DNA from: an uncultured Candidatus Saccharibacteria bacterium
GTDB lineage: Bacteria; Patescibacteriota; Saccharimonadia; Saccharimonadales; JAGQNJ01
NCBI GenBank assembly: GCA_964426845.1
Contig: CAYRSA010000001.1
Location: 107,237 to 171,236 of the forward strand
Direction of reading: 5' to 3'
DNA length: 64,000 nucleotides
A program made the position numbers and the translations under genes. Positions 1 through 64,000 of this stretch are shown piece after piece. The stretch's first letter is position 1, and each line of letters starts with the position of its first letter. A model generated the notes under the pieces. The model was not told the origin of the DNA and made no database searches. It saw only the letters and a list, made by a program, of their open reading frames with translations.

Positions 1-846
1 GAAATCTACAACACCAACAGCTTCATCGCGAACTACCTTATTATCGACCTCGGCGCTAATCAAGCGCTGGTCTGGCAAAATCATATAGAACTTATTTTGA
101 CTTTTATCGCGCAGAGCCACCTTTTTAGGGTTCAGCCCGAAGTAAGTATTCAAGTTACGCGACTCGACCGGATTCTCGCGGTCGATTACCAAAAATATTG
201 GACCGCTGTCAGAGTCATAGCGGACCAAGACATGCCGATTGTTTGTTGACCATTCCACCAGTTGGAAGGGCTTGACGGCCGCGCCGGCCGGCAATAGCCC
301 GGCGGGCAAGGTGAAGGTGGTGGGAGCTTTGGCCAGATCATTACTGTCAAATACTTGGAAGTTAGTCAGGCTGTCGGGCTGCTGGACCAGGATTGTGCGG
401 CGGTCTGGGCTTTGAGTAACCAGGCCCGGCGCGGCCGGGTAGGCCTCATCAACATCAGTCTTCAGGGTCTCTGGCACCAGGAACGGATAGACTAGCCGCT
501 CGATACTACCGCCCTTAATGTCAAAGCTATTCTGCCAGGGCTTGTAGCCTTGTTTTAAATATTGGAAGGTGTAAGTGTCGGCCTTCAGCTCTAAGCGGTC
601 GCTAGTGACCACGGTTTCGTCGAATGACTTATCGGCGTTTGTGATTTTTACCTGAGCCGAATCCGGTGTGGAAGCTAGAAATACTAGGCCGTTTTGAAAA
701 ACATTACCACTGCGATCAACTCCATATCCAGACGAAGCAAACAACAAAACTACCGCGCCCAGCCCAATAGCAATTGCCACCAACAAATAGCCGATGTATA
801 AACGCCGAACGTGAGCTTTACGTTTTTTGGGGTCGAGGAAATCCAT
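1..846 (-). CDS. Membrane-anchored PEGA-like domain protein, N-terminal 282 codons (C-terminus runs off the left edge)
   Basis: Absent from the ORF track because it is truncated. Hand translation of the minus strand is open from ATG at 846 to base 1 (MDFLDPKKRKAHVRRLYIGYLLVAIAIGLGAVVLLFASSGYG...). A GGAGG lies 8 nt upstream, and there is one TM helix. The following segment LVFLASTPDSAQVKI...YLKQGYKPW resembles PEGA domains. Confidence 0.6.
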   Translation of the reverse strand, partial: MDFLDPKKRKAHVRRLYIGYLLVAIAIGLGAVVLLFASSGYGVDRSGNVFQNGLVFLASTPDSAQVKITNADKSFDETVVTSDRLELKADTYTFQYLKQGYKPWQNSFDIKGGSIERLVYPFLVPETLKTDVDEAYPAAPGLVTQSPDRRTILVQQPDSLTNFQVFDSNDLAKAPTTFTLPAGLLPAGAAVKPFQLVEWSTNNRHVLVRYDSDSGPIFLVIDRENPVESRNLNTYFGLNPKKVALRDKSQNKFYMILPDQRLISAEVDNKVVRDEAVGVVDF

Positions 847-946
847 AGGTACCTCCATATTATATAGCAAAACACTTGCCGGGACACTGGTTACGGTTTA
901 AGATAACTAGTAGCTTTAAATATGGGTAACAACGCGAGAACCAACA

Positions 947-2050
947 ATGAATAGCATCGTTTTAAATGGCAAGCTGTACGACTCCCGTACCGGCGCCTTA
1001 ATCCACGAACCACCAGCCGTTCCCGCTCATCACAAACCAAAAATTAAGAAAAATACCGGCTTAGTCATGGATGGTGTTGTCCGTCACGCCCCCAAAGCCC
1101 AACATCCAAGGCCCCACCACGCCGCTCCAAAGACTCACCACGCCAAACCAAAACCTCACCACACCACTCACGCCGTCGCCCATAGCCAGCCCCACAAACC
1201 CCAGAAAGCGGCCACTCTAATGCGTACCGCCGTCGCTAAACCGGTTCATGACCGTCATCACGTTGCCCAGTCGCTTAGCCACCCCGACGCCCGCACAGCT
1301 GAACGCTTAAAGAGGGCTCAGGCCGTCTCCAAGAGCCAGCACATCCAGCGCTTTCCATCTCACCACACGGCTCCATCTCATCACGCCGCACAGCGACCGG
1401 TACCCAAAAAACACGCTTCAGTGCCTGTGGAGGTCGCGCCTGTCCACCACGTCGCCAAACATCCTCGCCAGGCCAGTCCAATGTCTGAGTCCGAGAAGTT
1501 GGTTTCCAGCGCTCTTAAAAATGCCCGTTCGCACGAGGCCAACCAGCCATTTGCTAAGAAGCCTAAGCGCCGCCTGTCACATAGGATCGGTTTCAAGCGT
1601 CATACTGCCAACCTGGCCATGGGCTCTTTGGCAATTTTGCTGTTAGTTGGTTTTATCATTTATCAGAATGTGCCCAATCTCAGCATGCGCCTGGCCTCTA
1701 CCCGAGCCGGCTTTAGTGCTGGGCTACCAAGCTATAAGCCGTCTGGCTTCTCACAAGACAAATTGGTCAGTTACAGCCCAGGCAAAGTAACTATTAACTT
1801 TCACTCCAACAGCGACGAACGGGCTTTTCGGCTGACTCAACAAGTTTCCAACTGGAACAGCCAAGCTTTGGCCGAGAACTACCTGGCCGAGAATGGCAAG
1901 CAGTATCAAACCTTAGAATCGGGTGGCAAAACCATTTATATCTACGACGGCGCTAGTGCTACCTGGGTCAACGGGGGCGTTTGGTACCAGATTGAGGGTG
2001 AATCCAGCCTTAACTCGGACCAAATCCTCAAAATCGCCAACAGTATCTAA
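947..2050 (+). CDS. His/Pro/Lys-rich membrane-anchored protein of unknown function
   Basis: 367-aa ORF. The first ~210 aa are basic and very His-rich, followed by one TM helix (LAMGSLAILLLVGFIIY) and a ~130-aa C-terminal globular domain, possibly DUF4367-like. Confidence 0.6.
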   Translation: MNSIVLNGKLYDSRTGALIHEPPAVPAHHKPKIKKNTGLVMDGVVRHAPKAQHPRPHHAAPKTHHAKPKPHHTTHAVAHSQPHKPQKAATLMRTAVAKPVHDRHHVAQSLSHPDARTAERLKRAQAVSKSQHIQRFPSHHTAPSHHAAQRPVPKKHASVPVEVAPVHHVAKHPRQASPMSESEKLVSSALKNARSHEANQPFAKKPKRRLSHRIGFKRHTANLAMGSLAILLLVGFIIYQNVPNLSMRLASTRAGFSAGLPSYKPSGFSQDKLVSYSPGKVTINFHSNSDERAFRLTQQVSNWNSQALAENYLAENGKQYQTLESGGKTIYIYDGASATWVNGGVWYQIEGESSLNSDQILKIANSI

Positions 2051-2068
2051 TCTGATACAATAGAGGTC

Positions 2069-3496
2069 ATGAAAGTCCGAACCCGCTTTGCGCCCAGTCC
2101 AACCGGTTTTCTGCATGTCGGCGGCGTACGAACTGCACTTTTCGCATGGCTGCTGGCTCGTCAGAACGACGGTCAGTTTATCCTGCGCTTGGAAGACACT
2201 GATAAAAGCAGGGAAGTCGAAGGCAGTGGTAAGCACATCGAGGAGTCTCTACACTGGCTGGGTATTGATTGGGACGAAGGCCCGGACAAGGGTGGCCCCA
2301 AAGGCCCGTACAAGCAGAGTGAACGCCTGGACAGTTACCAGAAGTGGGCCAACAAACTAGTTGAGCAGGGCCGGGCCTACGCCGACCCCTACACTCCGGA
2401 TGAAGTTCAGAAATTCCGCGAACAAGCCCAAAAAGACAAAAAACCCTTCCTATACCGCCATCACCGTCCCGATAATCCGCCAGCGTGGGATGGCTCGACA
2501 CCATTAAGGTTTAAATCTGACCCCAAGAACTATAGCTGGCACGATGAGGTCATGGGCGACCTGTCGACCGGTCCAGAAGTTATCGACGACTTTATCCTGA
2601 TGAAATCTGACGGCTATCCAACTTATAACTTCGCTCATGTTGTTGACGATGCCGAGATGGAGATTACCCATGTCATCCGCGGCCAGGAATTCATCTCCTC
2701 GATGCCAAACTATCTGAACCTGTACGAAGCCCTGGACCTGACACCGCCGGTTCTAGCTACCGTCCCGCACATTCTTGGCGAGCAGGGCAATAAAAAGCTG
2801 GGCAAGCGCGATGGTGCTAAAGATATCCTGGACTACGACAAAGAGGGTTACTTACCAGAAGCCATGATGAGCTTCCTGGCCACACTTGGCTGGAATGACG
2901 GCACCGAGCAAGAGGTCTTCACCGAGAAAGAACTAATCGATAAGTTTTCCCTGGACAGAGTAGGGCATAGCGGCGCAAGATTTGACCCCAGACACTTGTT
3001 GTGGACCAACGGCCACTTTATTCGCCAACTAACCCTGAAAGAGCTGAGCAGCAAGGCGGAGGGCTTCTGGCCACCGGAAGCCGAAGACTATGACGACAAG
3101 TATCGCCAACAGGTACTAGGCCTAGTCCAAGAACGCCTAAAATACTTGGCCGAATTGCCGGACTTAACCTGGTTTTTCTTTACCGATGATCTGCCGGTCA
3201 ACCCCGACCTAATCAAGACACATAAGCAACTCAAGAAAATCGATCAAGCTGATCTGGCTGGCCTACTGCAAAAGTCTCAGGACGCCCTCAAGGACGCCGA
3301 GTTCCAGACCGAGACTCTGCAGGCTGTGCTTAACCAGTTATTAGAGGATACTGGCCAAAAACCAGCCGTACTATTTAGCCTAATCCGAATTGCCATTACC
3401 CAGGCGCCAGCTAGCCCCGGTTTAGCCGAAACCTTGGCCGTACTAGGCAAAGACAGATCGCTAAAGCGTATCCAAACCGCTTATGATACACTGTAG
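2069..3496 (+). CDS. gltX: Glutamate--tRNA ligase
   Basis: Carries the class I HIGH-type N-terminus RTRFAPSPTGFLHVGGVRTALF and a KLGKRDG (KMSKS-like) motif. The length is full and an AGAGG RBS precedes it. Confidence 0.97.
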   Translation: MKVRTRFAPSPTGFLHVGGVRTALFAWLLARQNDGQFILRLEDTDKSREVEGSGKHIEESLHWLGIDWDEGPDKGGPKGPYKQSERLDSYQKWANKLVEQGRAYADPYTPDEVQKFREQAQKDKKPFLYRHHRPDNPPAWDGSTPLRFKSDPKNYSWHDEVMGDLSTGPEVIDDFILMKSDGYPTYNFAHVVDDAEMEITHVIRGQEFISSMPNYLNLYEALDLTPPVLATVPHILGEQGNKKLGKRDGAKDILDYDKEGYLPEAMMSFLATLGWNDGTEQEVFTEKELIDKFSLDRVGHSGARFDPRHLLWTNGHFIRQLTLKELSSKAEGFWPPEAEDYDDKYRQQVLGLVQERLKYLAELPDLTWFFFTDDLPVNPDLIKTHKQLKKIDQADLAGLLQKSQDALKDAEFQTETLQAVLNQLLEDTGQKPAVLFSLIRIAITQAPASPGLAETLAVLGKDRSLKRIQTAYDTL

Positions 3497-3557
3497 GGTA
3501 TCGACAAGTTGACGCGCTAAAGCGCATCTATAAGTTAATCAAGCGAGAAAAATAATA

Positions 3558-4751
3558 ATGAACGAAGACAAACCCTCCGTACCTCACGTGTCCAATAATA
3601 ACCACGCCGAAAATGAGGCCAGTCGCCTGGCCGCCGAAGCCTTTAAGAAAGATAGCGAGAAACCCCTGCCACCAGGGGTAAAACCACCCAAGAAACCGCC
3701 GATTCACAAGCGTTTCGCCGCTTGGCATCGCAATCTAAGCAAGAAACAGAAGCTAATGCTGTTGCTTGCCGTCATATTATTGGTTGGCGCAGCTTGCTAT
3801 GCCACCTATCGAATCCTTGGCAACCAGGAGAAAGCCGCGAGCCAGGTCCAACAAGTCGCCCAACCAACCACTGTCCAGTCCAAGATGACCGGCCTGCAAG
3901 TTGCCCCAGAGATTAATACCAAACAAGTTACCGGGGTAATGATCGAGAACAGTCTTGACGCCCGACCTCAAGCTGGTCTTATTAATGCTGGTTTTGTCTT
4001 CGAAGCTATTGCCGAAGGCGGAATCACTAGATTCCTGGCTCTGTATCAAGATACTGGAGCTGATTACATTGGTCCTGTCCGAAGTGTCCGGCCCTACTAC
4101 CTGGACGTTGTAGCCAGCTTCGATGCAGCTATCGCCCATGTTGGTGGCAGCCCTGACGCCTTGGCTAAAATCAAGGCCATGAATATCAAAGACCTCGATC
4201 AGTTTGCTAATCCGGGTGCCTACGAACGCGTTAAGAACCGGGCCGCTCCACACAATGTCTATACTAGTAGCGCTAAGCTAGAAGCTTTAGAAGCTCAAAA
4301 GGGCTTTAATAAGTCCGAGTACACCGGCTTCGAGCATGCCAAAACCGAAGAAAAAGTGGCCACACCAACCGCCAAGACCATTAACCTCAACATTTCCTCG
4401 GCTCTGTACAACGTCAAATACGATTACAACCCCGCCACTAACAGCTATGATCGCTCGGTTGGCGGCGCTGCCCATACCGACGAGAAGTCGGGCAAACCAC
4501 TGTCGCCTAAGGCAGTTATCGCTGTCGAAACCTCGCGAAGTCAAAACGGCGTCTACTCGGTATATGGAATGACTGGTACCGGCAAGGTGACTATTTTCCA
4601 AAATGGTACCTCAATCGCTGGAACCTGGGAGCGACCCCAGGAGAGAAGCCAATACGTCTTCAAGGACGCTGCCGGAGCGGTCATTAAGGTCGTCCCGGGC
4701 CAGGCCTGGATGACACTGGTGACACCGGGTGGTGTGACGTTCACTCCGTAA
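3558..4751 (+). CDS. DUF3048 (YerB-like) domain membrane-anchored protein
   Basis: After an N-terminal TM helix it has VMIENSLDARPQAGLINAGFVFEAIAEGGITRFLALYQD...GPVRSVRPYY, the pattern I recognise from the DUF3048 family. Confidence 0.8.
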   Translation: MNEDKPSVPHVSNNNHAENEASRLAAEAFKKDSEKPLPPGVKPPKKPPIHKRFAAWHRNLSKKQKLMLLLAVILLVGAACYATYRILGNQEKAASQVQQVAQPTTVQSKMTGLQVAPEINTKQVTGVMIENSLDARPQAGLINAGFVFEAIAEGGITRFLALYQDTGADYIGPVRSVRPYYLDVVASFDAAIAHVGGSPDALAKIKAMNIKDLDQFANPGAYERVKNRAAPHNVYTSSAKLEALEAQKGFNKSEYTGFEHAKTEEKVATPTAKTINLNISSALYNVKYDYNPATNSYDRSVGGAAHTDEKSGKPLSPKAVIAVETSRSQNGVYSVYGMTGTGKVTIFQNGTSIAGTWERPQERSQYVFKDAAGAVIKVVPGQAWMTLVTPGGVTFTP

Positions 4752-4769
4752 ACAGGGGAGGCCATAAGC

Positions 4770-6305
4770 GTGGATTATTTTTCAAAGCTAGCACGCCGGA
4801 TAACGCTATTTATATTCTGCGGCGTGGCCTCGATCGTAGTAATAACCATCGGGGTCGGCTGGGTTACATATGTCACCGCCGGCATGAGCGTGCCAATAAC
4901 TATAGTGGCCTCGGTGTTGTCTGGCTCGATACTGCTGTATATTTTTGCCACCAGCGTTAGTAAATACGTTATGGAACCGATTCAAGCTCTGTCCCAGGCC
5001 ATTATGCATGTCAGTCCGGACGAGCACGGCGCTCCAGCCCCGAATCTTGATAAAGTCAGGGCCGGCCGTGAGCTTGTTACCAATCTTAGCCTTCAAGTCT
5101 ACCAGCTAGCCAGTCAATCAGGCCGACTCAGCGCCTCGGTGCCGCCCAAGCAAGTAAACCGAGCTCAGACCATCCTTGATGAGTTACCGGTGCCAATTCT
5201 AGTTAGTGACAGCGCTCAGGCCATCACTTACGCCAACAACGCCTTCGGGCAGTATTTAGGGCTAAAGCCAGCCGATATCATTGGCAAGAGCATGTACTCA
5301 GTCCTGGACCTGTCTTTTAGTACAGGCCTGACCCTGGATGATTGGCTAGCGCAGTCGCGAGCTAATACCGTCACGGCCGCTCAACACTGGGACCGAGTAC
5401 GCTTAAACCTGCCCGAGCAGAAGGGGCGCAAGCAGCTCGACCTAGCAGCCTATTACAACAAGAACAACCCAGCTGGAGCCGAGACAGTCTTAGCCCTTTT
5501 CGACAAAACCAAGTTCTATGCCCAGGATGATGATGCCGTTGGCTTTATTGCTCTAGCCGTCCACGAACTGCGTACGCCGCTAACCATCCTCCGAGGTTAC
5601 ATTGAGGTCTTCGAGGATGAGGTAGCCGACCAGCTAGATCCTGAAATGCAGGATTTCATGGAGAAGATGCAAGCTTCGGCTCAACAGTTATCGTCGTTTG
5701 TCAGCACCATCCTAAACGTGGCCCGGGTTGAAGAAGACCAACTTTTCTTACAACTGCATCCTGAAAACTGGGAAAAGGTCTTGACCAGTATTCTCGAAGA
5801 CGTCGAACTACGAGCCCGCGTCCACGGCAAAAAGATTTCGGTCCACATTGAATCCGGCATACCCCTAGTAGCCGTGGATCGCACCAGCATCTACGAGGTA
5901 GTCAACAACTTGATAGAGAACGCTATTAAATACGGCGGCGATCGGCCAGAGATTATTGTCCGGACTTCCCAGCGTGATGACCAAATGATTGAAACCACCA
6001 TCCAAGATTTCGGCATCGGTATCCCATCCAGCGTCATTGGTAACCTATTTGAGAAGTTTTATCGCAACCACCGCTCGCGGGCTCAGTTCGGCGGCACCGG
6101 CTTAGGACTGTACCTTTCCAAGTCAATTATTAACGCTCACGGTGGCCAAATCTGGGTTCAGTCCAAGGAAGGCGAGGGTAGTACTTTCGGTTTTACTCTG
6201 CAACCTTACGAGCAGCTTGCTAAAAAAGAGGGCAGCCCTGATAATAAAGACATCGTACGCACCGCGCACGGATGGATTAAAAACCACTCATTCTACAGGA
6301 GATAA
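4770..6305 (+). CDS. Sensor histidine kinase (2 TM, PAS, HisKA, HATPase_c)
   Basis: GTG start with a GGGGAGG RBS. It has the H-box AVHELRTPLTIL, the N-box NLIENAIKYG, and the G-boxes DFGIGIP and GGTGLGL. Confidence 0.9.
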   Translation: MDYFSKLARRITLFIFCGVASIVVITIGVGWVTYVTAGMSVPITIVASVLSGSILLYIFATSVSKYVMEPIQALSQAIMHVSPDEHGAPAPNLDKVRAGRELVTNLSLQVYQLASQSGRLSASVPPKQVNRAQTILDELPVPILVSDSAQAITYANNAFGQYLGLKPADIIGKSMYSVLDLSFSTGLTLDDWLAQSRANTVTAAQHWDRVRLNLPEQKGRKQLDLAAYYNKNNPAGAETVLALFDKTKFYAQDDDAVGFIALAVHELRTPLTILRGYIEVFEDEVADQLDPEMQDFMEKMQASAQQLSSFVSTILNVARVEEDQLFLQLHPENWEKVLTSILEDVELRARVHGKKISVHIESGIPLVAVDRTSIYEVVNNLIENAIKYGGDRPEIIVRTSQRDDQMIETTIQDFGIGIPSSVIGNLFEKFYRNHRSRAQFGGTGLGLYLSKSIINAHGGQIWVQSKEGEGSTFGFTLQPYEQLAKKEGSPDNKDIVRTAHGWIKNHSFYRR

Positions 6306-6308
6306 GCA

Positions 6309-6740
6309 GTGTCCGACGAACTATCTAAAGACCAATTGCCTAACGCCCCGATCACTCCGGCCACCCCGAAGTTTAAGAAGGTGCTATGCGTTGAGGACGA
6401 GCATTTTATCAGTGAGCTCTACACCCGGGCTTTACGCAAGGCTGGCTACGACGTAACCGTGGCTGCTGACGGCCAAGACGGCCTCGATAAAGCCAAGTCG
6501 GGCAACTTTGACATCGTTCTATTAGACATTATGCTGCCCAACCTGATTGGCACCGAAGTCTTAAATCAGCTTAAAAACCCGGCCCTGGGACTAAAAGCTA
6601 AAGTCATCGTCACCACTAATCTAGAGCAAAAAGAAGAGGCTCGGAAGGCTATCGAAAAACAGGCCGACGGCTACATCGTCAAAGCCGACGTCACACCGAA
6701 ACAACTGGTCGAATTCCTCCAGCACTTCGAAACCAGCTAA
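6309..6740 (+). CDS. Response regulator, receiver domain only
   Basis: GTG start with an AGGAG RBS, 3 nt after the kinase stop. It has VLCVEDE...DIVLLDIMLP...KADV, and at 143 aa there is no output domain. Confidence 0.9.
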   Translation: MSDELSKDQLPNAPITPATPKFKKVLCVEDEHFISELYTRALRKAGYDVTVAADGQDGLDKAKSGNFDIVLLDIMLPNLIGTEVLNQLKNPALGLKAKVIVTTNLEQKEEARKAIEKQADGYIVKADVTPKQLVEFLQHFETS

Positions 6741-6806
6741 ACCGGTTTCTGCTATTGCTTGCGTGGCAATTGGTCTGGGTGTAATCTTGGCTTATAAGGA
6801 GGCTTT

Positions 6807-7481
6807 GTGGGAATCGAATCTGGACCATCTATGGGAATGCTGATGAAAGCCGTCGATGAGGATGACTGGATGGGCTATACTGCCGCTGAACTAGAACATA
6901 CCCACGCACTTGCTAGTCTTTCAATACCTGAGGATTCGGCGATGGAGGAAGCTCTGGCTCGTGTTATTGAAGCCGACCCAGGAGGAGAAATCGTGGAGGA
7001 GTTAGTGTCCGAAGGCAAGTGGCTGATGGCCGCCAACCTCGGCAACGCCTCCAGGAATCCAGGGTCAAGTTACAGCCCAGTAGGACTGATGTACGCCGAA
7101 GGCGATAAGAGCAAGCCCGACACCCTAGAATTTTCAGTAGTGAGAATGGGAATATGGATAATGCCAGAGAGAGCCCGGGTATCAGCTAATGCTAGGATGA
7201 GCCATCAAGACAGGGTATCTGTCAGGTCGTTGCTTTATAACGGAGCTCTTAGGGAGTCCTCAGAAGTACACGATCCTGATGACATCATTGTTTCGCCTTC
7301 CACCGTAATAGTACCGCTCTTCGAAGGTGGGGATGGCGTACCGGTGCCGTTTAGATTCGTCAATCGAGAAGACTATCTGGCTCTGGCTGGCTTAAATGTC
7401 GCAAAACCGATTATCAGAGATTTGTCTCGGGTCTTAGTCAGCTATCATGGTGGCGAAGAGTCGTTTCAAGATACAATATAA
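6807..7481 (+). CDS. Hypothetical protein (first gene of a tight three-gene unit with umuD-like/umuC)
   Basis: GTG start with an AAGGAGG RBS. The stop lies 2 nt before the umuD-like start. I recognised no motif. Confidence 0.5.
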   Translation: MGIESGPSMGMLMKAVDEDDWMGYTAAELEHTHALASLSIPEDSAMEEALARVIEADPGGEIVEELVSEGKWLMAANLGNASRNPGSSYSPVGLMYAEGDKSKPDTLEFSVVRMGIWIMPERARVSANARMSHQDRVSVRSLLYNGALRESSEVHDPDDIIVSPSTVIVPLFEGGDGVPVPFRFVNREDYLALAGLNVAKPIIRDLSRVLVSYHGGEESFQDTI

Positions 7482-7483
7482 GG

Positions 7484-7834
7484 GTGAGCATTCATAAGAA
7501 CGACGAGAGCAAGGGCGTAACTACCAAGCGCGGATTTCCCAATCCATCGACTGACAGCACCATTATTTCGCTGGATATTACCGAACTATTGGTCAAACAC
7601 CCCTCCAGCACTTTCTACATGCGTATCACCGGTAATGACTGGCACGATTTAGGTATTTTCGAAGAGGACATCGCCGTAGTGGACAGAGCCTTAGAGCCCC
7701 GCAACTCTGACCTGGTTATATGGTGGGAGGATGACCAGTTTCGAATCAGCAAGCTCAAAGAAATACCAAAAGACACACCAGTCTGGGGCGTGGTAGCTTC
7801 GATTATTCACCGTTACCGGAATCTGTCGGCATGA
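7484..7834 (+). CDS. UmuD/LexA C-terminal (S24 peptidase-fold) protein with a degenerate active site
   Basis: GFPNPSTDS...LDITELLVKHPSSTFYMRITGNDW...DLVIWWEDDQFRISKL aligns by eye with E. coli UmuD residues 25-99. It overlaps the downstream Y-family polymerase gene by 4 nt. Confidence 0.75.
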   Translation: MSIHKNDESKGVTTKRGFPNPSTDSTIISLDITELLVKHPSSTFYMRITGNDWHDLGIFEEDIAVVDRALEPRNSDLVIWWEDDQFRISKLKEIPKDTPVWGVVASIIHRYRNLSA

Positions 7835-9132
7835 GCCAGCCCATCTACGCCCTGGTCGACTGCAACAACTTCTTTGTAAGTTGTCTCCGAGCCTTCCGGC
7901 CCGACCTGGAAGAAGTGCCAGTGGTGGCCCTGTCCAGCAACGACGGCTGCGTAGTGGCCCGAAGCAACGAGGCCAGGGCTCTGGGCATTACTATGGGCGC
8001 GCCGGCCTTCAAGTGGCGGGAGTTTTTCGACAAGCACAAAGTTGTGGCCTTTTCAGGTAATTTTGAGCTCTACGGCGACATGTCCCGGCGAGTGACCAGC
8101 ATTCTGACCACAGTGACACCCAGGATCGAATTGTATTCTATCGACGAATCCTTCCTGGATATTTCCGGGCTACCAATCGAAGATATCAGCGCCTGGGGCA
8201 GAGAAGTCCAGACCAAAGTTCGCCAATGGACTGGTATCCCGGTGTCAGTCGGCGTGGCGCCCACCAAAACCTTGGCCAAGCTAGCCTCGGAAAGAGGCAA
8301 GCGTTCGGCCGAACTAAACGGCGTGCTGGATCTGTACAGCGACCCTGCCGTCCGACGCCAATACATGGAGGGCACCAAACTAGAAGACGTCTGGGGCGTC
8401 GGACGGCGGCTCAGCCCGCGTCTAAGAGGCGAGGGCATTGCCAACGCCTGGGACCTATCTCAAATGAATCTCCGGTACGCTCAGCAAATCATGGGTATTC
8501 AGGGCCGGCGGATGGTTAGCGAACTCAACGGTCTCAGCTGTTACACATTGGAAAAGTTCGGCAAGCCCCAACAGAGCATCTCGGTGACACGCACTTTCGG
8601 TAACGACACCGCCAAGTTGCATGTGCTAGAATCGGCCATCGCCACTTTTACCACCAAGGCAGCCTTCCGCCTACGCGAAGGTAAGCAACTGGCTGGTTCA
8701 GCTGGGCTCTTCATTGCTACCAATCAACATAAACCCGGCTTTAACATGCGGTCTCGAAAAGTCGACTTCGACCTAGCCACAGCTGATACCGGCCGAATCG
8801 CCGAAGCTCTAATGAGCCTGTTGAAAGATATGTTCAACCCCAAAGCCGAATACCACCGAGCCGGCGTCTGGCTGGGCGACCTACGGCCCCGCACCAATTT
8901 ACAGGTCGACTTATTAGGCAGTATCGACCCCGATCTGCACGACAAGTCTCAGCGATCAATGGCCGCTCTGGATAACCTTAATGAAAGGTACGGCAAGCGC
9001 ACCGTCCACTACGCCGCCGAGGACCTGGATCAAACTACCTGGCAACCACGCCACAAGATCGGCATGCCCAGGTTCACCACCCGCTGGGATGAAATCCCAA
9101 AAGTTGCAATCGCCAACCAGCCAGCAGACTGA
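7831..9132 (+). CDS. umuC: Y-family translesion DNA polymerase (UmuC/ImpB type)
   Basis: The N-terminus IYALVDCNNFFVSCLRAFRPDLEEVPVVALSSNDGCVVARSNEARALGITMG matches UmuC-type polymerases, and it has the SIDESFLD motif. It forms an ATGA overlap with the umuD-like gene. Confidence 0.9.
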   Translation: MSQPIYALVDCNNFFVSCLRAFRPDLEEVPVVALSSNDGCVVARSNEARALGITMGAPAFKWREFFDKHKVVAFSGNFELYGDMSRRVTSILTTVTPRIELYSIDESFLDISGLPIEDISAWGREVQTKVRQWTGIPVSVGVAPTKTLAKLASERGKRSAELNGVLDLYSDPAVRRQYMEGTKLEDVWGVGRRLSPRLRGEGIANAWDLSQMNLRYAQQIMGIQGRRMVSELNGLSCYTLEKFGKPQQSISVTRTFGNDTAKLHVLESAIATFTTKAAFRLREGKQLAGSAGLFIATNQHKPGFNMRSRKVDFDLATADTGRIAEALMSLLKDMFNPKAEYHRAGVWLGDLRPRTNLQVDLLGSIDPDLHDKSQRSMAALDNLNERYGKRTVHYAAEDLDQTTWQPRHKIGMPRFTTRWDEIPKVAIANQPAD

Positions 9133-9133
9133 T

Positions 9134-12109
9134 CTAGGGTCGCTTACTATACCAGCCTTTTATGAAGTAGGTTCCTAGGAATCCAGTGGCAATCACCAGT
9201 AAACCACCAATCGCCAATCGCCAATCTCGGCTTGTATTGGCGGCTGTGTCAGTCGCCTGACTGCCAGCTTGATCAAGCGGTACAGCCGATGGGCACGCCT
9301 CCTCCGTCCGGGCACCAGCAACACTCGAATTTGCTGGGCAAGCTTGACTACTGTCGGCCGGAGCCGCCACTTCTTCGGCTTTAATAGGAGCTGCCAAAGT
9401 GGTGTACTGCTGGCTCCGGCCGACGCGGCTGACCTGAGTACTGCCAGCAGGACTGGCTGATGCACCGGACGAAGCGGATGATCCATCAGAGTCTCCTGAT
9501 GGCGAAATCGAGCCGGTTTTAACCAGCATAAAGGTGCCGAACTCTGACGGCGTGTGGGTTGGTGCTGTTGGTAGGTTATTGCCAACGGCCGTACTAACCG
9601 CCGTCGAAGTCATAGGGATAGATAGGTTGCCACCTGCGTAGGTCCCACTGGCCACCGGGTCACCGAAGTAATTTTGAACGTCAATCACTTCGTAGGTGTC
9701 ACCCTCTCCTAAAACACTACTAGGATCAGCGCTGACAGTACTACTGCCAGGCCAGTTGAAGATAGTGATATTGGCTTTTTCTGGCTCGTAGGCGTTAGGC
9801 CGGAAGAGCACAGTTGTACTGTTGGGAGCCGATGAAGCGTAAGTATTATCGGGGTAGTCCGATGGGAAGCTGGCTGGCACATTGCCATACATCAAATTAT
9901 CCTCAATGACTTTTTCGGGGCTAAGCCCAATGTTACGAACCGCCGTGCTAGCCGACAGTAAATTATCAGCCACAGTGCAGTAGTTACAGCCGCCGGTGTA
10001 GCCAAGGTCCAAGGCACTGCCACCGCTTTGCGGTGAGTAAGCCGCATTACCAACTATGGCGGCATTTTTTGCCTGTGGATAGCCCCCTAGCAAAATGTTA
10101 GTGGTGTAGGCCGTTCCACCAGATAGATGGCCGTTGTAGAAAGAGGTATTATTACGCAAAAGAATATTATCGAGATTACCACCCTGAGTATAGGCGTGAA
10201 TTCCATAACCAAAATTGGAAAACAAGAAGTTGTTCTCGATGTTTTTCATGCCAGTACTGTTATTCATGTACAAGCCATGTCCAGCGCCACCGTCAGCGCC
10301 TTGCCAGCCGTTATAGTACAGTAGATTACCGTAGACTTCGGCACCGGTGGCTCCGCCCCAGTTACCCATGCCTTGAGCGGTATCATGGGCCAAGCTATTA
10401 ATCACCCGGTTGCTGGGTCCGACAACAAAGAAACCCTCCCCGCGGTTTCGGTCTGGCAGGCCGTCACCACCGATAGAGCTAGTTCGGTCAGGATTAGAGT
10501 TAATAACTTCCAGCCCCCAATACCATGAATATTGGCCACTAATGTACATGATTTCAGAGTTTGAGGTACCGCCATCAATGATTGCTCGCTCGTCGTTGTA
10601 ATTACGCACCACGATTGGGCGAGTCGCGGTGCCGGCGAGAGTCGACGTAAAATTTCCGGAGTAGGTGCCGCCATGAAGCCAAATTGTATCGCCAGCTTCA
10701 ACCTCTGCGGGTTGGCTCAGGGCAGTCTGTAAATCCCAAGGGTCACCAAGACTACCGTCTCCGGCCGCCGTGCCATCCGTAGTAACATGCCATTCATTAC
10801 CCACATAATCATCAAGGGTCGTAAAGGTGGTGTCACTACTGGTGGCAGCGTTGTCATTGACGTCGTCGGCCAAGGCTCTGAAATGATATGTCGTACCCGG
10901 CGTTAAACCGGTCAATGTAGTCGAATGATAGTAAGTTGGGGCAGTTTGCAGGGCCGTGGTAGTGCCATAGCTAGTGGTCGGACCGTATTCGAGCTGGCCA
11001 CTCGTGGGTTCGTCGGTAACCCAAACAAGCGTGGCCGTGGTCTGCCCAAGGCTATGGCTGTTGGTAGCTTGAAATGACGGATCAGTATCAACCGTCACTT
11101 CAACAGTAGTAGCCGCCACAATACCGCCATTGGCATCAGTACCGACTGCTGAAATTAGATATTCGCCTTCTTCCAACGCCGAGGTATCCCAGCTGTACTG
11201 GTAAGGCGGGCTGGCATCCGGCGAGCCCAAAGCCTCACCATTGGCATAGAACTGGACGCTGGACATGCTGGGCGAGCCACTGGCGCTTGCCTGGATAGAC
11301 GTAGTGCCATGAACTGTAGCTCCATCTGTTGGAGCGGTAATGGCAAGGGAATTCGCAAGCCCTTGGTTGCTTAGTTCAGTGACTTCCGTCGGGCTAAGCA
11401 CCCGGTTATAGACTCGAACATCATCTAGGACGCCCTTTAGTTCTAAGTTGAATCCCGGCCACAGCGCCCGGCCTAAACTGAAGTACGGGCCCAGAGTCTG
11501 GGGGCAAGTCGAGTCCAATCCAGCGATGGCGATGCCGTTGAGGTATAGCCGTGATTGTCCATCGGCCTCGGAGTTGGTAACTGTAACATGGGTCCACTCG
11601 CTTAAGTCTACATTATGGCGAATGGTATGATCGTTCTCGAAATTGGTTCGAAAGACGTCTAGATTGTTGGTGGTGTTGTCATAGGTTAAGGCTTGGCAAA
11701 AGTGACCCGACGAACCACTGGCCGCCTGGCCCAGCAGAAACTGATTGTTGTCACCGTCGGCATCAGTTTTGACGAAAAAACTATAGCTAAAAGTTGGCTC
11801 TTGGGTCTGTAGCAACTGGAAGGGAATCACTACAATATCATCAGTGCCGTCAAACTGAATACCGTTACCAAGCTTGCCGGCCGCCGCCGTCGCCCCGTTC
11901 TGGAGTTCGCCATCATAATTATTGCCAGAGCTGTCCGGCACCGTGGCGCCGCTAATATCATCGAAAGTGTAGTGAGCTACCAAGCCGTCTGACAAATCAG
12001 CCTCAACCACGTGGTTAATAGAGGCGCCAACTCCCAAACATGCCACTACTACGACCACCAGGATCACAACACGACTAAATCCCCCAAATTTTGGTTTTTG
12101 CACTCGCAT
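9134..12109 (-). CDS. Large cell-surface protein: signal peptide, LamG-like lectin, Ig-like, FN3-like, right-handed beta-helix, Ser/Ala-rich stalk, C-terminal TM anchor
   Basis: 991 aa. LVAHYTFDDISGATVPDSSGNNYDG resembles LamG_3. GTTYHFRA resembles the end of an FN3 domain. Repeated N/G-rich turns (NNFLFSNFGYGIHAY...NNTSFYNG) fit a pectate-lyase fold. The hydrophobic C-terminus ends in KGWYSKRP. Confidence 0.8.
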   Translation of the reverse strand: MRVQKPKFGGFSRVVILVVVVVACLGVGASINHVVEADLSDGLVAHYTFDDISGATVPDSSGNNYDGELQNGATAAAGKLGNGIQFDGTDDIVVIPFQLLQTQEPTFSYSFFVKTDADGDNNQFLLGQAASGSSGHFCQALTYDNTTNNLDVFRTNFENDHTIRHNVDLSEWTHVTVTNSEADGQSRLYLNGIAIAGLDSTCPQTLGPYFSLGRALWPGFNLELKGVLDDVRVYNRVLSPTEVTELSNQGLANSLAITAPTDGATVHGTTSIQASASGSPSMSSVQFYANGEALGSPDASPPYQYSWDTSALEEGEYLISAVGTDANGGIVAATTVEVTVDTDPSFQATNSHSLGQTTATLVWVTDEPTSGQLEYGPTTSYGTTTALQTAPTYYHSTTLTGLTPGTTYHFRALADDVNDNAATSSDTTFTTLDDYVGNEWHVTTDGTAAGDGSLGDPWDLQTALSQPAEVEAGDTIWLHGGTYSGNFTSTLAGTATRPIVVRNYNDERAIIDGGTSNSEIMYISGQYSWYWGLEVINSNPDRTSSIGGDGLPDRNRGEGFFVVGPSNRVINSLAHDTAQGMGNWGGATGAEVYGNLLYYNGWQGADGGAGHGLYMNNSTGMKNIENNFLFSNFGYGIHAYTQGGNLDNILLRNNTSFYNGHLSGGTAYTTNILLGGYPQAKNAAIVGNAAYSPQSGGSALDLGYTGGCNYCTVADNLLSASTAVRNIGLSPEKVIEDNLMYGNVPASFPSDYPDNTYASSAPNSTTVLFRPNAYEPEKANITIFNWPGSSTVSADPSSVLGEGDTYEVIDVQNYFGDPVASGTYAGGNLSIPMTSTAVSTAVGNNLPTAPTHTPSEFGTFMLVKTGSISPSGDSDGSSASSGASASPAGSTQVSRVGRSQQYTTLAAPIKAEEVAAPADSSQACPANSSVAGARTEEACPSAVPLDQAGSQATDTAANTSRDWRLAIGGLLVIATGFLGTYFIKGWYSKRP

Positions 12110-12171
12110 AACTGCTTATGCTCTAGTATACACTGCTAGTCAAAGAGCTAACAGTTCTGGCAAGCCAATTG

Positions 12172-12663
12172 CTAGCTATTCAGTTTCAAAGTTTTCAGAA
12201 TCTTACGGCGCTCGCCATTGGCAGCCGGGAATAAATCGATAATCGACAGGGAATCAATGACAACGCTGTCGCCGGTTTGTAGCCGCTTGGCACCCTGGAC
12301 AGTACTGTGCGGCCTAAAACCCTCTGCCTGAAACTGCGGATCATTAAAGACCGCTCCAGCCTTCACTAAGAGAGAATGCAGCTTGTTGTGGAGGTCAACT
12401 AGCTCAGTAGACTTCTCGATGATCATAACCTCGACGTCCTTATGAGGGCCAAACATAGCCGGCTCTCCAACTTGAACTGTGACCGGCCTTTGTTGTTTAA
12501 CTACATCGCTCATCATCTCGGCCATAGTCTTACCGTCGCAAGCTATGGCAAAAACACCAATTATTGTGATGTGAAGAGGAAAGCTGGCGGCCGGAAACTC
12601 GGTGCCCTCACTAATAGGCTCCATCAAAGCAATAATCGCGTACTTTTGGCTAAACTTGGTCAC
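12172..12663 (-). CDS. 2H phosphoesterase superfamily protein (LigT/2'-5' RNA ligase-like)
   Basis: Two HxT/Sx motifs, PLHITII and RPHSTVQ, sit at the expected spacing. The 230-aa track ORF has an implausible N-terminal extension. I place the start at GTG 12663; the alternative is ATG 12624. Confidence 0.6.
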   Translation of the reverse strand: MTKFSQKYAIIALMEPISEGTEFPAASFPLHITIIGVFAIACDGKTMAEMMSDVVKQQRPVTVQVGEPAMFGPHKDVEVMIIEKSTELVDLHNKLHSLLVKAGAVFNDPQFQAEGFRPHSTVQGAKRLQTGDSVVIDSLSIIDLFPAANGERRKILKTLKLNS

Positions 12664-13042
12664 TTGAAGCACTGTTAACTGTATCTGACAGAGGCAATGC
12701 ATAAATCTCGGGATACAATCTAGCGTAAATATCACGAGCCTCCTGCGGCACAGTTTGGTCGTGCATAGCTCGTGCGAAATTTTCTTCGGCGATAGCGGCA
12801 GCACGGGTGCCATCCAGACTCTCGGTATTACTAACGAAATGATGTGATATGGCGGCCCGGGCAAGTGGATCGGCAGCGTTCATTAAAGCCAATAGTTGAT
12901 CAGCCCGTTCTTCACGTGTACCTTGGGCGTCAACCGTCATCCTACCTAAAGCTTCTCCCCACTGATTAATTCCCTGCAGAAAAAGAGGTAGAGTGGCATC
13001 ATCGGACTCTGGCTGGCTAGTTTGAAGTTCTTGGTCTGGCAT
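12650..13042 (-). CDS. Hypothetical acidic protein
   Basis: 130-aa ORF that overlaps the 2H phosphoesterase start by 14 nt if GTG 12663 is used. I recognised no motif. Confidence 0.45.
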   Translation of the reverse strand: MPDQELQTSQPESDDATLPLFLQGINQWGEALGRMTVDAQGTREERADQLLALMNAADPLARAAISHHFVSNTESLDGTRAAAIAEENFARAMHDQTVPQEARDIYARLYPEIYALPLSDTVNSASSDQV

Positions 13043-13130
13043 GGCTAAATAATAGCAAAGATCAGTGAAAAAGTATTCACTGCCTTGTTGGGCCGAGCGG
13101 GGCAGAATAGACGATCAAGCATAGGATTTC

Positions 13131-13205
13131 TGGTGATCTCTAGGGGAATCGAACCCCTATTTCCAGGATGAGAACCTGGTGTCCTAACCGTTAGACGAAG
13201 AGACC
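13131..13205 (-). tRNA. tRNA-Glu (anticodon CUC), CCA encoded
   Basis: The minus strand reads GGTCTCTTCGTCTAACGGTTAGGACACCAGGTTCTCATCCTGGAAATAGGGGTTCGATTCCCCTAGAGATCACCA. It folds with a 7-bp acceptor stem, an anticodon stem CCAGG/CCTGG around loop TTCTCAT, and a T-arm GGGGTTCGATTCCCC. Confidence 0.9.
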
Positions 13206-13319
13206 GTGAGAACCAACGTATACTACCACAACAGGGGTGATATTACAAAGTTACAGCTACCAAACGTCGCCTGAATGGTTTATACTTATGCTTAAGAGAA
13301 GAGGTGGCAAAAAAAGAGC

Positions 13320-15125
13320 ATGCAACATGTAAAACCCAAATGGCTCCATACCTACAATTACTGTCTGGTGTTCTTAGATGTCGCCTTGTTTGTTGCTTAC
13401 TGGCTGTTTAGTTATCTAGATGTAAGCCAGGCCACCAGGGACTACTGGGGGATAACCTCGACAATCCTAATTATTGCCGCCGTCCATGCGGCCTACTCGC
13501 TATTAATATATCCTTTTGTACACAAGAAGAATGAATGGATGGCTTTTGCCATCGCCATGATGATATTCGGCACGCTATGGGCCGGTATCATCGAGACTAG
13601 CGGCAACACCAATTTGTGGTATCGAGCCGGATTCGCTGCCTTTGTATTCTTTTTGAACATGGTCGGTCCTTGGCTGGCGGTGGCAGCGGCCTCACTGGCC
13701 TGGATCCTCTTGGTATTCACGGTGATCGGCGTAACCCCCGGAAGTAACGCTACTAATCTGCAGAATGCCCTTATTGACATGCTTGTGACACTTTGCGTGG
13801 TTGGGGGATGGCTATTCTTTCGACGCTACTACGTCAAAAAACGCGATCATGAGACTATAGCTTTAGCTCATTTGCTAGAGCAAGAGCAGGTTAAGTCCAG
13901 TGTCGTGCTTGAAGCCATCACCGACGGAGTGGTGGTTGTCACCGTCAAAGGGACCGTCCAGATCATAAATGCCGCAGCCGCCAGCATGTTTGGCTGGACT
14001 AAAGATGAGGCTCAGCACGTTAACTACCAGTCACTATACAAGTTGGTTGATAACAGTGGCCAGCCAGTTGGCCCCGAACAAGCCACCAACGTCCAGGACG
14101 TTATAACTCTAACCCTGCAAACTGGCGAACCACACCAGGCAGTAGTCATGATAAGCACCCGCAATAATCGGCAGTTCTACGCCGATGTCGTGGCCTCGCC
14201 GATCAAGGGTCCGGCCACCACCAACGATCCGGGAGGCCAGCCGCCGCTAGTGGGTGTCATTGTGGTTTTCCGCGATGTCGACAAGCAGAAAAGGGAAGAG
14301 CAGCAGCGAACTGAATTTATCAGTACAGCCAGTCACGAGATGCGTACGCCAGTAGCCGCTATCGAAGGTTACTTGGCTCTAGCTATGAACGATAAAGTCT
14401 GCCTGATTGACGAGAAGGCTAGGGGCTACCTGGATAAAGCTCACTCTAGCACCCAGCATCTCGGCGAGCTATTTCAAGACTTATTAACCTCGGCTAAAGC
14501 CGACGATGGCCGCCTAGCCAGTCATCCCCAAGTCGTAGAATTCGGTAGCTACCTCGAGAAAATCGTCGATGACCTCCGCTTTGCCGCCGAGAAAAAAGGT
14601 CTGGCCCTAGAATACGTTATGGGCACCGATCAGGAGAGTATCTCAACCCGTACCAACTCCACCAAGATGATAAAACCCCTGTATTACGCCGAGGTTGACC
14701 CAGACAGGGTCCGCGAGGTGATCACTAATCTGTTCGACAACGCCGTCAAATATACGCCCTCTGGCAAGATTACAATTGGCCTAACCGGCAACCGTGACGT
14801 TGTTCAGTTCTACGTCAAAGACACTGGTGGCGGTATTGCCCCCGAAGATGTTCCGCATCTGTTTCAAAAGTTCTACCGTATCGATAACTCAGCTACTCGC
14901 ACCATCGGCGGCACCGGCCTGGGCCTATTCATTTGCCGAAAGATTGTCGAGCTTTACAAAGGTCGCATCTGGGTAAAAAGCCAATTAGGACAGGGCAGTA
15001 CCTTTTTTGTCAATTTCCCACGTTTAGATAATGCTCAAGCAGAGGCTGCCCGCCAACGCCTCCAGAGGACCACACAACCAGCCAAGCCTACTAATCCCAA
15101 ACCGTCGACAACCGTGGTACAATAA
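13320..15125 (+). CDS. Sensor histidine kinase (multi-TM N-terminus, PAS, HisKA, HATPase_c)
   Basis: It has the H-box ASHEMRTPVAAI, the N-box NLFDNAVKYT, and DTGGGIA and GGTGLGL. About 5 hydrophobic helices lie in the first 170 aa. Confidence 0.9.
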   Translation: MQHVKPKWLHTYNYCLVFLDVALFVAYWLFSYLDVSQATRDYWGITSTILIIAAVHAAYSLLIYPFVHKKNEWMAFAIAMMIFGTLWAGIIETSGNTNLWYRAGFAAFVFFLNMVGPWLAVAAASLAWILLVFTVIGVTPGSNATNLQNALIDMLVTLCVVGGWLFFRRYYVKKRDHETIALAHLLEQEQVKSSVVLEAITDGVVVVTVKGTVQIINAAAASMFGWTKDEAQHVNYQSLYKLVDNSGQPVGPEQATNVQDVITLTLQTGEPHQAVVMISTRNNRQFYADVVASPIKGPATTNDPGGQPPLVGVIVVFRDVDKQKREEQQRTEFISTASHEMRTPVAAIEGYLALAMNDKVCLIDEKARGYLDKAHSSTQHLGELFQDLLTSAKADDGRLASHPQVVEFGSYLEKIVDDLRFAAEKKGLALEYVMGTDQESISTRTNSTKMIKPLYYAEVDPDRVREVITNLFDNAVKYTPSGKITIGLTGNRDVVQFYVKDTGGGIAPEDVPHLFQKFYRIDNSATRTIGGTGLGLFICRKIVELYKGRIWVKSQLGQGSTFFVNFPRLDNAQAEAARQRLQRTTQPAKPTNPKPSTTVVQ

Positions 15126-15165
15126 TTTTATAACCATAACCATGAATTCATAGGAGCAATCAGCA

Positions 15166-16305
15166 ATGTCAAAAATCATGTTGGTCGAAGACGATAACTC
15201 CCTTAGAGAGATTTACGAAGCTCGCCTAGCAGCCGAGGGCTACACCGTAGTTTCAGCCAAAGACGGCGAGGAAGCCCTGGCTATGGCCCTAAAAGAGCAC
15301 CCCGACCTAATAATCGCTGATGTCATGATGCCTAAGGTTAGTGGCTTTGACATGCTGGATATTCTGCGCTCCACCCCTGAAACCAAAAACACCAAGATTA
15401 TTATGATGACCGCTCTGAGCCAAGCCGAGGACAAAGCCCGAGCCGAGAAACTGGGCGCTGACCGCTACCTAGTCAAATCTCAGGTAACCCTGGAGGACGT
15501 CACCCGCGAGGCCCGTGAAATCCTAAACGAATTAGACAGTCAAGCGGCCGCCACGGTTGCCAAAGTCTCTGGCGACCCGCCACCACCTGCCACACCAGCT
15601 GCGCCAGTTGTTCCGGCTGCACCTCTGCCACCGCCTCCAGAACCCCCAAAACCAGCACCGCCACCACCACCTCCAGCGCCCCCAGAACCCCCAAAACCAG
15701 CACCGCCACCGCCACCGCCACCGCCAAAACCAAAGCCCACACCTCCGCCGCCACCGCCAAGTGATCCGATAACACCAACTGTTACGACCATACCAGTGAC
15801 AGCTCCTGACGACGAGGCTGCCGCCATAACCGAGCCACCAAAAGATGACAATGCGGCCGTCGATGCCCAGCTGGAAGCAGCTGCCGAGGCTCTCAGTACT
15901 CCTGTAAAAAAAGAGGAGGCTGAGGTCAAAGAACAAGTTGATGATTTTATAGCCGCCAACCCGACCCTGTCGACAACCGCTGAGGCCGAGCCAAAGCCCA
16001 CTAATACTACGGCCTCGGATGCCGTTAACAGCTTGACCAAACCAGCCCAATCAGCCAACAAGCCCGAGGCTGAGACTGAAGAATCAGATCGGGCCTATGT
16101 AAGCACTGGTCAGAGCAAAGACGGGGACTCCTTGAAGCACACCAAAACCATAGAACCAACTCCTGATGCCGAGCGGGCCAAAGCCACACCCGACCTCAAT
16201 AAACTACTCGCGAAGGAAGGGGAAAGTATCGATGCCGAAACAGCACCGCCGGTTAATAGCGTGATCGCTCCCAACAACGGCAACGGGGCGCCGTCTACCG
16301 TCTAG
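15166..16305 (+). CDS. Response regulator receiver domain fused to a ~250-aa polyproline/Ala/Glu-rich tail
   Basis: The receiver region reads IMLVEDDNSLREIY...DLIIADVMMPKVSGFD...LVKSQV, preceded by an AGGAG RBS. Residues ~135-205 are nearly pure P/A/K/E. Confidence 0.85.
   Translation: MSKIMLVEDDNSLREIYEARLAAEGYTVVSAKDGEEALAMALKEHPDLIIADVMMPKVSGFDMLDILRSTPETKNTKIIMMTALSQAEDKARAEKLGADRYLVKSQVTLEDVTREAREILNELDSQAAATVAKVSGDPPPPATPAAPVVPAAPLPPPPEPPKPAPPPPPPAPPEPPKPAPPPPPPPPKPKPTPPPPPPSDPITPTVTTIPVTAPDDEAAAITEPPKDDNAAVDAQLEAAAEALSTPVKKEEAEVKEQVDDFIAANPTLSTTAEAEPKPTNTTASDAVNSLTKPAQSANKPEAETEESDRAYVSTGQSKDGDSLKHTKTIEPTPDAERAKATPDLNKLLAKEGESIDAETAPPVNSVIAPNNGNGAPSTV
15637..15726 (+). repeat. 2 x 45-nt tandem direct repeat encoding PEPPKPAPPPPPP
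   Basis: The 29-nt core CCAGAACCCCCAAAACCAGCACCGCCACC occurs identically at 15637 and at 15682. Confidence 0.8.
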
Positions 16306-16318
16306 AACTGACTCGGAC

Positions 16319-16981
16319 ATGCGTGTTAATAAATTCATAGCGGCCAGCACATCTCTTTCGCGGCGGGCGGCCGACACAGCTATCGCCAACGGTCGAGTCC
16401 GTATCAATGACCAAGTAGCGCAGCTTGGTAGCAATGTCGCCCTCGACGACCAAGTCACCCTCGATGGGCAGCCTGTCACTAAGCGGGCAGTCACACAAAC
16501 AATTATCCTCCACAAGCCGGTCGGCTATGTTTGCTCGAAAGCTGGACAGGGTAGCAAGACCATATACGAGTTACTGCCCAACGAGCTGTGGCATCTCAAG
16601 CCGGTTGGCCGCCTAGATAAAGATTCCTCCGGCCTGCTAGTCATGACCGATGATGGCCAACTAGCCAACCAACTAACTCATCCGTCATATCAAAAGGACA
16701 AAACATACGAAATATCCCTTGATAGGGGATTAGAGGCTCAGGATTTTGAGCAAATTACTAACCTGGGCGTAAAACTCGATGACGGACTCAGTAAGCTGAG
16801 GTTAAGTTACATTAATGATAACGGGGCTCAGCTGAGAGTAGTTATGCACGAGGGCCGTAACCGCCAAATCCGCCGGACTTTCGAGGCCCTAGACTATAGG
16901 GTGATGGTTCTACACCGCACAGAGTTCGGCCCTTACAACCTTGGGCCACTGCCAGCAGGCAAGTACCAAGCTGTCAAATGA
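16319..16981 (+). CDS. rRNA pseudouridine synthase, RsuA/RluB family (S4 domain + catalytic domain)
   Basis: The S4-like N-terminus is MRVNKFIAASTSLSRRAADTAIANGRVRIN and the catalytic motif is VGRLDKDSSGLLVMTDDG. Confidence 0.9.
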   Translation: MRVNKFIAASTSLSRRAADTAIANGRVRINDQVAQLGSNVALDDQVTLDGQPVTKRAVTQTIILHKPVGYVCSKAGQGSKTIYELLPNELWHLKPVGRLDKDSSGLLVMTDDGQLANQLTHPSYQKDKTYEISLDRGLEAQDFEQITNLGVKLDDGLSKLRLSYINDNGAQLRVVMHEGRNRQIRRTFEALDYRVMVLHRTEFGPYNLGPLPAGKYQAVK

Positions 16982-17018
16982 TAGATTTTTTACAACATTT
17001 GTGGTATAATCCCCTCAA

Positions 17019-18335
17019 GTGAGTAGCAAAACTAAAGTACCGATCATAGCTATTGTCGGCCGGGCCAATGTGGGCAAGTCCAGTCTTTTTAATAATGTTC
17101 TAGGCCGGCGCGAGACCATCGTGGCCGACGAACCTGGCACCACCCGTGACAGTATTTACGGTCGGGCTCATTGGGAAGGCTATGACTTCTGGGTTGTTGA
17201 CACCGCTGGCATGAAAGACCCCAAAGACGACTTTGAATTTACAATTCAAGAACAAATTAGCCAAGCCACCGAAAGCGCCGATATCATCTGGGTGGTCATC
17301 GAAGCTGATGTCGGTATTACCGATGACGACCGTCGCTTGGCTAAGCAAGCCCTCAAGAGCAAAAAGCCGGTCTTCTTAGTAGTCAACAAAGCTGACAAAG
17401 CCTATAAGGCCACCGAGGCCGATTACCAGCGACTAGGCGTCAAAGACATCTTTATGACCTCAGCCACCCAAAACCGGGGCATTCCGGCTATGTTGGATGA
17501 GCTGGTCAACCTCATACCTAAAACCGCCATTCCTGTCGATCAAGATCGTATCACTATCGCGCTCCTGGGCCGCCCCAATGTTGGCAAATCTTATCTGTTT
17601 AACACCTTGGCTAAGAAACAACAGGCCATCGTGGCCGATCGGGCTGGCACCACCCGTGACATTAACCGCTTGACCGTCCGTCACAAGCAAAAAGAGATCG
17701 AGATCCTGGACACCGCCGGTATCCGCCGCAGCGGCAAGATCGAGCGGGGCATCGAGAAGTTCAGCGTTATTAGGTCATTATCAGCCATCGAGCAAGCCGA
17801 TGTCTGCTTACTACTAATGGACGCTAACGAGCTCAACGTGGCCCTGGACCAAAAAATCGCCGGCATGATCAAAGAGGCTGGCAAGGGCCTGATCCTAGTA
17901 GTCAGCAAGTGGGACTCGGTCGACAAAGATGCCTACACCCGAGATAGCCTAGCTCCTAGCATCCAGCGCGAATTCATCTTCGTTCCCTGGGCACCACTGA
18001 TATTTACTAGCTCGGTCACTGGCCAAAACGTCACCAAGTTGTTTGATCTGGCTCAGGACATCGTCAACGCTCGCTCAACACTGATTAAAACACCTGTTCT
18101 AAACCGCTGGCTTCACCAGATTACTGACGAGCACCCGCCGGCCGGACTCAAAAATAAAACACCGAAATTAAATTACATGATTCAAGAGGGCGACAACCCG
18201 ACCAACTTCAAAGTCTATGGCAAAGACACCAAGTTCCTGCATTGGAGTTACAAAAGGTTTATGGAGCGACGCCTTAGAGAAGAATTTGGCTTCGAAGGTA
18301 CGCCAGTCCGTTTCTGGTTCTTCGACAAAAAATAA
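17019..18335 (+). CDS. der: Ribosome-associated GTPase Der (EngA)
   Basis: Two tandem G domains (GRANVGKSSLFN and GRPNVGKSYLFN, each followed by DTAG and NKxD-type motifs) precede a KH-like C-terminus. The start is GTG. Confidence 0.95.
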   Translation: MSSKTKVPIIAIVGRANVGKSSLFNNVLGRRETIVADEPGTTRDSIYGRAHWEGYDFWVVDTAGMKDPKDDFEFTIQEQISQATESADIIWVVIEADVGITDDDRRLAKQALKSKKPVFLVVNKADKAYKATEADYQRLGVKDIFMTSATQNRGIPAMLDELVNLIPKTAIPVDQDRITIALLGRPNVGKSYLFNTLAKKQQAIVADRAGTTRDINRLTVRHKQKEIEILDTAGIRRSGKIERGIEKFSVIRSLSAIEQADVCLLLMDANELNVALDQKIAGMIKEAGKGLILVVSKWDSVDKDAYTRDSLAPSIQREFIFVPWAPLIFTSSVTGQNVTKLFDLAQDIVNARSTLIKTPVLNRWLHQITDEHPPAGLKNKTPKLNYMIQEGDNPTNFKVYGKDTKFLHWSYKRFMERRLREEFGFEGTPVRFWFFDKK

Positions 18336-18351
18336 GTATACCAAGACCCTT

Positions 18352-18696
18352 ATGGCCACAACCCCCGAACTACCACCCCCAACATCCCTGTCCGAAGCCC
18401 AGAGCGCCTTTGATGCCGACAACAACGATACGGCTTGGCAACAATATGGCCAATGTCGTCAAGAGGGTATTAATCCCCGTATATTTGAAGGCAGTACCCC
18501 TGGCGACATTGTCCGCGCGCGACAGGCCTGCGGTGCTTGTGCTGTCCAGACCTTATGTTTAGACTTTGGCATCGCTCATGGCAATTCTTTTACTATGTGG
18601 GGTGGACACACCCCTGACGAGATCCGGGCAATACGTCGCGAACAACGCCAAAGCAAGTTATCGTGGTTGAGGGCCTTCCTGAACCTCGACGAATAA
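18352..18696 (+). CDS. WhiB-like (Wbl) 4Fe-4S transcription factor homolog
   Basis: The Cys pattern is C-x24-C-x2-C-x5-C (QCRQEG...ARQACGACAVQTLCLDF), followed by TMWGGHTPDEIRAIRRE. I moved the start to ATG 18352 because the track ORF start at 18217 lies inside der. Confidence 0.7.
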   Translation: MATTPELPPPTSLSEAQSAFDADNNDTAWQQYGQCRQEGINPRIFEGSTPGDIVRARQACGACAVQTLCLDFGIAHGNSFTMWGGHTPDEIRAIRREQRQSKLSWLRAFLNLDE

Positions 18697-18726
18697 GAAT
18701 AGGGTGGGTGCGTTATACTACTAAGC

Positions 18727-19365
18727 ATGGGCTTATTCGTCCGACGTAATAACGATTCCGAGTCACAACCGCTTTATAACACCGTCCACGATCGGGTAGT
18801 GCTGATCGTCGGTCTGGGCAACATCGGTAAAGAATATGTTGGCACTCGGCACAACATCGGTTTTGCCTGCCTCGAGAACTTCGCCGAGCAACACAGTTTT
18901 CCAGCCTGGATAGAAAAAAGGGATCTGCGTTGCCAGATAACCGAGCGCGTCGAGGGCAGCACCAAGGTTATCCTCCTCAAGCCAACCACCTACATGAACG
19001 AAAGTGGCCAAGCCGTCATGTCGGTCCAACGCTATTTCAAGCTCGCTAATACTGATACCGTAGTGGTTCATGATGAGTTAGATATTGACTTTGGTCAAAT
19101 CCGGGCTAGGGTAGGTGGTGGATCAGCCGGCAACAACGGCATTAAGTCACTGATTCAGCACTGCGGCGCCGACTTCAAACGTATCCGCATCGGTGTACGC
19201 AACGAACTACTAGAGAAAATGGATAGCGCCGACTTCGTCTTAGCGAAGTTTAATAAAGAAGAGCAGGCCAGCCTGCCCGAACTAATGCGAGAGGTCTCGG
19301 CCCTACTGTCTGAGTACACAGCTACTCATGAACTGCCTCACGACACACGCAATTTCCTATTATAG
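18727..19365 (+). CDS. pth: Peptidyl-tRNA hydrolase
   Basis: LIVGLGNIGKEYVGTRHNIGF and VVHDELD are classic Pth motifs. Confidence 0.95.
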   Translation: MGLFVRRNNDSESQPLYNTVHDRVVLIVGLGNIGKEYVGTRHNIGFACLENFAEQHSFPAWIEKRDLRCQITERVEGSTKVILLKPTTYMNESGQAVMSVQRYFKLANTDTVVVHDELDIDFGQIRARVGGGSAGNNGIKSLIQHCGADFKRIRIGVRNELLEKMDSADFVLAKFNKEEQASLPELMREVSALLSEYTATHELPHDTRNFLL

Positions 19366-19371
19366 GCAGTG

Positions 19372-19962
19372 TTAGTCGTCAAGCTTAATGACCCTAAGCC
19401 CAAGTGACTTGCGTCGGTCTTTAATCTCACGAACCAGTCCCTCTTCCTTCAGGTACGCCCGCTGAACAGTATCGCCGATATAGCCAAACACTTCTACGAA
19501 ACGCTTATAACTAGCAGCACTGTCGTTTGACGAGTGATGGGCTCTTCTGATCTCGTATTTTAACTTATCGTACTCGACAGCCACATGGCAACCCAAGCTA
19601 TAGAGCGGCCCGATATCAGACCCGTGGATTGTTATGACGCGGTTCTTTGCACCAAAACTACCAATATGCGCAATGCAGTCCTGTGTAGGGACTATAGTTC
19701 CATAACCCAACTCTACCTCGTCGTGCAATAAAACCCCTGGACCAACAGTGACATTTCCTTCAAGCTGCCGCCCATTGGAAGATACCGACCGCACATCATT
19801 TGGGCAAACCACAGCACCCTGCATTAAGAGAACTCCTCCATCAATATAAACGTTCGGACCAACAACAACCCCTGCCTCAATTACGCCCGGTTCATGCACT
19901 GATGCTCGCGGAGATATAATAGCTGATTCGTCGATTCGAAGGTTGGCTTCTGGATTAGTCAT
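19372..19962 (-). CDS. Hypothetical protein with an N-terminal hexapeptide-repeat (left-handed beta-helix-like) region
   Basis: 196-aa ORF with lower GC than its neighbours. It has repetitive V/I-G-x motifs (GVIEAGVVVGPNVYIDGGVLLMQGAVV). There is no SD, and a promoter-like element abuts the ATG. Confidence 0.55.
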   Translation of the reverse strand: MTNPEANLRIDESAIISPRASVHEPGVIEAGVVVGPNVYIDGGVLLMQGAVVCPNDVRSVSSNGRQLEGNVTVGPGVLLHDEVELGYGTIVPTQDCIAHIGSFGAKNRVITIHGSDIGPLYSLGCHVAVEYDKLKYEIRRAHHSSNDSAASYKRFVEVFGYIGDTVQRAYLKEEGLVREIKDRRKSLGLRVIKLDD

Positions 19963-19970
19963 TTTCTAAA

Positions 19971-19998
19971 ATCTTAATACCTATATTATTCTTGTCAA
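19971..19998 (-). promoter_or_regulatory. Sigma70-type promoter placed for a leaderless transcript of the 19372-19962 gene
   Basis: The minus strand reads TTGACA (19998-19993), a 16-nt spacer, TAAGAT (19976-19971), then 8 nt and the ATG at 19962. Confidence 0.45.
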
Positions 19999-20009
19999 CT
20001 CACCCTAGC

Positions 20010-20046
20010 GTAAAAGACCTCCAGAGGGGGTGGGCACCGCTGGAGG
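20010..20046 (-). terminator. Hairpin plus T-run, candidate intrinsic terminator of the non-coding locus
   Basis: The minus strand reads CCTCCAG-(15-nt loop)-CTGGAGG followed by TCTTTTA. The loop also pairs with an upstream 8-mer (see findings). Confidence 0.45.
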
Positions 20047-20366
20047 CCTATTACACCCTTCAACCCACCCCAGCGAAACTTGCGGAGAACTCCACAAAGT
20101 AAACTCCGTGTCTGATCCCAAGGGATCAATCGTTTAGACTCGCTTTGAATTGGGGCCTCAAGTGCGTTTGCGAACATCCGCGCAAGAGGTTGCTAGTTAA
20201 AGGGGTTAGTCTGTTTTAGAGCGTTTCCCCAAGGGGAAGCGCTTACTTAGTGGAGGGTAACAACTATGAAAGCCGCTCTAAAACAACCTAACTTCATCAC
20301 TATTTAATAAGTGATAGTTAGAATTGGGGTATAAGGTACGATGAATTCTTTGTTAGAACTCACAGG
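20010..20366 (-). ncRNA. Candidate ~350-nt structured RNA of unassigned class
   Basis: It is bounded by a consensus promoter and a terminator-like hairpin, contains several strong stems and a pseudoknot-type complementarity, and has no credible ORF. Confidence 0.5.
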
Positions 20367-20371
20367 TTGCC

Positions 20372-20400
20372 ATTTTAGCAAAATGCTTACCTTATGTCAA
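20372..20400 (-). promoter_or_regulatory. Near-consensus sigma70-type promoter driving the non-coding locus
   Basis: The minus strand reads TTGACA (20400-20395), a 17-nt spacer, then TAAAAT (20377-20372). Confidence 0.6.
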
Positions 20401-20434
20401 TACTAAAATACAAGTTTGGAGTTAGAGCAAAATA

Positions 20435-21289
20435 GTGCAGAAACCAAAGCATAAGCAAATTCCAGTTCCGCCTCTGTTAAGCCAATTGCCCGATGCGCCC
20501 AAGCTGCTTTTTGCCATCGGCAATAACCTCGAGGAATTGCTAGCCAAACCGCGGGTCGCCATTGTCGGCGCGCGTAAGATGTCACCATATGGTCAAGCTG
20601 TTACCGAGAAGCTGGCCGCTCAGCTGGCAGGCAAGGGGATAGTGGTAGTTAGTGGTCTAGCTTACGGTGTAGACGTTTGCGCCCACCAGGCAGCTCTGGC
20701 AGTCGGAGGGCAGGGTATTGCCGTCATGGCTTGTGGCTTGGATCATATTTACCCCACGGCTCATACCCGGATAGGGGAGGAGCTAGTCCAAAAGGGCGGG
20801 GTTATTCTGTCAGAGTACCCTGAAAGAACCACGCCCATGCAATACCGCTTCCTAGAACGCAATCGCCTGATTTCTGCCCTATCTGATGCGGTAATCATAA
20901 CCGAGGCCGCTCAGCGCAGTGGCACCCTCAACACTGCTGCCCATGCCTTAAACCAGGGTAAGCCTGTGCTCTGTGTCCCTGGAGACATCACGAGTGAACT
21001 ATCGGCTGGTACCAACAACCTACTAAAGGCTGGGGCCACCCCCGTGACATCGGTGGACGACGTACTTTCACTGCTAGGCATAGATGAGGAGATCCAAACC
21101 GCCTTACCGCTAGCCGCCAACGAGAATGAGTTCATTCTGCTTAGTTTGATTAAGGACGGCACCAGTAACGGCTCTGATCTCCTTAGACAGAGTGAATTAG
21201 ATGCTCCAACCTTCAACCAAACCCTCACCATGCTGGAGATTACCCGCAAGATAAAACCGCTCGGCGCCAATCATTGGACCTTGGCTTAG
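20435..21289 (+). CDS. dprA: DNA processing protein DprA (Smf)
   Basis: PRVAIVGARKMSPYGQAVTEKLAAQLAGKGIVVVSGLAYGVDVCAHQAAL is the typical DprA Rossmann core. The start is GTG. Confidence 0.9.
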   Translation: MQKPKHKQIPVPPLLSQLPDAPKLLFAIGNNLEELLAKPRVAIVGARKMSPYGQAVTEKLAAQLAGKGIVVVSGLAYGVDVCAHQAALAVGGQGIAVMACGLDHIYPTAHTRIGEELVQKGGVILSEYPERTTPMQYRFLERNRLISALSDAVIITEAAQRSGTLNTAAHALNQGKPVLCVPGDITSELSAGTNNLLKAGATPVTSVDDVLSLLGIDEEIQTALPLAANENEFILLSLIKDGTSNGSDLLRQSELDAPTFNQTLTMLEITRKIKPLGANHWTLA

Positions 21290-21870
21290 ACGAATTATTA
21301 TTGTATGCTTTCGCAATGAACACACCCATCCTAGGCGTCGAACCATTGGGCCGGGTGGACGGCCCAGTATTCGAACAGCTGAGGTCTCTGCGGCCGAATC
21401 CGGAAAGAGGCTATTCTGTCAGCCGACGAGCGTTCGGGCGCCTGGACGAACGCTACACCCAAATAAACAGACTTATTAAGTCCGTCAGGCGGGAAAATAG
21501 GTTAGGGCGTGGAGGCTGGCTAGTTCTAGACTCCGTGGTGCCAGCGGGCCAATCTCAGATTTTGCCAGGTTGGCACACGGACGGCGATAATTTGCTGGCT
21601 GTCGATAAATTGCCCACAGAGGTGTTGTGCATTGAATTGCCCGGCGACCGATTAAGTTGCAGAGAACCCGATTTACGGGCCGACCAAGCGGTATGGAACG
21701 CTATATGTAAATCCTGGGATAAACCCGAAACCCTAGACAGATTTCCTCATCTCAGCGTGAGAGCCCTGGAAGCTGGAGTAATATACGGCATAAGCGCCCA
21801 GGCGGTCCATAGAAGTCCGATGAACCCCGAGCCAGCACCAATCGATAGAACTATAATCGAAATGAGGTAA
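21274..21870 (+). CDS. Hypothetical protein, possible Fe(II)/2-oxoglutarate-oxygenase-like (cupin) fold
   Basis: GWHTDGD (HxD) and a distal AVHRSP His sit in a plausible order. This is a weak call. The start may instead be ATG 21316, which would remove the 16-nt overlap with dprA. Confidence 0.45.
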   Translation: MDLGLDELLLYAFAMNTPILGVEPLGRVDGPVFEQLRSLRPNPERGYSVSRRAFGRLDERYTQINRLIKSVRRENRLGRGGWLVLDSVVPAGQSQILPGWHTDGDNLLAVDKLPTEVLCIELPGDRLSCREPDLRADQAVWNAICKSWDKPETLDRFPHLSVRALEAGVIYGISAQAVHRSPMNPEPAPIDRTIIEMR

Positions 21871-21959
21871 TTAGGCTTCGGGTTTGCTTTTGCCGGGCTA
21901 ATCATTTACTATCCCTGCTTGTGTCCAAAAATTAACTTGGTACACTAAGCACTATCAGT

Positions 21960-24254
21960 ATGAGCAAGAATTTAGTAATTGTAGAGAGCCCAGCTAAGGC
22001 TAAAACTATCGAGAAATACCTCGGTAGCGACTTTACTGTCAAGTCCAGCATGGGCCACATTCGGGCCTTGCCATCCAAGAACGGCAGCATTGACGTTGAT
22101 AATAAGTTTAAGCCGGTATTCGAAGTTGATCCCGGCAAGCGCAAAGTGATTGCCGAACTCAAAAAGGCCACCAAAGCTGCCGACCACGTCTGGCTGGCCA
22201 GCGATGAAGACCGCGAAGGCGAAGCCATTGCTTGGCATTTGGCCGAAGTTTTGGGCCTAGACACCAAGACCACCAAACGGATTGTTTTCCACGAAATCAC
22301 CAAGTCAGCCCTGGACGAAGCCGTCAAAAACCCCCGCACCATAGATGATAAATTAGTTCAGGCCCAGCAGGCCCGCCAGGCCCTGGACTATTTAGTAGGC
22401 TTCGAATTAAGTCCTGTATTGTGGCGCAAAGTCGCACCAAGCCTGTCAGCTGGCCGCGTCCAGTCAGTGGCCGTCCGCCTAATCGTTGAACGCGAACGGG
22501 AAATCACCGACCACAAACCCGAAGCCACCTTCAAACTCCAAGCCACTTTCAAGCTGAAAGACGGCACCGAATTGCTGGCCACTAGCCCCACTAAGTACAA
22601 AACTGTCTCTGAAGCCAAGAAAGTTCTAGACGACTTCGCTAAATCCGATTTCAGCATTGCCGATATTAGTAAAAAGCCAGGCAGCCGCAGTCCTTCAGCG
22701 CCTTTTACCACCAGTACACTCCAACAGGAGGCCAGCCAGAAGCTGGGCTACAGCCCGCGGCAAACCATGCAGTTGGCTCAACGCCTCTACGAAGCCGGCC
22801 ACATTACATATATGCGTACTGATTCGGTCAATTTGTCCAATACAGCTATGGGTGCTATTGGCAACTACGTCACTAAAGAGTACGGCGACAAGTACTATCA
22901 GACGCGGGCTTTCAAATCCAAGAATAAGAGCGCCCAGGAGGCTCACGAAGCCATCCGGCCAACAGAGGCCAGCCAGCCTAAAGCTGGCGCCGATGCTCAA
23001 CAGGAAAAACTTTATAACTTAATCTGGAGAAGGGCAGTGGCCAGCCAAATGGCTCCAGCAGTTCTGGAGAAGACCACCATTAGCATCAAGGCCAGTCAAT
23101 CGGCCGAAATCCTAGAAGCCAAAGGCGAAGTAGTTATCTTTGATGGCTTCCTAAAAGTCTACGGTCGGGCAGGGGACGACACCCTACTACCTCCTGTTAA
23201 AGCCGACGACTCCCTAGACCTGCAACTTGCCGAAGCCACCGAAACTCTATCCCGAGCCCCAGCTAGATATACCGAGGCCAGCTTAGTCAAAAAATTAGAA
23301 GAAATGGGCATTGGCCGACCCTCGACCTACGCCCCAACTATTAATACTGTCCAAACCCGGGGCTACGTCGAGCGAGCCGACGTCGAAGGCACCGAAATCC
23401 AAATCACCAAACTGACTCTACGAAACGCCACCGTAACAGAGTCCAAAGAACCTTTCATGTACGGCCGCGACACCAACAAACTAGTGCCAACCGACACTGG
23501 CCTGGTGGTCACCGACTTCCTGGTCAAGTATTTCGCCGACGTCATGGACTACGACTTTACCAAACAAGTTGAGGAAGAGCTGGACGACATCGCCGACGGC
23601 AAAAAAGACCGGATCACAGTACTGCAACACTTCTATGGACCATTCCACAAACTGGTCGAAGCCAGCGCCGATGTCACTAGGGCCGAAGCCTCCCAAGCCC
23701 GCCTTGTCGGCCTAGACCCCAAGGGCAAACAGCCAATTTATGCCCGCTTCGGCCGCTATGGCCCAATGCTACAGCGGGGCGAGCAATCCGACGACCCTAA
23801 ACCAACTTTTGCACCACTACCCCAAGGCCGTAAAATCGAGACCGTTACCTTGGACGAAGCTCTGGAAATGTTCAAATTACCCCGAACTCTGGGCAAAACT
23901 GATGACGGTGAGGACATTGTCGCTAACCTAGGGCGCTTTGGCCCCTATGTTAAGGTTGGCAGTCTATTCGTATCTATCAAACCTCACGATCCATTTACCA
24001 TCGACCTAGAGACGGCTCAGAAGTTATACCAAGAGAAACTAGTCGCCGAAAAGAAGAAGAACGTCGCCGAATTCCCAGGCGGTATTAAGGTACTAATCGG
24101 CCCCTACGGCCCCTATATAACTGATGGCAAGAAGAATGCCAAGATCCCCAAAGATGTCGAGCCCAAAGATGTCACCGAAGAGCAGGCCAAGCAACTCCTC
24201 GACGAAGCTCCAGTTCGCAAAAAACGGCCAGTCCGCCGCCGCAAAGCCGCCTAG
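21960..24254 (+). CDS. topA: DNA topoisomerase I
   Basis: It has the Toprim N-terminus LVIVESPAKAKTIEKYLG, ASDEDREGEAIAWH, the active-site region ITYMRTDS, and a basic C-terminus. Confidence 0.97.
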   Translation: MSKNLVIVESPAKAKTIEKYLGSDFTVKSSMGHIRALPSKNGSIDVDNKFKPVFEVDPGKRKVIAELKKATKAADHVWLASDEDREGEAIAWHLAEVLGLDTKTTKRIVFHEITKSALDEAVKNPRTIDDKLVQAQQARQALDYLVGFELSPVLWRKVAPSLSAGRVQSVAVRLIVEREREITDHKPEATFKLQATFKLKDGTELLATSPTKYKTVSEAKKVLDDFAKSDFSIADISKKPGSRSPSAPFTTSTLQQEASQKLGYSPRQTMQLAQRLYEAGHITYMRTDSVNLSNTAMGAIGNYVTKEYGDKYYQTRAFKSKNKSAQEAHEAIRPTEASQPKAGADAQQEKLYNLIWRRAVASQMAPAVLEKTTISIKASQSAEILEAKGEVVIFDGFLKVYGRAGDDTLLPPVKADDSLDLQLAEATETLSRAPARYTEASLVKKLEEMGIGRPSTYAPTINTVQTRGYVERADVEGTEIQITKLTLRNATVTESKEPFMYGRDTNKLVPTDTGLVVTDFLVKYFADVMDYDFTKQVEEELDDIADGKKDRITVLQHFYGPFHKLVEASADVTRAEASQARLVGLDPKGKQPIYARFGRYGPMLQRGEQSDDPKPTFAPLPQGRKIETVTLDEALEMFKLPRTLGKTDDGEDIVANLGRFGPYVKVGSLFVSIKPHDPFTIDLETAQKLYQEKLVAEKKKNVAEFPGGIKVLIGPYGPYITDGKKNAKIPKDVEPKDVTEEQAKQLLDEAPVRKKRPVRRRKAA

Positions 24255-24274
24255 TACTGCTACAATAAATAGCA

Positions 24275-24475
24275 ATGAAAGCCATACGACTAATCTTTAT
24301 GGGCATAGTACTTAGCGTTGTACTAATCACCGGTTATTACATCTTCCAGTCGCAGACTGCCAAGATGAACATCACCAATTTCGAACAATGCGCCGACGCC
24401 GGCTATCCTATCCAAGAGAGCTACCCGGCTCGCTGTGTCACTCCTGACGGCCAAGCCTTCACCCAGCCATTGTAA
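24275..24475 (+). CDS. Small membrane-anchored/secreted protein
   Basis: 66 aa with an N-terminal hydrophobic helix and two Cys. An extended -10 (TGCTACAAT, 24258-24266) lies 8 nt upstream of the ATG, and there is no SD. Confidence 0.5.
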   Translation: MKAIRLIFMGIVLSVVLITGYYIFQSQTAKMNITNFEQCADAGYPIQESYPARCVTPDGQAFTQPL

Positions 24476-24506
24476 TTGCTCGCTTTTTGTTCTATAGTCT
24501 TGCTCA

Positions 24507-25151
24507 ATGAGTAACGCATCTGTGACACGCTATAAACACCCCAGGCGTAGCTTTTCCCCCGGGCCTGCCAGGGAAGAAGTCGTGCTAGGCGGCAGTTTTA
24601 CTGTATTTCGTCCGGTTGACTCCGAACCAGCAACTGAAGTAAGTCAAGATTTATACGTCATGGCTAGCCACATCCCGGGTATACAAATAGCTGGTCGGCG
24701 AGGCATTCCCACAGCTAGGTTGACTCTTTTAGAACATCTAGAATCCGCATCCCATCCTGGGGTCAGAAACATGCCAGTGGATGAACTGGAGGCAAAACTG
24801 GTAGAATTCGTGCCCGACCTCGGCAACCCTGGACCGTATCCCGTAAAGAGTATCGGGGCCTTCGCCGTGAATTCTGGGTTAGGATCTGACGGGGTTAATA
24901 TGATTCCGATTGGCGCCTTTATTGGTAGTGCTGAGCAAACACTTGAACCAGAGCGACAGGTGTTGGAAAGCTTTATGTGCGAACTCGATGGAGTACCACC
25001 AGAACCGCTAGAGCCCAAACCTATGCATGCTGACTTTGCGGCACTCCCTCTAGGCAGCAAACCAAGCCACATAGCACTAGTCAAGGAGATAATAGCCGAA
25101 AGTCTGCCTCAAGAAATACTGTTCGATAGGCCCGCGTTTGAGATAAGTTAG
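24507..25151 (+). CDS. Hypothetical protein
   Basis: 214-aa ORF in which I recognised no motif. Confidence 0.5.
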   Translation: MSNASVTRYKHPRRSFSPGPAREEVVLGGSFTVFRPVDSEPATEVSQDLYVMASHIPGIQIAGRRGIPTARLTLLEHLESASHPGVRNMPVDELEAKLVEFVPDLGNPGPYPVKSIGAFAVNSGLGSDGVNMIPIGAFIGSAEQTLEPERQVLESFMCELDGVPPEPLEPKPMHADFAALPLGSKPSHIALVKEIIAESLPQEILFDRPAFEIS

Positions 25152-25273
25152 GCTCTGGACCTACTCCATGCTTTGTCATCTGTCGCAATAGTAGGGTGTT
25201 GTAATATTCGCGGGCGGTAAAGGTGCATTTTAGGCTAGTTTGTGCTAAAATCTACTTATAGCAAGAAATATGC

Positions 25274-25302
25274 TTGACTTTTGAAAGTATAGGTTTTATA
25301 AT
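25274..25302 (+). promoter_or_regulatory. Consensus sigma70-type promoter for the 25346 gene
   Basis: TTGACT (25274-25279), a 17-nt spacer, then TATAAT (25297-25302). A ~37-nt leader with an AAAGGAA RBS follows. Confidence 0.6.
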
Positions 25303-25345
25303 TGGACGTAATAGGTGGGAAAATAGTACGTAAAAAGGAATAAAT

Positions 25346-26383
25346 ATGGCCGAACAAGCAACTACACTCAACATCGAAAAAGCCGTTAACGCCATCGTCG
25401 ACACTATCGACAAGGAGCGCGAACGGGAGATTGTAGCTCGCCGTTTTGGTCTGAACGACCGCAAAGAAACCCTAGAACAAATAGGGGAGTTGCTGGGTAT
25501 TACCCGTGAGCGCGTTCGTCAGTTGGAAAAAGCCGTTGTAGCCCGTCTTAAATCTCAAGCCGAGAAGGGTGATTTACCGCAGATCGCAGAAATCGAAGCC
25601 GAATTATCGCAGATTATCACCGACATGGGCTCGGCCGCCCGTATCCAAGATATTTCTGCCAAGCTTAATAAGGAAAATTCTCGAATCGACCAAGCCCGCG
25701 TATCGTTCCTGACTAAGCTTTGCCCTAAGCTGACTGTATTGGACGAGAACGACTTCTACTTCCAAGGAGCCGCTCTAGCCAGCAAATACAGCGACAAACA
25801 GCTGAAAAGCCGCGTAGAGGCCGTTATTAACGCTGTCAAAGCCGTTGGCGAGCCTACAACCATCGATAAGATCGCTGAAGCCGACGGGAAGGGGACTCCT
25901 GAAGAAGTCGCCGCTCTAGCCAGCCTATCTAAGCAACTAGCTACCCTTAATGGGCGATGGGGACTTATTAAATGGCCAATGGTCAACCCCAAGAACATTC
26001 GCGACAAGATCTACATCATCTTGTTCGAGCACGGCAAGTACATGCACTTTTCTGAAATCGCCGCTGCCATTAAGAAGTCTGACTTCCGTCGCAAAGATGT
26101 TACTACCCAAGCTATCCACAACGAATTGATCAAGGATAAACGATTTGTGCTGGTAGGGCGGGGGATTTATGCCCTGAAAGAGTGGGGCTACAAGAAGGGC
26201 ACTGTGGCCGATGTTATCACCGATGTCCTGAAGAAGGCAGGCGAGCCACTGCACCGCGACGAAATCGTCAAACGCGTGTTGAAAGACCGTTACGTCAAAG
26301 AAACCACTATCCTATTGAACCTGCAGGGCAAGCCACAGTTCAAACGAACCGCCAAGGCCACCTACACCCTAGCTGAAGGCTAA
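25346..26383 (+). CDS. Sigma-70 region-4 domain protein with two C-terminal HARE-HTH-like domains
   Basis: The N-terminus REIVARRFGLNDRKETLEQIGELLGITRERVRQLEKAVVARLK matches RpoD region 4.2. Two later segments (IYIILFEHGKYMHFSEIAAAI...RFVLVGRGIYALKEWGY and VADVITDVLKKAGEPLHRDEIVKRV...) resemble the HARE-HTH of the RNAP delta subunit. Confidence 0.75.
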   Translation: MAEQATTLNIEKAVNAIVDTIDKEREREIVARRFGLNDRKETLEQIGELLGITRERVRQLEKAVVARLKSQAEKGDLPQIAEIEAELSQIITDMGSAARIQDISAKLNKENSRIDQARVSFLTKLCPKLTVLDENDFYFQGAALASKYSDKQLKSRVEAVINAVKAVGEPTTIDKIAEADGKGTPEEVAALASLSKQLATLNGRWGLIKWPMVNPKNIRDKIYIILFEHGKYMHFSEIAAAIKKSDFRRKDVTTQAIHNELIKDKRFVLVGRGIYALKEWGYKKGTVADVITDVLKKAGEPLHRDEIVKRVLKDRYVKETTILLNLQGKPQFKRTAKATYTLAEG

Positions 26384-26439
26384 ACATAACTGACGCAGAA
26401 GCAAGCCTGTAGAACGCTGTTAGTGAATTTATACAACAT

Positions 26440-26985
26440 ATGGCCGAAACACTTAAACATAACGGTTTAGACCTACCGGTTTTTCCATCTGACACCCCAA
26501 TATGCTTTGATAAGGCTGGGATGCGTGCAGCTGCGACCACCGGCGCAGATCACTTCGTGCGACAGGTTCACCCCTATGGGGCAACCACACCACAAGGCCT
26601 CGGCAAGTTACTTTACGAAGCCGACCAGCAATTTGAAGAACTAGCCGAACATGCTGGTGCCCGAGTGGTACCCCATACATATGGCATCTATGAGATGTCT
26701 CCAGAGGAGCGCCAGCGTCGGTCAATTGCATACCAGGATCTTCTCCCGGCTGGACACTTACTCGTGGCCGAAGTTGCTGTAGTGCAAGGCTTTCGACGAG
26801 AAATAAACCCAATATCAGCGCTTTTAACCAAACGAGCCATCAACACTCACAATATCGTTAAAGAGTTACTAGGCAGGCCGTACCTATACGACATGCACAT
26901 TCATCAATTCGGTCGAGGCAGAGTCGATGGAATCAGAGCCAAATGGCTGGTAGACATAGAACCTAAGCTCGTCGGTATGCCATAA
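26440..26985 (+). CDS. Hypothetical protein (last + strand gene before the orientation switch)
   Basis: 181-aa ORF. The C-terminal LYDMHIHQF...WLVDIEP is faintly kinase-like, so I make no functional call. Confidence 0.5.
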   Translation: MAETLKHNGLDLPVFPSDTPICFDKAGMRAAATTGADHFVRQVHPYGATTPQGLGKLLYEADQQFEELAEHAGARVVPHTYGIYEMSPEERQRRSIAYQDLLPAGHLLVAEVAVVQGFRREINPISALLTKRAINTHNIVKELLGRPYLYDMHIHQFGRGRVDGIRAKWLVDIEPKLVGMP

Positions 26986-27174
26986 ATTGAAATTCTTAAC
27001 CGAACATTTTGCGAACACGATAATGGTGGTGGGGTCTAAAGTAAGCACCGGGACTATGAGTGGCAGTAGACCGGACAGCAGCAGTGGGGCAAACAAAAAA
27101 ATAAATCACAAATTAAATCGGGAAATAATACATAGAAACCAGGCAGTAGAGCACCTCCCGCAACCATAGAGGTT

Positions 27175-27202
27175 ATGTCGCACATTGTATATTTTGCGAC
27201 AT
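27175..27202. other. Candidate dif (Xer recombinase) site
   Basis: The 28-mer is ATGTCGCACAT-TGTATA-TTTTGCGACAT: 11-bp inverted-repeat arms around a 6-bp core. It lies in the gene-free gap at the strand-orientation switch. Confidence 0.5.
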
Positions 27203-27373
27203 GCATATCTGGTTAAGGAATGATTACTGATACCTCTTCTAACAGGGGAGTTTCTTGGCTTATAGCATTACAAGCTCAGTTTGTCATGCGTGATGCCCTA
27301 CAGACTCTTTAATAGCCTGTCGCGGCCTTGACTGACTCTAAGGCCCTTATGTGTGCGTTATGCCGCTTTATGC

Positions 27374-27414
27374 TTGTCCACAGCGTCCACAGTCTGTCCA
27401 CAGAGTTTTCCACA
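27374..27414 (+). promoter_or_regulatory. Array of four co-oriented DnaA-box-like 9-mers followed by an AT-rich stretch
   Basis: The boxes are TTGTCCACA (27374), GCGTCCACA (27383), CTGTCCACA (27394) and TTTTCCACA (27406). Against the consensus TTATCCACA they score 8, 6, 7 and 8 of 9. Confidence 0.4.
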
Positions 27415-27638
27415 ACAAGATTTGCAATATTTGCTTTTTCCTACTTTTGTTGTCTTTTTAGCTAATGCCCTGCTGTCTCCCGGTTTTCACGAAAATTTGA
27501 CTTTTCACGTTTTCAATATGCTGAGTATGTTTTTTCTAATCACCAGTCAATTATTAGAATATGAACAATTTACGAACACGGGCAGAGGAGAAGAAGAGAG
27601 GTCTTTATTGTTTGACCGAAGTAAGTTCCACCTGCCGG

Positions 27639-28553
27639 CTACTTATAATAAGCTCGCTCATCGACTCGAACGTCAACATACTCGGCTGGGGTCACCTTCT
27701 TCCCTTCTAGATGCTTGTTGAGAGCTAAATAGGTGCCGACTTGCTGCAAGGCATCCCCTGTAGTCGTAAACTTAACGTAATAGGGCTTACCCTCGATAAA
27801 CACTAAGATTTCACTGGCCCGAGGTGGCAACTCCATACGCGAGACTTTCAAGCCCTTTAGGGCCAATTGGTCGCGAATGGTTTGTATAAATCGAATATCG
27901 TGCCCAGTTAGGACCTGACTGCCCGGCTGGATAGCCAGCTGGGCCGAGTCCTTAACCGGAATCAGAGCCAAAGCCCCCAGGTCGGCCACCTGATCAGCAT
28001 TAATTAGCGCCCTGCCCTGCTCATCAATTACAAATTTGGACGGTCCGCTTTCCAGCAACAGAACTGGCTCGGCCACCTGAACGTAAACAACAGGAGTCCG
28101 ACTAATGATAGGCAGGACCACTGCTACGTTGGTAATTTCCGAGAATTGTTCTTGGAGGCTACGTTCAATATCGCTGGTATCTAGGGTCAGCTTGTTGCGG
28201 GTTAGCACCGACTGCTCCATAAGCTTCTGAGCCGCCTCCTGATACTCACTTTCTGGCCTCAAAATGGCTTTACTAGCGGCATTTTGATCATTAACCATAC
28301 TTACCCGCGGGCGGGGCGATAGCGTTAGGGCCCACAATACGCTAATCAGTATTAGCAAGCCGGCAATCAGCGTCGGCAGGTGGCGCAAGCGAGCTCTAAC
28401 AGAGGCGAAAAACGACGGCTTGTCTCGCGATTGGCTGGCGTCGAACTCCGTATCCCGGTTTTGATAATAGGAAAAAACCGCCTTGTTCTTGGAAGGCTGA
28501 GCGGCCGTGGTCCGGCGCCCTTCCGGGGCCGATGATTTTTTCTTTCTAAACAT
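27639..28553 (-). CDS. ftsQ: Cell division protein FtsQ/DivIB-like (TM + POTRA)
   Basis: It sits directly after murG in the dcw cluster. It has a basic N-terminus, one TM helix, and a POTRA-like segment (KLTLDTSDIERSLQEQFSEITNVAVV). Confidence 0.75.
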   Translation of the reverse strand: MFRKKKSSAPEGRRTTAAQPSKNKAVFSYYQNRDTEFDASQSRDKPSFFASVRARLRHLPTLIAGLLILISVLWALTLSPRPRVSMVNDQNAASKAILRPESEYQEAAQKLMEQSVLTRNKLTLDTSDIERSLQEQFSEITNVAVVLPIISRTPVVYVQVAEPVLLLESGPSKFVIDEQGRALINADQVADLGALALIPVKDSAQLAIQPGSQVLTGHDIRFIQTIRDQLALKGLKVSRMELPPRASEILVFIEGKPYYVKFTTTGDALQQVGTYLALNKHLEGKKVTPAEYVDVRVDERAYYK

Positions 28554-28559
28554 AATTCT

Positions 28560-29708
28560 TTATTTTTGGGTGATCTCTTCAATTATAGCAGTTAAAGCTT
28601 GGGCCGCGTCAGGTTTGGCAAGTTTAGCTATATTGCCGGCCAGCTGGCGGCGTTGGTCAGCAGAGCTAAGCAGATCGGCTAAGGACTTCTCAAAAATTGC
28701 TCTCAGAGCAGCCTGCTCTTCCAAAACTATCACGGCCGCTTGGTGTTGTTCTAAGTACTCAGCGTTCCTGGTCTGTTGCCCCCCTGTTAGCTGAGGATTA
28801 GGTACCAATAAACAGGCTTTGCCCTGCACGGCTAGCTCGGCTATGGTCGTAGCTCCGGCTCGAGCCACCACCAAATCAGCCGCCCCAGTCAAGGCTGCTA
28901 GATCGTCGGTAAAAGCTACTTCCCTTACCCGATCTGCAAGGTCTGAGGACAACCCGCTGTAAACCGAGTCCTCAGAACCAGTCTGGTGTAAGATATAAAG
29001 CTTAGGGAAACTGGTCAGCAGAGATTCAGCCACAGCCGCCAAAGCCTTGTTCAGGCGTTCGGCCCCCAGGCTACCACCGGTCACAGTCATTACTAAAGCC
29101 TCGGCCGGCAATTTCAGGTCTGTCCGAAACTTCTCCTTATCGGCCGAGGAAACGTGCTGGTAGGCCTTATTGAGTGGAATGCCAGTGTACTCAGTCTTAG
29201 CTTCCTGATAGGAATAAAACTCGGCTGGCATACCAACGGCGTGGCAATAGGCTCCACCAGCGATTAGGCGATTAGCCAGTCCCGGCACGGTGTCCGAGTC
29301 GTGCGTAAAATACGGGATTCGCCGGGCTCGGCAGGCCAACCCCACCGGTACACCGACGAAGCCGCCCTTAATAAACACCACCTCTGGTCGCAAGCCACCC
29401 AGCAAGCGAAAACTCTGAAAGAATCCAGCTATGAAGTAAAAGAAGTCACGGAAGTTTTTTAAGTTAGTGCGGATATCAAAGACATGTGATAAAAACGACT
29501 CGCCGTGATAGCGCCGAAACTTGCCGGCCCTAATGGTATAAACTTTGTCGATATCTTTAGAAGCCCTAGGCAAATCGTCGAACTTACTGCCCTTCTCGAT
29601 GACATAGGCTATCTCGGCTTTATGATGGCTCGAGCGTAATTTATGAGCGACGGCCAGAAGGGGTGTAATATGCCCCCCGCTGCCCCCGCCGACCAGAAGA
29701 ACCTTCAT
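28560..29708 (-). CDS. murG: Undecaprenyldiphospho-muramoylpentapeptide beta-N-acetylglucosaminyltransferase
   Basis: The N-terminus is MKVLLVGGGSGGHITPLLAVAHKL, the protein has the GT28 layout, and it sits in dcw context. Confidence 0.93.
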   Translation of the reverse strand: MKVLLVGGGSGGHITPLLAVAHKLRSSHHKAEIAYVIEKGSKFDDLPRASKDIDKVYTIRAGKFRRYHGESFLSHVFDIRTNLKNFRDFFYFIAGFFQSFRLLGGLRPEVVFIKGGFVGVPVGLACRARRIPYFTHDSDTVPGLANRLIAGGAYCHAVGMPAEFYSYQEAKTEYTGIPLNKAYQHVSSADKEKFRTDLKLPAEALVMTVTGGSLGAERLNKALAAVAESLLTSFPKLYILHQTGSEDSVYSGLSSDLADRVREVAFTDDLAALTGAADLVVARAGATTIAELAVQGKACLLVPNPQLTGGQQTRNAEYLEQHQAAVIVLEEQAALRAIFEKSLADLLSSADQRRQLAGNIAKLAKPDAAQALTAIIEEITQK

Positions 29709-30900
29709 GGCTTGGGACCTTTCCTTTTACTTCTAAGCTTATCCGAAAATTGGTATAGCGACTAACGGCGAAAACCAGCCCGACGGCCGCGCCCACAAAC
29801 AGTAGGCTGGTACCGCCGTAACTGATAAACGGCAAAGTGATCCCCTTCAGTGGCAACAGCCCGACCATGGCACCAATATTAATGATGGCCTGGGTCGATA
29901 GCCAAGCCAGCACACCGGCCACCAGCAACCGCATGTAATCATCAGGAGACCGCTCGAATATCTTCATGATCCTGGCGAACAGGGCCACAAACAAGCCTAT
30001 CAGGAACGCCGAGCCCAGAAAGCCAAACTTTTCAGCATAAATGGCAAAAATCGAGTCATTGGCCGCCTCTGGCAAGTAACCGTAAGCTTGGACGCTACGG
30101 GCCAGTCCCAGCCCAAACATGCCGCCGGAACCAACAGCAATCAGCGCCTGGCAAGACTGGTAACCGGCCCCTTGGCAATCAGCTGTCGGATTCAAAAAAG
30201 TCTCGACCCGCGACCGTCGGTAAGCACTGGTGGAAATCGCCATGAACACCCCGATCAGCACCACCGCCCCAACTAGTAAAACCTTTTTCATCGGCATACC
30301 GGCCACGAAAACCATAGCTGACATAATCGACACCATGACGGCGGCCGAGCCCAGGTCACTCTGTAAAACTGCTACCAGTACCCCGATAATGGCCAGAGCC
30401 ATCAATAACGGCTTCAAAGTCTTATTCCAGTCCTGAAGTGTTCCTTCTTGAATGCGGTTTGCCAAAAAGCCAGCCAGCCAAATAACCAAGGCAAATTTGA
30501 TCAGCTCGGCCACCTGAAAGGAAAAGCCGGCTACCTGAACCCAGCGATAAGCGCCGTTGACCTGTTCCCCCAGTAGACGTACCAGCACCGAGGCCACCAC
30601 TGCCGAGATTATCAGGGGTTTTTCAGCCTTACGCCAGGCCGATGGACGAATATTGCCGACTACAATAAAAGCCGCCACCCCTAAGGCAATGGCAATTAAC
30701 TGTTTGGACACGTAATAATTGTCGCTGACGTTATTTGAGGCCGCTAGAGCCGGGCTTATGGCAAAAACCGTAATTAGCCCGATTACCATAAGAATCACGC
30801 TTAGAAGCGGCAATATGTAGTCAGGACGGTGCCGCCTGGCCTGGACTTGGCCTCGCTGTCGATTGTCGGCTCGGCTAACTACCGGGCTGACTGGGCTCAT
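29641..30900 (-). CDS. ftsW: SEDS-family peptidoglycan polymerase FtsW/RodA
   Basis: About 10 TM helices with the conserved PLKGITLPFISYGGTS. I set the start to ATG 30900 (MSPVSPV...), which forms an ATGA overlap with the mraY stop. The track start at 30963 would overlap mraY by 67 nt. Confidence 0.9.
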   Translation of the reverse strand: MSPVSPVVSRADNRQRGQVQARRHRPDYILPLLSVILMVIGLITVFAISPALAASNNVSDNYYVSKQLIAIALGVAAFIVVGNIRPSAWRKAEKPLIISAVVASVLVRLLGEQVNGAYRWVQVAGFSFQVAELIKFALVIWLAGFLANRIQEGTLQDWNKTLKPLLMALAIIGVLVAVLQSDLGSAAVMVSIMSAMVFVAGMPMKKVLLVGAVVLIGVFMAISTSAYRRSRVETFLNPTADCQGAGYQSCQALIAVGSGGMFGLGLARSVQAYGYLPEAANDSIFAIYAEKFGFLGSAFLIGLFVALFARIMKIFERSPDDYMRLLVAGVLAWLSTQAIINIGAMVGLLPLKGITLPFISYGGTSLLFVGAAVGLVFAVSRYTNFRISLEVKGKVPSHEGSSGRRGQRGAYYTPSGRRS

Positions 30901-31940
30901 AGATACCTGCCCAGGACAAACAGGGCGATACCCATTACCCCGGCGACTTGTCCCAAAATCCAAAAACGCATGGTTACTTTAGTCTCTGGCCATCCTATAG
31001 CTTCAAAGTGGTGATGGAGCGGTGAAATCTTGAAAATCTTCTTGCCATGGCGCAGTTTTTTAGAAGTAATCTGTAGAATCACCGATCCTGTCTCAGCTAC
31101 AAAGACAATGCCAATAATCGGCAATAGCCAGACTGTGTCGGTAATCATGGCCACCACGCCCAGAGCCACCCCCAGAGACGTAGCCCCGACATCGCCCATA
31201 AAGAACCGGGCTGGGTAAACATTGAACCAGGTATAGGCCAGCAAAGCCCCAACAATTGATAGACAAAAGCCCGAAACGCCGTAGCGCCCCTCTATAAAAG
31301 CAATAACCGCATAAGCTCCGAAAGCAATGGCCGTCAGACCGCCAGCCAAACCATCTAATCCATCGGTGATATTAACAGCGTTGGCCGTAGCTACTACTAC
31401 CAGCACAAACAGGGGTACAATCAGCCAACCCAAGGCCCACTCGCCGCCCCCAGGCAGACTGACACTAGTGACATCCAACTTGGTGAAGAAATAGAGTCCA
31501 CCAATCAAAGCTACTGCTGTGGTCATTAGCAATTTCAGTTTTGAGGACAAGCCTGCTACACCGAAGTCCGGCCCCTTCACATTGACGAAATCATCAATCA
31601 AGCCAATGACACCAGCCCCAACGAAGGCCGCCAGCGGCAACCAGGTCTGATCGCGGCTAAGGTTCAATAACAGGGTCACTACGGTCACACTGACTAGGAA
31701 AATCATGCCAGCCATGGTCGGAATGTGCCGGTCGTGCTTTTTAGCGTGGAGCTTGGTGAAAACTGTGGCTACAGCCCCAGTTACAGTTTTGGTACGAGGT
31801 TTTTTCCACCACTCGTATTTGAAGGCAAAGTGAGTATATACAGGGGTCAACAGCATGCTTAAGATAAAGGTAACAACGCCCAAGCCCAAGATTCGAGTTA
31901 ATGTGTCGGTCTCGATTACCAGATTTATAGTTTCGTTCAT
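30897..31940 (-). CDS. mraY: Phospho-N-acetylmuramoyl-pentapeptide transferase
   Basis: NAVNITDGLDGLA, MGDVGATSLG and PLHHHFE are MraY signatures. Confidence 0.95.
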   Translation of the reverse strand: MNETINLVIETDTLTRILGLGVVTFILSMLLTPVYTHFAFKYEWWKKPRTKTVTGAVATVFTKLHAKKHDRHIPTMAGMIFLVSVTVVTLLLNLSRDQTWLPLAAFVGAGVIGLIDDFVNVKGPDFGVAGLSSKLKLLMTTAVALIGGLYFFTKLDVTSVSLPGGGEWALGWLIVPLFVLVVVATANAVNITDGLDGLAGGLTAIAFGAYAVIAFIEGRYGVSGFCLSIVGALLAYTWFNVYPARFFMGDVGATSLGVALGVVAMITDTVWLLPIIGIVFVAETGSVILQITSKKLRHGKKIFKISPLHHHFEAIGWPETKVTMRFWILGQVAGVMGIALFVLGRYL

Positions 31941-32031
31941 ACTTGGTCATTATTATACCCCAACCGATAGCTCTTTGTCGTCAAAAGCAGGTATGCCGGT
32001 AGTTGCCCAGGAGCTTGCCGTACTCAAGGTA

Positions 32032-32607
32032 TTAGTTAGCGATGCTCGTTTTTGAAATGTCCAACACGGAAACAATAAGATTATATTCTTGCTTGATGTT
32101 TCGGCGATTACCAAAGTAGGCTTCATCACCGAAGCCAGTGTCTCCTACCCCGATGTAATCATAATTTCGAAGCTCTTTAAACTCTTCTACGCAAGCCAAA
32201 ACTCCTTGTTGACGTTCATTAGATACACATAAGTAATCGGGGCTGTCGCTGGCCGGGTTGTGTTCAATTTCTACTTTTGACCAACCTGCCGTGGCAAGCT
32301 TTTCTCGTATGTTTAGAGACTCTGTGCTGTTAACCTGATAATAGTTAGACACTTCTGGGTATAAATATACGTAGTAATTCCCTTTTTTATACAGCGTTGA
32401 ACGATGACCAATTGCCTGCTGGTCGACAAGCCCTTCTATATTAAGGTCGATTGCAATAGAATCTAGCACCTTCATAATAGTGCTTGTTTGTTGTCGATCC
32501 TTTTCTTGAAGTTTGCGAGTGTTTATATAGCCGAAGATCCCATAGCCTACGATGATTATCACGGTAATCCCTACAAGAGCAAGAAGCAACTTACGCATAG
32601 CTAGCAT
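32032..32607 (-). CDS. Hypothetical membrane-anchored protein inserted in the dcw cluster
   Basis: 191 aa with one N-terminal TM helix. It is visibly more AT-rich than the flanking ftsI and mraY. An extended -10 (TGTTATCAT, 32622-32614) lies 6 nt before the ATG. Confidence 0.55.
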   Translation of the reverse strand: MLAMRKLLLALVGITVIIIVGYGIFGYINTRKLQEKDRQQTSTIMKVLDSIAIDLNIEGLVDQQAIGHRSTLYKKGNYYVYLYPEVSNYYQVNSTESLNIREKLATAGWSKVEIEHNPASDSPDYLCVSNERQQGVLACVEEFKELRNYDYIGVGDTGFGDEAYFGNRRNIKQEYNLIVSVLDISKTSIAN

Positions 32608-32688
32608 GAACCAATGATAACATGAGAAGATTTTTCATATATATATATGGCTATTCGGGTGTGCCTGAACAACACGGGCCGATTGTAG

Positions 32689-34458
32689 TTACTGGCTCTT
32701 TGGCGACACCGCAAAGTTATTTATTAGCATTTGTGAAGCTGCCGTAAAGATTGGCCCGGCGGCCCTAGAACCGGCATAGCCAGGGATACCTGGCTCATTA
32801 ACCCGAATAATGATCACATACTCAATCTTGTCGCCACCGACAAAGCCCATGAACATGCCGTTATATTTGTCTTCGTAGTAGCCGCCATTAGGATTGGAAA
32901 TCTGAGCCGTACCGGTTTTACCACCGATACTGTAGTTGGCCGGCACGCTCTTCATGCCGTAAACGGTGTGGTTGGCCTGAACAACCTGTTGCATAAAGTC
33001 TTTGATGGTAGCCGAGGTGGCTGGTGATACCACATCTTTTCGAACCACTTCCGGCTGATTCACCACTTCCTCGCCATTAGGCAGAATAACCTTGTCTACC
33101 AGGTATGGTTTGTAGTAGGTGCCACCGTTAATGATCGAGGATATAGCCGCACCCAACTGCAAAGGCGTGGCCGACATACCCTGCCCGAAGGCCGAGTTGG
33201 CATACTGAATATTTAGACCAAACCCCTCGGTGGGATGTGGGATAGTCCCGGCTTGTTCATAGCCCTGCTCGATTCCCGTTGGCTGGCCCAAACGGTAATG
33301 ATTAGTCATGTAGTCATACCAGGTATTTCGAGCCTTCTCATTGATTTGACCGCCCCCCATTTGCATCAACAACCAAGTAGCCCCAGTGTTAAGCGACATT
33401 TTCAAGATATCGGCTACTGTCCTGGTGCCCGAGCCTCGAACTTCCTCGACGTTAGTTATCTCCTTGGTATCAACTGTAAATTTGCCTGGGTCAAAATAAC
33501 TTTGATTAGCTTGGACCGCCCCGCTATTAAGAGCGGCGGCCGTCGTCAGAGGCTTCATGACCGAGCCAATTTCCAAGGGACTACTAACGGCCGCGTTACT
33601 AAAGACGGCGGCGTCCTCTTGCTTAAAGAACTCCGCCGGATTATAGGTCGGATAATTAGCCATAGCCTTAATCGCCCCACTGTTAGGATCCATAATCAGA
33701 GCACTGCCAGACTTAGACTTCGCCTTGTCCAGCCCCTCTTTCAAAATGGTCTCTAACTGCCGCTGCATCGGCACATCAATGGTCAGGACAATTTGCTGTC
33801 CAGCCACCGGGTCAATTACTACGTTATCGCTATTGGCAGCCAACGGCACGCCTTTAGCATCTGTCACAGCTTTCAGCTGGCCCGGCTTCCCTTTAAGGTC
33901 GTCGTTAAGAAACTGTTCCACACCGTACTTGCCGGCACCTTCATCATTAACAAAGCCCAGGACCTGAGCGGCCAGTGACCCCTGGGGATAGACCCGAACC
34001 GGCTCGCTCTTAGTGCCGACGCCTTTTAGCTCTAGTTCAGCTACAGCCTCCTGTTGCTGGCGAGTCAGCTTCTTAGCCAAAATCGAATACCGAGTATCAG
34101 CTCGCATCAACTTCTCATAAGTCACCTGGTCGCCACCTATCACCTTTTGAATCTTGGCGGCTGCATCCTCTGGATTACGGATAAACTTAGGATCAGCAAA
34201 CAAGGTGAAGCGCTCTTCGTTCAGCACCAGCGGCACCGTCTTGTCGCCATCATGGGCCGAGATAGTCCCCCGTTCCGGCGCTACTTCATACTCTTTGTAT
34301 TGGCCGGCTAGGGCCGTGTCCCGGTAATAACTATGTCGAATGACCTGCAGATAAAACAGCCGAACCAAAATCAGCACAAATATAAAAAGTAGAATCGCGT
34401 ACATTATCCGGGCACGCGTTAAAATATGTGCTGGTTTTTCTGACTGGGCTGGGGGCAT
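32689..34458 (-). CDS. ftsI: Penicillin-binding protein 2/FtsI-type transpeptidase
   Basis: It has the SxxK motif (GSVMKP), SxN (SLN) and KTGT (GGKTGTAQ), plus an N-terminal TM helix, and sits in dcw context. Confidence 0.93.
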   Translation of the reverse strand: MPPAQSEKPAHILTRARIMYAILLFIFVLILVRLFYLQVIRHSYYRDTALAGQYKEYEVAPERGTISAHDGDKTVPLVLNEERFTLFADPKFIRNPEDAAAKIQKVIGGDQVTYEKLMRADTRYSILAKKLTRQQQEAVAELELKGVGTKSEPVRVYPQGSLAAQVLGFVNDEGAGKYGVEQFLNDDLKGKPGQLKAVTDAKGVPLAANSDNVVIDPVAGQQIVLTIDVPMQRQLETILKEGLDKAKSKSGSALIMDPNSGAIKAMANYPTYNPAEFFKQEDAAVFSNAAVSSPLEIGSVMKPLTTAAALNSGAVQANQSYFDPGKFTVDTKEITNVEEVRGSGTRTVADILKMSLNTGATWLLMQMGGGQINEKARNTWYDYMTNHYRLGQPTGIEQGYEQAGTIPHPTEGFGLNIQYANSAFGQGMSATPLQLGAAISSIINGGTYYKPYLVDKVILPNGEEVVNQPEVVRKDVVSPATSATIKDFMQQVVQANHTVYGMKSVPANYSIGGKTGTAQISNPNGGYYEDKYNGMFMGFVGGDKIEYVIIIRVNEPGIPGYAGSRAAGPIFTAASQMLINNFAVSPKSQ

Positions 34459-34467
34459 ACTTCTATT

Positions 34468-34818
34468 CTACTGGTTTATAGTGGCAGTTGGCGCTGTACT
34501 AACTAAAGTCTTAGCCGGATCACTGTTTTGGACGCGGTCTAGGGCTTGAAGTCGGGCCGAAGCCACTTCGAGTTCGGCATGCTCTTGACGTAACTCAGTC
34601 TGTTGCTCATTCAGAGCGTTAATCTTGTAGCCATAACTATTCGTTTTAGTTACTTGGGTCAGATACAACAGACCGAGCAAGCAGGCCAGCACAATTAGAA
34701 TAATGGTGTTACTAACTGGGCCGATGCCCTTCTTGCCCTGTCGAAAGCTGGTGGTATTTTGATTGCGTTGTCCAAACCGCTGTTGGCGGCCGACGGAAAT
34801 GCTGGAGGAGTATGTCAT
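34468..34818 (-). CDS. ftsL: FtsL/DivIC-like septation protein (TM + coiled coil)
   Basis: 116 aa between rsmH and ftsI, with a TM helix followed by a heptad-like region (INALNEQQTELRQEHAELEVASARLQAL). Confidence 0.7.
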   Translation of the reverse strand: MTYSSSISVGRQQRFGQRNQNTTSFRQGKKGIGPVSNTIILIVLACLLGLLYLTQVTKTNSYGYKINALNEQQTELRQEHAELEVASARLQALDRVQNSDPAKTLVSTAPTATINQ

Positions 34819-34852
34819 TTGTTAATATCTACCTTTTTGTTTTTGTTTTGGT

Positions 34853-34879
34853 GGTGCGAGCCTGCAAAAGGCTCGCACC
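34853..34879 (-). other. Perfect 10-bp GC-rich stem-loop between rsmH and ftsL
   Basis: GGTGCGAGCC-7 nt-GGCTCGCACC. No U-tract follows on either strand, so it is not a canonical terminator. Confidence 0.4.
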
Positions 34880-34932
34880 TGTTACCAGTCAAAGTCTATA
34901 AGACTCGGACCCGAACTTTGTATGTTCTGGAG

Positions 34933-35868
34933 CTACTTTTTACCTGTATTGGCATATTTTGGCGCCCCTTTCGTTTTTATTTTGACTGCGGCTCGTAAGT
35001 TTGCACTACGCGCTCGCGGATTGAAAACTAATTCTTCACGGCTGGCCTGCACTGGCTTCTTGGTCAGAAGACGGAGTTCGGCATCGTACCGAGCCCCACT
35101 GTGTTCTGCCAGAAACTGCTTGACGATCCGGTCTTCTAAGCTATGAAAGCTTACAACCGCTAATCGCCCGCCTGGCTTTAATAGTTCAAGCCATACTGGC
35201 AAGGCTGCTTTGACCTGCTCAAGCTCATCATTAACTGCTATGCGCAGTGCCTGAAAAGTCTTGGTGGCCGGATGAGCCTTTTGCCACTTAGCCCTAACCG
35301 CTCGTTCCACTACAGATGCTAATTCGGTAGTGGAAGTAATTGGTCGAGCCGCAATAATCTCCTGAGCAATTCGACGAGCCTTGTACTCTTCGCCGTAATC
35401 CTTCAAAATTCGGATCAGCTCAGTTTCGGAGTATTCGTTGACAATGGTCTCAGCTGTCAGCGTTTGGGATGAATCCATGCGCATGTCCAGTGGGCCGTCA
35501 TGTTTAAACGAAAAGCCGCGATTGGTATTGTCAAGGTGCGGTGAACTGACCCCTAAGTCAGCCACGATGATATCGAACTGTCGGCCTTGCCGATCTAGTG
35601 CCCGCGAGGCCTCCAGAAACGAATCCTGGACGATCTGCACGTCTCGGCCCTTGAAGGTTGCTTGCAACTCTTTGACAGCCTGCCCGTCTCGATCGACGAG
35701 TACACTGCCACTATCTTGTAAGGTGCGTTCCAGAATGGCTGATGCGTGCCCACCGTACCCGGCGGTGGCGTCTAGGAGAGTTTCCCCTGCCTTAGGCCCG
35801 ACCAGGTTAAGCACTTGGCTTAGCAATACTGGAATATGTTTTTGGTTTTGGTGATCTTCTTTTTTCAT
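34933..35868 (-). CDS. rsmH: 16S rRNA (cytosine1402-N4)-methyltransferase
   Basis: HIPVLLSQVL, DATAGYGGHA and DLGVSSPHLD are RsmH/MraW motifs. Confidence 0.95.
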   Translation of the reverse strand: MKKEDHQNQKHIPVLLSQVLNLVGPKAGETLLDATAGYGGHASAILERTLQDSGSVLVDRDGQAVKELQATFKGRDVQIVQDSFLEASRALDRQGRQFDIIVADLGVSSPHLDNTNRGFSFKHDGPLDMRMDSSQTLTAETIVNEYSETELIRILKDYGEEYKARRIAQEIIAARPITSTTELASVVERAVRAKWQKAHPATKTFQALRIAVNDELEQVKAALPVWLELLKPGGRLAVVSFHSLEDRIVKQFLAEHSGARYDAELRLLTKKPVQASREELVFNPRARSANLRAAVKIKTKGAPKYANTGKK

Positions 35869-36190
35869 TTTTGTTTTTGTTTTAAAGTCACCTAATCAGT
35901 AGCCAACAGTTTTGTTTTTGCAAATGTTTTTGTTTTTGTTTCAAAAATTTTGTGAACAGAAGTAATTTGACTGGTTTTTGATTTCTCAAAGACCGTATGT
36001 CGAAAGGCTTCTTGAAAACTTTTGTTTGAGAGACTTTGTGTGAGGTGGAGTTTTGGGAGGTGTTTTATCTAAGGTGCGAGGTTTTTTAAAGTGGTTTGTC
36101 CTAAAGTCCACTTGTTGACTACCGAATAGCTAACCTTAAAATTTTGGTTTTTCTGATCTATTCGTATTTGTTAAAGAGCTCTAAATAAAA

Positions 36191-36559
36191 CTACTTAGCG
36201 CTAATGCGCCAGTACTTGCCTGCCCTGACAGCCACAACCGCTCGGTCGATGCCAGCAAAGTCCAGCAGATGCTGTTCAAAGCTAACCCTTCCCTGTTTGC
36301 GGTCCGGTTCGGTCTCGGACTTGCCTTGTCGGAATTGAACGTTTAGATCGGCCGTCTTTTCGTCAAGGATATTTCCCTGAAGTTGCGGCTCAACCAGCTC
36401 GTCCCAAATGGCCTTCGGATACATATGCAGATAGTTTTTGAATCCGCGAGTAATGACTACCCCGCTGGCAAACTCATCACGAAGTTCGGTCGGTATGGTT
36501 AACCGCCGCTTATCGTCTAGTCTCCTTGCGAAATAGTCCACCGATGCCATTCTTAGCAT
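36191..36559 (-). CDS. mraZ: Division/cell wall cluster transcriptional regulator MraZ
   Basis: It carries two DxxxR-type SpoVT/AbrB half-domains (LDDKRRLTIPTELRDEF and DRKQGRVSFEQHLLDFAGI) and is the first gene of the dcw cluster. Confidence 0.85.
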   Translation of the reverse strand: MLRMASVDYFARRLDDKRRLTIPTELRDEFASGVVITRGFKNYLHMYPKAIWDELVEPQLQGNILDEKTADLNVQFRQGKSETEPDRKQGRVSFEQHLLDFAGIDRAVVAVRAGKYWRISAK

Positions 36560-36640
36560 TCCTTCTTGTTTTATATGTTCTAGTGGTTTTTTGTTTTTTG
36601 ACCTTCGCGATTTATTCGCTGCTGGCTGTAAGGTGGATTA

Positions 36641-36688
36641 ACCCACGTTTACCCACTGATCATCAGCATACTACCCACGCTTACCCAC
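36641..36688 (-). promoter_or_regulatory. Putative MraZ operator: four GTGGGT boxes in two 10-bp-phased pairs
   Basis: The plus-strand ACCCAC occurs at 36641, 36651, 36673 and 36683, so the minus strand reads GTGGGTaagcGTGGGT ... GTGGGTaaacGTGGGT. The array lies 82-130 nt upstream of the mraZ ATG. Confidence 0.6.
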
Positions 36689-36801
36689 AAGCAAGTACTT
36701 TACTCTAGTTTCTTCCATACTTATCCACAGTTTTGACAAATTACAAAACCCCAACGCTACATATAGTGTGCTGGGGCTGTGGACAAACGCTATTGTCGAT
36801 T

Positions 36802-37473
36802 TTAGCCAGCTTGGCTGGTGTCAGATTGGTCTGCCGGAACGATCAGTCGATCGCCAGGGTGAAGGCCGTCGTTAATCTCAGCGTGATTCATGTTTGTTAT
36901 CTGATCAACAAGAGGTCGAGGATCGCCTTCGGTACGAGAAGCGGCAATATCCCAAACCGTTCCATCTGGGCCAACAATCACTGTCTCAGTGTCACTAGAG
37001 TCCGAAGTCTGCTGTCCAGTAGTAGCTAGATAATTGTCAACTGCTTGCATGTATCTATCGGAGCTAGCGAAAGCCGGTGCCACCCGGTCAGGGCCAGAAG
37101 TATCGGTTTGACTAGCACCGGCAAACGGATTAGAGAACACTTCACGACTAACCTCAACTACGTGAGGCGCCACAGCTGACATCATTGCCACCGCACCTGT
37201 AACGACAGCCAGGGCTCTCAAACGATTTCGGCCGATTTGTTTACGAACCTCAGGACTGCGCCGAGCATCACGCGCCAGCATACTGCCAGCCATGCTGAAT
37301 ACGGCCTCTTTCGGAGAGCTAACCCGCCCACTGGCTGGTGCTGTAGAATGAGCCGGTTTCACTCGCAAGGTATGCGAATGGTCAACCACAGAGTCCCTCG
37401 GACCCATAGCCTCAAGAGCTTCTCGGAGCGGTGTATGACGCGGGTCAGCTGGGAGTTTTTTTGTATCTTTCAT
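36802..37473 (-). CDS. Membrane protein with a C-terminal LysM-like domain
   Basis: It has a mid-protein TM helix (ALAVVTGAVAMMSAVA). The C-terminus VIVGPDGTVWDIAA...INDGLHPGDRLIVP follows the LysM pattern. Confidence 0.55.
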   Translation of the reverse strand: MKDTKKLPADPRHTPLREALEAMGPRDSVVDHSHTLRVKPAHSTAPASGRVSSPKEAVFSMAGSMLARDARRSPEVRKQIGRNRLRALAVVTGAVAMMSAVAPHVVEVSREVFSNPFAGASQTDTSGPDRVAPAFASSDRYMQAVDNYLATTGQQTSDSSDTETVIVGPDGTVWDIAASRTEGDPRPLVDQITNMNHAEINDGLHPGDRLIVPADQSDTSQAG

Positions 37474-37518
37474 CTGTTATATAATAGCAAACTTAAGCGT
37501 ATCTGTCAAGTTACTACT

Positions 37519-38784
37519 CTACTTAGTTTTATGGCGGGTTTTAATTTCGTTGGCAAACCACTTGGCGCTGGGCCGGAGCTCGCGCTTCATACCCTGCTGA
37601 CGGTTAACGCTAATTAAGCCGAATTTTGGCCACCAACCGTAAGCCCACTCGAAGTTGTCCAGCAAACTCCAGTGGAAATAGCCAGTCACTTGGACGCCCT
37701 CAGACAAAGCCTTTTCCATAGCTATAATCGTCTCCTCCAGCCACCACTGACGATACTGGTCCTGTTCGTCGGCAACGCCGTTTTCGGTGACAATAATCGG
37801 CTTACGGTAATGAGCCCACGTTCGGACTAACAAGGGGTATAGCCCCTCGGGCTCCATATACCAGCCCAGATCGTTAACCGGCACCTGGGGATTATCGCGG
37901 CGAAAACCTTTGTAGTAGTCGGTGAAATAGTAATTAAAGCCGACGAAGTCCTGCTGGCGGCGGATGCGGTTTAGAAACCACCAATTCCAGCCATAGCGCA
38001 TCCAACGCGTAGACAGACTATCCACGAAGTTGTGCGGTCGTTTGGCCTGAATGTTAGCCAATTGGGTGGCTACACCAACCATGAGGGATTTATTGCGATA
38101 CTTCAAAATTCGGTAAGCCCGCTTATGCGCCTTCACCAGATTCAAGTAAACCCAGCCGGCTTTCAACCAATTGTGCTCCTGCGGCGGCCACAGAGCGTTG
38201 CCGTAGCCGAAACTGGCGTAAACATTGGGCTCGTTTAAGGTGATGATATAGGTCAAGTCGTCAGCATATTCGTCGGCGATTTTCTGGACAAAGGCCTCGA
38301 AATACTTCAAGTTCTCACGCTTAGAAAAGCCCCCCTTGTCAGTAAACCAGGTCGGCATAGTCCAGTGCCAGATGTTTAGGAATGGCTCTAGGCCTTTGCG
38401 ACGCAACTCCTTGATGTAGTCGCGGTAGTGCTGAATTTCTTTTTCGTCCCACTTTCCCTGACTGGGTTCAAGTCGAGCCCACTCGATGCCAAACCTGAAG
38501 GCATTCAGATTTAACTTCTTGGCCAGAGTGAAATCCTCTTCGTAACCCTGGTAATGGCCAACACCCTTCCCCGAAACATAATTGTCCGGCGTCTCAGCCC
38601 GCTTCTTAATATCTTCCCAGCCTGGCAACCAACCCAGCCGACTCTCAGCCGTCTCGGCCAACTCTTTGGCATGCTCTAATTCCCAGACTGACCACTGGTT
38701 GTGATTACCACCCTCTACCTGGTGCGAAGCCGTGCTGGCTCCCCAAAAAAAATTCGGTGGGAACTGGTTCTTGTATTTATCCAT
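37519..38784 (-). CDS. Glycoside hydrolase family 1 beta-glucosidase
   Basis: FPPNFFWGASTASHQVEGG is the GH1 N-terminal signature. The acid/base motif is TLNEPNV and the nucleophile motif is IIVTENG. Confidence 0.93.
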   Translation of the reverse strand: MDKYKNQFPPNFFWGASTASHQVEGGNHNQWSVWELEHAKELAETAESRLGWLPGWEDIKKRAETPDNYVSGKGVGHYQGYEEDFTLAKKLNLNAFRFGIEWARLEPSQGKWDEKEIQHYRDYIKELRRKGLEPFLNIWHWTMPTWFTDKGGFSKRENLKYFEAFVQKIADEYADDLTYIITLNEPNVYASFGYGNALWPPQEHNWLKAGWVYLNLVKAHKRAYRILKYRNKSLMVGVATQLANIQAKRPHNFVDSLSTRWMRYGWNWWFLNRIRRQQDFVGFNYYFTDYYKGFRRDNPQVPVNDLGWYMEPEGLYPLLVRTWAHYRKPIIVTENGVADEQDQYRQWWLEETIIAMEKALSEGVQVTGYFHWSLLDNFEWAYGWWPKFGLISVNRQQGMKRELRPSAKWFANEIKTRHKTK

Positions 38785-38805
38785 GCTTATGCTAATTGTA
38801 TCACT

Positions 38806-39111
38806 TTACTTTTTGACGTAGGCCAATTTGCAACCCAGGACATCAGCCACCTTGGCCAGCGTGTTATAGGTCGGATTGCCTTTACCGCTCTCAAGTCGTG
38901 TTATCACTTCGCGACTCAGCCCAGTTTGTTCGGCTAATTGAGCTTGGGTCATTTTCTTTGCCAACCGAGCCTCGAAAATCATCGTAGACAAGTTTAGTCG
39001 CTGCCACCGCTTTTCTTCTTCTTTAGCTTCTTGGTCTTCGACAGCATCCCATTCAGCCATCATATCTTTGGCTACTTGACTCCAATCTGTTTCGAGGTAT
39101 CCGTCGCCCAT
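38806..39111 (-). CDS. XRE-family helix-turn-helix protein with an acidic N-terminal extension
   Basis: MTQAQLAEQTGLSREVITRLESGKGNPTYNTLAKVADVLG is a canonical Cro/C1 HTH. Confidence 0.8.
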   Translation of the reverse strand: MGDGYLETDWSQVAKDMMAEWDAVEDQEAKEEEKRWQRLNLSTMIFEARLAKKMTQAQLAEQTGLSREVITRLESGKGNPTYNTLAKVADVLGCKLAYVKK

Positions 39112-39165
39112 AATCGTAATGTAGCATATATGCTACATTGAATAATTAACTACTCCTTAACCTCG

Positions 39166-39870
39166 CTACTTGGCGGCCATGTAGTGAGCCTTGTCGGCCG
39201 GATGGAGTTTTTCTAAGGAGTAGCGCAACATGGTCCGAGGCATGACCGCAGCATATTGGTCCAGAAAGTCCTTCAGTCGGAGTTCATCCCTCTTACCAGC
39301 CTCCCGTAGCATCCAGCCTGTGGCTTTGTGGATTAGGTCTTGGTCATCTCGCAACAATTTCTCAGCTAGTTCAAAGGTGTCGTCCACTTGCCCGTCTGCA
39401 ATGAAACGACTGGTGCTAATAATGGCAATCCGTCGCTCCCACATGACCTTGGATTTCACTAGTTTATAGAGCTGGTCACGGGGCTTATCTAATAAATAAC
39501 CGCCGACCACGTGGCCACAACTAATGTCGATGATGTCCCAATTGTTTATGCGGTCACTGCGCCGCAGATACAATTGGTAAAGGTCTTCTTTCTCGGAATC
39601 ATCTTTGGCCCGCTTGGCTCGCTCGGTCATGATAATCACGGCACAAAGACGATGCTCGTGAATCGGGCTATCCAGTAGTTTCTCGATTTCTAGTAGAGGC
39701 AAATCACGATATTTCTTAGCAATTACTCTGGTTTGTGGCACCCTAAGGCCAATAAACACATCGCCTTCGCCATACTGCCCCTTGCCTGTCTTAAAGAACC
39801 GTTGCAAAAAGGCGGCATCGGCCGGATTCTCTAGGGCATTCAACTCATCAGCAATATCTTTTGCCGTCAT
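39166..39870 (-). CDS. DNA alkylation repair protein (AlkD/AlkC-like HEAT-repeat glycosylase family)
   Basis: FLQRFFKTGKGQYGEGDVFIGLRVPQTR and the WMLRE motif are typical of this family. Confidence 0.8.
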   Translation of the reverse strand: MTAKDIADELNALENPADAAFLQRFFKTGKGQYGEGDVFIGLRVPQTRVIAKKYRDLPLLEIEKLLDSPIHEHRLCAVIIMTERAKRAKDDSEKEDLYQLYLRRSDRINNWDIIDISCGHVVGGYLLDKPRDQLYKLVKSKVMWERRIAIISTSRFIADGQVDDTFELAEKLLRDDQDLIHKATGWMLREAGKRDELRLKDFLDQYAAVMPRTMLRYSLEKLHPADKAHYMAAK

Positions 39871-39873
39871 CGC

Positions 39874-40596
39874 TTACCGATATTCAGGATTGGCGAAGTC
39901 GAAGCGCGCCCCGGCATCCCACTCTGACCGCTGGTTGCCATGAGCTGGAATACCCCCGGCGTCTTTCAACAACCGGGCCATGTGTATCAAATTCCAGGTC
40001 ATAAAAGTGGTGTTGCGGTTGGTGAAGTCATTGTTAACTCCGACAATAGTGCCATCGTCGGCTTTATCGCCGTAACTAGCCCCTGGGCCGGCCTCGCCTA
40101 TCCACCCAGCATCGGCCTGGGGTGGGATGGTGTAGCCCAAATGCTGCAAACTGTACAGAATGTTCATAGCGCAGTGCTTGATACCATCCTCGTTACCAGT
40201 AATCAAACAGCCGCCGACTCGGCCATAATAGGCATATTGGCCTTGCTTATTAAGCTCACCCGAATGGCCGTACAGCCGCTCAATCACCTTTTTCATCTCC
40301 GAGGAGTTGTCACCCAACCAAATTGGTCCAGCCAACACTAAAATGTCGGCGTCCATAACCTGCTTGAGAATCGGTGGCCAATCGTCCTTCGAAGCCCCCT
40401 GCTTAGTCATGTCATCGTAAACCCCGGGCGCAATGTCGTGGTCTACAGCCCTGATCAAAGTCGTCCTAACCCCGTGTTTCTCCATAATGTCGCGGCTAAC
40501 CTGGATCAACAGGTCGGTATGACTCTTAGCCGGACTGGGCTTCAGGGTGGCGTTAATGAACACCGCTTTCAAATCGTCGAACTTGGCTTTACTCAC
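39874..40596 (-). CDS. Flavodoxin-fold NAD(P)H-dependent FMN reductase/quinone reductase-like protein
   Basis: AVFINATLKPSPAKSHT...ADILVLAGPIWLG is the flavodoxin-like FMN-binding pattern. Confidence 0.7.
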   Translation of the reverse strand: MSKAKFDDLKAVFINATLKPSPAKSHTDLLIQVSRDIMEKHGVRTTLIRAVDHDIAPGVYDDMTKQGASKDDWPPILKQVMDADILVLAGPIWLGDNSSEMKKVIERLYGHSGELNKQGQYAYYGRVGGCLITGNEDGIKHCAMNILYSLQHLGYTIPPQADAGWIGEAGPGASYGDKADDGTIVGVNNDFTNRNTTFMTWNLIHMARLLKDAGGIPAHGNQRSEWDAGARFDFANPEYR

Positions 40597-40650
40597 AAAA
40601 ATACCCTCCGTTACTTGGAGGGTATTATACGCTACTTGAATCGCAGCCGT

Positions 40651-41253
40651 TTATTTTTGCGGAGCCTCAGGATTGGGCTCGCCAAAATTACCGTCGCTGG
40701 TTGGAACGCGAGGGTTTTCAAGCTTGATGCCACCTGGCAAAGCTGATTTTGCCTTCTTAGTTGGTGTAGTTGGCTCGGCCACTGGCTTGTCGCCAACATC
40801 AACCGCAACCTTATCAGAATGTTCTGGGAATTCCACGGGGCCAGCCAATGCACCAGCCGTAGCACCAACCACAACTGCAGCGGCTAGAGCGGCTTTACGC
40901 AGACGGCCCGGAGCCTTATCTCCCCGATCTTTATCAGATGTTTCTAGCTTCGGAGTCGGATCTGGTGCAGTGCCTTCCACACGATATTTATTAGGCTTTG
41001 GGGGCTTTACTCGCTCAGGCACTAAGACACCTGGCACAGCCGTCACGACTTCACCACCGTTGATTGGCGGAACTTCAGTACCGCCTTCAGGAGGCACGGT
41101 AACTGGCGGGATCACTGTGGGCGCATCGTCATAGGCCACATCTGGCGTAAAACCTACGGCACCATCAGCAAAGCTGGTAGCTTCTTGGACTTGTGGCCCG
41201 TTAAGTAGTTGGTTTGGTAGTTCGGCTGGTTTTAGTTCTGCTTGTCCTTGCAT
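40651..41253 (-). CDS. Pro-rich hypothetical protein with one hydrophobic segment
   Basis: 200 aa that is P/G/E/V rich, with the hydrophobic stretch AALAAAVVVGATAGALAG. Confidence 0.5.
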   Translation of the reverse strand: MQGQAELKPAELPNQLLNGPQVQEATSFADGAVGFTPDVAYDDAPTVIPPVTVPPEGGTEVPPINGGEVVTAVPGVLVPERVKPPKPNKYRVEGTAPDPTPKLETSDKDRGDKAPGRLRKAALAAAVVVGATAGALAGPVEFPEHSDKVAVDVGDKPVAEPTTPTKKAKSALPGGIKLENPRVPTSDGNFGEPNPEAPQK

Positions 41254-41340
41254 TGTTTTTCTCTTTGTTTATGTTTTATGTTAATACAATACTATATTAG
41301 CATAAGCTTTGTTAGTTTGCAAGCTTATTTCCTAAGAACT

Positions 41341-44300
41341 CTATGTTAGGACTGTGCGAACAATGTAGTCGCGCCGAGCCTTAAGGGTAGCCTTCAGCTG
41401 GTCGCGGTCGGCCTTGGGCCTTCGGATGCTATCAACCATCTGGTCTATAGCTGCATCGGTCATCTTGGTTCGTAAGTCTTGGGCCTGAGCTCTTACCTCT
41501 TCATCTGTCAGCCCTGGATACTTCTGGCGCATGCCTAGGCCGAGCCGCTCATCATTATCGCCCACCCGCAACTCCAGGACTTCATCATTCCAAACATCGC
41601 CCGACTTGCGCTGGCCCTGAGCCCGCAAGTCCAGGGCACCGCCGTTGTCGGCTCGGTAAACAATACCGTCAACTTCTAGGGTGTTGCCTGCGTTATAAAC
41701 CACATCCCAGTTGGCAAGCCAGGCATCAACCACAAATCCACCATTAAGGGTTGTCACCTCTCGAGAAGGTGGACTATCAGTGGTTTCGTCCACCCACTCC
41801 GAATCGTGTCCAATACGTCCCTCGACCGTCACCATCCGAGTTCGTGGTGTAGTGACACCCATTCGCTCATAAATAGTATCGGCTAAGTACTCCGTCCAGA
41901 TGTGGTCGGTTGTGCTGACTGCCACCTCTCCCTCATCTACCTGGGCAGTTCGGAGGCCACCAAACTTAATATAGTGTTTCTGTGGTCGACCAGTCTCGGT
42001 TGGTAGAAGATAGACTGAACCCTCGTTGCTGCCAAGCTGCTCGTCTGTACGTAGGGTACTATCAATGGTTGTTGGCACCTGGATAACCATATTTCGGTCG
42101 CCGTACACTGCATCGAACTCAGCCGGGGTTACAAGCAAGTTACCATCCAAATCGTAAATTGGTATATATACACCGTTCTGGATGGTGGCTTCCAGAGCAC
42201 TATTAATCGTGTGCTCGTTGGCATCTCGCAGTATAACCCCAGTTATTTCCGTAGACGGTATGCCACCTAGAATTAATCCATGGCGATTAACTCTATCTGA
42301 ACTGGTTGGATTGCTGGTCTGTCCGGCCATCCAGCTATTGTCATCTCGGGCATACACCAATATGACTCCGTCTGATCCGCCATAGCTATAACCAGCGCCG
42401 GTAATTGTTTCCTCTACCTGGCTTCGTGTGTCTGGGCCATATTGGATAATTGAAACATCGACATTAAATGGAAAGGCGTCTTCTTTTGATGCAACCGATC
42501 TAGACTCGCCTGCAAAGTTACCGTCCTGAAGCACCATTAGCAAAGCGTCAAGTGGTGCACCGTGAATGAAGTCGCCTTCAGTAAATACCGGCGTGTCCCC
42601 GTGTACCCTCTCTCGATTGCGGTGCGAAGCCACCATTTTCTGAGCCGGATCTCGGCTTCGGCGCAAAGTCTCGGAAATCATATAGCCATATATTTGCTTA
42701 CGAACCTCGGGATTAAACTGTTGAAAAGTAAACGAGTCGACTTCCATAATTTGGTCACCAAGCTCAGCAATGGCCTCCGGCGTCAAAAGTGCTTTTCTTT
42801 CGGCCTCGGTCATGTCGGCGATGTCTTTAACACTAAAGCCCTCAACAGCATCTAAGAAGCCGTTACCATTTCTGAGTTGATCAGGCTTTAGGCGAATCTT
42901 TGGCAAGAACTTGATGGTGTGATTATTCTGGCTATGTTCAACTTTTAGGCCGTGGACGACTTCTGAGATAGAATAAATATTCTTCCAGTATTCGCGCGGA
43001 TGACTAAATATGGCCGAAACTTCAGCTACCTTGGCGTTGAATTCTTCAACCAAGCCAACAGTTACCAACATATCGATAATCCGGTCTGCAATAACTTGGT
43101 TGGCCACCAACATACCTAAGTCCTCGCTTTTAAGTACGGCTTCGGCAAAGGCTGGTGCTTCATCTGGATGCTCAATGGCTATTCTAAAACCAAGCTTAGT
43201 AAACCGCGGGTCCTCTAGCATTTGTACAAATGACGGATTGTCAAAAGCTTCTAGAGCAGCTTGGATAGTTTCAGCATTTTTATCAGATAGTTGCTTAAGT
43301 ACGTTGGCCCTCTGGGACTCATCGTCGATCAGTAACTTGATAGCCTCGTGCTCGAATAGACTAATCAAGGCCTTTGTCTTTTCCGGCCTATGTTTGTCGT
43401 ACATAACATATCTATAGATATCCGGATTTTCCAAAAGCGTTTCTACTACCCTTGGACTCGACAACAGCTCAACGTTTTTCAGCAAATGGTAGGGTGTCAT
43501 CACAAAGTCATGACTGACCAATTTTCGGGTTTCCGGATTGGAAAGCAGATCTGCAAGAACTGGATTAGTCAAAACAGCCACAGCGAAATCATCTTTTGAT
43601 CCGTGGTACGAGGCCTCTTCAATCATACGAAGCATGTCGGGATCGGCCATCATGTCTTCCAGGCTATCGGCATTAGCCAGAACTCTGTCAGCGTAAGCCT
43701 CCGGATCGTACTTGGAGAACACTGTATTCTGATGCAGAAATATAGAGCTAACGTTAGGGTGGTCATTAAGCTCCGCAATACGCTCAATCAGCTGCTGACG
43801 ACGAGCTTCAATGTCTTGGCCTATATCAGCCAGCACCTCGCCAGTGTCAAACGGCTCGTGCCTGCCCCTGTCTTGTATTCTTCGGGCAGCATTTGTTATA
43901 GCGCCGTATCCATCGTCCGATATCTCTCCATCTCGCACCGTAAGCAGCTGTTGAGCTAGTCGCTTATCACCCCGGGACCATAATGACACTATTAATTCAT
44001 CGGCAAAATAAGAAGCTTCGAATCGGTTTTCTCCACCTACCATTCGCTTTTGCCGGATAAGGCGTAGTAAATCATCGTACTTGCCTTCCCTAAATCCTGG
44101 ATCAATGTCAATCATTGCCAGCAGGCTTTCTCGGTCGACGTCTATACTACCAAACGTGCTGTGCCAGCGCTCGGGAACCAAAACCGCTCGACTGATGGCC
44201 TCTTGCTTGTCCTGGTCTGTTTCCAGATCCAGGGACTTAGCTACAGCGGCTTTCTCAGGTACTGGCAACTTTTCCATCTGAGCTTGCCATTCCTCTGGCG

Positions 44301-44973
44301 CTAGTGACGTCCTTGCCCCTTCGTTGTCAAAATCAATTTTCTGACCAATTGCCACCTGTAGAAGACCTCGGTGCTCAGCGATAGTTGCCTCAACTGGATA
44401 ATACTGTTTGCTAATTATGCCCATGTCTTCATCATCCTTGATCGTAACCAGCCCACGGCTAGCCACCTGGGCATTAACAAGCTCCTCAGCCAAGCCGTTA
44501 CCAACGGCAGCTTCGACTACCCTATCAACTTCGTCTGGCTTCAATCTGGAATCGTCGTATTCACTGTTTCCTGCCGCAATACTAATGACCACCAGTAGAT
44601 CTTCGGCACTACGTTGGGCTGTCTCGGCGTCATTGGCCTTCTTGGCTTCAACCGCTCTTTCACTTAAAATAGTGGCTGCTCTCAGCCAGACCGCTCCAGC
44701 CGGTGGCTCCTCAGTTGTCTGGTTTTCAGATGCAACCTGCTCATGGGCAACCAGAGTCACTTCAGCCAACCGGGCCATATGACCCTGAACTCGTTCGCTG
44801 TCACCAACAAACTCAGGGGTAAAACCATCCTGCCTTCTCTCCTGAGGATTTTCGATATGCTCCAGCGCTGCCAAGTTAGTTTGCAGGTGTTCTTGAACTG
44901 CCTGATGGCCAATCTGATCAATCTGCTGTTGAACCTCGGGCGGTATACTAGTGCCGGCTTCTTGGGTTTCCAT
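41341..44973 (-). CDS. 1210-aa multidomain protein: helical N-terminus, LRV-like helical repeats, unknown central domain, C-terminal atypical kinase-like domain
   Basis: This is a single uninterrupted ORF with no signal peptide or TM helix. It has recurring L.NP....... helical repeats (LTNPVLADLLSNPETRKLV, LLENPDIYRYV, FDNPSFVQMLEDPRF). The last 232 aa carry ordered kinase-like motifs (see findings). Confidence 0.8.
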   Translation of the reverse strand: METQEAGTSIPPEVQQQIDQIGHQAVQEHLQTNLAALEHIENPQERRQDGFTPEFVGDSERVQGHMARLAEVTLVAHEQVASENQTTEEPPAGAVWLRAATILSERAVEAKKANDAETAQRSAEDLLVVISIAAGNSEYDDSRLKPDEVDRVVEAAVGNGLAEELVNAQVASRGLVTIKDDEDMGIISKQYYPVEATIAEHRGLLQVAIGQKIDFDNEGARTSLAPEEWQAQMEKLPVPEKAAVAKSLDLETDQDKQEAISRAVLVPERWHSTFGSIDVDRESLLAMIDIDPGFREGKYDDLLRLIRQKRMVGGENRFEASYFADELIVSLWSRGDKRLAQQLLTVRDGEISDDGYGAITNAARRIQDRGRHEPFDTGEVLADIGQDIEARRQQLIERIAELNDHPNVSSIFLHQNTVFSKYDPEAYADRVLANADSLEDMMADPDMLRMIEEASYHGSKDDFAVAVLTNPVLADLLSNPETRKLVSHDFVMTPYHLLKNVELLSSPRVVETLLENPDIYRYVMYDKHRPEKTKALISLFEHEAIKLLIDDESQRANVLKQLSDKNAETIQAALEAFDNPSFVQMLEDPRFTKLGFRIAIEHPDEAPAFAEAVLKSEDLGMLVANQVIADRIIDMLVTVGLVEEFNAKVAEVSAIFSHPREYWKNIYSISEVVHGLKVEHSQNNHTIKFLPKIRLKPDQLRNGNGFLDAVEGFSVKDIADMTEAERKALLTPEAIAELGDQIMEVDSFTFQQFNPEVRKQIYGYMISETLRRSRDPAQKMVASHRNRERVHGDTPVFTEGDFIHGAPLDALLMVLQDGNFAGESRSVASKEDAFPFNVDVSIIQYGPDTRSQVEETITGAGYSYGGSDGVILVYARDDNSWMAGQTSNPTSSDRVNRHGLILGGIPSTEITGVILRDANEHTINSALEATIQNGVYIPIYDLDGNLLVTPAEFDAVYGDRNMVIQVPTTIDSTLRTDEQLGSNEGSVYLLPTETGRPQKHYIKFGGLRTAQVDEGEVAVSTTDHIWTEYLADTIYERMGVTTPRTRMVTVEGRIGHDSEWVDETTDSPPSREVTTLNGGFVVDAWLANWDVVYNAGNTLEVDGIVYRADNGGALDLRAQGQRKSGDVWNDEVLELRVGDNDERLGLGMRQKYPGLTDEEVRAQAQDLRTKMTDAAIDQMVDSIRRPKADRDQLKATLKARRDYIVRTVLT

Positions 44974-45039
44974 GTTTATTTTCTTGCCACCGCTGATGCA
45001 GTGTTATGTATCTATTATGCTCTGTGGTTCACTAAAAAG

Positions 45040-45642
45040 CTAGCGTTTTGATTTGGGTCGGCGCTTGAAGTCTTTGTAGGCCAACTCGCGACGGAGCTCG
45101 TCGATACGGATGATGTACTTCTCGTAAGGCTTCAATAGACTCGAGTAATAGCGGTTGGGCGTCATGATGTGCTTCAAGCGGTCCTTGCTGGCCAGGTACT
45201 CGGCCAAGCAGTAGAAGTCACCGTCGCCGGACACGATGATGGCTTTGGAATAATTGGGCATTTCTTTCATGGCGTACAGCACCAGCTCGGCGTCGACATT
45301 GCCCTTGACCGGCGGATGCGGGGTGTCTTTCTTCTTGTCGCCGGAATCGGCTTTACCGTCTTTGGCTTTTTCGTCCTCTTTATGGGTGACGCTGACCGTC
45401 GGCTTCAGGACAATCGAGTAGCCCATGTCGTGCAAGCCTTCGTACATCTGAGCATTCTCCTGGATATAGCCGATGAACAGAAAAGCTCGAGTGACACCAT
45501 ACTCAGTCTTCAGGTACTCGTGCAGTTTCTTCCAATCCATTTTCCAGCCAACTTTTTGAGTGCCCAGGTTCAAGTTCTGGCTGTCGACGAAGGCATAGAC
45601 CCCCTTAGGCTTATGTTCGGGTTTCTTTCTAAAAGGTCTCAT
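45040..45642 (-). CDS. NYN-domain (LabA/PIN-like) putative ribonuclease
   Basis: GVYAFVDSQNLNL...AFLFIGY...NVDAELVLYAM...AIIVSGDGDFYCL follows the NYN acidic-residue pattern. Confidence 0.75.
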   Translation of the reverse strand: MRPFRKKPEHKPKGVYAFVDSQNLNLGTQKVGWKMDWKKLHEYLKTEYGVTRAFLFIGYIQENAQMYEGLHDMGYSIVLKPTVSVTHKEDEKAKDGKADSGDKKKDTPHPPVKGNVDAELVLYAMKEMPNYSKAIIVSGDGDFYCLAEYLASKDRLKHIMTPNRYYSSLLKPYEKYIIRIDELRRELAYKDFKRRPKSKR

Positions 45643-45663
45643 GCTTGCTCCTATAATAGCAGA

Positions 45664-46134
45664 CTACTGCTCGCCAGCAGACTGCAGAGCCAATAAGCCC
45701 CGCGCCACCATCAGACCGTGGTCCGCTTCAAAATCTTTTACAAATTCCACTGGATAACACTCAGCGGGCACCGGCACTCCGGCCGGCAGAATATTCTTTA
45801 CGACGCGTCCAACATACTTATCTACGGTGTGCTGAGAGATAATGTGAGGTTGGATACTTAGGTGTACGACATGACCGCCCCGAGCCTCTGGACTTGGTGG
45901 AGCAATCACCCGGACGTAGTCGGGATGAAGATTGCTGCCGATAATCTTGGTCCGCCAGTCCTCGTCATCGACTAGTGTAATTTGCCGTCGCCAAAAACCA
46001 TGGGCTCGAACCAGCCCAGTTGGAAGCTTACTCCAAGCAACATAAAGTTCCTGTCGGATATCTTTTATGGGGCTATTGTCATCGATGCCGTTCGGCCAGG
46101 CTACAACTTCTGGACTAGCAACTTTGGTGGGCAT
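45664..46134 (-). CDS. Hypothetical protein
   Basis: 156-aa ORF that starts 2 nt after the glyQS stop. I recognised no motif. Confidence 0.5.
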   Translation of the reverse strand: MPTKVASPEVVAWPNGIDDNSPIKDIRQELYVAWSKLPTGLVRAHGFWRRQITLVDDEDWRTKIIGSNLHPDYVRVIAPPSPEARGGHVVHLSIQPHIISQHTVDKYVGRVVKNILPAGVPVPAECYPVEFVKDFEADHGLMVARGLLALQSAGEQ

Positions 46135-46136
46135 AA

Positions 46137-47450
46137 CTAGGCCTCCAGTTTTTTAATCAAATCGGTGATTTTGACTCGCTCTTGCGTGGTTGTGTCCCTG
46201 TCGCGGACTGTTACGGTGTCATCTTCCAGGGTATCGAAGTCGATAGTCACGCACTTGGGCGTACCGATCTCATCCTGCCGGCGATATCTTTTACCAATGT
46301 TGCCGTTGTCGTCCCACATGACGTTGCCAAATTCTGCCTTCAGAGTTTTGTAAACTTCCTGAGCCTTTTTTACCAACTCTGGCTTATTCTTTAGCAGCGG
46401 CGACACCGCTACTTTGACTGGGGCCAGATCAGCTGGCAACTTCAAGTAAACACGCTTATCGCCTTCTACCTCGTCTTCGGTGTAGGCACTGGCCAGGACG
46501 GCCACGATGGCTCGCTCGACGCCAAAGCTTGGCTCAATTACATGCGGAATAAAGGCCTCGCCGCCTTCTTTCGGCCGGTACTCAACGCTTTTGCCGGAGT
46601 TGTCTTGGATGTTCTTTAAGTCAAAGTCGGTGCGGTAAGCCAGGCCCAACAACTCGTCACGCTTGTGCGGGAAATCGAATTCAAAATCGATGGTCCGCTT
46701 GCTGTAATGGGCCCGATCCTCGTCTGGCACCTCTAGCTGATGTACCGAACTGGCTGGCAGACCAAGTTCCCTAAGGAAGGCTTCGATGTCGCTAACCCAT
46801 TTCTCGAATTCCTTTTCCCAACCCTTAGGATCTATAAAATACTCGATTTCCATTTGCTCGAATTCGCGCGATCTGAAAACAAAATCGCGCGGACTAATCT
46901 CGTTGCGAAAGGCCTTACCAATCTGAGCAATACCAAACGGCAAGTCCGGATAAAAACTGTCCACCACGTTCTTGAAATTGGTAAATATTCCCTGAGCCGT
47001 CTCTGGTCGCAGATAGCTAATAGAGCTGTCATCTTCAGTCGGACCGACAGTCGTTTTGAACATCATGTTGAATTCACGAGCCTCACTAAAAGTGCCGGTT
47101 TTGCCACAATTTGGGCACTTATCCCCTTCTAGGTGGTCGGCTCGGAATCTACCTTTGCAGTTTGAACATTCTACTAAGGGATCACTGAATGTGTCGACGT
47201 GGCCACTGGCTTGCCAAACCTTGGGGTTCATCAAAATCGCCGCGTCTACGCCGTACATATCGTCGCGGTCTTCAACAAAAGTTTTCCACCACAGGTTTTG
47301 AATGTTGCGCTTCAAAGCCACACCCAGTGGACCGTAGTCCCAGGTGCCAGCCAGACCGCCGTAAATCTCTGAGCCCTGGTAAATAAAGCCGCGGCGCTTA
47401 CACAGCGAAACTAGCTCATCCATTGATACTTGCTTGCTCATCTTAAGCAC
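46137..47450 (-). CDS. glyQS: Glycine--tRNA ligase (dimeric class II type)
   Basis: RRGFIYQGSEIYGGLAGTWDYGPLG, FRNEISPR and the Cys-rich insertion are GlyQS-type features. The start may be an internal Met a few codons downstream. Confidence 0.95.
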   Translation of the reverse strand: MLKMSKQVSMDELVSLCKRRGFIYQGSEIYGGLAGTWDYGPLGVALKRNIQNLWWKTFVEDRDDMYGVDAAILMNPKVWQASGHVDTFSDPLVECSNCKGRFRADHLEGDKCPNCGKTGTFSEAREFNMMFKTTVGPTEDDSSISYLRPETAQGIFTNFKNVVDSFYPDLPFGIAQIGKAFRNEISPRDFVFRSREFEQMEIEYFIDPKGWEKEFEKWVSDIEAFLRELGLPASSVHQLEVPDEDRAHYSKRTIDFEFDFPHKRDELLGLAYRTDFDLKNIQDNSGKSVEYRPKEGGEAFIPHVIEPSFGVERAIVAVLASAYTEDEVEGDKRVYLKLPADLAPVKVAVSPLLKNKPELVKKAQEVYKTLKAEFGNVMWDDNGNIGKRYRRQDEIGTPKCVTIDFDTLEDDTVTVRDRDTTTQERVKITDLIKKLEA

Positions 47451-47480
47451 TATTGTAACAGATTGAAGGCAGTGGCGTTA

Positions 47481-48338
47481 TTATTTGCTGGCGCTAGCCG
47501 GGATTGGCTTTTGAAAAGCTAATTCACGTGGCAAGGCCTCAACCACCCAGCGGCCGCCCCTGAGGCCATTGGATGGATACGGTGGTGTAGCCATCACCAA
47601 TTTAAAGCCGAATTGATCAAGAAGCCGGATATCTTCAGGAGTGGAACCCCTCAAGACAAACAATCCGCCGGGCTTAATGACTCGGGCCGCCTCTTCAGCC
47701 AAGCCCACTCGCACATTCTGACCAACAGCTGCCTGGAATTCTTTAGAGCTTGGGTCATCGGCACTAGCCAAGGCCTGCTGATACGCTCGCTCAACCTGTT
47801 TTTGTGACCTTCGCGAATTTATTGGCATCCCTGGCGGGTTCTTCTCAACACAAGAAGCTAACAGTACGCCAACACTGTTAGAAGCCAGCGGTAATTTTCT
47901 GGCATCCGCTAGCATGTCAACCACCAGCCTGTCGGCTGCTGTCAAGGTAGCCGCGGGCGGGCGAAGCCCCTTCGCATGGGGATAAGATCCTCGAATATTG
48001 CTGACAATCGGACGGTCACCAAATGCCACCTCATTGATTAGGGCGTAGCCACGACCGGTTGGTCCTGCCACTTCAACAACCGGAGCGGCTAGTCCAGCCA
48101 CTAGTGATTGAGCATCAAAGCCGATGGCCCGGTAGATGTCGTCATCTTCCCTGATCAGTCCGCGGTCGGCTAAAAATTTCTCATTGGTTTCATAAGCCCG
48201 GGCTTGGTCCTGGTCCATCTCGCCTGCATATACCTCATCATTATTGGGAAATGGGTAATAAAATCCGCGTTCGTCTTCGGCTACAACCTGCTGGCGACTT
48301 ATTTCTGGTCTGGCTGGGGGTGTTTGTTCTTTAGACAC
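47481..48338 (-). CDS. Putative class I SAM-dependent methyltransferase-like protein
   Basis: It has a motif I-like VVEVAGPTGRG, the segment DMLADARKLPLASNSVGVLLAS, and RVIKPGGLFVL. The substrate is unknown. Confidence 0.5.
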   Translation of the reverse strand: MSKEQTPPARPEISRQQVVAEDERGFYYPFPNNDEVYAGEMDQDQARAYETNEKFLADRGLIREDDDIYRAIGFDAQSLVAGLAAPVVEVAGPTGRGYALINEVAFGDRPIVSNIRGSYPHAKGLRPPAATLTAADRLVVDMLADARKLPLASNSVGVLLASCVEKNPPGMPINSRRSQKQVERAYQQALASADDPSSKEFQAAVGQNVRVGLAEEAARVIKPGGLFVLRGSTPEDIRLLDQFGFKLVMATPPYPSNGLRGGRWVVEALPRELAFQKPIPASASK

Positions 48339-48381
48339 ATAGATATATTAACATACTATCATCGTTTTTTCAAGGAGGTAA

Positions 48382-49068
48382 TTAACCCGTGGATTGTTTG
48401 ATCAGGGCCTTCAGCAACCCTTCCAGGTCTTCTAGGATCTGGTCGGCTCCGCCGACCACGGCGATTTTGGCAGGTTGCTCGGATAACAACAGGCGCAGGA
48501 GCTTGATGTGACCATCGCGGTACATGCCATGTTCGCTGGCGAAGAAAGCTTGGGCTTCGAAGTCAAATTGGTAGTTGGTATTGGCTTCCAGCTTGGCGCC
48601 GTGGGTATCAGTGGTCAGATTCGGCGTGTGTCCGCCCAGACGCAGAGCCTGCATGTATAGCCATGATTCGGCCAATACAATGCTGAGATCAGTGTTATTC
48701 AAAGTTGCTAGTGTCCGCATTAGGACCTGGTAGTATTCGGCCTCGCTGTCCTCCTCGGTAATCTTGTCTATCAATTTCAGAGCATTATAGCCGGCTGTGG
48801 TTCGGTTAATTTCCGAGACTATATTGCCGTAGTGAGTCACCAAACGAGTCGATACCAGGGTGCCGATGTCCCGCCGGCCACGGATGAATGAGATATCCGA
48901 AATACTGAACAGTTCGATACCACCGGCCAGTTTACTTTTAACTTTGCGTACCCCCTTGGCCATCAAGCGCAGCTTGCCATATTCCGGCGTGATAATCGTC
49001 AAAATCCGGTCGGCCTCACCAAAGTTAATCCGGTTTAGTACTATGCCGTTGGTCTGCTGGCTATTCAT
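48382..49068 (-). CDS. recO: DNA repair protein RecO
   Basis: It has the OB-fold N-terminus GIVLNRINFGEADRILTIITPEYGKLRLMAKGVRK. The start overlaps the upstream receiver gene by 4 nt. Confidence 0.88.
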   Translation of the reverse strand: MNSQQTNGIVLNRINFGEADRILTIITPEYGKLRLMAKGVRKVKSKLAGGIELFSISDISFIRGRRDIGTLVSTRLVTHYGNIVSEINRTTAGYNALKLIDKITEEDSEAEYYQVLMRTLATLNNTDLSIVLAESWLYMQALRLGGHTPNLTTDTHGAKLEANTNYQFDFEAQAFFASEHGMYRDGHIKLLRLLLSEQPAKIAVVGGADQILEDLEGLLKALIKQSTG

Positions 49069-49448
49069 GCTGAAACCTGAATGATCTCTTCTACCATAGT
49101 GGTCAGGGTTAATAAATTGGTGTCGGGCTTATAGCAAAAGACCTTTACACCCAGCTCAGACATTTTGGTCTCGTCTAGGCCGGCTCGATCTAGGCTTAAC
49201 TGGGAAAGAATAATCACCGGAATATCCTGCCAGTCGGCGTGGCTTCGCAACTCGTATAAAAACTCTACGCCGTTGTGACGGGGCAAGCGAAGCTCCAGAA
49301 TTATGCAATCCGGTCGAACTGCATCAGTGGCATTTATGGCTGACTGGGCATCCTGAGCCCGCAGTAAATGATGGCCGCGGGCCTGAAGTGCGGCGGCGTA
49401 AGTTTTGGCTAGAACGGTATCTGGCTCCACCAATAAAATCTGGGCCAT
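49065..49448 (-). CDS. Response regulator, receiver domain only
   Basis: ILLVEPD...DCIILELRLP...YKPD in 127 aa, with no output domain. Confidence 0.85.
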   Translation of the reverse strand: MAQILLVEPDTVLAKTYAAALQARGHHLLRAQDAQSAINATDAVRPDCIILELRLPRHNGVEFLYELRSHADWQDIPVIILSQLSLDRAGLDETKMSELGVKVFCYKPDTNLLTLTTMVEEIIQVSA

Positions 49449-49460
49449 GTACTAATAGTA

Positions 49461-50159
49461 CTACAGAAGTGCCAGTTGGTGGCTGGGCATCATAACGGCA
49501 GCTAGGCCGGTTTTACGACCAAACTTCAGCACCTTCAGGGGTGATTCCATGGCTGCAAATAAATGATCGGCCAGGTATAGGCCAACGCCACTGTTTTGGG
49601 TAAAGCCGCCGGCTGGTTGATCGGCGCGGCCGTACAACTGGCGGGCCTGTTGCAAATCCTCGGCTGTCACATGGGCGACATCACTCAGAACTCCAGCGGT
49701 AATCCCCTCTTTAGTTTGCTGGGCCACCAATGTCAGAGTTTGACTCCGGCCTTTTGGGCCACCAGTCAAAAAAGTATAGGCCAGACTATTGAGCGCCGCT
49801 TTTAGGCCCGCCCCATGGGCCATAGCCTGCCCGGTTGAACCATGAACCCGAATATCGATAGACGTGTCGTACAGTTGTGATAGTTCGTATAAATCCTGAG
49901 CCACGTCGTATAATGTTGCTGTCACCGAAACCGGCGCCAAGTCCAACTGGCCCTGCTTGCCAAGACTAGTTACTAGTAAATAGCCGTCAATAAGTCTTAG
50001 GGCATTGGCGGCCGTAGTTTCGATAGTTCGCAGCTGATTAGCGGGCTGGCTCAGCTCGGCCAGCTCGGCTGAACGGGCAATCTGAACAAGGGGCAATTTT
50101 AACTCGTCGGCCAGGGACCGCCACAGCTCCACCCCCGTTATTTGCCGTTCGTTAACCAC
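49461..50159 (-). CDS. Cytoplasmic histidine-kinase homolog with degenerate catalytic motifs (pseudo-kinase)
   Basis: It has the DHp-like segment LADELKLPLVQIARSAEL and the G2-like NSGVGLYLA. The H-box His is replaced by Asp, and the N and G1 boxes are not recognisable. It has no TM helix. Confidence 0.65.
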   Translation of the reverse strand: MVNERQITGVELWRSLADELKLPLVQIARSAELAELSQPANQLRTIETTAANALRLIDGYLLVTSLGKQGQLDLAPVSVTATLYDVAQDLYELSQLYDTSIDIRVHGSTGQAMAHGAGLKAALNSLAYTFLTGGPKGRSQTLTLVAQQTKEGITAGVLSDVAHVTAEDLQQARQLYGRADQPAGGFTQNSGVGLYLADHLFAAMESPLKVLKFGRKTGLAAVMMPSHQLALL

Positions 50160-50210
50160 TAATAACCCTCTCTTACATACTAGGTCTAGTATAGCACTTG
50201 CTTTGGGTGC

Positions 50211-50864
50211 TTAGGGGACGAACTTGAAGTTAGCCATGACGTTGTTGAAGAAGTCATCAGTAAACTGGTCGGCTTCGGTCCAAATCTTAACCGTCTTGTC
50301 ACGCAAAGGTAGTAGGATCAGCGTACCAGACTTTTGGCTGGCAATTTCACCAACCAACTGAGTGCCGACAATGTTCTCAACATTAACAGGCTTATACGGG
50401 GTTGCTTTGGTCTTACCTTGCTTAACATTACCCTCGAAGGTGCGTAGCTCGTCAGCATAAGGTCGATCAACTACCTGAACCCTGAGAGCGTAGTTTGGGT
50501 TGCTAGCCGCTCCAGGTACAAAGTTCGGGTGGAAGAAACCGTCAACACCCTTACTCTCGTCAACATAGGCGCTCCAGGTCTTGGGGTATTTCAAGCTGAG
50601 CGTACCGTAGGCTGGTGGGCCCTGATACTCTTGCAACGGTTCTTTTTCGCGTTCGATGAACTCATTATCTTTTTCGGTAGCTGTCTCTTTCTCAGCCACC
50701 TCCACGGCCGTGGCAATTTTGGCATCAGTATTATTTTTGTAGTCGGTCCTCTCGGAGTAGGCCCACAGACCAAAGCCCAGGGCAGCCAAGAATAATACCA
50801 CCGCCAAAATCAGCGGGATTATCAATAAGTTAATGGAGCCATCTTCTCGACTCTGAATCTTCAT
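50211..50864 (-). CDS. Membrane-anchored hypothetical protein
   Basis: 217 aa with one N-terminal TM helix. I recognised no motif. Confidence 0.55.
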   Translation of the reverse strand: MKIQSREDGSINLLIIPLILAVVLFLAALGFGLWAYSERTDYKNNTDAKIATAVEVAEKETATEKDNEFIEREKEPLQEYQGPPAYGTLSLKYPKTWSAYVDESKGVDGFFHPNFVPGAASNPNYALRVQVVDRPYADELRTFEGNVKQGKTKATPYKPVNVENIVGTQLVGEIASQKSGTLILLPLRDKTVKIWTEADQFTDDFFNNVMANFKFVP

Positions 50865-50905
50865 ACTGCTAATGGTATACCAAAACTGCCCTGAGGGGCA
50901 AGCCC

Positions 50906-51403
50906 TTAATACTTATAGAGATATAGGCCGTCTTGGCTTTTGTCCGGTTTACGCGAATCGATTGTAAAAGCAAAGCTGACCAACTTAGTCCCCTTCTTAC
51001 AATCAGCTTTAATTTTGGCGTCTAACTTCTCCATGTACGGTTGTAGCAAAAACACAAACACCCCGTCAGCAGGTGGCCAAGTTTTGTGCCAGTAATTGCC
51101 CCAGTGGATTTTGACTTGTTTGCGGTAGCGCCAGCAAACAATCTTAGAATAGATAACCAGTAGCGGATTGAGCTCATAGCCCACGGCCTTCAGGCCACGC
51201 TCGGCCGCCGCTTTCAAGACCCGACCATCACCACTGCCCAGCTCTAAAAGTGTCTGGCCTGGTTTCAGGTTAATAAGATCTAGAGCGATGACCATCTTGG
51301 GCCGAAGAATTGGCAAGAACGGAGCTCCAAAGACCACTACAAAACTAAAGGCCGCAAATAAAACTGCGCACGAAATTAAGGCTATGTTCCAAGCCAGCTC
51401 CAT
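50906..51403 (-). CDS. Small class I SAM-dependent methyltransferase with an N-terminal hydrophobic segment
   Basis: Motif I is LLELGSGDGRVLKAAAERG, followed by VGYELNP. Its start overlaps the xseB stop in a TAATG arrangement. Confidence 0.7.
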   Translation of the reverse strand: MELAWNIALISCAVLFAAFSFVVVFGAPFLPILRPKMVIALDLINLKPGQTLLELGSGDGRVLKAAAERGLKAVGYELNPLLVIYSKIVCWRYRKQVKIHWGNYWHKTWPPADGVFVFLLQPYMEKLDAKIKADCKKGTKLVSFAFTIDSRKPDKSQDGLYLYKY

Positions 51404-51585
51404 TAGATCTTAACTTTACTCAGCTTGTTCTCGGCCGTCTTAAGGTGTTTCTGCAGCTCTGCGATAACCTTACTGGCCGCCTCGTAAGTTGTGATGGCCG
51501 TATCCACGTCCAAAGCATCGTCTTGCAACTTAGTCATTAAGTCGTCGAGTTCTTTTTGTAATTGGCGGTAAGTTTTAGCCGGCAT
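51403..51585 (-). CDS. xseB: Exodeoxyribonuclease VII small subunit
   Basis: A 60-aa helical protein (TYRQLQKELDDLMTKLQDDALDVD...) lying directly after xseA. I chose ATG 51585 with GAGG upstream; the track start at 51612 would overlap xseA. Confidence 0.85.
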   Translation of the reverse strand: MPAKTYRQLQKELDDLMTKLQDDALDVDTAITTYEAASKVIAELQKHLKTAENKLSKVKI

Positions 51586-51589
51586 GACT

Positions 51590-52696
51590 CTATTGTACCT
51601 CAGCCCTGACACTGCCGTCGTGGAATTCTATATCCAGCCTATCCTTGGGATGCAGGTCCTTACTGCTACGTACACTGCCGGAGCCGCTTCGCACGATAGC
51701 GTAACCCCTGTCCAGCACACGCCTGGGGTTTATTTGGTCCAGCGTCAACTGCAGGCTTGCCAGGTGTTGCTGTTTTTGAGCTAACTGCCAGCGGATGTGC
51801 TGCAACATGGCTTTAGACGTCGCTGTCAGCCGTTCTTGCTCGAGCTTAATCTGGTCCTGGAGCTGTCGTTTAGTAGCCTCTTGGAGGCCTTGTAACCCAG
51901 CTATCTCGTCGCGGCGATCTGGAACCAGTAACTCGGCAGCGTTGCTGGGCGTACTAGCGTGAACATCGGCCGCCCGCTCGGCCAAACTGATATCCCGCTC
52001 GTGACCAATGGCCAGAAGTGTCGGGATACGGCTGGCGGCCACTGCTCGCACGACCGGCTCACTTGAGAAAGCCTGCAGATCTTCCAAGCTGCCGCCGCCG
52101 CGAGTGATAACTAGAACTTCAGGGGCCAGATTGTGAGCATTGAAGTACTCTATAGCCGACTTAATCTGCCCAGCCGCGGCATCACCCTGGACCTGGACAT
52201 CATAATGCAACAGCTCTAGGCCACCCCACCGGGCGTTCAAAATTTTCAAGAAATCGCTATAGGCCGCTGATTCGCCCGAGGCGATCAGGCCAATCCTTGC
52301 TGGCGGATATGGCAAGGTCCGCTTGCGCTCTGGGTCAAATAAGCCCTCTTTAGTGAGGCGCAGCTCCAGTAGTTGGCTGGCTTTCTTGATAGTTCCCTCT
52401 CCGGCCAAAGCGATAGATTGGATATTGATACTGAAACCATAGTTGGGGTGCAACTGCGGGGTGCCGCTAACCCGCAAGACCATGCCGTCTTCCAGCGGTC
52501 CCGGCAGCTGATAGACGGTGCCGAAGAATTTAACATTCGAAGTTTCGTCCTTAAGGTCAAAATAGACCCAGCGGCCTTTACTGACCCGAAAGCTGCTCAG
52601 CTCGCCCTCCACTACTACGAATGGATAGACCGTGGAGATAGTCTGGTTAAATACCGCTACAAAGTCGGTAACCGAATAAATTATTGGTTCGCTCAT
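51590..52696 (-). CDS. xseA: Exodeoxyribonuclease VII large subunit
   Basis: It has the OB-fold N-terminus (VVVEGELSSFRVSKGRWVYFDLKD), the catalytic core IGLIASGESAAYSDF...ITRGGGSLEDL, and a coiled-coil C-terminus. Confidence 0.92.
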   Translation of the reverse strand: MSEPIIYSVTDFVAVFNQTISTVYPFVVVEGELSSFRVSKGRWVYFDLKDETSNVKFFGTVYQLPGPLEDGMVLRVSGTPQLHPNYGFSINIQSIALAGEGTIKKASQLLELRLTKEGLFDPERKRTLPYPPARIGLIASGESAAYSDFLKILNARWGGLELLHYDVQVQGDAAAGQIKSAIEYFNAHNLAPEVLVITRGGGSLEDLQAFSSEPVVRAVAASRIPTLLAIGHERDISLAERAADVHASTPSNAAELLVPDRRDEIAGLQGLQEATKRQLQDQIKLEQERLTATSKAMLQHIRWQLAQKQQHLASLQLTLDQINPRRVLDRGYAIVRSGSGSVRSSKDLHPKDRLDIEFHDGSVRAEVQ

Positions 52697-53739
52697 GACG
52701 ACTGAGAGGCTTGTTCGCGCAGGGCCTTGTGATAGAAGTAATAACCCGGTGGCAACTGCAGAGTCATGTTCAGCACCCGGTAAGTCAGGGTAATCGGAAT
52801 GCTGACCCCGGCTGGTACACCGGCCGAGGCTAAGACGGCCGTCATCAAGGCCTCGTAAATACCGACGCCGCCCGGCAAGACCGAAATCAAGCCGGCAAAG
52901 TTAGCAATGGCATAAGCAATAATTACCGCCCCAGGGTTAACCCATTCGCCGAAGGCTATATAGACTACGTAGATGGTCAGAACTTCCGCAATATTAGCCA
53001 TTAGAGCTTGTATCAGCGGCTCACGCAGCACTTTAGGACTCTTCTTCAGTTCCATATAATCCTCGTGCAACTCGGTGAACAGCTTCTCTACCTTTTCGAT
53101 ATTAATGGTTTCGGGGTGCTTGGGCCTGACTACCTTGATGAGGCGGTTCACAAAGCGTGTGATAAAGGTGAAGAAGCCGTTGATACGGCGCTTACTGCCG
53201 ACGATGAACATCGCTCCCAGCGTTCCGACGAATAACAACGTGGCCAGCGAACCAGCCACTAAAATGGCAAAGCTATTAGCATCACCGCCAATTGCCAGGA
53301 TTATCAGCCCTACGGCCAGCAATACCTGAAACGACACAAACACTAAGACATAGCGAATCATCTGCACCAATGTTGATTTTCCGGGGCTAACGCCCAGGGT
53401 TTTCATGCGTACACCGAAATAAGATACCCCTGTTACACCGCCGCTGGGAAAAACGTTGTTCACGAAGTTAAGCTCTAGTGACAGCACTAACATCTTGAAG
53501 TAGCGGACTCGGTGGCCAAGAATCTTAAATAGGGCTTGATATAACTCCGCGTAAGAGTGGTAATTAAGTATTTGGGCAGGAACTATCAGCAATAAAGCCC
53601 AAGGTTTTAGGTTTTTCAAATTGCTGAAAGTGTCGGCAATTTCGTCCCTGACACTGTAAATTAGGGCCGTCAGGGCCAACAGGGTCACGATGTTTACAAC
53701 CATCTTCCATGGAAAGGAGCGTTTTTTGTCTTCTACCAT
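52693..53739 (-). CDS. Polytopic membrane protein, UPF0104/lysylphosphatidylglycerol-synthase TM-region (flippase-like) family
   Basis: It has about 8 TM helices and the family-typical layout, and its stop forms an ATGA overlap with xseA. The family assignment is from memory of the general pattern. Confidence 0.6.
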   Translation of the reverse strand: MVEDKKRSFPWKMVVNIVTLLALTALIYSVRDEIADTFSNLKNLKPWALLLIVPAQILNYHSYAELYQALFKILGHRVRYFKMLVLSLELNFVNNVFPSGGVTGVSYFGVRMKTLGVSPGKSTLVQMIRYVLVFVSFQVLLAVGLIILAIGGDANSFAILVAGSLATLLFVGTLGAMFIVGSKRRINGFFTFITRFVNRLIKVVRPKHPETINIEKVEKLFTELHEDYMELKKSPKVLREPLIQALMANIAEVLTIYVVYIAFGEWVNPGAVIIAYAIANFAGLISVLPGGVGIYEALMTAVLASAGVPAGVSIPITLTYRVLNMTLQLPPGYYFYHKALREQASQSS

Positions 53740-53788
53740 ATTCCCCTATTATACCTGGAAACTTCGCCACTTCCAGTATACTGGTGTC

Positions 53789-55000
53789 ATGAATCAAACC
53801 TTGGTCATTTTGGGCCGTCAACCGGCTCTGGGCCTAGCAGAATTAGAGAGCCTACTGGGCGCTGAGGCTATTCGGCCGCTCAGCACACCCAGCACTGCCC
53901 TAATTCAGGGCAAAGTTGAGGCTGATCTGTTCAAGCGCCTCGGCGGCACCATCAAAGCCGCTAAGTTATTGCACGAATTTGAAACCCCCCAATGGAAAGT
54001 CATCGAGCGCTACTTGCTCGACAACTTGCCAAAGCACCTTAAATACACTGATGAAGGCAGTAAATTAACTATTGGCCTGAGTGTTTTCGGTCTGGACGTC
54101 TCAACTAAACAACTATTAGCCACTGGCCTGTCTATCAAAAAAGTATTAAAAAGTCATGAAAAATCGGTGCGCTTGGTACCCAATAAAGAGCCAGCTCTTA
54201 ACAGCGCCCAAGTTATTCATAACAAACTTTTCGGTGCCAATGGCTGGGAGCTTGTCTTTGTCCGCGATGGTTCGAAAATCCTGATGGGCCTAACCGTTCA
54301 TGAGCAAGACATTACCGCCTACACTGCCCGTGACCAGGCTCGTCCTAAACGCGACAGCCAAGTCGGTATGCTACCCCCTAAACTAGCCCAAATTATCCTA
54401 AATTTGGCTGTCGGCCAAACTAAGCCCAATTTCGGAGCTACCGTCTTGGACCCATTCTGCGGTACTGGGGTAATTCTACAAGAAGCCCATCTCGCCGGCT
54501 TTGATTATCGGGGCAGCGACTTAGACCCACGCATGGTCGAATACAGCAGAGAAAACCTAAACTGGCTGGCCAGACAAGCCAGCTCTCCAAAGCGCGTTGA
54601 TGACGCTAGCTTTTTCGACAAAGTCATCTATCAAGCCGATGCCACCTCTTTTGAATGGCAACCAGCCCCCAACTTTATCGCCGCTGAAACCTACTTAGGC
54701 CGACCTTTTGACCGAGAACCGGACACTGAAACCCTCCTAAAAGTCATGAAAGATACGGCCTATATTCATCAGAAGTTCTTGGCCAACGTTGCCCAGCAAA
54801 CTCTGCCGGGTTTTCGGATGACCATAGCGGTACCGGCCTGGCACGCTAGAACGGGCGTAAAACACCTAAAAACCCTTGATTCTCTCGAGGAATTAGGCTA
54901 TACTCGTATGAGTTTTGTGCATGCTAGGGATAAAGATTTGATTTATCACCGCGAAGGTCAAGTTGTTGGCCGCGAGCTAGTCACACTAATAAGGAAATAA
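53789..55000 (+). CDS. Putative RNA methyltransferase (Trm11/RlmL-like, class I SAM-dependent)
   Basis: Motif I is VLDPFCGTGVILQEA, followed by GSDLDPRMV. I moved the start to ATG 53789 (MNQTLVILGRQ...) because the track start at 53690 overlaps the divergent membrane gene. Confidence 0.7.
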   Translation: MNQTLVILGRQPALGLAELESLLGAEAIRPLSTPSTALIQGKVEADLFKRLGGTIKAAKLLHEFETPQWKVIERYLLDNLPKHLKYTDEGSKLTIGLSVFGLDVSTKQLLATGLSIKKVLKSHEKSVRLVPNKEPALNSAQVIHNKLFGANGWELVFVRDGSKILMGLTVHEQDITAYTARDQARPKRDSQVGMLPPKLAQIILNLAVGQTKPNFGATVLDPFCGTGVILQEAHLAGFDYRGSDLDPRMVEYSRENLNWLARQASSPKRVDDASFFDKVIYQADATSFEWQPAPNFIAAETYLGRPFDREPDTETLLKVMKDTAYIHQKFLANVAQQTLPGFRMTIAVPAWHARTGVKHLKTLDSLEELGYTRMSFVHARDKDLIYHREGQVVGRELVTLIRK

Positions 55001-55001
55001 T

Positions 55002-55274
55002 ATGTCACACGTCAAAGCTGGCGGAACCAGTAAAAATAACCGCGACTCCCAAGGTCAACGCCTTGGTGTTAAGCTCTTTGGCGGCCAATCTGTCAAAGAA
55101 GGCCAAGTAATTGTGCGCCAAGTCGGCATGAACAAGCGCCCTGGACCAGGCACCTTTATCTCTCGTAATTTCACTATTCACGCTGCCAAAGATGGCACCG
55201 TCAATTACCGACAGCGCAAAGTCCGCCGTTTCACCGGCAAAACCACAATGCGCACCGAAGTCTCAGTCGACTAG
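55002..55274 (+). CDS. rpmA: 50S ribosomal protein L27
   Basis: MSHVKAGGTSKNNRDSQGQRLGVKLFGGQ...IVRQ is the L27 signature. Confidence 0.93.
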   Translation: MSHVKAGGTSKNNRDSQGQRLGVKLFGGQSVKEGQVIVRQVGMNKRPGPGTFISRNFTIHAAKDGTVNYRQRKVRRFTGKTTMRTEVSVD

Positions 55275-55291
55275 TTTATCACTGTAAACTA

Positions 55292-55320
55292 TTGCTTTTT
55301 TGATGTTTATATAGTATAAT
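55292..55320 (+). promoter_or_regulatory. Sigma70-type promoter positioned for a leaderless transcript of the 68-aa ORF
   Basis: TTGCTT (55292-55297), a 17-nt spacer, then TATAAT (55315-55320). The ATG at 55327 is 6 nt downstream, with no SD. Confidence 0.55.
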
Positions 55321-55326
55321 GGATGT

Positions 55327-55533
55327 ATGGTAGATTTATTTGAATTTGATCACACAGCAAGTCAAGATCAACCAAGTGTTGAACACTTGATTGCAGAAGA
55401 GTCCGTATCCATTAATTGGTTAAGTGACTCTATCGAGGCTGATCCGGTTGCATCCACCGTTGCAGTCGCTGGCCTGTGCTTGGGTGCTGTCGCTGCAGTC
55501 GTGGTTGGCCGAAGAAAATCCCAGTCTCGATAG
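55327..55533 (+). CDS. Small acidic protein with a C-terminal hydrophobic anchor and basic tail
   Basis: 68 aa ending in VAVAGLCLGAVAAVVVGRRKSQSR. The region is AT-rich and a consensus promoter abuts the start. Confidence 0.45.
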   Translation: MVDLFEFDHTASQDQPSVEHLIAEESVSINWLSDSIEADPVASTVAVAGLCLGAVAAVVVGRRKSQSR

Positions 55534-55536
55534 TTA

Positions 55537-55611
55537 TTAGCTCATACTAAGAAGGTGCTTGATTTACTTAATCACATCAGCGATCACCACTTGTGACTTG
55601 ACCATGTAGTC
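55537..55611 (-). pseudogene. Degenerate copy of the 3' end of the receiver gene at 56494-56877
   Basis: 58 of 75 nt match 56494-56568, with the first 12 identical. The minus strand reads DYMVKSQVVIADVIK, a stop, then IKHLLSMS and a stop. Confidence 0.75.
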
Positions 55612-55676
55612 GCCAGCGCAAAGTCCGCCGATTCACTGGCAAAACTACCATGCGCACCGAAGTCTCAGTCGACTAA
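55611..55676 (+). pseudogene. Duplicated 3' end of rpmA
   Basis: 60 of 66 nt match 55209-55274, including the stop codon position (TAG in rpmA, TAA in the copy). It is fused directly to the receiver-gene fragment. Confidence 0.8.
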
Positions 55677-55686
55677 AAGATCTTGG

Positions 55687-56487
55687 CTAACTTGTTGGAG
55701 CACCAATAAACAGTTCCGTATTTGGCTGTGGGTAAAAGTTCGTTCCATTACCGGAACGATCTTCGATGTCTACCCCTATTCGTCGGCCGGATTCTTCAAC
55801 ATGAAGCCGCATAGCTAGGTGCTGGCGAGATAACCCCATATCAGCCGTTTCAGAAATTGGCTTATCATCCAGCAGCTTACTACGACCGATTACCGTTGTT
55901 CCACCTTCTGCGATAGTCATACTAAATCGACTTATGAGATCCTCATCCCCAAGCTCGGCCACCGCCCGCTGAGTCGACGGATCGGCATCGATTTTTGCGA
56001 AGCCCAAATAGCCATTAAAGCCATCCCGGGCAACCTCTAGCTCGGTCAGGTTGGTCACTCTGAGATAATTTACTTCACTGTTGGGGGCTCTTTCAGTGGT
56101 TACTTTAAGCACGGTGTACTGACCGGCAGTAATGTAAGCGAGCGTCGCCCCAGGAGAACCATCAAGTCCCAAGTGAGCATAGATGCCAATGTGACGATCA
56201 AGATGGGGCTTACGTTGACCCCTGCCCGTTGGGAAAGCAGCCTGCTCACTAAGTCCGTGCTTTTCTCTTAATTCTGCAGCTTTGTTGGTTAGCTTTTCTG
56301 TGTCTCTTAAAGCATTGTTTGCCGCGGCTAGGGCGCGACCTTTGAGTTCAGCATAATCTTGGGTGTGTCCATCATTATTATCGACAAGTTTTCTGGCCGC
56401 CTCTACAGTCGCCTCTTCAAGATCTCTACTGCTCGTGGATCCATCTTGATCATCTGCAGAGCTGGGTGGGTGCTGCTCCTTTGTCAT
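55687..56487 (-). CDS. FHA-domain protein with an unknown N-terminal region
   Basis: The C-terminus TTVIGRSKLL...GLSRQHLAMRL...DIEDRSGNGTNF follows the FHA pattern G-R...S-R-x-H...S-x-N-G-T. Confidence 0.75.
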   Translation of the reverse strand: MTKEQHPPSSADDQDGSTSSRDLEEATVEAARKLVDNNDGHTQDYAELKGRALAAANNALRDTEKLTNKAAELREKHGLSEQAAFPTGRGQRKPHLDRHIGIYAHLGLDGSPGATLAYITAGQYTVLKVTTERAPNSEVNYLRVTNLTELEVARDGFNGYLGFAKIDADPSTQRAVAELGDEDLISRFSMTIAEGGTTVIGRSKLLDDKPISETADMGLSRQHLAMRLHVEESGRRIGVDIEDRSGNGTNFYPQPNTELFIGAPTS

Positions 56488-56493
56488 GTCAGA

Positions 56494-56877
56494 TTAGCTC
56501 ATACTGAGGTGGTGTTTGATGCGCTCGACGACGTCGGCGATTACCACTTGAGATTTAACCATGTAGTCATCGGCGCCGAGTTTCTCGGCTTTTTCTTTAT
56601 CAGATTCTTGTGACAGAGCCGTCAGCATAACGACTTTGACATTAGCAGTTTCGGGCGTATTGCGTAAGATATCCAAGACATCAAAGCCGCTGACTTTAGG
56701 CATCATGACATCCAGAACAATTAGGTCCGGTTTGAACTCTATAGCTGCCGCTAGGGCGTCTTCCCCGTTGGGCACCCGACGGACTGAAAAGCCCTCGGTT
56801 TCCAGGCGCATTTTATAAACATTGGCCAAGCCGTCGTCATCTTCAACAAGCAGTATTTTTTTCTGTGGTTCGCTCAT
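56494..56877 (-). CDS. Response regulator, receiver domain only (paralog of the receiver part of 15166-16305)
   Basis: ILLVEDDDGLANVY...DLIVLDVMMPKVSGFDVLDILRNTPET...GADDYMVKSQV in 127 aa. Confidence 0.9.
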   Translation of the reverse strand: MSEPQKKILLVEDDDGLANVYKMRLETEGFSVRRVPNGEDALAAAIEFKPDLIVLDVMMPKVSGFDVLDILRNTPETANVKVVMLTALSQESDKEKAEKLGADDYMVKSQVVIADVVERIKHHLSMS

Positions 56878-56896
56878 GCTTAACCTTGACTATAAG

Positions 56897-58516
56897 TTAT
56901 TTTCGCTTAGTCTTCAAGTGTTTAACAAAGCCGTCAAACAGCGGATGCGGCCGATTTGGTCGAGACTTGAACTCTGGGTGAAATTGGCTAGCAATAAAGA
57001 ACGGGTGGTTCTGGCCTTCTATAACCTCCACCAGGTTACCGTCTGGCGATTGACCGCTGACCCTTAGGCCCCAAGCCTCATAACGATCACGGTAATTATT
57101 ATTGCATTCATAACGGTGCCGATGACGCTCATTTATTTCCTTAGCTTTATAGAGCCTGGAGGCCAAGCTGCCCTTGGCCAATACACACGGATAGTCGCCT
57201 AGACGCATTGTGCCACCGGTATTTTCTTTGCCCTTTTGATCGCTCATGGTGTGAATAACCGGGTCTTGAGGAGCGGCGTCCAGTTCGACAGAGTTGGCCC
57301 CGCTGAGACCACCGTTGCGAGCCGCCGCCACGACCGCCACCTGAAGGCCCAGGCACAGCCCCAAGTAAGGCATTTTGTTCTTCAAGGCATAACGGGCGGC
57401 AATAATCTTGCCTTCTACACCTCTTGTTCCGAAGCCACCCGGCACCACAATGCCGTCGACATCGCGCAAAACTTTCAGAGCCTGTTTGTCGCCGGCCTCC
57501 AGTTCGGTGGCTTCAATCCACTTAATCTTAACCTTAGTGTTATTCCAACTGCCGGCTGCGTACAAAGCTTCGAAAACCGACATGTAAGTATCGGTATTAT
57601 CCATATACTTGGCGACCACTCCGACGGTTACTGTTCGGTCGTAATCGGTCGTAGCCCGACGAACGACATCACGCCAGGACTTAAGATCTGGCCGCTTGCC
57701 TTTTAGCCCTAATCGGTTAGTCAAAACATTAGCGATGCCAGTATCTTCTAGGGTCAGGGGTACTTGATAAATACTGCTAGCGTTGGGCAGCAGAGCTATG
57801 GCTTCAGGCGCCACACCGGAAAACAGACTTAACTTTTCTTTGACCTTGGGATTAGCCGGGTCTTCACTGCGAGCTACCAAAATGTCTGGGCTGATACCCA
57901 AGCCTCTTAGTTCCCTGACCGAGTTTTGAGCCGGCTTGGTCTTTGTCTCTTGGCTAGCGCCTAGAAACGGCAAATAGACCACGTGGACATAAGCGCAGTT
58001 TTCACGACCGACAGCAATTCCAAGTTCGCGGATAGCTTCGATGAAACTCAGGGACTCGTAGTCGCCAACCGTGCCGCCAATTTCCACAATGTGGACATCG
58101 TAGCCTTCGGCTGCCTGCTGAATAAAGTTTTGAATGGCCCCTGTAAAGTGCGGGATGATCTGGACGTCATCGCCTTCGTACTTGCCAGCCCGCTCGTCGT
58201 TAATAACCTTGAGTAAAACCCGGCCGCTCATCAGCGAACTACTCGACACCAACTCTTGATCTAGGAAACGTTCGTAATGACCTAGGTCCAAATCGGTCTC
58301 GGCGCCGTCTTTAGTAACAAAGCACTCGCCGTGCTCCCTAGGATTAAGCATGCCAGCGTCAACGTTCAAGTAAGGGTCGCACTTTTGGATGTTGACCTTG
58401 AGTCCGCGGGCCTTAAGTAGATTTCCAATGGAGGCGGCGGTGATGCCCTTACCGAGTCCTGATAAGACTCCGCCTGTCACAAAAATATACTTAGTTCGCC
58501 GCTTGGTTAGCGCCAC
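56897..58516 (-). CDS. pyrG: CTP synthase
   Basis: It has the N-terminus KYIFVTGGVLSGLGKGITAASIG and the glutaminase motifs GLCLGLQ and HRHRYE. Confidence 0.97.
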   Translation of the reverse strand: MALTKRRTKYIFVTGGVLSGLGKGITAASIGNLLKARGLKVNIQKCDPYLNVDAGMLNPREHGECFVTKDGAETDLDLGHYERFLDQELVSSSSLMSGRVLLKVINDERAGKYEGDDVQIIPHFTGAIQNFIQQAAEGYDVHIVEIGGTVGDYESLSFIEAIRELGIAVGRENCAYVHVVYLPFLGASQETKTKPAQNSVRELRGLGISPDILVARSEDPANPKVKEKLSLFSGVAPEAIALLPNASSIYQVPLTLEDTGIANVLTNRLGLKGKRPDLKSWRDVVRRATTDYDRTVTVGVVAKYMDNTDTYMSVFEALYAAGSWNNTKVKIKWIEATELEAGDKQALKVLRDVDGIVVPGGFGTRGVEGKIIAARYALKNKMPYLGLCLGLQVAVVAAARNGGLSGANSVELDAAPQDPVIHTMSDQKGKENTGGTMRLGDYPCVLAKGSLASRLYKAKEINERHRHRYECNNNYRDRYEAWGLRVSGQSPDGNLVEVIEGQNHPFFIASQFHPEFKSRPNRPHPLFDGFVKHLKTKRK

Positions 58517-58584
58517 TGGCTGCCCTCGTTTACGTTTAACAGGTTATATCTTACGCCAATGCCAGGTTCTACGCAATGTAATTA

Positions 58585-59805
58585 TTACTGTAGTTCTTGG
58601 GTAGCGGCATCTTTTTGCGGATCGCGGCCGGCTTTAACATCGTCGACTGTACGGTCGACTTTTTGATCGGGCGCGATGCCCTCTTTATCAATGTTCTGGC
58701 CTTCGGGCGTATACCAACGAGCGATAGTCACCTTCAGCACACCGCCATGTGTCAGCGGAATTAGGTTCTGGACGCTACCCTTGCCATAGCTGTTAACGCC
58801 TATCAAAGTGGCCACCTTATTATCCTGCAGAGCGCCGGCTAGAATTTCGCTGGCACTGGCGCTGCTCTCGTCAATTAGGACCACTGTAGGCACGCCCTTC
58901 AACAAAGGGTTACCTGTAGCTTCGTAAGACTTGACGACCTTGCCGCCACGCTTTTCGCTAAGGACCGGCGCGCCTTTGGGTAACCACAAGCTGGCAATAT
59001 CCACCGAGCTATCCAGCAATCCGCCGGGGTTGCCCCGGACATCCACCACTACGCCTTTAACCTTCTGATTTTTGAAGTCTCGGGCCGCCTCGGCCGCCAA
59101 GGTTGGCGTTTCCTCTGAGAATGTCGAAATAGTCATATAGCCGATTCCGTCTTTGACTTGCCATTTGACGCTTGGAATGGTGATGCTTTCGCGAACAATT
59201 ATGAAATCTTTTTCGACGCCCTCTTGGATAACCTTAAGCTTAACCTCGGTACCAGACGGGCCACGAATATTGCTGACCGCCTCTGACAGAGTCATGCTAG
59301 CTGTTGGCTTGTCATCAATCGACACAATGATGTCTTTGGCTTGCAAGCCGGCCTTGGCCGCCGGGTAGCCAGCAATCGGCGACACCACCACGATGTTGTC
59401 GCCTTCCTTGCCTAGCTCGGCACCTATACCGCTAAAAGTGCCGTTCAAGTCATTACGGAAATCCTGGGCCTGTTCTTTATTCAAGTATTCCGTATAGGGG
59501 TCACCGGTCGCCTGAGCCAAACCGTTCTTCATGCCATCCAGCAGCTTCTCGACATCCAGCTCGCCATCATAATTATCACGCAGGGCATCATAAACCTCTT
59601 GAACTGAAGCCATATTGAGGTTGGCCGGCAAGGTGCTGTTCTGCGAATCGAGAGTGTTAAAAGCTGAGAAAGTTATCCGTCCAGAGCCAATACCCCAACC
59701 AAATAAGAAGATGGCGCTAGCTCCGACAACTGTCAGTAATACGCGCTTCCACCGCCCAGTCTTGGGCACATCCACCTCTGTATTTCTTACCCTGTCTTTG
59801 TTCAT
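58585..59805 (-). CDS. S41-family C-terminal processing peptidase (PDZ + catalytic domain)
   Basis: GIGAELG...PAAKAGLQAKDIIVSID is the PDZ part. VVDVRGNPGGLL and LIDESSASASEILAGAL form the S41 core. Confidence 0.9.
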   Translation of the reverse strand: MNKDRVRNTEVDVPKTGRWKRVLLTVVGASAIFLFGWGIGSGRITFSAFNTLDSQNSTLPANLNMASVQEVYDALRDNYDGELDVEKLLDGMKNGLAQATGDPYTEYLNKEQAQDFRNDLNGTFSGIGAELGKEGDNIVVVSPIAGYPAAKAGLQAKDIIVSIDDKPTASMTLSEAVSNIRGPSGTEVKLKVIQEGVEKDFIIVRESITIPSVKWQVKDGIGYMTISTFSEETPTLAAEAARDFKNQKVKGVVVDVRGNPGGLLDSSVDIASLWLPKGAPVLSEKRGGKVVKSYEATGNPLLKGVPTVVLIDESSASASEILAGALQDNKVATLIGVNSYGKGSVQNLIPLTHGGVLKVTIARWYTPEGQNIDKEGIAPDQKVDRTVDDVKAGRDPQKDAATQELQ

Positions 59806-59852
59806 ATGCTTAAGGCTAGTATAACACGGGGCCTAGTTCGTCAGTATGATAA

Positions 59853-60617
59853 TTATTGAGCTATTGGATCGGCAAGTTGTTCGATAATCCCATAATTTGG
59901 GCTTTTCATGATGGTGGCATCCTGTTTTTCGGCTGGATAAATATGGCCAGTGTCAAAAATCACTATGTCCGACCCTGCCACTAGTAGATTGCTTCTTGCG
60001 AAGTCAGGCCGCAACCCGTCAGCCATCATCTGTTGATAGCCAACAACCAGAGTGTCTAAGTTAGTGGCAAAATCTGGATCAGCCTGCCGACGAGCCTCTA
60101 TTTCATCTTTACCCAAAGCCGCAAACTGGTCTGCACCATCGACATACCCTTGAATAGCGGCTGGCTTAGCTCCATCACCCCATGGATTATCAACAATAAT
60201 AAATGAAGTTGGCATGACTAAGTCACCGAAGTAATGGCGGTACTTATTGTACATTTCTCGCTTGCGGCGGAGCACCTCTTCCGGGTCTTGCTTCATAGAT
60301 TCTAAATGATAAACAGATACCACATGCTCGGCTTTGTCGTCTGCACTGGTGACTTGGTAAACTACCTTCTCTGCACCATAGCCCAACACACTTACTGACT
60401 CGGTGTTCAGGGGCCACTGCGGAGTCTTCCGTTCATGTCCCCGACTGGCCAGCTTGCCGGCTTTCATTAGAGCCGAGTGCATAGCATGCATCAAGCGAAT
60501 TTTGCCAGGTGTACCAGGTGCGGGTTTTTCAGAGGTACTCGGATGAGTTTTAGAGTTATGCACATCGGCCAGTATAGCCCGGGTTTCGGTGGCGGACTTC
60601 TTTAGTGGTTGATGCAT
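59853..60617 (-). CDS. Hypothetical protein, possibly a small atypical kinase-like fold
   Basis: LGYGAEKVVYQV is Gly-loop-like, DGLRPDFARSNLLV is a D-x4-N-like catalytic loop, and IVIFDTGHIY is DFG-like. This is a weak call made by eye. Confidence 0.45.
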   Translation of the reverse strand: MHQPLKKSATETRAILADVHNSKTHPSTSEKPAPGTPGKIRLMHAMHSALMKAGKLASRGHERKTPQWPLNTESVSVLGYGAEKVVYQVTSADDKAEHVVSVYHLESMKQDPEEVLRRKREMYNKYRHYFGDLVMPTSFIIVDNPWGDGAKPAAIQGYVDGADQFAALGKDEIEARRQADPDFATNLDTLVVGYQQMMADGLRPDFARSNLLVAGSDIVIFDTGHIYPAEKQDATIMKSPNYGIIEQLADPIAQ

Positions 60618-60629
60618 GCCAGTTTCCTG

Positions 60630-61811
60630 CTAGAAACTCAGGAAAGACAAGCCAGACGCACTAATGGTGCTGGTGGCATATTTGCCGGTACCGGCTCGGT
60701 TGTAGTCACTAACAGTGATTGTACCGTTGCCGTGGACGGCTTCGACGTACATGACGTGGCCATAGAATCCGGCGTTACTGACGGCCGCATCGCCGGGTGA
60801 TGGAGTGTTGTCAGCTGGGTAGTTGTTATCCCACTGATTAGCGTTACCTAGGCCGGCTGGAACATATCGTCCCTCTGATCGAATCTTCCAGGAAACATAG
60901 TCAGTACAGTTTCGATAGCCATAGCCACCGGTTTGCGGGTTCCAGATAGAGCCACCGACGGCCCAGTCATAGTTCGGGCAGGCACCTTCAACTTGGCCGG
61001 TATGGATACAAGCCGCAAAGCCCCAAGGATAGCCACCGCCGCCAGTTACTCCGCCACCACCGCCGAATAGGCGCATGTTTTCTAAGGCCTGTTGACGCTG
61101 CAACTCAGCAATCTTCTTGCTGTTGCCTTTTATCTGCGAGTCCAGAGCGTCGCGCTGTCCTTGATTTAGGCCTAATAGCTGGTCTTGTTCGGCCTTTTGA
61201 ACGGCCACTTCATTCTGGTTCTTTTTGTGATCATCCAGTCGACGTTGCAGGGTCTCTCGTTGGCCGCTTAATTGGTGCTTTAACTCGGTAACTTTGTCTA
61301 GGGAACTCTTTATTTTGGCTTGGACGGTATCCCGGTACTGTTGCTTGTCGACAAACTCACTAAGGTCCTGACTGGAAGCCAGCATCTCTAGAGTTGAGAC
61401 ATCGCCTTCGACATACATGGCTCGGATGTTTTGTCCAAGCAGATCACGTTGTTTAGCCAACTCGGCTTCGGCTTTGACGATTTCACCCTCGAGAGCTGTA
61501 ATTTTGGCTTGATTGTCGTTAATTTCCGCTTGCAAAGCGTTGATTTTCGACTGCATGCTGTCAATTTTAGCTTGAAGACTAGTGGCTTCATTAGCTAGTA
61601 CGCTGTTTTGGCCCTGTAGGCCAGAATTCTGCTGGGTTAATTGATTAATCTGTTCCTGTAAGTTAGCGCGTACGCCAGGGACAGTTAGCCCAACTAAAGC
61701 CAAACTCAATAGAACAGCGCTGGCCAGAGCTAGGCGTTTCTTGAGATGCGACCGGTTTTTTGGGCTTGGTTTTTGTTTCATGATACGCTTCAATGCGATC
61801 GTTTTAAACAT
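60630..61811 (-). CDS. PcsB-like peptidoglycan hydrolase: signal/TM, long coiled coil, Gly-rich linker, CHAP domain
   Basis: About 200 aa are heptad-rich. After GGGGGVTGGGGYPWG comes the CHAP region with NCTDYVSW (Cys) and GHVMYVEAV (His). It lies immediately downstream of ftsEX. Confidence 0.85.
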   Translation of the reverse strand: MFKTIALKRIMKQKPSPKNRSHLKKRLALASAVLLSLALVGLTVPGVRANLQEQINQLTQQNSGLQGQNSVLANEATSLQAKIDSMQSKINALQAEINDNQAKITALEGEIVKAEAELAKQRDLLGQNIRAMYVEGDVSTLEMLASSQDLSEFVDKQQYRDTVQAKIKSSLDKVTELKHQLSGQRETLQRRLDDHKKNQNEVAVQKAEQDQLLGLNQGQRDALDSQIKGNSKKIAELQRQQALENMRLFGGGGGVTGGGGYPWGFAACIHTGQVEGACPNYDWAVGGSIWNPQTGGYGYRNCTDYVSWKIRSEGRYVPAGLGNANQWDNNYPADNTPSPGDAAVSNAGFYGHVMYVEAVHGNGTITVSDYNRAGTGKYATSTISASGLSFLSF

Positions 61812-61859
61812 AAGTATTATAGCATACCCTCCTGCACTGTTTCAAGTTGTCGAGATTTG

Positions 61860-62816
61860 TTATTTAGACGATTTGAATTTTAGATAGCGCCGAGTAGCAA
61901 TAATGGAAGAAACGGCACCTATCAGTATACCAATCGTAAGCTGTATGGCAAGTATGGTCCAGAAGTGCTCAGCGAAGTAATCACTGGCGTATTGGATGTC
62001 TAGCAGACCCAAGGTACTGGCGTTAAATGCGTTGCTCTGAACTGAGAAAACAATACTACATAGCAAGACTGAAATGATAGCCGAAATTACCCCGTAAAAG
62101 ACGGTTTCTACCACAAACGGTCCCCGGATGTACCAGGTGCTCGCCCCTAGTAAACGCATGATCGTCAGCTCATCGCGGCGGTTGAAAATAGCCATCCGAA
62201 TAGTATTAAAGATGATCAGCACCGAGATGAGAGCAAAGACTACCACGCCTACTACCCCGGCTCGCCTAATGAAGGTCGTAGCTGTACCGATTTTATCAAT
62301 GGCTTGCTTGCGATCGCCGGAATAGGAAGTCTGTTCGGCTTGCAGGGCTTTAATGTCAGGTTGCTCCAGGAACTGGCGGATAGGCTCAATATTGTCTGGA
62401 TTTACCGGCTTGATCTGTAGACTAGCCGGCAAGGGATTGTCGGTCTGGGAAATGGCCACCAGCAGATCCAAATTATCTTTGTTCTGATTCTTATAGCGAG
62501 CCAGGGCCTCGTCTTTCGAGACGTAAGTCACTGATTTGACGCTGTCGAGCTGCTCGATTTGAATAATAAGATCTTCTCGCTGTTGGTCGTTAGCGCTAAC
62601 CGCGTCCACCAGGTAAACTGATACGTCGATCCTCTCGGTAATCTGGTTGATGGTGTTAGCAAAAGTAGCGTTGGCAATCACCGAAAACAGCACAATACTA
62701 AGCGTGATGACCATGACGGCAATGGCGGCAATAGCCAACCAAGCGTTGCGGAAAAAGTTTACAAAGCCGGTCTTAATCACCCGCTCGAAACTGATCAAAT
62801 CACGTTTCATACTCAT
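61860..62816 (-). CDS. ftsX: Cell division ABC transporter permease-like protein FtsX
   Basis: It has 4 TM helices with a large first extracytoplasmic loop and overlaps ftsE by 4 nt. Confidence 0.88.
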   Translation of the reverse strand: MSMKRDLISFERVIKTGFVNFFRNAWLAIAAIAVMVITLSIVLFSVIANATFANTINQITERIDVSVYLVDAVSANDQQREDLIIQIEQLDSVKSVTYVSKDEALARYKNQNKDNLDLLVAISQTDNPLPASLQIKPVNPDNIEPIRQFLEQPDIKALQAEQTSYSGDRKQAIDKIGTATTFIRRAGVVGVVVFALISVLIIFNTIRMAIFNRRDELTIMRLLGASTWYIRGPFVVETVFYGVISAIISVLLCSIVFSVQSNAFNASTLGLLDIQYASDYFAEHFWTILAIQLTIGILIGAVSSIIATRRYLKFKSSK

Positions 62817-63499
62817 AGCGTACCCGTGTACCTACCCTGAGCTTTATCGCTGACCAACTTGCCATTATCGATAGTAATCACCCGCCGCTTCAACTTATTC
62901 ACAATGTCGCGGTTGTGAGTGGTCAATAGGACTGTGGTGCCATAACGGTTAATTTTCTCCAGGACTTTGATAACGTCCCAAGCGTGTTTGGGGTCCAAGT
63001 TACCGGTCGGCTCATCGGCGATCAAGATCTTGGGTTGCCGAGCAATCGCCCGAGCAATGGCCACTCTTTGCCTCTCTCCGCCGGATAGTTGCCACGGGTA
63101 CTGCTTTTCTTTGCCCTTAAGACCGACGATGGCCAGAACTCTAGGCACGGTGTGGTTAATTTCGCCGTTGCTGGCTCCGACAATTTCCAAAGCGAAGGCC
63201 ACATTTTCAAAAACTGTCTTGTTGGGTAGCAACTTGAAGTCCTGGAAAACCACGCCGATTTTGCGCCGGATTAGAGGTATTTTGCTGTCTTTGAGGTGTT
63301 CGTAATCGATGCCACCAACCACGATTTTACCGCTGTTGGGCCGCTCTTCGCGGGTCAGTAATTTTAGGAAAGTCGACTTGCCGGCCCCACTTGACCCAAC
63401 GATGACAACGAACTCTTTAGGCTCGACATGGAGACTTACTCGGTCCAGGGCAACATTAGTCTTGTTATAAACTTTCGTGACGCGGTCTAATAAAATCAT
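62813..63499 (-). CDS. ftsE: Cell division ATP-binding protein FtsE
   Basis: Walker A is GSSGAGKST, the signature is LSGGERQRVAIARA, and Walker B is ILIADEPTGNLD. Confidence 0.95.
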   Translation of the reverse strand: MILLDRVTKVYNKTNVALDRVSLHVEPKEFVVIVGSSGAGKSTFLKLLTREERPNSGKIVVGGIDYEHLKDSKIPLIRRKIGVVFQDFKLLPNKTVFENVAFALEIVGASNGEINHTVPRVLAIVGLKGKEKQYPWQLSGGERQRVAIARAIARQPKILIADEPTGNLDPKHAWDVIKVLEKINRYGTTVLLTTHNRDIVNKLKRRVITIDNGKLVSDKAQGRYTGTL

Positions 63500-63546
63500 T
63501 CATAACCATTATAACAAACTGAGCAGTGTTCTAAAATTTAAGCTAA

Positions 63547-64000
63547 CTAGACTTCTTCGGCTGTTGCTACGGCCTGAGCTGTAAAGTACATGACCCGACC
63601 ACCAAAGTCTCTGTGCTTATAACCGCCCACACCCCGCCTGACAGTCACTTCTACTTCGTGCATCCAGACACTAGCCTCATCATTGTGAGCCAGTTCCGTT
63701 TCGCGCAACACACCTCTATGCTCGGTTGTTTCGTCTGGCTCAAAAGTAATGCTTAGGGCATCTTTCACCCATGGAGCGAGAGCAACTCTTGTCTGGCCAG
63801 CCTCTATTCGCTGGCGATCTGAGGTGTTCAAGCCTTCTTCGACATCAATGCTCAGTGATTCAGACAGGCGACGGACGAACTCATCACGAACAGCCTCTTC
63901 GGCATCGCTAAAAGCGTCTCGTTGTACTAGAACGCCGGGCAGAAACTGGCTACCCTCTGGGCCCAAATCTAGGTCTTCTTGGTCAGTAAACCCTTTAACC
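63547..64000 (-). CDS. Hypothetical protein, possibly truncated by the right window edge
   Basis: The frame stays open from the stop at 63547 to base 64000. The track start at 63966 is a TTG, so the true start may lie outside the window. Confidence 0.45.
   Translation of the reverse strand, partial: VKGFTDQEDLDLGPEGSQFLPGVLVQRDAFSDAEEAVRDEFVRRLSESLSIDVEEGLNTSDRQRIEAGQTRVALAPWVKDALSITFEPDETTEHRGVLRETELAHNDEASVWMHEVEVTVRRGVGGYKHRDFGGRVMYFTAQAVATAEEV

Follow-up and report, generated by a model that had tools for sequence, protein, structure and literature searches.

A probable stand-alone structured RNA gene of a family absent from Rfam, encoded beside dprA in Saccharibacteria

To our knowledge, few widespread bacterial RNA classes of complex fold still lack a function, and each function-less class is a lead to unknown biochemistry. 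The raiA-motif RNA (ModT, RF03072) of Bacillota and Actinomycetota is an abundant, trans-acting RNA with two pseudoknots (PMC10861870, PMC12968392). It is 160–250+ nt long, stands alone and appears to be highly expressed; it lies next to competence genes (comFC) and binds KhpA/KhpB, and its function is unknown (PMC10861870, PMC12968392). Its 5′ and 3′ ends make a conserved closing stem, P1 (PMC12968392). For the Saccharibacteria phylum, one RNA survey lists lysM-TM7 alone (Weinberg 2017). Here we analyse a Saccharibacteria locus to which raiA/ModT is the closest analogue.

The locus lies in a 64,000-nucleotide stretch of contig CAYRSA010000001.1 from an uncultured Candidatus Saccharibacteria bacterium, the whole of which we call the window. 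ORFs at 19372..19962 (minus strand) and 20435..21289 (plus strand) flank a 472-bp gap (19963–20434), whose sole ORF is a 60-aa frame at 19995..20177 on the minus strand, as a first-pass annotation made from the sequence alone had stated. That annotation placed in the gap, on the minus strand, a discrete structured non-coding RNA whose locus runs from promoter to terminator and whose class it left unassigned; this core reading is supported by our analysis, in the absence of transcript data. A promoter scan recovered the proposed TTGACA (20400–20395), 17-nt spacer and TAAAAT (20377–20372) with a score of 11/12, and a repeat search recovered the proposed terminator, a hairpin at 20048–20016 followed by UUUU at 20015–20012. 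The features of the locus, in the direction of transcription, are as follows.

20395..20400, minus strand: −35 hexamer TTGACA of the RNA gene (promoter scan, 11/12)
20372..20380, minus strand: extended −10 TGCTAAAAT, comprising TG (20380–20379) and TAAAAT (20377–20372) (promoter scan)
20012..20365, minus strand: predicted transcript, ~354 nt (ends inferred from sequence)
20343..20361, minus strand: P1 hairpin, GAGUUCU...AGAAUUC (MFE fold and covariation)
20326..20340, minus strand: B1, conserved single-stranded block CGUACCUUAUACCCC (alignments)
20288..20323, minus strand: P2, UUCUAAC (20323–20317) with GUUAG (20292–20288) and a variable hairpin inserted
20274..20284, minus strand: P3, 5′ strand GUUUUAGAGCG (repeat search and covariation)
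20250..20260, minus strand: B3, conserved C-rich apical loop UUACCCUCCAC with an anti-Shine-Dalgarno-like CCUCC
20220..20243, minus strand: variable side hairpin AGCGCUUCCCCUUGGGGAAACGCU (repeat search)
20213..20223, minus strand: P3, 3′ strand CGCUCUAAAAC (repeat search and covariation)
20196..20204, minus strand: B4 CCCUUUAAC, 5′ strand of pseudoknot PK1 (pairs with 20064–20056)
20072..20195, minus strand: variable middle domain (MFE fold and repeat search)
20064..20071, minus strand: GGGGUGGG, proposed 5′ strand of pseudoknot PK2 (repeat search)
20056..20064, minus strand: B6 GUUGAAGGG, 3′ strand of PK1 (covariation)
20016..20048, minus strand: terminator hairpin GGCCUCCAG / CUGGAGGUC with the 15-nt loop CGGUGCCCACCCCCU (repeat search)
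20034–20027, minus strand: CCCACCCC, 3′ strand of PK2 within the terminator loop
20012..20015, minus strand: U tract UUUU directly 3′ of the terminator stem (read from the sequence)

The RNA gene lies between a near-consensus sigma-70 promoter, whose −10 is extended, and an intrinsic terminator, from which we infer directly that it would be transcribed on its own. The transcript ends are likewise inferences, without expression data: the 5′ end is placed from the −10 and is good to ~3 nt, and the 3′ end is set at the U tract. A terminator scanner made no call on the hairpin, probably because its loop of 15 nt exceeds the 3–8 nt to which the scanner is limited. When relatives were aligned, conservation started at the promoter and ended at the U tract, which comprises 4–6 T in these sequences. 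A profile HMM matched 19992–20435 on the minus strand in a single copy (E = 9e-95), and a covariance model of the 5′ domain matched 20196–20365, on the minus strand only, with 113.7 bits (E = 9e-24).

The element was found upstream of dprA in 25/25 species-representative Saccharibacteria loci with enough flanking sequence, and in at least 120 metagenome contigs; a scan of viral contigs gave no match. Nucleotide conservation of the spacer is strong (nhmmer E down to 2e-34), although the DprA proteins are only 40–55% identical. Each of the 97 full-length copies has exactly one promoter, at a distance of 231–461 nt from the downstream terminator. All 97 carry TTGAC[A/T], but this was required by the search that collected them; it is nevertheless near-invariant in MAFFT alignments built independently of the motif. 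TGnTAnAAT, spaced 16–18 nt from the −35, is found throughout the family, both in the alignments and in the homologue set. As the family was gathered partly by sequence pattern, the patterned blocks look more invariant in the metagenome set than they are. The RNA family occurs throughout Saccharibacteria (class Saccharimonadia) and is not in Rfam 15. Annotation pipelines currently leave the spacer empty in every genome examined, and no description of the RNA was found in the literature searched; the family fills this annotation gap and could serve as a lineage marker.

The minimum free energy of the region is −128.5 kcal/mol, as compared with −98.9 ± 5.8 kcal/mol for shuffled sequences (z = −5.1). 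The covariation score of the 5′ domain was reached by 0/500 shuffles, and slid controls were all far lower; covariation far exceeds both sets of controls, and the comparative evidence that structure lies above chance is decisive. Alignment of the dprA-upstream spacers from relatives, a test suggested by the first-pass annotation, revealed conserved, covarying P3, PK1 and terminator stem. The helices contain many G·U pairs, which would become A·C mismatches if the opposite strand were transcribed.

In P1, changes on both sides were seen at all five of the five pairs (36 sequences). B1 is near-invariant in group 1, group 2 retains the core GCACCU(U/A)A, and the block is unpaired in the consensus fold. 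P2 is paired in 96.7% of alignment cells, and the hairpin inserted in it differs in length among relatives; its GUUAG strand could alternatively pair with ACUAAC at 20210–20205. P3 shows both-sided changes in 12/12 pairs and is 95.6% paired. The first-pass annotation had described the core of P3 as an 11-bp long-range helix between 20213–20223 and 20274–20284; this helix is present, was extended by the repeat search to 19 nt at 89%, and is a conserved feature across the family. A local hairpin at 20220–20243, also proposed there, exists in the sequence, but the suggestion that the two are mutually exclusive does not hold, because they overlap by only 4 nt and occur together in the MFE fold. 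We take the local hairpin to be a variable side hairpin, of which relatives keep neither sequence nor length, and rule out a switch between it and P3.

The apical loop of P3, B3, has a mean predicted unpaired probability of 0.92 versus 0.36 over the whole RNA. Within it TACCCTCC is invariant (36/36 aligned sequences), the group 2 version is UUACCUCCAC, and even L016 and L059, the members that diverge most, retain a C-rich loop. In PK1 every alignment cell is paired (100%, 44/44 sequences), with compensatory replacement of U-A by C-G in 10 of the 44 and alternation of G·U with A-U; in L016 the two strands read CUCCUUAAC/GUUAAGGAG. Between the strands of PK1 lies the middle domain, which in relatives ranges from a small hairpin of ~50 nt to a multi-stem structure of ~155 nt. 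Here it includes the hairpins UGAUCCC/GGGAUCA (20128–20113) and CGGAG/CUCCG (20108–20082). Both had been noted in the first-pass annotation; the repeat search found the former, and repeat search or MFE fold the latter, and the repeat search also bore out the double occurrence of CCCCAATTC. Extra sequence is inserted only at fixed sites among relatives, as is typical where the three-dimensional core of an RNA is constrained; one such insertion carries a GIY-YIG ORF.

The terminator stem shows both-sided changes at 8/10 pairs. The 8-nt complementarity between its loop (20027–20034) and 20064–20071, reported earlier as pseudoknot geometry, was recovered by the repeat search, and we propose pairing of GGUGGG with CCCACC of the loop as a second pseudoknot, PK2. 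It is a conserved family feature, 89/93 members having GGUGGG downstream of B4 and upstream of the terminator loop; with an invariant loop, no covariation is available for it. The G-rich partner of group 2 is elsewhere, inside a hairpin loop. The invariance of CCCACC needs qualification, since the collecting searches in part required this motif: they demanded the loop core TGCCCACCC, so that its invariance across the 44 rows of the alignment is no independent evidence. The core is, however, conserved in 26 DprA-anchored sequences, independently of any motif requirement.

Three other readings were considered and discarded. A triple helix of the C-rich single strand with PK1 was ruled out, as the C run is missing in group 2. 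A likeness of GUUUUAGAGC to the start of a Cas9 repeat was dismissed because this sequence is one strand of a helix, and relatives have covarying, unrelated sequences in its place. Read as its reverse complement, the terminator loop looks like T-box GGGUGGNACCGC, but the strand is wrong, no T-box model matches, and no aminoacyl-tRNA synthetase gene is nearby.

Conservation of the spacer might instead be due to a small protein gene, for an ATG-initiated 60-aa ORF does exist. However, a stop codon interrupts the frame in 71/94 homologues, the distances between invariant blocks are not constant modulo 3, the longest open stretch differs in strand and frame among homologues, and the ORF, which has no Pfam match, extends through the terminator; this explanation is refuted and retains virtually no weight. 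The first-pass annotation had also left open that the RNA is a riboswitch-like leader for the gene that follows. Such a cis-regulatory leader, be it a riboswitch, a T-box or an attenuator, would act on the gene beyond the terminator, and in its favour the terminator loop can pair upstream in the manner of an expression platform, a hexapeptide-transferase gene lies downstream in the window, and in group 2 the gene 24–200 nt downstream of the RNA, on its strand, is topA. Yet the downstream gene differs by locus, being pth in convergent orientation in most; the hexapeptide gene adjoins the RNA in the window and in no other locus, and has its own promoter (19998..19971) after the RNA terminator. 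As the downstream gene is not conserved, the RNA is not its leader, and Rfam gave no match to a riboswitch or T-box family in the window or in 12 homologues. Gene context refutes the leader, which we hold to be very improbable. On the other side of the RNA gene, in the window the divergent dprA begins ~35 nt past the −35, and the two are neighbours in nearly all loci, even after the group 2 rearrangement that moved topA and pth. The promoter scan detected no canonical sigma-70 promoter for dprA in the spacer. The locus could act locally: the strong RNA promoter and the short region upstream of dprA lie back to back, and this promoter could occlude or time dprA transcription, or the RNA could regulate competence. 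Promoter interference, though, needs no covarying, pseudoknotted RNA of 250–450 nt, and five loci (L042, L064, L111, L142 and L070) carry the RNA without a detectable adjoining DprA. Gene order is understood to be highly conserved across Saccharibacteria, so that inheritance, not function, may account for the adjacency. Furthermore, dprA was not among the fitness genes in Tn-seq of Southlakia (PMC10633639). We regard a local action on dprA as unlikely.

Like the housekeeping RNAs, this RNA combines a conserved core and a variable periphery with ubiquity, a strong promoter and a comparable size, so that it might be a highly diverged universal RNA (RNase P RNA, tmRNA, SRP RNA or 6S RNA). Indeed, the diverged RNase P RNAs of CPR bacteria, which share with it a CPR lineage, a length of 300–400 nt and a variable periphery, are reportedly missed by annotation at default thresholds (PMC8172020). 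These RNAs nevertheless keep a P4/CR-I/CR-V core and are found with RF00010 at lowered thresholds in circular CPR genomes, two Saccharimonadia included (PMC8172020), whereas the present RNA has no such core. At gathering thresholds Rfam detected only tRNA-Glu in the whole window; at E ≤ 10 over 19900–20500 on both strands, and at E ≤ 5 in 12 homologous loci, there were only scattered chance matches (miRNA, CRISPR-DR57, PyrR and others), none of which recurred. The Rfam search proposed in the first-pass annotation thus ended without an Rfam 15 match for the locus or the 12 homologues, RF00010 and RF00011 being without match at these same limits. The absence of RNase P, tmRNA and SRP motifs noted there extends to all 94 family members. 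RNase P CR-I GGAAAGUCC (GGAAAGTCC as DNA) and CR-V ACAGAA..CGGCUUA were each found in 0/94 on the RNA strand. For tmRNA (RF00023), ARAGORN found none in the locus, GGUUCGA occurs in 0/94, and the variable region has no conserved tag ORF. The SRP domain IV hairpin with its GGAA tetraloop, GGAAGCAG, was absent from all 94 and without Rfam match. The 5′/3′ end duplex (−7.8 kcal/mol) is no more stable than its counterpart in shuffles (−8.8 kcal/mol); with unpaired ends, the RNA has no acceptor stem, no closing P1 and no 6S-type rod. The fold is, moreover, multi-domain with pseudoknots, and no 6S family matched in Rfam. A divergent known RNA is therefore unsupported; this explanation is largely refuted and remains highly improbable. 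A very distant relative or functional counterpart of raiA-motif RNA has these points in its favour: two pseudoknots and an independent transcript (abundance and transcription being inferred here), a domain present as a small hairpin or as an insertion of several stems, a competence neighbour (comFC there, dprA here), the life of Saccharibacteria on Actinomycetota, and a WhiB-type gene in the window. Our comparison, for which Rfam and the published descriptions of raiA were the basis, gave no RF03072 match, either in the window at E ≤ 10 or at E ≤ 5 among 12 homologues; the raiA single-stranded linker UUAGACGUAA is matched within one substitution in 0/94 sequences, the closing helix is missing and the 3′ end is a terminator, and the helix order differs. 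Such kinship retains an outside chance.

The locus therefore has what is expected of a non-coding RNA gene, namely its own promoter, its own terminator, a covarying conserved structure and no conserved ORF, and we conclude that window positions 20365 to 20012, on the minus strand, are very probably a stand-alone structured ncRNA gene of a new family. Among the options left by the first-pass annotation, it is a new RNA class that is favoured by the lack of an Rfam 15 match, the family-wide conservation and the covariation. Saccharibacteria genomes are ~0.7–1 Mb and contain little spare DNA; in such tiny genomes, an RNA kept everywhere, with a promoter of consensus strength and dozens of invariant nucleotides, is very likely to be important to these bacteria. 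Whether it is an undescribed class with the standing of raiA or OLE, a single-copy core component of Saccharibacteria that works as an RNP or ribozyme in a role new to RNA, seems to us evenly balanced. That it accompanies dprA almost everywhere may hint at a function in DNA uptake or recombination of these epibionts. Natural transformation makes Saccharibacteria genetically tractable (PMC10633639), so that the RNA can be deleted, mutated and used in pull-downs.

For the new RNA class, we envisage an abundant, stable and compactly folded molecule that would act in trans. Its fold comprises, in order, P1, the invariant single strand GCACCUUAUACCCCC, P2, P3 tipped by B3, PK1, the variable middle and the proposed PK2. 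The pseudoknotted core may be a scaffold that also shields the 3′ end, and the invariant C-rich single strands may be its working surface, on which a G-rich partner could be captured: either a Shine-Dalgarno-like GGAGG or a protein that binds single-stranded RNA, for example one with a KH domain. This specific action through the C-rich loops is tentative, and we would not be surprised to see it fail. The C-rich blocks could instead make internal tertiary contacts, and a search of the 64-kb window for trans targets of the two blocks gave none above background. A general trans-acting role also leaves the tight link with dprA unexplained.

OLE, ROOL and GOLLD resemble this RNA in being lineage-restricted and highly structured, with pseudoknots, and in having functions that cannot be deduced from sequence. 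In contrast to them, the Saccharibacteria RNA is smaller (231–461 nt), has no Rfam match, shows no phage association and occurs as a single copy in a fixed chromosomal context. The conserved, exposed C-rich loops and single strands of our RNA, UACCCUCC and ACCCCC, recall those of C-rich-loop regulatory RNAs of Gram-positive bacteria (6C RNA, RF01066; RsaE/RoxS; RNAIII hairpins); by analogy, such elements could pair with G-rich or Shine-Dalgarno sequences. Nevertheless, the present RNA is 3–5 times larger than the C-rich-loop sRNAs, with long-range helices, pseudoknots and covariation of the scaffold type; it matches none of them in Rfam, and no target has been identified for it. The likeness to raiA lies in many invariant nucleotides, two pseudoknots, an adjoining competence gene and an unknown biochemical function. 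A raiA pseudoknot joins the apical loop of P3b to a downstream linker; here the P3 apical loop is complementary to GGGU of the PK1 3′ strand, a segment already in a covarying helix. There is neither sequence nor covariance-model similarity to raiA, whose closing P1 and linker are missing; rather, the RNA of Saccharibacteria, to which it is restricted, ends in a terminator whose loop joins the fold.

The spacer beside dprA contains no plausible protein-coding gene, as the first-pass annotation had it: its sole ORF, of 60 aa, has no Pfam match. The near-consensus minus-strand promoter proposed there was recovered by a promoter scan at 20400..20372 (TTGACA, 17 nt, TAAAAT; score 11/12), with a TG two bases ahead of the −10. 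The terminator-like hairpin, GGCCUCCAG/CUGGAGGUC (20048-20016, minus strand) followed by UUUU, was located by inspection of the sequence and repeat search; a terminator scanner made no call at it, probably because the loop is 15 nt and the stated limit is 3–8 nt. All of the smaller elements named in that annotation were likewise recovered, by repeat search or in the MFE fold. The minus strand folds at −128.5 kcal/mol, as compared with −98.9 ± 5.8 for shuffles (z = −5.1), but the opposite strand folds similarly (z = −4.6), so that folding energy alone cannot decide the strand.

Features of the spacer and of the RNA gene within it (~20365 to ~20012, ~350 nt). P1–P3 are helices of the 5′ domain; PK1 is a pseudoknot.
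19372..19962, minus strand: hexapeptide-transferase ORF, one flank of the spacer
20435..21289, plus strand: dprA, the other flank (Pfam DNA_processg_A, E = 3e-70)
20361-20343, minus strand: P1
20340-20326, minus strand: single-stranded block CGUACCUUAUACCCC
20323-20317 with 20292-20288, minus strand: P2, a hairpin being inserted between its strands
20284-20274 with 20223-20213, minus strand: P3
20260-20250, minus strand: conserved loop UUACCCUCCAC at the P3 tip
20243-20220, minus strand: variable side hairpin at the P3 tip
20204-20196, minus strand: PK1 5′ strand
20195-20072, minus strand: variable middle domain
20071-20056, minus strand: GGGGUGGG, then PK1 3′ strand
20048-20012, minus strand: terminator

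With DprA as anchor, 27 Saccharibacteria species-representative loci were retrieved, in which DprA is only 39–55% identical to the window protein. The window spacer matches the dprA-upstream spacers of relatives at the nucleotide level (nhmmer E down to 2e-34), and a profile built from the first 14 sequences found the element in every locus with upstream sequence, in each case on the opposite strand to dprA. In alignments the conserved stretch begins at the −35 and stops at the U tract, its invariant blocks being separated by variable hairpins. When a metagenome collection was searched with a degenerate pattern from two 3′ blocks, at least 120 further contigs matched; none was found among the viral contigs scanned with this pattern. 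Of the loci collected, 141 have the 3′ block and 97 of these the complete upstream region (94 of the 97 unique); each of the 97 carries exactly one TTGAC[A/T]-N16-18-TAnAAT promoter, the −35 being required by the search, with an implied transcript length of 231–461 nt, compact members being ~250 nt. The gene is single-copy in the window. Judged from sequence comparison, conservation of the RNA reaches far beyond the surrounding genes.

In two very divergent members (L016, 3630-3900; L059, 5861-5978) PK1 and the terminator loop are retained and the P3 tip is still C-rich (UUUCCCCUAA in L016, CCCCUUCCCC in L059); the CCUCC loop is absent from both, and the GCACCU block from L059 as well. The family is thus broader than the search pattern could sample.

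Alignment of the spacer from relatives and a covariation test had been suggested in the first-pass annotation; the spacer proved both conserved and covarying. For the 5′ domain (alignment A1, 36 sequences), the long-range helix proposed earlier, P3, has changes on both sides in 12 of 12 pairs, with 95.6% of cells paired, and the P1 hairpin in 5 of 5. The whole domain is 92.7% paired as against 70.9% in shuffles, and its covariation score of 0.615 (0.217 in shuffles) was reached by none of 500 shuffles; slid controls gave at most 0.163. For the 3′ elements (alignment A2, 44 sequences), the terminator stem changes on both sides in 8 of 10 pairs, while PK1, CCCUUUAAC (20204-20196) with GUUGAAGGG (20064-20056), is paired in 44/44 sequences, with U-A replaced by C-G in 10 and G·U alternating with A-U. 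L016 has two further compensatory changes in PK1 (CUCCUUAAC/GUUAAGGAG). Numerous G·U pairs would become A·C mismatches on the opposite strand, and a covariance model of the 5′ domain matches the promoter strand only, the window scoring 113.7 bits (E = 9e-24), the divergent L059 and L070 E ~1e-3, and the Nanosyncoccus-like group 2 E 0.04–0.45 at the expected position. The structure is, as far as these alignments reach, supported by covariation.

The proposed pseudoknot with the terminator loop, PK2 (GGGGUGGG, 20071-20064, with CCCACCCC, 20034-20027), stood only in part. The loop core is conserved in 26 DprA-anchored sequences (later sets were gathered by searches requiring it, and its conservation there is not independent), but the pairing shows no covariation in the 44-sequence alignment. 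GGUGGG lies upstream of the terminator loop in 89/93 members; in group 2 (L012, L018-L027, L094, L122) it no longer adjoins the PK1 3′ strand but occupies the loop of the hairpin next after the PK1 5′ strand, and L079 and L107 have both copies. Given the lack of covariation and this relocation, PK2 is plausible but unproven.

GUUAG (20292-20288) has two conserved, mutually exclusive partners, UCUAAC (P2, 20317-20322) and ACUAAC (20210-20205); the latter would lengthen P3 and stack against PK1. The UCUAAC partner is missing in L005 and the ACUAAC partner weakened in L011, and in group 2 both helices stand side by side with different sequences. The double pairing may point to a conformational switch, or else to a helix stacked on PK1.

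Relatives carry extra sequence at fixed sites only: in the P2 loop, at the P3 tip, behind the PK1 5′ strand, within the middle domain and ahead of the terminator. L001 has a ~330-nt insertion (3300-3640, minus strand) right after the PK1 5′ strand, bounded by a 16-bp inverted repeat (CCCGCACCTTTTAGCG/CGCTAAAAGGTGCGGG) and coding for an 82-aa protein with a GIY-YIG nuclease domain (PF01541, E = 2.6e-17), apparently a mobile or homing-type ORF that has settled in a stem where the RNA gene tolerates it. Larger middle domains (e.g. L030, L032, L068, L123, L144) have a common motif, ..ACUAUACAGUAGUGA..UCAGGCGCG..GACGCUUCAC.., which looks like a loop-E/S-turn element, an unverified assignment. In subgroup 1b (e.g. 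L111, L132, L042, L017) a conserved C-UGCGA-G loop caps the P1 hairpin, and the hairpin behind the PK1 5′ strand again contains a similar element, CUGCG...CGAG.

The locus does not encode a protein, nor is it a leader. The 60-aa frame of the window meets a stop in 71/94 homologues, the spacing of two invariant blocks is not fixed modulo 3 (all three residues occur), and the longest open stretch switches strand and frame among members. The suggestion of a leader fails because the downstream gene differs among loci: it is pth, convergent, in most, and in group 2 topA, on the same strand just downstream. The hexapeptide gene lies downstream in the window only, beside the RNA in none of the other loci, and has its own promoter after the RNA terminator (19998..19971, minus strand; TTGACA-16-TAAGAT); its mRNA is probably leaderless, a prediction from the ATG lying ~8 nt after the −10. 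In nearly all loci with sufficient flank, DprA is divergent and directly past the RNA promoter. In the window it starts ~35 nt beyond the −35 of the RNA, with GGAG 13 nt ahead of its GTG start codon, and no canonical promoter for it was detected in 20403-20434 (plus strand); both transcription units have to share this stretch of roughly 60 bp or compete for it. The window also holds a WhiB-family transcription factor gene (18217-18696, plus strand; PF02467, E = 3e-11), of a family characteristic of Actinomycetota, to which the hosts of cultivated Saccharibacteria belong.

Nor is the RNA a known one. A covariance-model scan against Rfam 15, which the first-pass annotation had advised, gave no match at E ≤ 10 for the window locus or E ≤ 5 for 12 homologous loci, and ARAGORN found nothing in the locus. 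None of the 94 members carries the sequence hallmarks of RNase P, tmRNA or SRP RNA, which together with the Rfam result argues against a divergent known RNA. Pairing between the 5′ and 3′ ends was not found, excluding an acceptor stem, the RNase P P1 helix, a 6S rod and the raiA P1 helix. Diverged RNase P RNAs do exist in CPR bacteria and keep the conserved core; RF00010 at lowered thresholds found RNase P RNAs in circular CPR genomes, including two Saccharimonadia (PMC8172020). A full-text literature search found no description of the RNA.

The conserved promoter and terminator, the covarying multi-domain fold and the invariant single-stranded C-rich blocks are established; the C-rich loop is predicted to be unpaired with probability 0.92, as compared with 0.36 across the whole RNA. 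From the consensus promoter and an A-rich upstream region we infer, without expression data, high constitutive expression, and from the restriction of insertions to fixed sites, one tolerating the GIY-YIG ORF, a compact three-dimensional core. The RNA presumably acts in trans. Our favoured guess, held with low confidence, is that its scaffold presents the C-rich strands to a G-rich partner, either a Shine-Dalgarno-like RNA or a single-strand RNA-binding protein. Alternatively, the RNA could be a ribozyme, or its role could be tied to dprA via the back-to-back promoters, the link to dprA being near-obligatory and its reason unexplained. A further alternative to presentation of C-rich strands is a raiA-like ribonucleoprotein.

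The raiA-motif (ModT) RNA (Rfam RF03072), whose function is unknown and which is bound by KhpA/KhpB (PMC10861870, PMC12968392), is the closest analogue. We compared the two through the Rfam model and described features, without direct comparison to raiA sequences. Defining features of raiA are missing here: the Rfam model does not match, the closing P1 helix is absent and so is the UUAGACGUAA linker. In common, both are stand-alone and abundant (by inference in our case), have two pseudoknots (PK2 with the reservation made) and contain one domain that takes the form of a small hairpin in some members and of a multi-stem insertion in others; the putative loop-E motif, if verified, recalls the E-loop that raiA RNA has in its optional P8. 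A competence gene adjoins each, comFC for raiA/ModT and dprA for the RNA described here.

Follow-up and report, generated by a model that had tools for sequence, protein, structure and literature searches.

How could the facing ends of two core genes come to be present twice at a single locus, with the inner copies fused to each other and placed between two unrelated small genes? The question is raised by the gap between rpmA and a stand-alone receiver gene in the window under study (the whole stretch of 64,000 nt of DNA that was analysed), which is core chromosome of an uncultured member of the Saccharibacteria. By position in the window, the features concerned are as follows.

55002 to 55274, plus strand: rpmA, ribosomal protein L27, 90 aa (Pfam PF01016, E 2.4e-23); its last 66 nt (55209-55274) are repeat A.
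55292 to 55320, plus strand: promoter-like element of the small ORF, read from the sequence, with -35 TTGCTT (3/6), a 17-nt spacer and -10 TATAAT.
55327 to 55533, plus strand: S1 cargo, the small ORF of 68 aa, with a 66-aa homologue in haplotype II (another allele of the gap, see below).
55537 to 55611, minus strand: B', dead copy of the receiver gene's last 75 nt (58/75 identity to B), with an in-frame stop.
55611, no strand: the head-to-tail B'/A' join, placed by the A/A' and B/B' alignments.
55611 to 55676, plus strand: A', the final 66 nt of an rpmA allele, present as a dead copy (60/66 identity to A), with stop TAA where A has TAG.
55687 to 56487, minus strand: S2 cargo, a 266-aa protein with homologues P0002 and P0011.
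56494 to 56877, minus strand: stand-alone CheY-like receiver, 127 aa (Pfam PF00072, E 6.4e-24); its last 75 nt (56494-56568) are repeat B.
56897 to 58516, minus strand: pyrG, CTP synthase (Pfam PF06418, E 1e-108), adjoining the receiver gene and forming the conserved right flank of the variable site.

Along the plus strand the order is A, S1 (262 nt), B'/A', S2 (817 nt), B, just as the original prediction described it: two pairs of direct repeats interleave, and their inner members meet in a head-to-tail fusion at 55611, a feature of the join point of a tandem duplication or of a circle, and either topology fits. Alignment reproduces both pairs at the identities first noted, including the in-frame stop, and an independent repeat search returns the same pairs as 65 nt at 92 % and 89 nt at 75 % (55536-55624 with 56493-56581). 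A/A' and B/B' are the longest of only four families of direct repeats of at least 40 nt in the whole 64-kb window; a chance origin is excluded. Read on the minus strand, B' gives DYMVKSQVVIADVIK*IKHLLSMS*, the inner stop being in frame; A' gives RQRKVRRFTGKTTMRTEVSVD*, with the same amino acids as the end of L27. B' starts exactly at its stop codon, 3 nt past the stop of the small ORF. The 266-aa gene points the same way as the receiver gene, lies 6 nt downstream of it and has its own stop 10 nt from that of A'. A single base, the C at 55611, is common to B' and A', and the join sits within a 10-nt patch with six matching positions, including GCGC at 55616-55619; the apparent microhomology amounts to 1 nt in the strict sense and to 4 nt if the GCGC block is used.

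S1 and S2 were said to be unrelated, and they do lack any similarity at the DNA or protein level; the units between the repeats are not copies of each other. Within the spacer, where the 68-aa and 266-aa ORFs are the only ones, there is no integrase, recombinase, transposase or other mobility gene, and no competence gene is found among the ORFs of at least 300 aa in the window. As regards structured RNA or a terminator, the scar gives no Rfam match and folding z-scores of 0.07 and -0.44; it is without detectable function of its own.

Related genomes keep the synteny pyrG-receiver-spacer-rpmA-methyltransferase, and in this Saccharibacteria species group the rpmA-receiver gap is a multi-allelic variable site of the replacement type. 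Close relatives show at least seven states of it (L27 at least 98.9 % identical where measured, at least 90 % in the rest), namely stacked, compound haplotype II (274 aa + small ORF + 185 aa), 191 aa, 185 aa, 82/83 aa, 274 aa and empty (L111, L113 and L005), and more distant genomes hold other cargo still. The variable spacer first proposed is borne out by the empty, 82/83-aa, 185-aa, 191-aa and S2-only haplotypes seen in relatives, which therefore do not all carry the identical arrangement without single-cassette variants. Strains with 98-99 % identical flanks and identical L27 hold a different spacer; against haplotype II, homology ends at the rpmA stop (55273) and restarts at 56500. The spacer cassettes, unrelated to one another, are bounded exactly by the rpmA and receiver stop codons, in most cassette-bearing strains a gene sits downstream of the receiver gene in the same orientation, and the receiver gene itself contains short mosaic recombination tracts. 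No scar like B'A' was found in the other haplotypes.

Two other lineages provide an S2-only haplotype. In each of them a homologue of the 266-aa protein (P0002, 48 %, and P0011, 28 %) is encoded alone between the receiver gene and an intact rpmA, with stops abutting or overlapping, which is the geometry of A'-S2-B. The counterpart, an S1-only haplotype of the form rpmA-small ORF-receiver, occurs neither in the protein collection (searched with the small ORF and a two-sequence profile) nor in the JGI metagenome contigs nor in the contexts of the 66-aa homologue, so that of the single-cassette haplotypes to be looked for one was found and the other was met in no collection. The only other occurrence of the small-ORF module, in haplotype II, is beside a receiver-linked gene and without a scar. 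The sole JGI metagenome match to the small ORF (L101) was set aside as a chance match.

As for the cargo, the 266-aa protein had been labelled an FHA-domain protein. Its motifs (GR...SRxH...NGT) resemble those of FHA but have no profile or fold support: there is no Pfam match even at E <= 10, nothing in NCBIfam or PADLOC, no FHA (PF00498) match in a PDB sequence search, an AlphaFold model with a pLDDT of 64.7 (38 in another run) whose best Foldseek match against the PDB has E 0.3, and an hhalign comparison with a true FHA neighbour at E 0.013 and 3 % probability. The small-ORF protein (68 aa, acidic, pI 4.45) has a C-terminal membrane helix at residues 42-60 followed by a basic tail. Its haplotype II homologue (66 aa, 55 % identity, E 5e-23) gives a dN/dS of 0.38, and the family has no match in Pfam, NCBIfam or PADLOC, nor any member outside this species in the protein collection, whether by single query or by two-sequence profile. 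PADLOC and NCBIfam give nothing to assign the cargo to defence or to a known family. The promoter attributed to the small ORF was called a consensus one, and the -10 does read TATAAT (55315-55320); the -35 matches at only three of six positions, and a consensus promoter scan does not flag the element. In haplotype II the hexamers and their spacing are conserved, more so than the N-terminal coding region, as is the 6-nt distance from the -10 to the ATG. With the start codon so close behind the -10, the transcript is plausibly leaderless.

The inner copies diverged as working genes, for the changes in A' are all synonymous and those in B' mostly so. Relative to the resident alleles, A' has diverged by 9 % and B' by 23 %, chiefly at synonymous positions. 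In A', all five coding differences are synonymous (P 0.0012 under neutral change); the 17 differences between B and B' include 12 at codon position 3, and among the 13 changed codons nine are synonymous (P 0.002) and four non-synonymous, one being CGC to TAA. A' and B' accordingly read as fossils of functional alleles from another, diverged lineage, now dead. This pattern, rather than the unequal divergence of the two pairs (91 % versus 77 %) on which the original prediction had leaned, is what discriminates; that argument is weak, the receiver 3' end often varying more than the rpmA 3' end between sampled lineages.

The source lineage can be approached from the variants themselves. The variant bases of A' are present in functional rpmA of the related lineages L111-L113, and the exact A' or B' allele is absent among all the rpmA and receiver 3' ends fetched. 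The 63-nt body of B' has 13-18 differences from every sampled receiver gene, while sampled receiver pairs differ at 1-11 of 63 positions. Because B' is more diverged than any such pair and carries non-synonymous changes, and A' carries none, the two inner copies may lack a common history. The outer copies are species-typical: A has no difference from haplotype II over its 63 coding nt, rpmA being typical up to its stop, and the body of B is likewise typical, its last 12 nt (..SMS*) being unlike those of haplotype II (..GMQ*). That terminus, TTAGCTCATACT (..SMS*), is shared by B' with B only. The two agree over 13 nt (the final 12 nt of the receiver gene and the base past its stop) although their bodies differ, and this agreement needs an extra assumption, either a common lineage or gene conversion. 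Two other ideas on provenance were dropped: that S2 was imported with a diverged 170-nt receiver tract, since the recombination tract of 11 SNPs at 56611-56662 varies among members of the stacked haplotype, and that B' derives from the paralogous REC gene at 15166-16305, since B' encodes the sequence of the orthologue.

On balance, the locus is probably the product of two spacer haplotypes joined by one illegitimate head-to-tail recombination, probably during natural transformation. One haplotype would have contributed rpmA, the small ORF and a receiver end, and the other an rpmA end, the 266-aa gene and the receiver gene, the two being laid in series by what amounts to an unequal crossover. 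The join would link a point 75 nt before the end of the receiver gene to one 66 nt before the end of rpmA, at 1-4 nt of microhomology; the inner gene ends B' and A', from functional alleles of a diverged lineage, would have been left without function, and the outer, species-typical ones would have stayed with intact genes. The route could have been homology-facilitated illegitimate recombination (HFIR), or a duplication or circle join point transferred in natural transformation. Saccharibacteria are naturally transformable via ComEC, as was shown experimentally, and only recently, in cultivated members (PMC10633639); HFIR with joints of 3-10 bp is documented in other transformable bacteria (PMC6382021), and transformation can give rise to tandem structures in which two alleles persist next to each other (PMC3784515). 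What the sequences show is the topology of the repeats, the series of alleles, the relatives with S2 only, the mainly synonymous divergence and the recurrence of the structure from sample to sample; I infer the recombination mechanism, the uptake of DNA as its route and the order of events. Counting against this reading are the lack of an S1-only haplotype in any collection, the scar-free setting of the small-ORF module in haplotype II, the lack of a sampled lineage with the exact A' or B' allele, the greater divergence of B' with its non-synonymous changes, the 13 nt on which B and B' agree, and a strict microhomology of 1 nt, below the range quoted for HFIR.

Several features would also follow if a single-cassette locus had truly been duplicated in tandem on the spot (A-S-B'/A'-S-B), one copy then exchanging its cargo and the outer gene ends being overwritten through homologous recombination with DNA of other strains. 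The head-to-tail join would then be the remnant of a microhomology-mediated duplication; the ..SMS* terminus common to B and B' is accounted for, and so is the divergence of the inner copies only, A and the body of B being species-typical, and short recombination tracts do exist in the receiver gene. This course of events is nonetheless unlikely: S1 and S2 having no similarity, a second exact cassette replacement is needed in which the arms on one side measure just 66-75 nt, no relative has a duplicated cassette, and more events are involved than in a direct join of two haplotypes.

Doubtful, too, is the notion that the small ORF lay next to the 266-aa gene beforehand, and that a replication template-switch (MMBIR/FoSTeS-like) separated the pair by inserting short copies of two gene ends from close by. 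Haplotype II does have the small ORF and a receiver-linked gene (there the 185-aa gene) as natural, convergent, scar-free neighbours, and both the missing S1-only haplotype and a join microhomology of merely 1-4 nt would be expected. Yet both outer ends of the 140-nt block are exact stop codons of the copied genes, where all haplotypes break, which is unexpected for random switches; A' abuts the 266-aa gene as intact rpmA does in the S2-only relatives; and copies differing from the resident genes by synonymous-dominated changes oblige one to assume the later replacement of both resident alleles.

It is conceivable, if improbable, that the gap is a dedicated cassette-exchange site, in which a stand-alone CheY-like receiver is paired with partner genes that swap fast under diversifying selection, and the stacked haplotype, flanked by its direct repeats, is a two-state intermediate, resolvable by RecA-mediated deletion to either single-cassette form. 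Were this so, the locus would be a population-level switch rather than a dead scar, with partner genes serving, e.g., in host or phage interaction.

Elements that insert at the ends of genes typically leave the 3' end of the target as a direct repeat, and A/A' and B'/B are repeats of this kind. A site-specific integrative element duplicating the 3' end of its target gene (att-type repeats) is nevertheless very improbable, being already contradicted by the lack of a recombinase gene and by the repeat topology: two interleaved pairs are fused at one join instead of one pair flanking an element, the intervals of 402 and 957 nt encode no integrase, recombinase or transposase, the repeats are diverged, and the other haplotypes have none. 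Lastly, an assembly chimera fusing reads of two co-occurring strains at about 55611, a risk raised in the original prediction, is scarcely credible: although several short contigs (L086-L088, L098) break at the rpmA stop (55244-55273), a sign that some samples contain a mixture of strains differing in their spacer, one and the same sequence spans 55611 in contigs of 7 sequencing runs, the arrangement being nearly invariant over 55244-56610, and the longest exact stretches (at most 26 nt in A/A', 13 nt in B/B') are both under an assembler word size of 31, itself an assumed figure.

If two haplotypes were indeed joined, the rpmA-receiver locus would be a clean natural footprint of between-strain illegitimate recombination in an episymbiotic phylum, and the stack would record an exchange of DNA from strain to strain, an event of ordinary kind. 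The site is very small and highly multi-allelic, with an orphan gene directly downstream of the receiver gene in most non-empty states, and is a candidate for strain-specific signalling or host interaction. On the practical side, the locus will tend to fragment or mis-join metagenome bins, because several samples have an assembly graph that forks at the rpmA stop.

Taken together, the stacked locus is a new example of a known process, with no new mechanism established. HFIR is known in Acinetobacter baylyi, Streptococcus pneumoniae and Pseudomonas stutzeri during natural transformation (PMC6382021). There, as would be the case here, one side is anchored in conserved sequence and the other undergoes an illegitimate joining at very short, GC-rich microhomology, so that foreign DNA is added beside resident DNA; natural competence is known from the present host phylum (PMC10633639), the join would be bordered by DNA from a diverged donor, and outer flanks 98-99 % identical to the conspecific haplotype II would serve as the homologous anchor. 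The differences are that the microhomology here is 1 nt in the strict sense (4 nt with GCGC), against the 3-10 bp reported, that donor and recipient are alleles of one locus, so that the product resembles a duplication, and that the event is known here from its footprint alone.

The merodiploids formed in pneumococcal transformation likewise have a novel head-to-tail join and keep two different alleles side by side, an intact copy and a cassette-disrupted one, unequal crossing-over having been proposed (PMC3784515). Pneumococcal duplications, however, span 100-900 kb and arise when long repeats derived from IS elements pair homologously (PMC3784515), whereas the unit here measures about 1 kb, with an illegitimate join and a structure that is fixed in a lineage found in nature. 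Campbell-type (insertion-duplication) integration would yield exactly A-S1-B'/A'-S2-B, with the closure of the circle as the B'/A' join; here, no circular intermediate, replicon or recombinase is in evidence, and circularisation still needs an illegitimate join.

Replacement-type flexible genomic islands are multi-allelic cassettes between conserved core genes, as in O-antigen or capsule loci. Taking such islands in their general sense rather than by a curated definition, the likeness is close: the same two core genes flank unrelated cargo in close strains, homology breaks exactly at the gene ends, mobility genes are lacking, and exchange proceeds by recombination in the flanks, of which the mosaic tracts in the receiver gene are the local counterpart. 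The rpmA-receiver site departs from them in being tiny (0-3 kb, 0-3 genes), in holding two alleles at once, and in that its cargo consists of orphan proteins linked to a stand-alone receiver, not of genes for glycan synthesis.

The genes at and around the rpmA-receiver junction are as follows:

55002-55274, + strand, L27 (rpmA; PF01016)
55327-55533, + strand, 68-aa ORF, no family
55687-56487, - strand, 266-aa ORF, no family
56494-56877, - strand, 127-aa stand-alone receiver (PF00072)
56897-58516, - strand, CTP synthase (pyrG; PF06418)

The repeats and their order, as set out in the original prediction, are real and were well described. On recomputation, the last 66 nt of rpmA (A, 55209-55274) are identical to an inner copy (A', 55611-55676) at 60 of 66 positions, and the last 75 nt of the receiver gene (B, 56494-56568) to B' (55537-55611) at 58 of 75; an independent repeat search recovers both pairs (65 nt at 92 % and 89 nt at 75 %). 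They are the longest two of the four direct-repeat families of at least 40 nt in the whole 64-kb window, and chance matching is ruled out. The plus-strand order is rpmA(A) - S1 - B'|A' - S2 - B(receiver), where S1 carries the 68-aa ORF and S2 the 266-aa ORF. A single base, the C at 55611, is shared by B' and A', and the parental sequences beside the join match at 6 of 10 positions (GCGC included), which argues for an illegitimate join with 1-4 nt of microhomology. The scar itself gives no sign of function: it contains no ORF of at least 40 aa, Rfam finds nothing in it, and its predicted folding is no more stable than that of shuffled sequence.

The site is variable among relatives. The best genome matches of the receiver are Saccharibacteria MAGs (73-84 % identity), and four of the five best-match MAGs keep the synteny pyrG-receiver-spacer-rpmA-methyltransferase, with spacers of about 1.55 kb, 3.15 kb, 0.8 kb and roughly 10 nt and unrelated cargo. 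Nearer still is haplotype II, a compound spacer found in at least eight samples on contigs with an identical L27 protein, in which rpmA is followed by a 274-aa membrane protein on the opposite strand, 31-aa and 66-aa ORFs in the rpmA direction, and a 185-aa gene and the receiver, both opposite. In its two flanks, identity to the window reaches 99.3 % and 98.3 %, the similarity ending at the rpmA stop (55273) and restarting at 56500. Other spacer states occur within a cluster of contigs whose L27 identity is 98.9-100 % where measured and at least 90 % throughout:

191-aa gene only: L095, L106-L109
82/83-aa gene only: L102, L105, L110
185-aa gene only: L112
274-aa gene only: L099/L100, the same as L103/L104
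empty: L111 (13 nt between stops) and L113 (stops overlap)

Such diversity marks the spacer as a small and highly multi-allelic site of the replacement type, delimited by the two stop codons. Copies of the flanking gene ends were found in none of six other haplotypes examined (haplotype II and the 191-aa, 274-aa, L001, L003 and L004 spacers). The 66-aa ORF of haplotype II (contig L090, 4975-4998) has GTCGACTA at its 3' end, immediately next to where the 185-aa gene stops, and in L112 (585-600) the rpmA end GTCGACTAG abuts that gene likewise; GTCGACTA may, very tentatively, be read as a 5-8 nt rpmA remnant. In the L003 spacer, each of two consecutive cargo genes is preceded by a copy of an 84-nt AT-rich sequence (6629-6712 and 7451-7534; the copies are 73 % identical), perhaps a duplicated promoter region. 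Downstream of pyrG, L105 encodes a gene with a faint Fic-domain match (3064-3846) where other loci have a PDZ/S41 peptidase, and this may be a second variable site nearby.

Only two relatives of the 266-aa protein are detectable among billions of proteins, P0002 (48 % identity) and P0011 (28 %). Each of their genes stands alone between the receiver and an intact rpmA, its stop codon abutting or overlapping the rpmA stop, and A'-S2-B in the window has the same geometry, with stops 10 nt apart; thus, for this gene family an S2-only haplotype does exist. The sole relative of the 68-aa protein is encoded by the 66-aa ORF in haplotype II (55 % identical, dN/dS 0.38), with the acidic N-terminal part, C-terminal membrane helix and basic tail all conserved, together with a promoter-like element and its 6-nt distance from -10 hexamer to ATG. 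The small ORF is thus both a genuine gene and a portable module. No rpmA-small ORF-receiver (S1-only) haplotype was found in the protein collection, the metagenome contigs or the contexts of the 66-aa homologue, so that the proposal of two stacked spacer alleles is supported by actual loci for S2, and for S1 by inference only.

The 266-aa gene starts 6 nt past the receiver stop on the same strand, and the two look like one transcription unit. Its designation as an FHA-domain gene is not demonstrable: the protein has no Pfam match even at E <= 10 and no FHA match in a PDB sequence search, where a designed helical protein alone scored at E < 0.001; its three-sequence AlphaFold model (pLDDT 64.7, pTM 0.67) matches nothing in Foldseek at an E-value below 0.3; and hhalign against a true FHA neighbour aligned the GR / SRxH / NGT motifs at E 0.013 and 3 % probability. 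The FHA profile is matched weakly by the 185-aa and 191-aa alleles (E 0.03 and 0.1), and the 471-aa cargo protein of the related locus L001 does combine FHA and PP2C; the receiver-linked genes may be distantly related through FHA, though this is unproven. PADLOC and NCBIfam searches gave no match for any cargo protein.

The provenance of the inner copies can be read from their substitutions. A and A' differ at five coding positions, always synonymously (P about 0.001 under unconstrained change), the stop being TAG in A and TAA in A'; B and B' differ at 17 positions, 12 of them third codon positions, with nine codons changed synonymously (P 0.002 for a count that high) and four non-synonymously, CGC->TAA included. 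Inner and outer copies therefore diverged while both lay within working genes, and A' and B' stem from another lineage's alleles rather than from decay after duplication in situ. Related lineages have variant bases of A' in their functional rpmA genes. Both outer copies are typical of the species, A being identical to haplotype II over 63 coding nt and the body of B differing at 3 of 63 positions. The unequal divergence, previously put forward against a single recent duplication, is a weak argument, for greater divergence at the 3' end of the receiver than at that of rpmA is common among the lineages sampled (e.g. 10 versus 4 differences); B' (13-18/63) is more divergent than any sampled receiver pair (1-11/63), and A' falls inside the sampled range.

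The identical 13-nt stretch of B and B', ATTAGCTCATACT, comprises the receiver's last 12 nt (..SMS*) and the base past the stop, the receiver ends of all other close haplotypes being GGCATGCAGTAG-like (..GMQ*, ..GME*, ..GM*). The similar ..GMS* in the empty-site contig L113 indicates that the terminus is a natural allele. Possibly both parents came from a lineage with that terminus and the body of B was later overwritten by homologous recombination; a short gene conversion between B' and B is another possibility. An 11-SNP tract in the receiver gene (56611-56662), polymorphic among stacked-haplotype contigs and mosaic with other lineages' alleles, points to a short homologous-recombination tract. 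The common terminus could also be accounted for by a true tandem duplication in which one cargo was later replaced; it is an improbable course, requiring extra exact events, and same-cassette duplication is not seen in the haplotypes examined.

The repeat topology and the relatives' alleles fit a single head-to-tail join. Two different spacer haplotypes would have been joined illegitimately, in effect by unequal crossover, the remainder integrating via homologous recombination in the conserved flanks. Any of three known processes would yield such a join: homology-facilitated illegitimate recombination during transformation (PMC6382021), uptake of DNA with a duplication join point, which leaves a merodiploid-type structure keeping two alleles (PMC3784515), or Campbell-type integration of a fragment that had been circularised. 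Natural transformation, by way of ComEC, is known in Saccharibacteria (PMC10633639). Another course, suggested by haplotype II, is that a spacer already holding the small ORF and the 266-aa gene received two short copies by templated insertion; this too is improbable, and it explains neither the exact stop-codon placement of both outer block ends nor the position of A' against the 266-aa gene, like intact rpmA elsewhere.

An integrative element is excluded by the repeat topology and the absence of a recombinase gene. The whole window is ordinary core chromosome (dcw cell-division/cell-wall cluster, tRNA synthetases, topoisomerase I, two histidine kinases), with no mobility genes among its large ORFs. 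A 379-aa protein comes after a histidine kinase (13320-15125; the pair spans 13320-16305). Its C-terminal half forms a long tail rich in proline, which is the repeat family at 15613-15735, and the receiver domain at its N terminus is closely paralogous to the 127-aa receiver (56494-56877), making the latter an orphan stand-alone paralogue. A 438-aa ORF (17019-18335), by eye of Der/EngA-type GTPase appearance, contains a 42-nt repeat (17113-17154 and 17623-17664, 83 % identity) encoding the similar peptides TIVADEPGTTRDS and AIVADRAGTTRDI, which looks like an ancient internal domain duplication. The 1210-aa (41341-44973) and 304-aa (27639-28553) ORFs have no Pfam match at E <= 1e-5.

An assembly chimera at the B'|A' join is likewise excluded, for contigs located by exact-protein look-ups in seven sequencing runs (SRR14932608, SRR21517852, SRR21517853, SRR21517854, SRR21517857, SRR29748399, SRR34985379) carry rpmA, the 68-aa and 266-aa ORFs and the receiver in identical order and spacing, at 99.4-100 % identity to the window over matched stretches, with only two variable positions at 55244-56610. 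By eye, the longest identical blocks in the two alignments are 26 nt (A/A') and 13 nt (B/B'), so that repeat-mediated deletion should be rare, in agreement with the invariance across samples; a B'-B deletion would carry a premature stop into the receiver. Four short-read contigs (L086, L087, L088, L098) have one of their ends no more than 30 nt from the rpmA stop codon (window 55244-55273); such breaks would arise from a de Bruijn graph branch there, a hint that those samples contain a mixture of strains with different spacers.

To sum up, the locus is a recombination scar stacking two spacer versions at a hypervariable rpmA-receiver site. Of more interest as a lead is the hypervariable cassette site linked to the receiver; the scar is a new example of known processes, namely illegitimate recombination and replacement-type variable sites, rather than a new kind of system.
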